Source: an uncultured virus (IMG/VR IMGVR_UViG_3300009503_000028)
Taxonomy: Duplodnaviria > Heunggongvirae > Uroviricota > Caudoviricetes
DNA length: 20,000 nt
Strand: one strand, 5' to 3'
Virus record (IMG/VR): IMGVR_UViG_3300009503_000028
Of this stretch, positions 1 to 20,000 are shown piece by piece; the first letter of the stretch is position 1; each line of letters starts with the position of its first letter. A model generated the notes under the pieces. That model was not told the origin of the DNA. It searched no databases and saw nothing but the letters and a program-made list of their open reading frames with translations. The position numbers and the translations under genes were made by a program.

Positions 1-74
1 TGAAGGGAAACCTCTATTCTGGAAGTCATACATTACATTTAATAAGTTGCAAAGTCAAAATATAATGGATTACT

Positions 75-1334
75 ATGGAACAACAGAAACCTAAGATGTC
101 TATCCTCTGGCACTCTGTTAGCCCCTTTTGTGCTAGTGGGTATGGCAAAGTAACTAGGTATGTTACTAATCTATTATCTCAAAATGGATATAGAGTTATC
201 ATCAGTGCTTATTATGGAGTTGAACCTGGTCAACAGATAGTTTTGAACCCAAATCTAATAATGGTTGGAAGCAAGATAGGACAGTTTGGTATACAATCCA
301 GTAGAATGTATGCTGATATGTATAGGACTGATGTTTCACTATTACATACTGATTTTTGGGCATTCCCAGATTTTCCAAGACTTCATCCCAGAGCTTTACT
401 CCATTCTCCTCAGGACAGTGAAGAATACGATCCAGCAACTTATGAAGCAACTAAACAATACTTTTCAGTTACTACTTTAACTGAATGGGCTAAGAGAGAC
501 TTTGAAAAGCATGGGATCAAAGTAGATGAAGTCATCCATCATGGTGTGGATACTTCTATTTTCAAGCCACTAGACAAGAAAGAATGTAGGAAACATTTTG
601 GTTACCCTGAAGACAAGTTCATATTTGGTATGGTATCTGCTAACAATGACAAAGAAGATAGGAAGAACTGGAGTGGAACGTTAAGAGCATTTAGACATTT
701 GTTAGATCAGGATCCAGATATTGGAAGAGAATGTAGACTAGTTCTCTTTACTGATCCAGTCAATCCAGCAGGATATCCAATTGCTTCCATAGCTCACAAG
801 CTAGGATTAGACCAGTATGTATTTCTCTTTCCAAGCCAACTGTTCAATGTTGGAATACCAGATACAGAACTGAACATGCTTTACAACTGCTTTGATGTCC
901 ATGTTTTGTGTTCCAAAAGAGAAGGATTTGGTCTAACAATACTGGAATCTATGTGTTCTGGAATACCAAATATAGTACACAACTACTCTTCAATGACAGA
1001 ACTAGTAAGGGGGAGAGGATGGTTAGTTAAGTCTCTAACTTCTGGGATCAATAGGATAATCACTCCAATAAATAGTGAATTTCATATCCCAGATACCTAT
1101 GATCTATATGAGAAAATGAAGAGATCGTATCTTAGACCTCAGGAAAGAGACAAGTATAGTTTATTGTCTAGGAAGTATACTTTACAGCATGACTGGAACA
1201 TTATATTTAGAGAGAAATGGATACCATATCTTAGGGAAATTGGAGAAAGGCTAGAAAAGCATCCTTTAAGTGTAATAGGAGTTTCAGAAAAGAAAGACGA
1301 GATGTTTAGATCTAAATTTCAGGAGGTAGTTTGA
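75..1334 (+). CDS. GT4 family (GT-B fold) glycosyltransferase
   Basis: N-terminal SGYG motif, HGVD.SIF.P, DRKN and the C-terminal EGFGLTILESMCSGIP (E-x7-E) signature of GT4. Confidence 0.92.
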   Translation: MEQQKPKMSILWHSVSPFCASGYGKVTRYVTNLLSQNGYRVIISAYYGVEPGQQIVLNPNLIMVGSKIGQFGIQSSRMYADMYRTDVSLLHTDFWAFPDFPRLHPRALLHSPQDSEEYDPATYEATKQYFSVTTLTEWAKRDFEKHGIKVDEVIHHGVDTSIFKPLDKKECRKHFGYPEDKFIFGMVSANNDKEDRKNWSGTLRAFRHLLDQDPDIGRECRLVLFTDPVNPAGYPIASIAHKLGLDQYVFLFPSQLFNVGIPDTELNMLYNCFDVHVLCSKREGFGLTILESMCSGIPNIVHNYSSMTELVRGRGWLVKSLTSGINRIITPINSEFHIPDTYDLYEKMKRSYLRPQERDKYSLLSRKYTLQHDWNIIFREKWIPYLREIGERLEKHPLSVIGVSEKKDEMFRSKFQEVV

Positions 1335-2857
1335 TGGATAAAGTAGATATTATAATGTTAAACTACAATGCATTAGAAATGACCAAGATGTGTATTTCTT
1401 CCCTTTTCAAGAACACAGATTATCCTTTCAATCTAATTCTTGTTGACAATGCTTCATCAGAACCTGGAACTAGAGAATTTCTAAACAGTCTAGCTAAAGA
1501 GCATAAAAACATGATAGTTCATTTCAATGAAGTCCCAGATTCAGGGTTTGCAGTTGGAAACAATATTGGTCTAAAGTATTCTACTAATGAATTGGTTCTC
1601 TTAGCTAACAACGATTTGTTGTTCTTTAGAAAAGACTGGTTACGGAAACTAGTTGAAGTAATGGAAAAAGATGAAAAGGTAGGATTAGTAGCTCCAAAAC
1701 TGATCTATCCAAATGATACTATTCAACATGCTGGAACTTACATTGTGCCATCATTTATACTTAACAAGCCTGAAAATACAATAGCTTGGGAACATATTGG
1801 AAGGTTCCAAGATAGTAAGAAGTATTCTTTTACAAGAGAAATGGGAGGAGTTACTTTTGCTTGTGTTTTATCAAGAAAGTCAGTTCTTGGAAAACTTGAT
1901 GAGTCCTACAAAATAGGGACTTATGAGGACAACCAGAAATGTATTGAAGTATTGGAGAAGGGCTATAAAATTGTCTATTGTGGTGAATCTGAAGTCTACC
2001 ACTATGAAAGTTACACTCAGCTTAGAAGACCTAGAGAACAGTTTGAACCTCAAAGAATAGAGAATTATAAACTATTCAATAGTAGAAAGGGAGAAATCCT
2101 CAGAAGAATGTGGGAAAAAGATTCAAAGTTGTTTGGATATTATGATCCAGACATTAAGATATCAGCTCTTGTGCTAGCAAGGGACTGTGAGAGAACTATA
2201 CCTTATTGTCTAGAATCTTTAAACTTCTTCGATGAAATCATAGTCGGATACACTAAAAGTTCAGACAAAACATATGAGAAGATCAAGGGAACAAATGCTA
2301 GAATTGTTGAAATGGATGAAATTGAAGATTTCAGTAAAGCAAGAGATGATTTAGGTAAAGAAGCATCTAATGAGTTTGTTTTCTATTTGGATTCTGATGA
2401 GATAATCCATCCAAGTGTCTATTTTGAACTTCACAGACATTTCTCATACTCTAAAAGTAATGTAACATTTCCTAGAGTTAATGTTTCAGTAACAAAATTA
2501 GCTTATACCAATAAATATCCAGATTTACAGACTAGAGCTATACACAAAACTGCCATGAAGTGGATCGGTAAAATTCATGAAAGATTGCAAGAAATAGGAG
2601 AAATAGTTCCATATGGTATAGTTCATTTTGGGAATTGTTTAGAGACTTGGAATTTAAAGAAATGGAAATATATTTCAGACAAGAATAAGAAGTTAGGATT
2701 TTATGGAGAAATGGAAGACAAGAACCTAAATAATGAAGAGAACTTTAGAAGAATAGTTGAAGCATATTCTTCTTATCCTCAAGAACCTATAGACATTTTT
2801 GGAAGTGAAATTATTCTTCCCAAGAAAGAGAAAATATTGGAAATATCAGGTAGATAG
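1331..2857 (+). CDS. Double-domain GT2 family glycosyltransferase
   Basis: Domain 1: IIMLNYN, LVDNAS, GFAVGNN, LLANND, YED. Domain 2: ISALVLARD, DFSKARD, YLDSDE (DxD), YPDLQTR, IHE. AGGAGG at 1321-1326, and the TTG start overlaps the upstream stop (TTGA). Confidence 0.9.
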   Translation: MMDKVDIIMLNYNALEMTKMCISSLFKNTDYPFNLILVDNASSEPGTREFLNSLAKEHKNMIVHFNEVPDSGFAVGNNIGLKYSTNELVLLANNDLLFFRKDWLRKLVEVMEKDEKVGLVAPKLIYPNDTIQHAGTYIVPSFILNKPENTIAWEHIGRFQDSKKYSFTREMGGVTFACVLSRKSVLGKLDESYKIGTYEDNQKCIEVLEKGYKIVYCGESEVYHYESYTQLRRPREQFEPQRIENYKLFNSRKGEILRRMWEKDSKLFGYYDPDIKISALVLARDCERTIPYCLESLNFFDEIIVGYTKSSDKTYEKIKGTNARIVEMDEIEDFSKARDDLGKEASNEFVFYLDSDEIIHPSVYFELHRHFSYSKSNVTFPRVNVSVTKLAYTNKYPDLQTRAIHKTAMKWIGKIHERLQEIGEIVPYGIVHFGNCLETWNLKKWKYISDKNKKLGFYGEMEDKNLNNEENFRRIVEAYSSYPQEPIDIFGSEIILPKKEKILEISGR

Positions 2858-2859
2858 GA

Positions 2860-3492
2860 ATGTACGAAGAGAATATTGAAGTTGCAAAAGACTTCCACAA
2901 GTTCCTACACATGAATTGGAGACTTCCTCTTTGGTTAGGGGTTATAGTTGAAAAGCTTCCTACTGAAATGTGGATTTACCAAGAACTACTTTATGATATT
3001 AGACCAACCAAGATAATAGAAACTGGATCGGGATATGGTGGCTCAGCTCTCTTCTTTGCTTCTATACTCGATCTTCTAGGTCAGGGTCAAGTTATATCTA
3101 TAGATGTCAAGGAAATTGAGAGACCTAAGCACCCCAGAATTAAGTACATTATAGGGAATTCAGTATCTGAAGAAGTCTTTCGGGAAGTCAGAAAAATGAT
3201 TAAAGAAGAAGATGTTGTCTTAGTTTCTTTGGATTCGGACCACTATTGGGAACATGTTCTTAGCGAACTGGAACTCTATTCTCAACTAGTTACAGTTGGA
3301 TCATATGTTGTAGTTGAAGATACGAATGAGTATGCTAGAGTTCCAATCCTGAAAAATGGAGAAAAAGAAGCAGGTCCTGAAAAAGCTGTGGAAGAATTTC
3401 TTAAGAAGCACCAAAACTTCATAGTTGATAGGTCTAGAGAAAAATTTTATATATCATGTTGTTTAAAAGGATATTTAAGGAGGATATTTTGA
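2860..3492 (+). CDS. CmcI-family (cephalosporin hydroxylase / rhamnosyl O-methyltransferase-like) SAM methyltransferase
   Basis: WLG...K.P.EMWIYQELL, IIETGSGYGGSALFFA, LDSDH..HVL.ELE.YS.LV..GSY.VVEDT and GP..AV.EFL motifs are typical of the CmcI family. Confidence 0.9.
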   Translation: MYEENIEVAKDFHKFLHMNWRLPLWLGVIVEKLPTEMWIYQELLYDIRPTKIIETGSGYGGSALFFASILDLLGQGQVISIDVKEIERPKHPRIKYIIGNSVSEEVFREVRKMIKEEDVVLVSLDSDHYWEHVLSELELYSQLVTVGSYVVVEDTNEYARVPILKNGEKEAGPEKAVEEFLKKHQNFIVDRSREKFYISCCLKGYLRRIF

Positions 3493-4460
3493 AATTGAAA
3501 AAGGTATTGATAACAGGAATTTGTGGTTTTGAAGGATCCAACATGGCTCTGCTCTGGAAAAACAAATACAATATAGCAGGGCTTGACATAACTTCAACAG
3601 CAAGGACTGAAGAACTCAAGGACATACCAATATATTATGTTGATATCAGAGAAAAAGAAGCAGTTGAGAAAGTTTTCAAATCTGCTAAACCAGATGTAAT
3701 AGTTCACTTAGCAGGTCAGGTATCTCACCTCAAATCTCAAGAAGACCCATACTACGACTTAGAATGCAATGTTAAAGGGATACTCAACATCTTAGAAACT
3801 GTTAGAAAGATAAATCCAAAATGTCAGGTACTGTATGCTAGTTCTAGATCAGTATATGGCTTTCCAAAATACTTGCCAATTGATGAAGAACACCCAACAG
3901 AACCAATAGATGCCTATGGGATAACTAAGAGGACAGCAGAACACTATTGTCAACTATATACATACCATTACGGCATTAACACTACATGTTTTAGACAAGC
4001 TAATCTCTTTGGTCCAAGACAGCAAGTATGGACTAATGTTTTCCAGATGGTTTCGTGGATTTTTAGATGTGTAGCTTTGGATGAAGAATTTACATTCTAT
4101 GGTGATGGTTCCCAAACTAGAGATTTTCTATATGTTGATGATGTAGTCAAAGCATATGAACTTGCAATAGAAAATCCAGAAAAAGCGTATGGTCAAATCT
4201 ACAACCTTGGAGGACATGAATACTGTTCTTGGAACCAAGTAATCAAATATGCTGAAGAGGTAACTGGAAACAAAGCTAAGGTAAAATATATACCTCATTC
4301 AGAATTGAGAAGCAAACTAGAAAATCCACACAGTTGGTTAAGCTATTCTAAGTACAAGAAAGCAACTGGATGGATGCCTGTAGTTTCTGTCAAAGAAGGT
4401 TTCAAAGAGATGTACAAATATTTTATATCTGAAAAGAAGATAGAAAAATATTTAAGTTGA
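3489..4460 (+). CDS. NAD-dependent nucleotide-sugar epimerase/dehydratase (extended SDR)
   Basis: TGICGFEGS (GxxGxxG), HLAG, SSRSVYG, YGITK (YxxxK), N.FGPRQ, GDGSQTRDF.YV.D. Start moved from the track's 3456 to TTG 3489 because AGGAGG lies at 3478-3483 and TTGA overlaps the upstream stop. Confidence 0.92.
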   Translation: MKLKKVLITGICGFEGSNMALLWKNKYNIAGLDITSTARTEELKDIPIYYVDIREKEAVEKVFKSAKPDVIVHLAGQVSHLKSQEDPYYDLECNVKGILNILETVRKINPKCQVLYASSRSVYGFPKYLPIDEEHPTEPIDAYGITKRTAEHYCQLYTYHYGINTTCFRQANLFGPRQQVWTNVFQMVSWIFRCVALDEEFTFYGDGSQTRDFLYVDDVVKAYELAIENPEKAYGQIYNLGGHEYCSWNQVIKYAEEVTGNKAKVKYIPHSELRSKLENPHSWLSYSKYKKATGWMPVVSVKEGFKEMYKYFISEKKIEKYLS

Positions 4461-4466
4461 AAATCT

Positions 4467-5030
4467 ATGTGCAATAATGCTATACTAAAGTGGATCGAGC
4501 AGAATGTTTCTAGGAAAGAGATAGAGAACAAAAGAGTACTAGAAATGGGAAGCAGGAATGTTAATGGAACAGTCAGACCTATTATAAACAAATTCAATCC
4601 TAGTGAATATATTGGAATAGATCTGTTACCTGGAGACTGTGTTGACATGATATTGCCAGCAGAAAAAGCTGTAGAACATTTTGGAAGAGAATCTTTTGAT
4701 GTAGTGGTGTCAACTGAAATGCTTGAGCATGTCTATTCTTGGAAGCAAGTTGTTTGGAACATGAAAGAAGTATTGAAGAAAGAAGGCACTTTATTTGTTA
4801 CTACTAGGTCTTATGGTTTTGGGTTGCATGACTTTCCAGCTGATTATTGGAGATTCGAAATAGAAGACTTTGAAGCTATTTTCAAAGATTTCAAAATCAT
4901 CAACCTTGAAAAAGATCCAGAAGCTCCTGGTGTGTTTCTAAAAGCTATTAAACCCTTAGACTGGAAGCCAATAGATCTATTTTCTACTCCTTTTTTAGTT
5001 TATTCAATCAGAGAAGGCAAAAGAATATAA
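4467..5030 (+). CDS. Class I SAM-dependent methyltransferase (Methyltransf_11-like, glycan-cluster type)
   Basis: VLEMGSRNVNG (motif I), YIGID, FDVVVSTEMLEHV, LKKEG.L and H.FP.DYWRF. Confidence 0.88.
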   Translation: MCNNAILKWIEQNVSRKEIENKRVLEMGSRNVNGTVRPIINKFNPSEYIGIDLLPGDCVDMILPAEKAVEHFGRESFDVVVSTEMLEHVYSWKQVVWNMKEVLKKEGTLFVTTRSYGFGLHDFPADYWRFEIEDFEAIFKDFKIINLEKDPEAPGVFLKAIKPLDWKPIDLFSTPFLVYSIREGKRI

Positions 5031-5031
5031 T

Positions 5032-5598
5032 ATGATATTACTTATATATATTCAAGATACCTCTTCTCTTTCTAAAAAGCTTCTACATCTTCAACTTAGA
5101 AACTACAAACAGTTCTATTTAAAATCTATTCTTGTTTCTCCAGTAGAATTCCCAGGATATGATGGGTACAATGTAGAGTGGAGAACAGAGCTATTTCCAT
5201 GTAAAACAGGAGGAGCAATAGTTAGCATAGCTCAAACTTCTAAGGAACCGATATATTATTGTAACAACAACTATCTAGTTTTTGAGAATCCATCTCTAAT
5301 TGAAACAGATAGCCTTGTAGTTTCCAGATACGAAATACCGTATCCTGTAGTTGATAGTAAACAACAATTTGTTTACAGAACGAGAAACAAATGTTTTTCC
5401 AATGAAGAAGTTTTCATTCAGCATGCTCTCTTCAAACCAGAGACAATTATGAGATATATTAGGAAAGATGTAGGAAGTATAGAAGAAATACTTGAAGATG
5501 TTCTTCCTAGACATATTATCAAGATACATAGATACAAAGGGAAATGGTACTACATTACATCTGAAGATCAGCTAGAAGCAATAGGCTTAAGAGTTTAG
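5032..5598 (+). CDS. Degenerate sugar-phosphate nucleotidyltransferase-like (GT-A) protein
   Basis: TGGAI, GSIE.....LP and C-terminal YKGKWYYITS.DQL resemble NTP_transferase motifs (GTGGA, G.W.DIG...D). The LAGG.GTR loop and the catalytic Asp residues are missing. Confidence 0.5.
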   Translation: MILLIYIQDTSSLSKKLLHLQLRNYKQFYLKSILVSPVEFPGYDGYNVEWRTELFPCKTGGAIVSIAQTSKEPIYYCNNNYLVFENPSLIETDSLVVSRYEIPYPVVDSKQQFVYRTRNKCFSNEEVFIQHALFKPETIMRYIRKDVGSIEEILEDVLPRHIIKIHRYKGKWYYITSEDQLEAIGLRV

Positions 5599-5635
5599 AC
5601 TACAGAATACTCTGTTACTTCTGGAGAGTTGTAAC

Positions 5636-5899
5636 ATGAGTGAGTGCCAATCCAATAGATGTGAAATAGGTATCAATCCTTCAAGGAATTTCAAATATGT
5701 TTGGAGATGTTCTAATGACAAATGTAGGTTTGTTATTCCTATCAATGATGAAACTTATAGATTATTCTTTCCTAAGCTAAGATGCCCAAAATGTGCTAGT
5801 GGACTAATATGCTATCCAGCAGATTGGGTTTCAAAAAGAAGGGAATCTTTAAATAGAGAACAGTCGAAATCTTCTATAGGTGAAGTAACATGCCATTAA
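5636..5899 (+). CDS. Small Zn-ribbon-like Cys-rich protein
   Basis: CSNDKC...CPKC pair plus an N-terminal CQSNRC. Fits between neighbouring genes. Confidence 0.55.
   Translation: MSECQSNRCEIGINPSRNFKYVWRCSNDKCRFVIPINDETYRLFFPKLRCPKCASGLICYPADWVSKRRESLNREQSKSSIGEVTCH
5835..5883 (+). promoter_or_regulatory. Candidate archaeal promoter (purine-rich BRE + TATA) and Shine-Dalgarno site for the structural block
   Basis: Purine tract AAAGAAGGGAA, then TTTAAATA at 5848-5855, then GGTGA at 5879-5883, ending 6 nt before ATG 5890. Confidence 0.4.
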
Positions 5900-6567
5900 G
5901 TAGTTTAGACATAATGTTTTCATACACTAATACAGCTACTGGGTCATCTAACAATACTCTTTCCCTTGGTGGGACACTAAGTTGGAATGCATCAGCTACT
6001 TTACCATATACTATTTCTTCTGGAGTAATGGATAATATATTTGATGACGTAACTGGAGACGAATCTTTCAATGGGAAAACAGAATATCGAGCTATTGCTA
6101 TTTACATTGCAACTATAAACTCACCTGGCTCTTTCGATGCTATTACACCAAAAGTATGGATTTCAGGATATTATAGAGCTGGAAGTGGTGCAGATACAAT
6201 ATATATTAGTGCTACTACATTTGCATTGAATTCAAATACAATGCAGCTTATTGGTAATGAGACTGTTGCTCCAACTGATATTCCAGCTTTTGGTTGGTTG
6301 CCTGAAGGAGCCCCTTCAACTACTATATGGTGGGATTCAAGTAACAACCCAACAACTGTCCCTCAAACTTCAGGATCAAGTACTCTCAGAAGTAGAAATT
6401 GGGCAGGAATCTGGTTGAAGAGAGTTGTCCCAGCTCAAGCAAGTGCTTTTAACAACAGAGCTGTCACGATAACATTCCAGTGTGAGACAACAGCTAGTCC
6501 CTACAAACACTTAGTTAAAAAAGATTTCATCTATAGATGGGATTCTGGTGCTCTTGAAGTTGCTTAA
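5890..6567 (+). CDS. Putative virion structural (tail/baseplate-associated) protein
   Basis: S/T/G/N-rich, beta-strand pattern. SLGG...NIFDDVTGDE..GKTEYR...GIWLKRVVP resembles motifs I recall from uncharacterised phage virion-region proteins. GGTGA ribosome site upstream. Confidence 0.6.
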   Translation: MPLSSLDIMFSYTNTATGSSNNTLSLGGTLSWNASATLPYTISSGVMDNIFDDVTGDESFNGKTEYRAIAIYIATINSPGSFDAITPKVWISGYYRAGSGADTIYISATTFALNSNTMQLIGNETVAPTDIPAFGWLPEGAPSTTIWWDSSNNPTTVPQTSGSSTLRSRNWAGIWLKRVVPAQASAFNNRAVTITFQCETTASPYKHLVKKDFIYRWDSGALEVA

Positions 6568-6826
6568 GAAGTTCAGAGAAAAACTTCCCCCCACTCTTTC
6601 TTATGGAATTTTCAAACCATGTAGAAGATGTGTTTACCAGAAGCATTCAGAACCTATACTGATTGTTTCTGCTTCTAGAGGACCTAGAATTATACTTGAT
6701 CCTTCAGGAGGATGCTATGTAAGAGTCAGTGATTGTATCGGATATGAAAAATGTGGTAAATGTTTTGAAGCTGTAAAAGGTAAAGTCCCAAACTGTAAAT
6801 GGAAATCTTTTTGTAGCAGAAAATAG
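6548..6826 (+). CDS. Small basic 8-Cys metal-binding protein
   Basis: CRRC, C-x6-C-x5-CGKC and C-x5-C. Fills the gap between two structural genes. The true start may be TTG 6554 or 6560. Confidence 0.6.
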   Translation: MLLKLLKKFREKLPPTLSYGIFKPCRRCVYQKHSEPILIVSASRGPRIILDPSGGCYVRVSDCIGYEKCGKCFEAVKGKVPNCKWKSFCSRK

Positions 6827-6849
6827 TTTAAAAGCAATAGGGAACTGAT

Positions 6850-7500
6850 ATGCCTGCTCCAACTATATCTGTATATTTCAATACAATAGACCAAGAAACA
6901 ACTATTGGAATGACTAATATTTCAGGGAAGTGGCTATATTGGGCAGGACCTCAAACTACTGGTAGTGCACTAGATCCTGTTACTAGAGAAATATATAACA
7001 AGTGGGTTGAAAAGTTATGGATTGCAGATCCTTCAGTATTTGCTAATGGCACAATAGTTTCAAGCTATCATCCTCCTGGGCAGACGCCAAATAGATGTAT
7101 GTTCATGATTCGCTTAGACTCTGGAACTCTAAGTGATGTAGTCCAAATGACTGCTTTCGACAATACACTCCATACAACTTGGAGTTCAGAAATATTCGGT
7201 ACTGACAATACTAACTACACTTCTTGGCTGAAAGCTGCTCCGACTGGATACATCCACAGTGGAAACACTCTTCTATTGAATGTGTCAGCAGGGTGGGCTA
7301 CTTTCACAACTGCAACTACTCCTCAAAACGACACTCCAAATGCTCTAAAAGGCACTGTTAACTATATTACATGGTCTTCAATACCGGTAGTAGGAGATGC
7401 TCTTCTTGGTATCTTAGCTTGTGTAGTTCCAAGTGATGCTTCAGCTGGTTCATCTGGAAAGACTCCAGTTATTACAGTAATTTACAGGTGGACTGAATAG
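6850..7500 (+). CDS. Putative virion structural protein (Thr-rich beta-sandwich)
   Basis: T/S/G-rich and low in charge. Ends in VITVIYRWTE, a terminal strand pattern like that of neighbouring structural ORFs. Confidence 0.55.
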   Translation: MPAPTISVYFNTIDQETTIGMTNISGKWLYWAGPQTTGSALDPVTREIYNKWVEKLWIADPSVFANGTIVSSYHPPGQTPNRCMFMIRLDSGTLSDVVQMTAFDNTLHTTWSSEIFGTDNTNYTSWLKAAPTGYIHSGNTLLLNVSAGWATFTTATTPQNDTPNALKGTVNYITWSSIPVVGDALLGILACVVPSDASAGSSGKTPVITVIYRWTE

Positions 7501-7501
7501 T

Positions 7502-7825
7502 TTGTGGAAGATAATCTATTGTGATGGTACAACTTATTCTAGTGATGATTGCAGTTTTCTTACCTTGCCAAGGGATAAAGAGGTAGATTCTCTACAATTG
7601 GTCAGTAAAGACAAAATATTTGTTCTTAAGTCTCCAGACAAGAAATTTAGATTCATCTATAATAAAGTAGCTTTTCAATCTCTTATTTATGGAAATACTG
7701 TTGTTCTTGAAGAAATTGGAATGTACCTTCAAAATGATATCTATGCAATAGTTGATTCCAATGGAAATAGTCGGATGGAAAAGAAGTCTCCTCAGGTCAA
7801 GGAGATTTTCAAGTTAAGTGTTTAG
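7502..7825 (+). CDS. Hypothetical protein
   Basis: 107-codon ORF starting with TTG 1 nt after the upstream stop, with codon style like the rest of the window. Confidence 0.7.
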   Translation: MWKIIYCDGTTYSSDDCSFLTLPRDKEVDSLQLVSKDKIFVLKSPDKKFRFIYNKVAFQSLIYGNTVVLEEIGMYLQNDIYAIVDSNGNSRMEKKSPQVKEIFKLSV

Positions 7826-7862
7826 GAAAACTTAAAGACTTCAAAATGTTATCTTCTTTTAG
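7826..7862 (+). promoter_or_regulatory. Candidate BRE-TATA promoter for a leaderless transcript
   Basis: GAAAA-CTTAAAGA at 7826-7838, about 25-30 nt before ATG 7863, with no Shine-Dalgarno. A T-rich tract at 7852-7860 could alternatively be a terminator. Confidence 0.3.
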
Positions 7863-8876
7863 ATGGTTCAAATGCCTAGAAATCACGTCTTTCCACATTC
7901 GGGACCGAAAGGTTACTTTCTTTCTGAAGGCTTAGGTGCCTCTGTGTATAGAGGTTCTTTTGTCTTCGATCCAACAATGTACTTTACTTCAACTAGCACT
8001 ACTGTTAATGGTTTATCTGCTAGACTGCTATCTACGAGTCAAGGAACAACTTCTGCTTACAAAGATATAACCAATTACGATTATGAAATTGGAATTAGGG
8101 TTTGGAAGAGGAACTCAAGTGGTGTTGAAACGGAAATTACTGGTGGTTCTCCGGTTGCAGTTGCTGCCATTCCAGCATCAAGTGGCTACGTTAGTGGTTC
8201 ATGGAATTGTCCCCAGACAAGTTTAGCTTCAACGGATGCAGTTGTGGTTAGGGTTTACGCTTCAGCTGATGGTTCAACATGGAGTTTAGTGGATACATGG
8301 ATTACTCAGCAGCTGGGTGCTCAATCGCTTAATGCTTCAACTTGGACAGTTTACTACTACATTTATATTAGATCGTCACCTTACAAAGTTCTGTTCTATT
8401 TTGGAACAAGTACCTACAACAGTAGGATAGAAAATTTTGCATGGACTGCTCTAACTTCAGTTTCAAACACTCTTTCTTCAACTTATAGAATTTGGGCAAA
8501 GTTTTCTGGATATAGTGATTCGACTAATGTTGCCAAAATAGAAGCAATGGATTTCAATGACTACATTTCCAAACTTAAACTTGCTAGCATAATATGGTAC
8601 AAAAAGGAAGTCAGTCCTTCCTATGGAACTGTTGGATATACTACAGTAACCCTTGAAACTATCTTTTCAGACGACCAAGCTCCAGATCCCAGGGAAATTT
8701 CAGTAGTTTTCAATTTGAGATCTCAATTGGACTCAAGCACTACTCTTTCAACAACTGTTCCTGTCTATTCTTTGGCAACTAAAATTTTCAGAGCAATAGG
8801 AAGCATACCTATTCCAGAAGATGTCCCATTAAACTGTTATGACTTGCAAATTGAGGTGGACTATCTTGCAGCCTGA
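7863..8876 (+). CDS. Putative virion surface/fibre-associated protein
   Basis: Very S/T/V/Y-rich beta domain followed by a C-terminal Ig-like region. Shares a 16-aa motif with the downstream fibre-like protein. Confidence 0.6.
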   Translation: MVQMPRNHVFPHSGPKGYFLSEGLGASVYRGSFVFDPTMYFTSTSTTVNGLSARLLSTSQGTTSAYKDITNYDYEIGIRVWKRNSSGVETEITGGSPVAVAAIPASSGYVSGSWNCPQTSLASTDAVVVRVYASADGSTWSLVDTWITQQLGAQSLNASTWTVYYYIYIRSSPYKVLFYFGTSTYNSRIENFAWTALTSVSNTLSSTYRIWAKFSGYSDSTNVAKIEAMDFNDYISKLKLASIIWYKKEVSPSYGTVGYTTVTLETIFSDDQAPDPREISVVFNLRSQLDSSTTLSTTVPVYSLATKIFRAIGSIPIPEDVPLNCYDLQIEVDYLAA

Positions 8877-11800
8877 CTGGGACAATGCCTATTGGTACTA
8901 TTTAGACCTGCATGGAACAACTGTCCCTTTTGACCTACCTTCTGGAATATATTTATTTGATACTCGCATGGATTTTGGAGGGAATTTATCTCTTTCTTTA
9001 AATCCTTATCAATCTATGACTTATCGTTTCGCTTGTAAAGTTGGTAGAGTCTATGAAATCTATAAAGATTCCTTCAATGTCGATATTCCTTCCTACTGGT
9101 CTTATTTTGGATATCCAGCATCTGTGTCTGTTTATGTTTTGAATGACAACAAGAACACTGTAAGTAACTTTGGAACTTTCTCTGCCTATACTTGTGGAAC
9201 TGTCCCTTCAGCTCTCACTTTAAATACTCATGGTTATTTTAAAGCAGAATATACTCTTTACAACAATACTTCTGGTACAATTAAGACAACTATTTCTCTG
9301 TCAGAGTTTGGAGTATATCTCCCATGTAGACATAGAAAAGTCTTCGGATATAGCAAATATACTCGACTAGATGGATTTCATGGTGATATAATTTGTGGTC
9401 TCCCTCAAAACGGAACATTCCAGACTTTTCAAATTGTTCCGGCAGTTGCAGAAGGTAAACCAATCCCAGGAACTATGCATTGGTATCTTTATACTTCTGA
9501 GGGTGGAAATTGGCAATTGAGAAGAGATGGTACCTTAGAAGTAGGAAGATATCAAACAAGGTTTGTTTCTCTTGATCCACCTTTAGAAGTTCAAAATGCA
9601 ACTATTAAATTGACTCAAACAGGAGTTGACTATCTCACAGAATATACTTATGACCGAACCCCTAAGATGTGTTGGGCTTGGAATCAGAAACCAATAGACA
9701 ACTTTACTCCAGGAGATTTTTCAGCTAAAATTAACGATATTTGGTGGGATGCTGGTGAGCATCCTCAGAATGTTCTGTTTTGGGGCAATGCTACTTTTCC
9801 TCCATTTTCTCGCTTGAAAGGTTTAGAAGCTTGTATAAACAGAGATCCTTCTCTTTACAAACGATATTTTAGAATCAAGATCTATTCTTCCAACACTATA
9901 CTCTATTTAGGTCCATATGATTCTGGTAGCCTTGGAATACCTTTCTATAGTGGTCCCTCCGGAGAAGCAGCATATAAGTGGTTCAGGTTTCCTGTCACGA
10001 TAGAAACACCGAGTATCTCTTATGAGATTGAACAATCTTCTGATACAATTTCTTGGGATATAAATACTGGAGGCTACAATTTAAGGTATGATTATACCAA
10101 ACGACCTTTCATTGGTGATGGAAACATTAGGTTTTTGCTAGAACCGACTGAATCTTTTGACATCTCTCAATTTCTAAGTGTAACTATACCAGTTTCAAAC
10201 TATGCTGATGCCATTTCTCCCATGTCTGTTAATCCTTTGTCTTTTTCTCAAGATATTTCCAACAAGTTAATGGCACTCACAAGATACTATGGTAACCAAA
10301 TAACATATTTTACACGTTATAACACTGTAGTTGGGTCTTCGATTTTTGTTCACACATTTACAAATAGACTTCCAATTTCAACACTTACAACAATTTCTAT
10401 CTATGTTGGAGATGCTGTCAACTATCACACTATTGCTATTTCTCCTCTACCAATAAATTGGTCCAATATTACTTGGCATACTTTTCAGGTTTCAGCTGCA
10501 ACTTTTGTAGATGTTCCTGTAACTGAAGCATTTACTATCTATCCTGGTTCTTTGTATGCTATTCTCTGGAAAACAGGGGGTTCTATAACTGTTCTTCAAC
10601 CGTATGTCTCTAGAAGGAGTCCTGACTCTTGGTTTGATTTACAACAAAAAGGCTACCTTACAGACACTTCCTCAACTATTTCAACTAACTATAACCTTGC
10701 TTGGGCAATCTATTCTAGTGATGGACAAAATTCTTATTCAGATGGTATGGTATATTCTAGGTGTTTAACTGGACTAGCTTGTTGGATTGGCTCTGTTCAA
10801 GTTGAAAAATATATAATAGAGAATCCACCAGAAATGATATTCAACTATGTTGCTATTTATACTTCCAAGGCAGGTTCACCAACAGGGTCTTTAGTTCTCA
10901 ATTTTGTAGCAAACAGTTCAACATTATATTCTTGGAGTATTCCACCAGAAAGTGTTCCCAATTTTCCAACTTACCAGGATGTAGTTCTATATACTGGAGA
11001 CTTGCATTTGCCTCCAAATTCGACAGTAGTTATTGAAGCGTCAGCTACTATCGGGACAGATGCTAACAATTTCTATGAAATAGGAGTAGTCAGAACGGAT
11101 TCGGCTACAAAAAATGATTTAACATTTGGTGGTATTAAAGCTTACAGACAAAGCCCTCCCAACACATTTTTGACTGATGACCACTCTTTCAGGTTTGCAA
11201 GTAAATATTATCTAAATGAAACAGAAATGCAAAATAAAATGATAACAGAAATACAAGAGTTTAAGGATTCCTCCAATCTTCTCAAGATCAAGGCAAAAGA
11301 ATTCCAAGACTATCCGTCTTTCTTGAACATTGGAGCTAAAATATACTCTCATTATTGGGAAAACATTTGTGTTCTTTTCTTAGTGAAATTAGTCCAAAAG
11401 TTTCTTGAGAAAGTTAACAGAGTTCTGAACAAACTTGAAGGTTTTTCACTTTTTGGTTTCAAAGTTAAAGAGAGAGTAAGTAGATTTCTAAGCCCAACCT
11501 ATTTGTCTAGAATGCTTAAAGAACGTTCAGCTAGTCTTTTGAGTGTCCTGAAAGTTTTTGTTCTTAGATGGTGTAGTTTCGATTATGTTGTCAAGCAGCT
11601 AAGACTTAGGTTTTCTTCTCTAAACTACGCTGTTAGAGGAGCATCACGTCAAATTTCAGTTCTAAAATCTAACCTTTTGAACTTAGTTCAGAATCTTAGT
11701 AGTCTCAAATTTACGTTAAAGAACTTAACTAAAAAGACATTCATAGTTATGTATCCACTCCGAAACATTGTTCGGGGCACAATTCTGTCGTTGCATAAAC

Positions 11801-13176
11801 TATTAATCTTAGTCAAAACTAGTTTAACAACTCTAAACAATTTGAAAATATTAGTAGTAAACTTTTCCAAGATACTGTTCGGTCTCAAAGTTTGGAAGTC
11901 AAACATTTTATCTGGATTTTCAAGCATTAGAAGTTTTCTGATGAAATTCTTAACCGTCAAGTCTAAACTGTTAAATCTTGTTTCCAATATTGATACATTC
12001 CGTTATGCCACTAGAATTGTTAAAAGTAAAGGAATAGTTCTTCAACATTTGATTCGAATTAGGATTGAAAATGTAATTCTAACATTGCATAAACTTTCTG
12101 GAATAGTGAAAAATCTCCTAAAAACAGTGCATACTTTGAGAGTTTTAACACTCCAATGGTTCTCAAGTAATTTTATCATTAAAATTTTGAAACAAAACAT
12201 TGTGAATGGTATTTTTAAACTTCAAAGTTTCGTTAGTAAATTCTTAGGCTTTAGATTTAAAATATTGAAGTTAGTTTCAAGAACAGAAACATCCTTATTC
12301 GTTTTGAAAAATGTTCTTTCAAAATTGATAGGTTTAACTCATTCACTGATATCCATAGTAAGAAATTCAGCTTCTATAATATACAAATTAGCTGGGATAG
12401 TTGCGAATCTCTTGAAAAGTGTTAACACTCTAAAATCTCTAACTTTAGAATGGCTTTCATCTAATTTCAACATCAAACTTTTGAAAGAAAGATTTCTATT
12501 TGCTGTTTCGCTTCTTCGAAGCTCAATTTCTAAACTATTGGTTTCAACATTCAAAATTTCTAAGCTTGCTGCTAGAATCTTTACTCCAGTATATTCATTC
12601 AAACTTTTACGGGAAAGAATCCTAGACTTGAGATTTTTGCTAAGAGAAGCAGTTTCAAAAACTGTTTCTTCCCTGTTCAATTTAGGAGGAATAGTTGTTA
12701 GAATTCTAAGTGGAAATTATCTAGCCAGAAACTTGAGAACTATTTCTATTTCCTTTAAACATCTTTTAAGAACAATAAGGACTGAAAGTCTTAATATAAT
12801 TCACTCTCTTAGGGTGAAAATCGAGGCGATACTTAGAACTCTCTACACATTAAGATCTAACGTTCTAAATACTTTCAATTTCTTGTATTCAAGTGGTCTA
12901 GTCTTGATAAGACATCTGAGTACTCTTTATCGAATACCTTGTGGAATAGTAGCCAAAGTTCTAGCAATCTCTTACAACACAGCTAGAGCATATCTTGAGA
13001 TAGCCTTTTCAGCTATTAGATCCAAAGCTATCTATGTCTTAAGAAAAGAGAAAGGGATCTTTGTGTCTGTCAAAACTCGTATTAAATATCTAGAGAAACC
13101 CAAAGACGTTTTCAAGATTATCAAAGAAAAAGCTGAATACATTTTGAAAGATTTGGTCAAGAAAAGGAGAACTTAA
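8866..13176 (+). CDS. Large fibre/adhesin-like virion protein (~1440 aa): N-terminal beta domains plus C-terminal basic 14-aa repeat region
   Basis: The N-terminal ~800 aa are Y/S/T/G-rich and carbohydrate-binding-like. The C-terminal part is a K/R/L/F/S-rich periodic repeat. GAGGTGG at 8853-8859 precedes the in-frame TTG 8866 (the track start is 8839). Confidence 0.7.
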   Translation: MQPDWDNAYWYYLDLHGTTVPFDLPSGIYLFDTRMDFGGNLSLSLNPYQSMTYRFACKVGRVYEIYKDSFNVDIPSYWSYFGYPASVSVYVLNDNKNTVSNFGTFSAYTCGTVPSALTLNTHGYFKAEYTLYNNTSGTIKTTISLSEFGVYLPCRHRKVFGYSKYTRLDGFHGDIICGLPQNGTFQTFQIVPAVAEGKPIPGTMHWYLYTSEGGNWQLRRDGTLEVGRYQTRFVSLDPPLEVQNATIKLTQTGVDYLTEYTYDRTPKMCWAWNQKPIDNFTPGDFSAKINDIWWDAGEHPQNVLFWGNATFPPFSRLKGLEACINRDPSLYKRYFRIKIYSSNTILYLGPYDSGSLGIPFYSGPSGEAAYKWFRFPVTIETPSISYEIEQSSDTISWDINTGGYNLRYDYTKRPFIGDGNIRFLLEPTESFDISQFLSVTIPVSNYADAISPMSVNPLSFSQDISNKLMALTRYYGNQITYFTRYNTVVGSSIFVHTFTNRLPISTLTTISIYVGDAVNYHTIAISPLPINWSNITWHTFQVSAATFVDVPVTEAFTIYPGSLYAILWKTGGSITVLQPYVSRRSPDSWFDLQQKGYLTDTSSTISTNYNLAWAIYSSDGQNSYSDGMVYSRCLTGLACWIGSVQVEKYIIENPPEMIFNYVAIYTSKAGSPTGSLVLNFVANSSTLYSWSIPPESVPNFPTYQDVVLYTGDLHLPPNSTVVIEASATIGTDANNFYEIGVVRTDSATKNDLTFGGIKAYRQSPPNTFLTDDHSFRFASKYYLNETEMQNKMITEIQEFKDSSNLLKIKAKEFQDYPSFLNIGAKIYSHYWENICVLFLVKLVQKFLEKVNRVLNKLEGFSLFGFKVKERVSRFLSPTYLSRMLKERSASLLSVLKVFVLRWCSFDYVVKQLRLRFSSLNYAVRGASRQISVLKSNLLNLVQNLSSLKFTLKNLTKKTFIVMYPLRNIVRGTILSLHKLLILVKTSLTTLNNLKILVVNFSKILFGLKVWKSNILSGFSSIRSFLMKFLTVKSKLLNLVSNIDTFRYATRIVKSKGIVLQHLIRIRIENVILTLHKLSGIVKNLLKTVHTLRVLTLQWFSSNFIIKILKQNIVNGIFKLQSFVSKFLGFRFKILKLVSRTETSLFVLKNVLSKLIGLTHSLISIVRNSASIIYKLAGIVANLLKSVNTLKSLTLEWLSSNFNIKLLKERFLFAVSLLRSSISKLLVSTFKISKLAARIFTPVYSFKLLRERILDLRFLLREAVSKTVSSLFNLGGIVVRILSGNYLARNLRTISISFKHLLRTIRTESLNIIHSLRVKIEAILRTLYTLRSNVLNTFNFLYSSGLVLIRHLSTLYRIPCGIVAKVLAISYNTARAYLEIAFSAIRSKAIYVLRKEKGIFVSVKTRIKYLEKPKDVFKIIKEKAEYILKDLVKKRRT
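11458..12990 (+). repeat. Degenerate coding tandem repeat: 42-nt (14-aa) units with a 294-nt (98-aa) higher-order period
   Basis: An aromatic or His residue recurs at most 14-codon steps from 11458 to 12928. HKL/HKL/YKL/FNL units start at 11794, 12088, 12382 and 12676, exactly 294 nt apart. TTGCATAAACT occurs at 11791 and 12085. Confidence 0.9.
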
Positions 13177-13226
13177 GCAATCTTAATAAGGTAATTGGAC
13201 ATCAGTTCAAGATAGGTGATAGAAAG

Positions 13227-13568
13227 TTGTCTCAAATGTATGCTATTCCACCAGAAACAGAACTAGTTGAGTCAGATATCAAATATCTAACATTCTATAT
13301 AATGGAGAAAGACCCGATATCTGGTTCTCTAAGTTATTATGATTTAAGTGGAGCATCTTCTATAGTTCTAAGACTTAGAAAATATAATGAAACAAGCAAT
13401 GCATTAGAAGTTACTATGGTAGTAACAAACCCAACTTTAGGATTGTGCAGAGTTTTAGCTACAATTCCTCCAGCTGGAAGGTATGAATCTGAAATAGAAG
13501 TATACGAAGCAGAAGAGCACAATACTTGGAAGGGTCCTGTTCTGAAAGTTAGATCTCAGTTGGGATAG
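13227..13568 (+). CDS. BppU N-terminal-like Ig-fold virion/baseplate protein
   Basis: LTFYI.E.D...YDLSGA.SI.L.L...V.NPT.G.C.V....AG.YESEIEV pattern resembles baseplate upper protein N-terminal domains. AGGTGA ribosome site before the TTG start. Confidence 0.6.
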   Translation: MSQMYAIPPETELVESDIKYLTFYIMEKDPISGSLSYYDLSGASSIVLRLRKYNETSNALEVTMVVTNPTLGLCRVLATIPPAGRYESEIEVYEAEEHNTWKGPVLKVRSQLG

Positions 13569-13570
13569 AA

Positions 13571-16500
13571 ATGAAGATTAGAATACTTGGGACAAAGGGC
13601 GAAATAACTGAAAAAACTCATGGAGTCCAAAAACATTCTGGAGTTTTAATAGATAATTTATTGTTTGATTGTGGGGAGAGAGAATACCTTGCTCTTAAAC
13701 CAGATGCAATCTTTGTCTCTCACTTGCACCCTGACCATTGGGCTAAAGGGATTGAAACTGATATTCCAGTCTATAGTATTGAGAAGCCAGAAGGAAGTAA
13801 GAATTGGCAAAAGTTGAAGAAATTGCAGAAACTTACTATAGATACTCTTAAGATAACTCCTATTCCAACAACTCATAGCAAGAAAGTAAAGTCATGTGCT
13901 TTTCTAATTGAGAATTCAAAGAGGATACTATATACTGGAGATCTAATGTGGGTCAATAAGAAATACTGGGGCATGATTAGAAACTTAGATCTAGTTATTA
14001 CTGAAGCTAGTAGTTTAGATAGGAATCTAATTAGAAGAGATAAGAAGACAGGAGAGATCTATGGTCACACTTCTTTGAAGAGATTAGTTCAATTGTTTAA
14101 AGAACTTGGAGCTAAGAAGATACTCATTCTGCACTATGGTTCTTGGGCAGTAGATGACTTTAAGAAGGCAAAAGAACAGATTAGAGAATTAGGAGCTATA
14201 CCAGCAGAGGATGGATATAGTATGGAATTAGAACTTAAACCAGAAGATGTTGAACCTGTAACTCCTAAAGTTTTTGCTGAACCACAATATGGTCTAATAG
14301 TAGTAGAACCTCATGGTAAAATGATATGGAATGGAACTAAGAAAGCTATACTCAAATCTAGAAAGTTTGAATCACACATTGGAGAACCACTGTATCTGAT
14401 AGCTGATAGATTGTGTTATGGGATTATTACTCTGAAATCTCCTTCTGAAATAGATGAAAAGACATTCAAAGAAACATTTGATAAACACAAAGTTTCAGAA
14501 GAAGATAGAAAAGTATGGTCTAAGAAAGAACCAGAGTGGGGAAAGTTTCCTCTCTACATGTATGAGTTTGATTTTGAACCTTTCAAGAAACCTAAACCAA
14601 TAAGATTCAAAACAACTGGTCCTCAAGTATTTATCTCCAAAGAAAACTTTGAATTTCTTGAAGTATCAAATATGGATCCAACTGAATTGGAGTATTTCCA
14701 TTCTCTATATCATACCTATAATGAAGAGCTAGGTGATGTATGGTGTGAATTACATTTTGAGCTATCTACTCAAATGATTGCAAAAGGTCTATACCATTCA
14801 TATGTTTCTGGTCCTTGTGATAGAGTTCTTGATATTAATGAACTAATTAAAGAAGCAACTAAGGACTGGGTTAACCAATATATTAAGAACTTAAAGAAAT
14901 ATACTAGAGCTCAAGTAGGAGATGATTTTAGAATAGTTCTAGGTTGGTATTCTACAATCAAAGAAGGAAAGAAACTTACAAAGCATACAAATGTTGGAGA
15001 CATTCCAATCACTGAAGAAGACTGCAAGAAACTAGCAGTAGCTATAGTTAGAGAACTAATAGATAGAGGAGCTAGATTCAATAGACCAGAGACATATAAG
15101 AAGTATGCTAGAGAACTATTTGAATATGTAGTTAAAGAGATAGGAGAGAAGAACATACCTTGGAAGGAAGAAGCAGAACTAGCACTTCCAAAGAACCTAG
15201 AAGTTACAGACATTGATGTTCCTTTTGTCAATAAGCTATCTGATAAAGATCTTGAAGAACTATGGAAATGGTTACATGATAAATGGAAGAAAGAACATCC
15301 AAATGGTGAGACACCTGAAAACTTTGTGAATGCCAACATCTTCGTGCAAACAGAGAGATGGAAGAGAGGAATAATAGATTATGATTATGAAGACAAAGAT
15401 GCACTAGACAAAGTTGCTCGCTTTTCTTGGCAAGAATATGGTGGAGTTACTCCTCTTGAAGAGCCAGAAGGTGAAGAGATAAAACTTGAAGATGTTGTTA
15501 AAGCAATAAGTGGAACTGGAATAATACCAATAAAAGGACAACCATATGCAGCTTATCTGATTGGAAGGATAGTTAATGAAGGAAAGATTCCAAAGAACCA
15601 TGATATAGATATTCTGTTCCGTCAGAATCCAGATCCAAGACTAGTATATTCTATTCGTAATAGTCTACCAGATTGGTTGTCTAAGAGAGTCCATGTTGTA
15701 TTTGACTATGCTGGACCAGGTGTAGGACTGAGTCTTCCTGTATATGGCTATGCACTTAATCCACTCCCTAAAGAACTGATGACCACAGGATTTGGTCCGT
15801 TTAGAGAATTAGAAGCACCAAAGCTTGGAAAGTATATGATCGGAATCAAACCAAAATCAGGGTGGGGCAAACATGAGTTTTGGGATCCAAAAGAAGCATG
15901 GGAGAAGTGGGCTAGCCAATACATTAAAGATGGGATATGGGTTGAAGAAAAGGTAGATGGAAGAAGACACCAGATTCATATTATGGAAAACAATTCTATC
16001 AAGATGTTTACTGAAGATACCCAGAGAGATAGAGCTATTGTCTTTCCAGAGATAGTCAAAGAGTTCCAGTCTTTGCATCTAGAGAAGAGCATTATAGATG
16101 GTGAAATCTTAGCTTTTATTCCAACTGGAAAGGTTGAACCTAAGAATGCTAGAGCTAAAAGAGAACTATGGGAATTGATGCCAAGAGAAGATACTGCAGC
16201 TATTACAGCAGCAAAGTCTCTTTCTGAAGATTTTAGAAAGAAACTAGTTCTAGTTATCTATGACATTATGATGTACAAAGGAAAGGATCTAACTAATGCA
16301 CCATACTCTGAACGTAGGAAGATATACACTTCAATTATACCTAAAGATCTGCAATATATTGATACTGTAAGAGGAGATCTAGCTAGAACAATGGAACAAT
16401 TCTTTAATCTAGTCAAGAAATATAGTTCAGTAAATGGAAGTGAAGGTGTAGTATGCAAGTCAAGCAAGTTACTATATCCAGTCAAATGGTCTGGCGAGAA

Positions 16501-19500
16501 CAGACCAGAAACTATGTGCAAAATCAAAAATCTAAAGGAGATAGATGTCAAAGTTATAGGTGTCAAACAGAAGAAAGAGAAAGAAACTGGTAGACCAATT
16601 CCAACATATATCTACCAATGTGCTATAGCTTTGCCAAAAGATAAAGTAAAAGAATGGTATCCAGAAGATATCTATGAGGAAAATGGAAAGATATATGCAT
16701 TCATTGGAGAATCCTATGGTACCAAAGTAAAATGTAAAGTTGGAGACATAATAACTGTAATGCCAATCAGAGTTAGATTCTACCAGAAGAATGGTAAGAC
16801 TAGAGTAACATGGATGTTTCCACTCTTCAAAGAGAAGAAACCAGAAAAGAAAGAGCCAGATCCTTTAGATGTAGCTGAGAAATTAGCAAAATTAGGAACA
16901 AGACCAGCTCTTGAAGAAGAACTGGAAGATATAATTAAAATATATCTTGAACCATGTCCATTCTATAAGGACTGGAATGTTTGTCCTCTAAGGAAGAGGT
17001 TTGGTGTTAGAAGAGCAATACAGAATCTAGCTCTCATTGAGGAAGAGGTTCTCAAGTATCCAGTAATGTGTCCATTAGCTAGGACATTCAAGTGTCCATA
17101 TGTCAAAGATTACTACTATGGTTTCATAGGAGTCAAGTACCATCCAGAGCTATCAGAATACTTTGAGATGGTAAACTTAGACAAGTATCCTAGATATATT
17201 GTCCAGAAACTACAGGGAAAATATATGGAGATGCCTAAAGGAGAACATGACTTCGTAATGGAATCTCATATTCTGACTAAAGAATTTGTTCCTAAAGAAA
17301 AGAAGATACCTAAGACTGGAAGTCAACATTTGGACTGGAGAATGGCAGTAGATGGATATCTAGAAGGATGGTCTATAGTTGGAGGTTCAGTAGATAAACT
17401 AATAACTCCAAAGAGACTATTAGATAATATAGGAAAAGGATTTAGGACAGAAGAGAAGGCTAGACAACCTTGCATAGCAGAAGACACTTTTGTAATCAAG
17501 AATCAAACTTTATGCCAAGCTAAAGAGATAAAGGTTGGAGATAAAGTTCTAACTGCTGATGGAACATTCAAACCAGTTCTTGAAATAGATAGAGTTTTCA
17601 AGCCAGAACAATATCTAGTTCGACCAGAATTTGGATTACCTTTACAAGTTGATGGTGAACATCCGTTCTTAGTTAATGCCATTACATGGCAGGAGCAAAG
17701 TAGATTAAGCAAGAGACAGAGAAGAGAGCTTTATACATTGAGACCTGTTTGGAAACCTGCTTCTATGCTTAAGAAAAATGACATTCTTCTATTTCCAAAA
17801 TTGAAAATAGATTCAGTTTCTTTTGTCGGGAGTAAAGAAGAAGGAATGTTGAGTGGCTATTATCTTGGAGATGGCAATTTATTCTTAGGTGGTAAAAGAA
17901 AGAAAAGTGGAGAATATGCAACTAAGTATTGTCGTTTAGCTTTCAATAGCAAAAATGTGACCCTTATAACTAAGTACCAAGAAGTCTTGTCAAGACTTAA
18001 AATCAGATACTGGATCAGAGAAAGAAAAGATAATGTAACTGAATTAGTGTTTACTGTGAAAAAAGACATGAAAATATTTCCTAAACCTAAAGAAATACCA
18101 ATTAACTTTGTCAATGCTAATCAAGAATTCTTAAAAGGACTAATAAAAGGATTGGTTGATTCAGATGGCTATATTGACAAGAGTGGTTATATACACTTTA
18201 TTAATTCCAATCTCAGTCTAATTAATGGGCTTGTTTTAATTCTCCATAGATTCGGTGTAGTTCCATCTCTGAGGTACAGAAACAATCTCAACTATTCTCA
18301 TTCAGAGTTTCAAGGTAAAATTGCTGAATTGATTTGGTCAGCAGAAAAGCATAAGCAATACTTCGACTATGGGTATTATTATGGTTTCAGAGTTAAAGAT
18401 ATCAGAAAAGTAACACCTAAACCTTTGGTAAATATTGTGACTGAAAATCACACATTCTGTTTGCCATATTGTGCTACACACAATACTGTTTGGTTATTCA
18501 AAGATAAACCAATAGCTAAAGATCCAGATTCTCTCAAGCCTGGAGATCCAGAACCAGCTATTTATGATGTTGTTGTTGGAGAAGGAGAACCTAGAGGAAA
18601 GATGTTTGTAATGACAAGAGGAAAAGCAGTGTTTGGTGTCCAGAAGCCTTGGTTCCATGAGTACTTCTTAAAAGATGATAGATACTTCAAAGATTGGACT
18701 AGAATAGTTGTTAGAGGAATTAGAGCACAAAAGATAGATCCAACAACTAAGGAACCAATAAAGGGAGAATATGAGACTTTATGGAGAAGTATGATTCCTT
18801 TGGATCAAATGCCTTATGCTATTAGTAAGAGAGCTAGAGAGAAGAACTGGAAGCCACCTAAAGACAACAAGTATCCTTTCCCTAAGGATTGGGCTGCCAA
18901 GAAGTTTCCAGAAGAGTTCAAAGCATATGAGGAATACTTGAAAACTTTGAAACTTTCTGAAGAGTTGAATAAAGTTAAGTTTACACTTTCACAGCACTCG
19001 TGGAAAGGACCTGAACATATCAGAAAATTGGCAATTAGACAGTGGTATCTATTCATTGATGACAAAGGGAAGGGACCTGTTAGAACATTTAGACTTGAAA
19101 GTGTTCCTCCCTTTGATGTCCAGATTCTAGCATGGGATGAAGGTAGAGATGACAGAAAGTATCTAGACTGGAGTGGAAAGACTAAACCAATGAGTAGGTT
19201 CAATCCAAACAAGGAACTATATGGTGAAATGGTTATACTACAAAAAGGAACAGTAGATTATAGTACTACTAAAGAGGATGGAAGAGAAGTGATAACACTA
19301 AAGTTTGGTGAAGGACAGTTTCTATCCAAAGAGTGGAAACTAGAACAGGAAGAAGCTGAAAGTGATGCTTATACACTGTACAAAGTAGAGAAAGAAAGCT
19401 TAGAGAAAGAATATGAATTCGTATATCATAAACACTGTGTCCAATCAAAAGATAAGTGCCATCATGATATTAGGATTAAGATGGATCACTATCTTGATGA

Positions 19501-20000
19501 ATTCAATTTGTATGGAGATATTAGAGAACTCAAACCTGGAGAAGAGGTAAATGCTAGGAGAAAGACATGTCATGAGCCTGAGAAGTGGTTCCTCAAAGAA
19601 GGAACAGATATTGAGAGACCATTGGGAGATATTATGACTTGGGTTACAGTAATAGATCATGGAAAAGCTAAGATAATAGAAAATACTCCAGATTTTCTGA
19701 ATCTAATACTAAGTAGCAAAGATTTCAACAATGTACACTTCATAGCTAAGAGGACAGATGGGAAATGGATATTCAGAAGAGAGATAGAAACAAGAGGACT
19801 TTCAACTGGAGATCCACTTCATGGTAAACCATACTCTCCATTCATTGTTAAGAAGAAAACAACATGGAACTATTTCAGAGTCTATATCTATGATCCTAAA
19901 GAATTCACTAGAAGTGAGCCTTTAGAGAAAGTTAAGAAATATCTTCCAGACTTGAAGATACCAGAAGGAGTCAAAGTATATGTTGGGTTGTATCCAGTTC
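13571..20000 (+). CDS. Giant multidomain nucleic-acid repair polyprotein (MBL hydrolase - ASCH - helical repeats - NTase-like - ATP-dependent ligase/OB - Cys4 - 3x LigD-PE-like, with intein), 3' partial
   Basis: Hand translation from ATG 13571 is open for 2143 codons to the window end. Motifs: HLHPDH 13721-13738; KVDG 15950-15961; IIDGE 16091-16105; YDIM from 16259; EGVVCK 16442-16459; KIK 16520-16528; HLDWR 17327-17341; HHDIR 19460-19474. Absent from the ORF track because it has no stop codon. Confidence 0.93.
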   Translation, partial: MKIRILGTKGEITEKTHGVQKHSGVLIDNLLFDCGEREYLALKPDAIFVSHLHPDHWAKGIETDIPVYSIEKPEGSKNWQKLKKLQKLTIDTLKITPIPTTHSKKVKSCAFLIENSKRILYTGDLMWVNKKYWGMIRNLDLVITEASSLDRNLIRRDKKTGEIYGHTSLKRLVQLFKELGAKKILILHYGSWAVDDFKKAKEQIRELGAIPAEDGYSMELELKPEDVEPVTPKVFAEPQYGLIVVEPHGKMIWNGTKKAILKSRKFESHIGEPLYLIADRLCYGIITLKSPSEIDEKTFKETFDKHKVSEEDRKVWSKKEPEWGKFPLYMYEFDFEPFKKPKPIRFKTTGPQVFISKENFEFLEVSNMDPTELEYFHSLYHTYNEELGDVWCELHFELSTQMIAKGLYHSYVSGPCDRVLDINELIKEATKDWVNQYIKNLKKYTRAQVGDDFRIVLGWYSTIKEGKKLTKHTNVGDIPITEEDCKKLAVAIVRELIDRGARFNRPETYKKYARELFEYVVKEIGEKNIPWKEEAELALPKNLEVTDIDVPFVNKLSDKDLEELWKWLHDKWKKEHPNGETPENFVNANIFVQTERWKRGIIDYDYEDKDALDKVARFSWQEYGGVTPLEEPEGEEIKLEDVVKAISGTGIIPIKGQPYAAYLIGRIVNEGKIPKNHDIDILFRQNPDPRLVYSIRNSLPDWLSKRVHVVFDYAGPGVGLSLPVYGYALNPLPKELMTTGFGPFRELEAPKLGKYMIGIKPKSGWGKHEFWDPKEAWEKWASQYIKDGIWVEEKVDGRRHQIHIMENNSIKMFTEDTQRDRAIVFPEIVKEFQSLHLEKSIIDGEILAFIPTGKVEPKNARAKRELWELMPREDTAAITAAKSLSEDFRKKLVLVIYDIMMYKGKDLTNAPYSERRKIYTSIIPKDLQYIDTVRGDLARTMEQFFNLVKKYSSVNGSEGVVCKSSKLLYPVKWSGENRPETMCKIKNLKEIDVKVIGVKQKKEKETGRPIPTYIYQCAIALPKDKVKEWYPEDIYEENGKIYAFIGESYGTKVKCKVGDIITVMPIRVRFYQKNGKTRVTWMFPLFKEKKPEKKEPDPLDVAEKLAKLGTRPALEEELEDIIKIYLEPCPFYKDWNVCPLRKRFGVRRAIQNLALIEEEVLKYPVMCPLARTFKCPYVKDYYYGFIGVKYHPELSEYFEMVNLDKYPRYIVQKLQGKYMEMPKGEHDFVMESHILTKEFVPKEKKIPKTGSQHLDWRMAVDGYLEGWSIVGGSVDKLITPKRLLDNIGKGFRTEEKARQPCIAEDTFVIKNQTLCQAKEIKVGDKVLTADGTFKPVLEIDRVFKPEQYLVRPEFGLPLQVDGEHPFLVNAITWQEQSRLSKRQRRELYTLRPVWKPASMLKKNDILLFPKLKIDSVSFVGSKEEGMLSGYYLGDGNLFLGGKRKKSGEYATKYCRLAFNSKNVTLITKYQEVLSRLKIRYWIRERKDNVTELVFTVKKDMKIFPKPKEIPINFVNANQEFLKGLIKGLVDSDGYIDKSGYIHFINSNLSLINGLVLILHRFGVVPSLRYRNNLNYSHSEFQGKIAELIWSAEKHKQYFDYGYYYGFRVKDIRKVTPKPLVNIVTENHTFCLPYCATHNTVWLFKDKPIAKDPDSLKPGDPEPAIYDVVVGEGEPRGKMFVMTRGKAVFGVQKPWFHEYFLKDDRYFKDWTRIVVRGIRAQKIDPTTKEPIKGEYETLWRSMIPLDQMPYAISKRAREKNWKPPKDNKYPFPKDWAAKKFPEEFKAYEEYLKTLKLSEELNKVKFTLSQHSWKGPEHIRKLAIRQWYLFIDDKGKGPVRTFRLESVPPFDVQILAWDEGRDDRKYLDWSGKTKPMSRFNPNKELYGEMVILQKGTVDYSTTKEDGREVITLKFGEGQFLSKEWKLEQEEAESDAYTLYKVEKESLEKEYEFVYHKHCVQSKDKCHHDIRIKMDHYLDEFNLYGDIRELKPGEEVNARRKTCHEPEKWFLKEGTDIERPLGDIMTWVTVIDHGKAKIIENTPDFLNLILSSKDFNNVHFIAKRTDGKWIFRREIETRGLSTGDPLHGKPYSPFIVKKKTTWNYFRVYIYDPKEFTRSEPLEKVKKYLPDLKIPEGVKVYVGLYPV
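17471..18484 (+). mobile_element. Intein with LAGLIDADG homing endonuclease (338 aa)
   Basis: Starts CIAEDTFV (block A). Block B is VDGEHPFL. LAGLIDADG motifs are LSGYYLGDG (17849-17875) and LIKGLVDSDG (18140-18169). Ends ATHN followed by Thr+1 at 18485. Confidence 0.95.

Follow-up and report, generated by a model that had tools for sequence, protein, structure and literature searches.

Comparison with known end-repair systems

T4 Pnkp with Rnl1/Rnl2, and the bacterial Pnkp/Hen1 RNA repair system, require a 5'-kinase and use RNA-ligase-type enzymes. Like the T4 proteins, the giant protein described here, encoded in a 20,000-nucleotide stretch of DNA from an uncultured virus (the window), pairs virus-encoded end healing with end sealing, but it has no kinase motif and its ligase is of the DNA-ligase type.

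Bacterial LigD, the ligase D of NHEJ, combines a phosphoesterase (PE) domain, a ligase and an AEP polymerase and acts with Ku (PMC8656161). As outlined there, LigD follows the same heal-then-seal logic as the giant protein, and both unite in a single chain a PE fold with a metal-binding His/His/Asp triad and an Arg, an ATP-dependent ligase and a domain that adds nucleotides. In contrast to LigD, the giant protein has the PE domain in triplicate, with one degenerate copy, and its nucleotide-adding domain is a minimal Pol-beta-type nucleotidyltransferase (NTase) instead of an AEP primase-polymerase. Its ligase matches archaeal and eukaryotic-type ligases best and stays far below the cut-offs for NHEJ ligases (56.8 versus 227.75 bits). 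MBL, ASCH, helical, Cys4 and C-terminal domains and an intein are added, the gene lies in a viral structural-gene context, and no Ku was found in the four related virus records. PE proteins also occur on their own in archaea: Candidatus Korarchaeum CkoPE (PDB 3P4H), Methanosarcina MbaPE (3P43) and Methanocella PE (5DMP). These are single proteins of ~120–170 residues from cellular NHEJ sets, whereas here three tandem copies lie within ~1850 residues, with no conservation at the His position of the second active-site segment.

Among their virion genes phages likewise encode polyvalent proteins and MuF-fused cargo, which combine several enzymes in one very large chain (Iyer et al. 2017, PMC5512222). 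Their domain repertoire, in the available text of that paper, is offensive or anti-restriction and the work centres on bacterial elements, whereas the present set is one of repair and comes from probable archaeal viruses. The words ASCH and lactamase are absent from that text, and "ligase" occurs three times, with RNA ligases in one passage.

In 50,697 GenBank phage records a single true relative was found, an "ATP-dependent DNA ligase" of ANMV-1 (AJP62006.1, KP703175), which has 866 residues and is 25% identical over residues 655–1942 of the giant protein. Judged by its description only, a "ligD with TFIIS-like zinc finger" of Nidhogg virus, which is archaeal and comes from hydrothermal sediment, is consistent with the ligase-Cys4 part. 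Both genes are annotated simply as ligase, with no PE, MBL, ASCH, NTase or intein in the descriptions available. The architecture is described neither in the literature searched nor in the GenBank phage records, in agreement with the initial annotation, which knew of no such combination.

Extent of the giant open reading frame

The giant ORF starts with an ATG at position 13571 and continues on the plus strand, as do all features below, to position 19999. It consists of 2143 codons without a stop and is open at its 3' end, where it runs out of the window. Because of the stop-free length at a GC content of ~35%, a chance origin is impossible. The frame is collinear with orthologues of 1852–1880 residues and with a complete ORF of 2191 codons on contig L005 (83% identity). 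The single frame of more than 2100 residues directly behind the upstream genes, as initially read, is thus real.

Comparison with relatives gives a full-length product of ~2188 residues. More sequence had been expected beyond the window, and there is some, but with only ~45 residues to come a further large domain is excluded. The portal, MuF or capsid domain considered for the C terminus was likewise not borne out, as the orthologues stop at that same point. Domain searches found no protease domain in the product, which leaves the earlier term "polyprotein" unsupported. The sole predicted processing is excision of the intein, and the product is a single multi-enzyme protein, not a protease-cleaved polyprotein. 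In distant relatives the gene is split into two adjacent genes, the N-terminal one ending with the Cys4 module.

The N-terminal half

Residues 1–222 (13571–14236) form an MBL-fold di-metal phosphodiesterase domain, which matches Pfam Lactamase_B_2 (7.3e-13) and PHROG 392. Its HxHxDH motif and later His and Asp residues (H51, H53, D55, H56, H102, D124, H166 and H188) are invariant in the orthologue alignment. An ASCH (PUA-like beta-barrel) domain follows at residues ~236–362 (14276–14656). Both domains had been named from the sequence and were recovered here. The ASCH domain and the RNase Z/PhnP-like MBL domain fit RNA as well as DNA.

The next region (residues ~363–625; 14657–15445) is conserved and mostly helical, and searches gave no family or fold match for it. 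It contains the invariant motifs GDDxRI..WY (14918–14953) and FNRPExYK..ARELFE; in L005, the closest relative, an intein lies within the former. Three helical repeats had been proposed here, but only two segments are weakly similar. Residues ~630–734 (15458–15772) resemble a minimal nucleotidyltransferase of the Pol-beta superfamily, as anticipated, with G665 and the catalytic residues D678, D680 and D712 conserved.

These domains might also be those of an anti-defence effector, or "polyvalent protein", that disarms host immunity: the MBL domain would degrade cyclic-nucleotide alarm signals, the NTase or ASCH domain would modify host factors, and the ligase and PE domains would mend restriction or CRISPR cuts. 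The precomputed Pfam lists of homologues include PF23023 (Anti-Pycsar_Apyc1), relatives carry Dam-methylase fusions, and multi-domain proteins in a virion gene context are a hallmark of polyvalent proteins in the available text of PMC5512222. However, in a local Pfam scan PF23023 was not found at E<=1 on the giant protein or at E<=0.1 on three orthologues, and its model catches ordinary MBL proteins below the cut-off in control genomes. Searches without PADLOC or anti-defence libraries detected no known anti-defence family. We consider such a role quite unlikely.

The ligase core and the Cys4 module

The ATP-dependent DNA ligase core, a nucleotidyltransferase domain with an OB fold, spans residues ~778–1095 (15902–16855). 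It contains motifs I (KVDGRR, with K794), III (DGEI), IV (EGVVCK) and V (KIK) and a VI-like RVR, and K794 is conserved among orthologues. The assignment first made from motifs is confirmed by matches to Pfam DNA_ligase_A_M (2.7e-21), NCBIfam dnl1 (4.3e-20) and archaeal ligases in the PDB (4eq5, 2.6e-9, profile positions 793–1109). The adjoining Cys4 module (16943–17125) was also correctly recognized; its four cysteines, C1129, C1138, C1167 and C1175, are all invariant in the orthologue alignment.

The protein could alternatively be an RNA repair kit like T4 Pnkp with Rnl1, healing and sealing tRNAs or other RNAs of host or virus after cleavage by host anticodon nucleases or other ribonucleases. 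The nearest counterparts of the MBL domain are RNase Z and PhnP-type (cyclic) phosphodiesterases, a ribonuclease-type ASCH protein and an RNA-base amidohydrolase are among the ASCH matches, and some homologues weakly match Pfam RNA_ligase and mRNA_cap_enzyme, the RNA_ligase match of orthologue P0002 being only 6e-3. Such ribonucleases leave a 5'-OH, however, and the Walker-A motif of a kinase P-loop is present in none of six orthologues. The core matches DNA ligases far better, its OB fold aligns to archaeal DNA ligases, and relatives carry DNA-centred fusion partners (UDG, Dam methylase, a second DNA ligase). RNA repair is unlikely. On the basis of the missing kinase P-loop, the DNA-ligase-type core and the UDG, Dam-methylase and PAPS-reductase fusions, DNA is favoured over RNA as the putative substrate.

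Three PE-like domains and an intein

The three predicted PE-like domains were recovered and are mutually homologous, of the LigD 3'-phosphoesterase type. The N-terminal part of the first (17222–17470) contains FVMESH (H1233) and SQHLDWR (H1253, D1255 and R1257) and ends with KARQP, and its C-terminal part (18485–18805; residues 1639–~1745) includes QKPWFHEYF. Pfam LigD_N matches the first PE domain of the L004 ORF (1.6e-8; 35.1 bits, cut-off 31.1) and of relative P0063 (1.5e-13), and the first and third domains align with each other (hhalign 97%). The second (18947–19396; residues ~1793–1942) is homologous to the third (19397–19801; residues ~1943–2077) and is probably non-catalytic, as it lacks the His/His/Asp triad. 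The first and the third (H1955, H1964, D1966 and R1968) retain the metal-binding triad and the Arg, which are present in 44–45 of 46 and 55–58 of 60 sequences, respectively. At the positions of Pseudomonas aeruginosa His84 and Tyr88, in the second active-site segment, the first domain has Gln and Trp and the third a variable residue and Trp, so their activity may differ from that of the LigD PE domain. A conserved C-terminal domain of ~111 residues follows (19802–19999, cut by the window end); its structure model has a pLDDT of ~90, and searches gave no fold or family match.

The two parts of the first PE domain are separated by an intein of 338 residues with a LAGLIDADG homing endonuclease (17471–18484; residues 1301–1638), which was overlooked in the earlier sequence-only reading. 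It has Cys1 (CIAEDTF), block B (GEHPF), two LAGLIDADG motifs, block F/G (...ENHTFCLPYCATHN) and Thr1639 at +1, giving the splicing residues C1...HN/T+1. Pfam LAGLIDADG_3 is matched at 1.7e-13 and Hint_2 weakly. The intein is exactly missing at the insertion point in all five aligned orthologues and in L005; relatives P0047, P0092 and P0065 have the same insertion site. The L002 intein, at another site, is 30% identical. Given the intact splicing motifs, the intein would excise itself and join both halves of the PE domain, leaving a mature protein of ~1850 residues.

Relatives and genomic context

The relatives lie on IMG/VR contigs of 107–128 kb, three of which are complete (107–110 kb) with terminal repeats. 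Capsid, tail-tube, portal, terminase or baseplate/BppU_N genes are present in all seven long loci examined. On the complete genomes the gene adjoins capsid, tail-tube, portal and fibre genes, and in L009 and L012 a major head protein is encoded 2–2.5 kb downstream. As first supposed, the giant ORF truly belongs to a virus, here an uncultivated tailed one whose hosts are probably thermophilic archaea.

That it is instead a cellular archaeal gene, placed among viral genes by a binning artefact or as a prophage remnant, is very improbable. Homologues do appear among MAG proteins assigned to Ignisphaera, Thermoprotei, Aenigmatarchaeota and Chloroflexi, but this spread over unrelated phyla is what mis-binned viral contigs would give. 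A search of 185,579 species genomes gave only two loci, each on a short MAG contig, and the complete genomes with terminal repeats and the flanking structural genes also argue against it.

Upstream in the window are a fibre-like ORF of 1445 residues (8839–13176), whose C-terminal third resembles giant DUF2341 proteins of relatives, and a small ORF of 113 residues (13227–13568), with weak similarity to the small BppU_N-type proteins encoded behind the fibre gene in relatives. The small ORF has no Pfam match itself; a tblastn search links it to L003:25200-25385 (E 7.8e-6), where the ORF matches Pfam BppU_N (4.7e-6). A glycan-synthesis cluster precedes both. These two ORFs are what the initial annotation called the virion genes.

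Among 40 long family members scanned, DNA ligase was found in 32, Dam-type methylase in 2, and UDG and PAPS reductase in 1 each. Fusions to a Peptidase_S78_2 prohead protease (5/40) or to Phage_Mu_F (1/40) suggest delivery with the DNA. The window's own lineage has no protease or MuF fusion, and no relative locus examined has an XkdF-type protease.

In two of four relatives' genomes there is a separate ligase frame of 547–582 residues, and in the other two the giant gene is the only ATP-dependent ligase. The latter pair would suit an Okazaki-fragment or replication ligase unconnected with the virion, its remaining domains assisting in the removal and processing of primers. LigD-type PE domains trim ribonucleotides at 3' ends (PMC8656161, in the part available), and a preprint counts the Nidhogg virus gene among replication genes in its available text (10.1101/2021.07.29.454249). 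The separate ligase in the former pair indicates that the role is not simply replicative. In all long loci its neighbours are fibre, baseplate and head genes, not replication genes, and the protease and MuF fusions of distant relatives also speak against a replication enzyme, which is unlikely too.

Proposed function

Each of the enzymatic domains was found again with independent methods, and the joining of end healing (PE, MBL) to sealing (ligase) in one protein, central to the initial annotation, is upheld. We propose, with a probability of roughly 0.6, that the mature enzyme acts on DNA breaks with blocked 3' ends, healing and then sealing them with neither Ku nor a kinase, and is possibly carried in the virion. 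Judging from the domains and their conserved catalytic residues, it would work on broken DNA. The first and third PE domains, which have the catalytic residues, would strip blocking groups such as 3'-phosphates, ribonucleotides or damaged termini from 3' ends, perhaps together with the MBL domain. The NTase may extend the 3' end with nucleotides. The ASCH, helical and Cys4 parts would hold the nucleic acid, and the ligase (Lys794) would close the nick between 3'-OH and 5'-phosphate. With neither a kinase nor a Ku partner, the enzyme would fit breaks whose 5' end carries a phosphate and whose 3' end is dirty, such as those produced by heat, abasic-site cleavage or some nucleases.

More tentatively, the gene's position between fibre and head genes and the prohead protease and MuF fusions of distant relatives, from which packaging is extrapolated, suggest that the protein may be loaded into the capsid and may act on the viral genome at or before entry. 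The purpose may lie in countering host nucleases, in circularisation or in the repair of damage; circularisation of the genome by ligation is less necessary, given the terminal repeats on relatives' genomes. If this reading is true, these viruses would encode a self-contained break-repair kit, built unlike any studied so far.

Extent and Integrity of the Giant Open Frame

The giant open frame starts with an ATG at position 13571 and runs on the plus strand, free of stops, to the last full codon of the window at position 19999 (2143 codons). GC content is even across the window (0.31–0.39), GC skew is positive across the frame, and all large ORFs of the window lie on the plus strand. Five orthologues of 1852–1880 amino acids (49–82% identity) are collinear with the frame from end to end in alignment A1, as is a complete 2191-codon ORF (L005:4330-10905) on a related contig that is 83% identical to the window. 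This collinearity upholds the single frame described in the initial annotation, with no in-frame stop and no sign of chimerism. The sequence that was expected beyond the window exists as well, but it is short: the orthologues run about 45 residues past the point corresponding to the window end, so that the full protein should measure about 2188 residues and gain no further large domain.

The word polyprotein, however, has to be given up. Because Pfam finds no protease domain in the frame, the giant gene is better called a modular fusion. In five distant relatives (loci L001, L002, L004, L016 and L024) it is encoded as two overlapping ORFs that part between the Cys4 module and the first LigD-type 3'-phosphoesterase (PE) domain, and some relatives (L004, L013, L012) lack the metallo-β-lactamase (MBL) domain, either alone or along with the ASCH domain.

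The N-terminal Half and the Ligase

The N-terminal domain matches Pfam Lactamase_B_2 (7.3e-13, 49 bits against a cut-off of 27) and PHROG 392, a "metal-dependent hydrolase" (3.4e-17). All of the short MBL motifs noticed originally are found in the translation, and the HxHxDH motif with the downstream His/Asp/His ligands (H51, H53, D55, H56, H102, D124, H166 and H188) is invariant in 6/6 sequences. Membership of Anti-Pycsar Apyc1 (PF23023, family cut-off 50 bits) is not supported, as this family is absent at E<=1 here and at E<=0.1 in three orthologues; it had no match in the L003 record.

The second domain adopts the PUA-like β-barrel fold of solved ASCH proteins, as first proposed. A profile of residues 223–760 (A3, 16 sequences) matches the whole chains of PDB entries 2dp9 (1.4e-4) and 1wk2 (1.9e-4). 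An AlphaFold model of the same window residues has a pLDDT of 77 overall and about 90 within the ASCH domain, which matches 2dp9 (Foldseek 1.6e-5, TM 0.72) and also a Zymomonas ASCH protein, YqfB and TRIP4.

Residues ~363–625 form a conserved, mostly helical region in which the motifs GDDxRI..WY and FNRPExYK..ARELFE are invariant. Pfam, PDB profile search, fold search and the ESM Atlas assigned it to no family or fold; the Atlas returned scores of 0.87 and 0.90 for the C-terminal domain and the helical region, respectively, with no usable family. The three helical repeats described earlier are not recovered, since similarity is weak and confined to one pair of segments (87.8% over 46 columns), with the other pairs scoring 50% and 0.7%. 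The motif GDDFRIVLGWYS (window 14918–14953, residues 450–461) is invariant, and an intein in L005 (L005:5695-6714, verified junctions GDDWRI/C...VHN/CLGWYS) sits exactly inside it. Inteins favor active sites. The helical region may thus add another catalytic or DNA-binding domain to the protein, as the placement of the L005 intein within an invariant motif suggests.

After the helical region and ahead of the ligase comes a small nucleotidyltransferase-like (NTase) domain (residues ~630–734) with conserved G665, D678, D680 and D712. It is a candidate minimal NTase of the MNT type of the Pol-β superfamily, a type characterized by its fold, the signature G[SR]-x(9-13)-DxD and a third acidic residue.

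The ligase core matches Pfam PF01068 (2.7e-21, 76.6 bits against a cut-off of 26.2) and the NCBIfam model dnl1 (4.3e-20). It contains motif I (KVDGRR, with K794), motif III (DGEI), motif IV (EGVVCK) and motif V (KIK), followed by an OB fold, and profile positions 793–1109 align through the OB domain to the archaeal ligases 4eq5, 2cfm and 3gde. Its top-scoring PDB entries are archaeal and human Lig1-type ligases. Motifs, Pfam and the PDB profile alignment agree on the ATP-dependent ligase with OB fold that had been recognized by eye. The adjoining Cys4 module has four cysteines that are invariant among the aligned orthologues. A Walker-A motif is absent in 6/6 orthologues, which speaks against a kinase in the giant protein; a novel kinase fold inside the helical region is conceivable.

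Three Phosphoesterase-like Domains and a C-terminal Domain

Three PE-like domains follow. The first is split into two segments (17222–17470 and 18485–18805), the second spans positions 18947–19396, and the third spans positions 19397–19801. At the third domain, a profile of the C-terminal region (A2, 13 sequences) matches the archaeal PE structures 3p4h (1e-5) and 3p43 (4.8e-3). A confident model of the corresponding part of L005 (L005:8926-10902, intein-free and 83% identical), built from the 72 sequences of alignment A4, has a pLDDT of 87.1, and 3p4h, 3p43, 3n9b, 5dmp and 2lj6 take the top Foldseek ranks. Foldseek tables list each chain once, and the first and second domains were therefore compared as profiles cut from A4 with hhalign. 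The first matches the third at 97.0% (E 9.5e-11, 106 columns) and the second matches the third at 98.4% (E 5.6e-15, 123 columns); the first and second match each other at 68.6%. The first domain is also hit by Pfam LigD_N in relatives, namely in the C-terminal ORF of L004 (1.6e-8, 35.1 bits against a cut-off of 31.1), in L003 (2.8e-6) and in the family proteins P0063 (1.5e-13) and P0108 (1.4e-6). The count of three PE-like domains thus stands, with the eight-stranded β-barrel fold matched at the third and the other two tied to it by hhalign.

The PE domain of Pseudomonas aeruginosa LigD has a manganese triad of His42, His48 and Asp50 together with Arg52 (PMC8656161), and a phosphate-binding pair, His84 and Tyr88. 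The triad and the arginine are retained in the first PE domain (His 45/46, His 45/46, Asp 44/46, Arg 45/46) and in the third (His 56/60, His 58/60, Asp 56/60, Arg 55/60); the second lacks all four. By HMM and hhalign, which give remote alignments here, the position of His84 is Gln in 45/46 first domains and variable in the third, and the position of Tyr88 is Trp in 46/46 first and 59/60 third domains. Remote as the alignment is, these two positions probably differ from those of the studied PE enzymes.

The protein continues with a conserved C-terminal domain of about 111 residues. It was considered as a hidden prohead protease and rejected, with an hhalign probability of 0.1% against XkdF domains cut from five fusion proteins.

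An Intein in the First Phosphoesterase Domain

The initial annotation overlooked an intein, residues 1301–1638 (nucleotides 17471–18484), which separates the two segments of the first PE domain. It is precisely absent in 5/5 aligned orthologues and in L005; the orthologues read KARQP/KVWLF where the window reads KARQP/C...HN/TVWLF. The insert starts with a cysteine (C1301, CIAEDTF), has the block-B histidine and ends with ...ENHTFCLPYCATHN, in which H1637 and N1638 precede the +1 residue T1639. It contains two LAGLIDADG motifs, and two stretches match Pfam LAGLIDADG_3 (1.7e-13). By these sequence features, all of those expected, the insert is a class 1 intein with a LAGLIDADG homing endonuclease, and splicing is predicted. 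A phmmer search of PDB sequences with the intein returned nothing at E<=0.01. Because the insertion lies one residue past the Gln aligned with His84, the intein interrupts the first PE domain within its second active-site segment. Two distant relatives (L001:5947-9078 and L002:13543-16326) carry in this domain an extra Cys-bearing insertion of about 30–40 residues (CVxxFCNEWK..., A2 columns ~590–635), which directly precedes the ARQP motif where the intein of the window is located.

The giant-protein family is an intein hot spot. Inteins are present in the NTase domain of L007, in the ligase of L001, L023, L016, L024 and L025, and at several further PE sites among the relatives. Domain-break mapping placed an internal gap of 120 residues or more in the PE module of 16/162 family proteins, at about eight positions, and the intein site of the window is common to P0047, P0092 and P0065. 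The hot spot points to where the functionally critical sites may lie in a PE branch that has otherwise not been studied. The viruses of the relatives are unusually rich in inteins; LAGLIDADG inteins also occur in an anaerobic ribonucleotide reductase NrdD (L009:1168-3897) and in a 1023-residue LonB-type AAA+ protease adjoining a portal gene (L016:2436-5507).

Viral Context and Family

An alignment-based search located relatives on viral contigs, where a single-protein search had found none. In all, relatives are known from four IMG/VR contigs of 107–128 kb, 21 metagenome loci and two MAG contigs. Among the IMG/VR records, three represent complete genomes bounded by direct terminal repeats. When 116 neighboring proteins were scanned, 7/7 long loci had at least one hallmark among HK97-type capsid, tail tube, terminase, Mu-type portal and BppU_N. 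In L009 and L012, which share the gene order of the window, the major head protein is encoded 2–2.5 kb downstream of the giant gene. Between the two genes lies a conserved ORF of about 490 codons (L005:11064-12530, L009:16386-17858), whose sole matches are a weak C2H2 zinc-finger-like one and PHROG 6283; a role as a scaffold or in head assembly is conceivable.

Upstream, the window opens with a five-gene glycan-synthesis cluster on the plus strand (75–5030), consisting by Pfam of GT4 and GT2 glycosyltransferases, a CmcI-type O-methyltransferase, an NAD epimerase/dehydratase and a SAM methyltransferase. Homologues 34% identical to the GT4 protein occur in L016 and L020, and glycosyltransferases and epimerases also lie near structural genes in L004 and L016. 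The cluster may reflect glycosylation of the virion or of the host surface. The ORFs between 5032 and 13568 have no Pfam match except for a weak zinc-finger DUF4379 (6.5e-4) in the ORF at 5636–5899. Among them, a 1445-residue ORF on the plus strand (8839–13176) has no family match and resembles the giant DUF2341 proteins of relatives in its C-terminal third alone; from this confined resemblance, it is probably a rapidly evolving fiber or adhesin. The 113-residue ORF directly upstream of the giant gene resembles small BppU_N-matching ORFs of relatives. Its reading as a DUF2153 gene was dropped, as tblastn matched it to these BppU_N-like ORFs. A DUF2153 gene ("conserved in archaea") does adjoin the ligase and PE genes in several loci (L003:15306-15626, L004:14916-15251, L016:9665-9994 and L023:17927-18256); its order varies among the distant relatives, and none was seen in the window, L005 or L009.

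The family is large. A profile search of 1.84 billion representatives returned 1061 proteins, each representing a cluster, at E<=1e-3; thresholds of 1e-10 and 1e-30 left 691 and 201. Among 40 long proteins picked from 150 listed family members, Pfam identified a DNA ligase in 32, a C-terminal Peptidase_S78_2 prohead protease in five, D12 methylase and LigD_N in two each, and Phage_Mu_F, UDG and PAPS reductase in one each. The MuF and protease fusions occur in distant relatives only. The lineage of the window shows no such fusion: its C-terminal domain is not a protease, and neither the window nor any of 26 loci of relatives (with L026 and L027 set aside because they duplicate L009 and L017) contains an XkdF-type ORF. 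The gene of the window stands in a virion gene context, and packaging of its product into the capsid is plausible by extrapolation.

Comparison with Known Systems and Proposed Function

The giant protein can be viewed as a new form of putative LigD-like heal-and-seal enzyme or of virion-associated multi-enzyme protein. Bacterial LigD has an NHEJ-type ligase, whereas the giant protein scores well under the NCBIfam cut-offs for NHEJ_ligase_lig (56.8 against 227.75 bits) and DNA ligase D (61 against 373). In place of the AEP POL domain of LigD it has the putative minimal Pol-β-type NTase, and no primase/AEP family matches in Pfam at E<=1. LigD partners Ku, whereas Pfam Ku was found in 0/4 related virus records, three of them complete, with Bacillus subtilis positive as a control. 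Phage use of NHEJ reportedly has a precedent in work by Pitcher et al. from 2006, cited in PMC4351075.

Only one true relative was found among GenBank phages, an 866-residue "ATP-dependent DNA ligase" of ANMV-1 (25% identity); the other 55 phage records match the intein only. The nearest framework is that of polyvalent proteins (Iyer et al. 2017, PMC5512222), whose accessible text does not contain this domain set; Pfam found none of the hub domains named there in the giant protein. Nidhogg viruses are credited in a preprint with a "ligD with a TFIIS-like zinc finger" (10.1101/2021.07.29.454249), a possible family member. The main texts of the literature searched held no description of the architecture.

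The domain set, the conserved catalytic residues, the intact motifs of the intein and the setting among viral structural genes are observed; from them we infer the following course. Excision of the intein would restore the first PE domain. Cleaning of 3' ends would fall to the PE domains and perhaps the MBL domain, their extension possibly to the NTase, and sealing of the break to the ligase. DNA is favored over RNA as the substrate because the ligase is of the DNA ligase type with an OB fold, because there is no kinase motif to handle 5'-OH ends, and because UDG, Dam methylase and additional DNA ligase domains are joined to the protein in relatives. In two of the four related genomes another ATP-dependent ligase frame of ordinary size (547 and 582 residues; G001:C1:77695-78195 and G002:C1:32733-33224) lies far from the giant gene, which argues for a non-replicative role of the giant gene there; in the other two its ligase is the only one. 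Circularization of the genome by ligation, one of the roles first suggested, is less needed, because the genomes of relatives have terminal repeats.

The most far-reaching reading is that thermophilic archaeal tailed viruses load a complete repair machine, with a ligase, two active 3'-end cleaners, a nucleotide adder and a phosphodiesterase, into the capsid, where it travels with the genome and mends nicks and breaks caused in the virion DNA by heat or nucleases at or before entry, without host Ku or LigD. We consider this possible, with a probability of roughly three in ten. If true, the virion would bring along its own means of maintaining the genome, and such packaged cargo has not been described so far. 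If the LigD-like reading holds, viruses of hot environments would protect a damage-prone genome with a Ku-independent repair enzyme of their own, whose parts differ from those of the bacterial one: a Pol-β-type NTase takes the place of the AEP polymerase, the PE domain is repeated in tandem, and MBL and ASCH domains are extra. The family would then allow the idea of repair enzymes as virion cargo to be tested, and would be a candidate source of a thermostable multi-activity enzyme for DNA-end processing and ligation, and a natural experiment in the convergent assembly of heal-and-seal enzymes.
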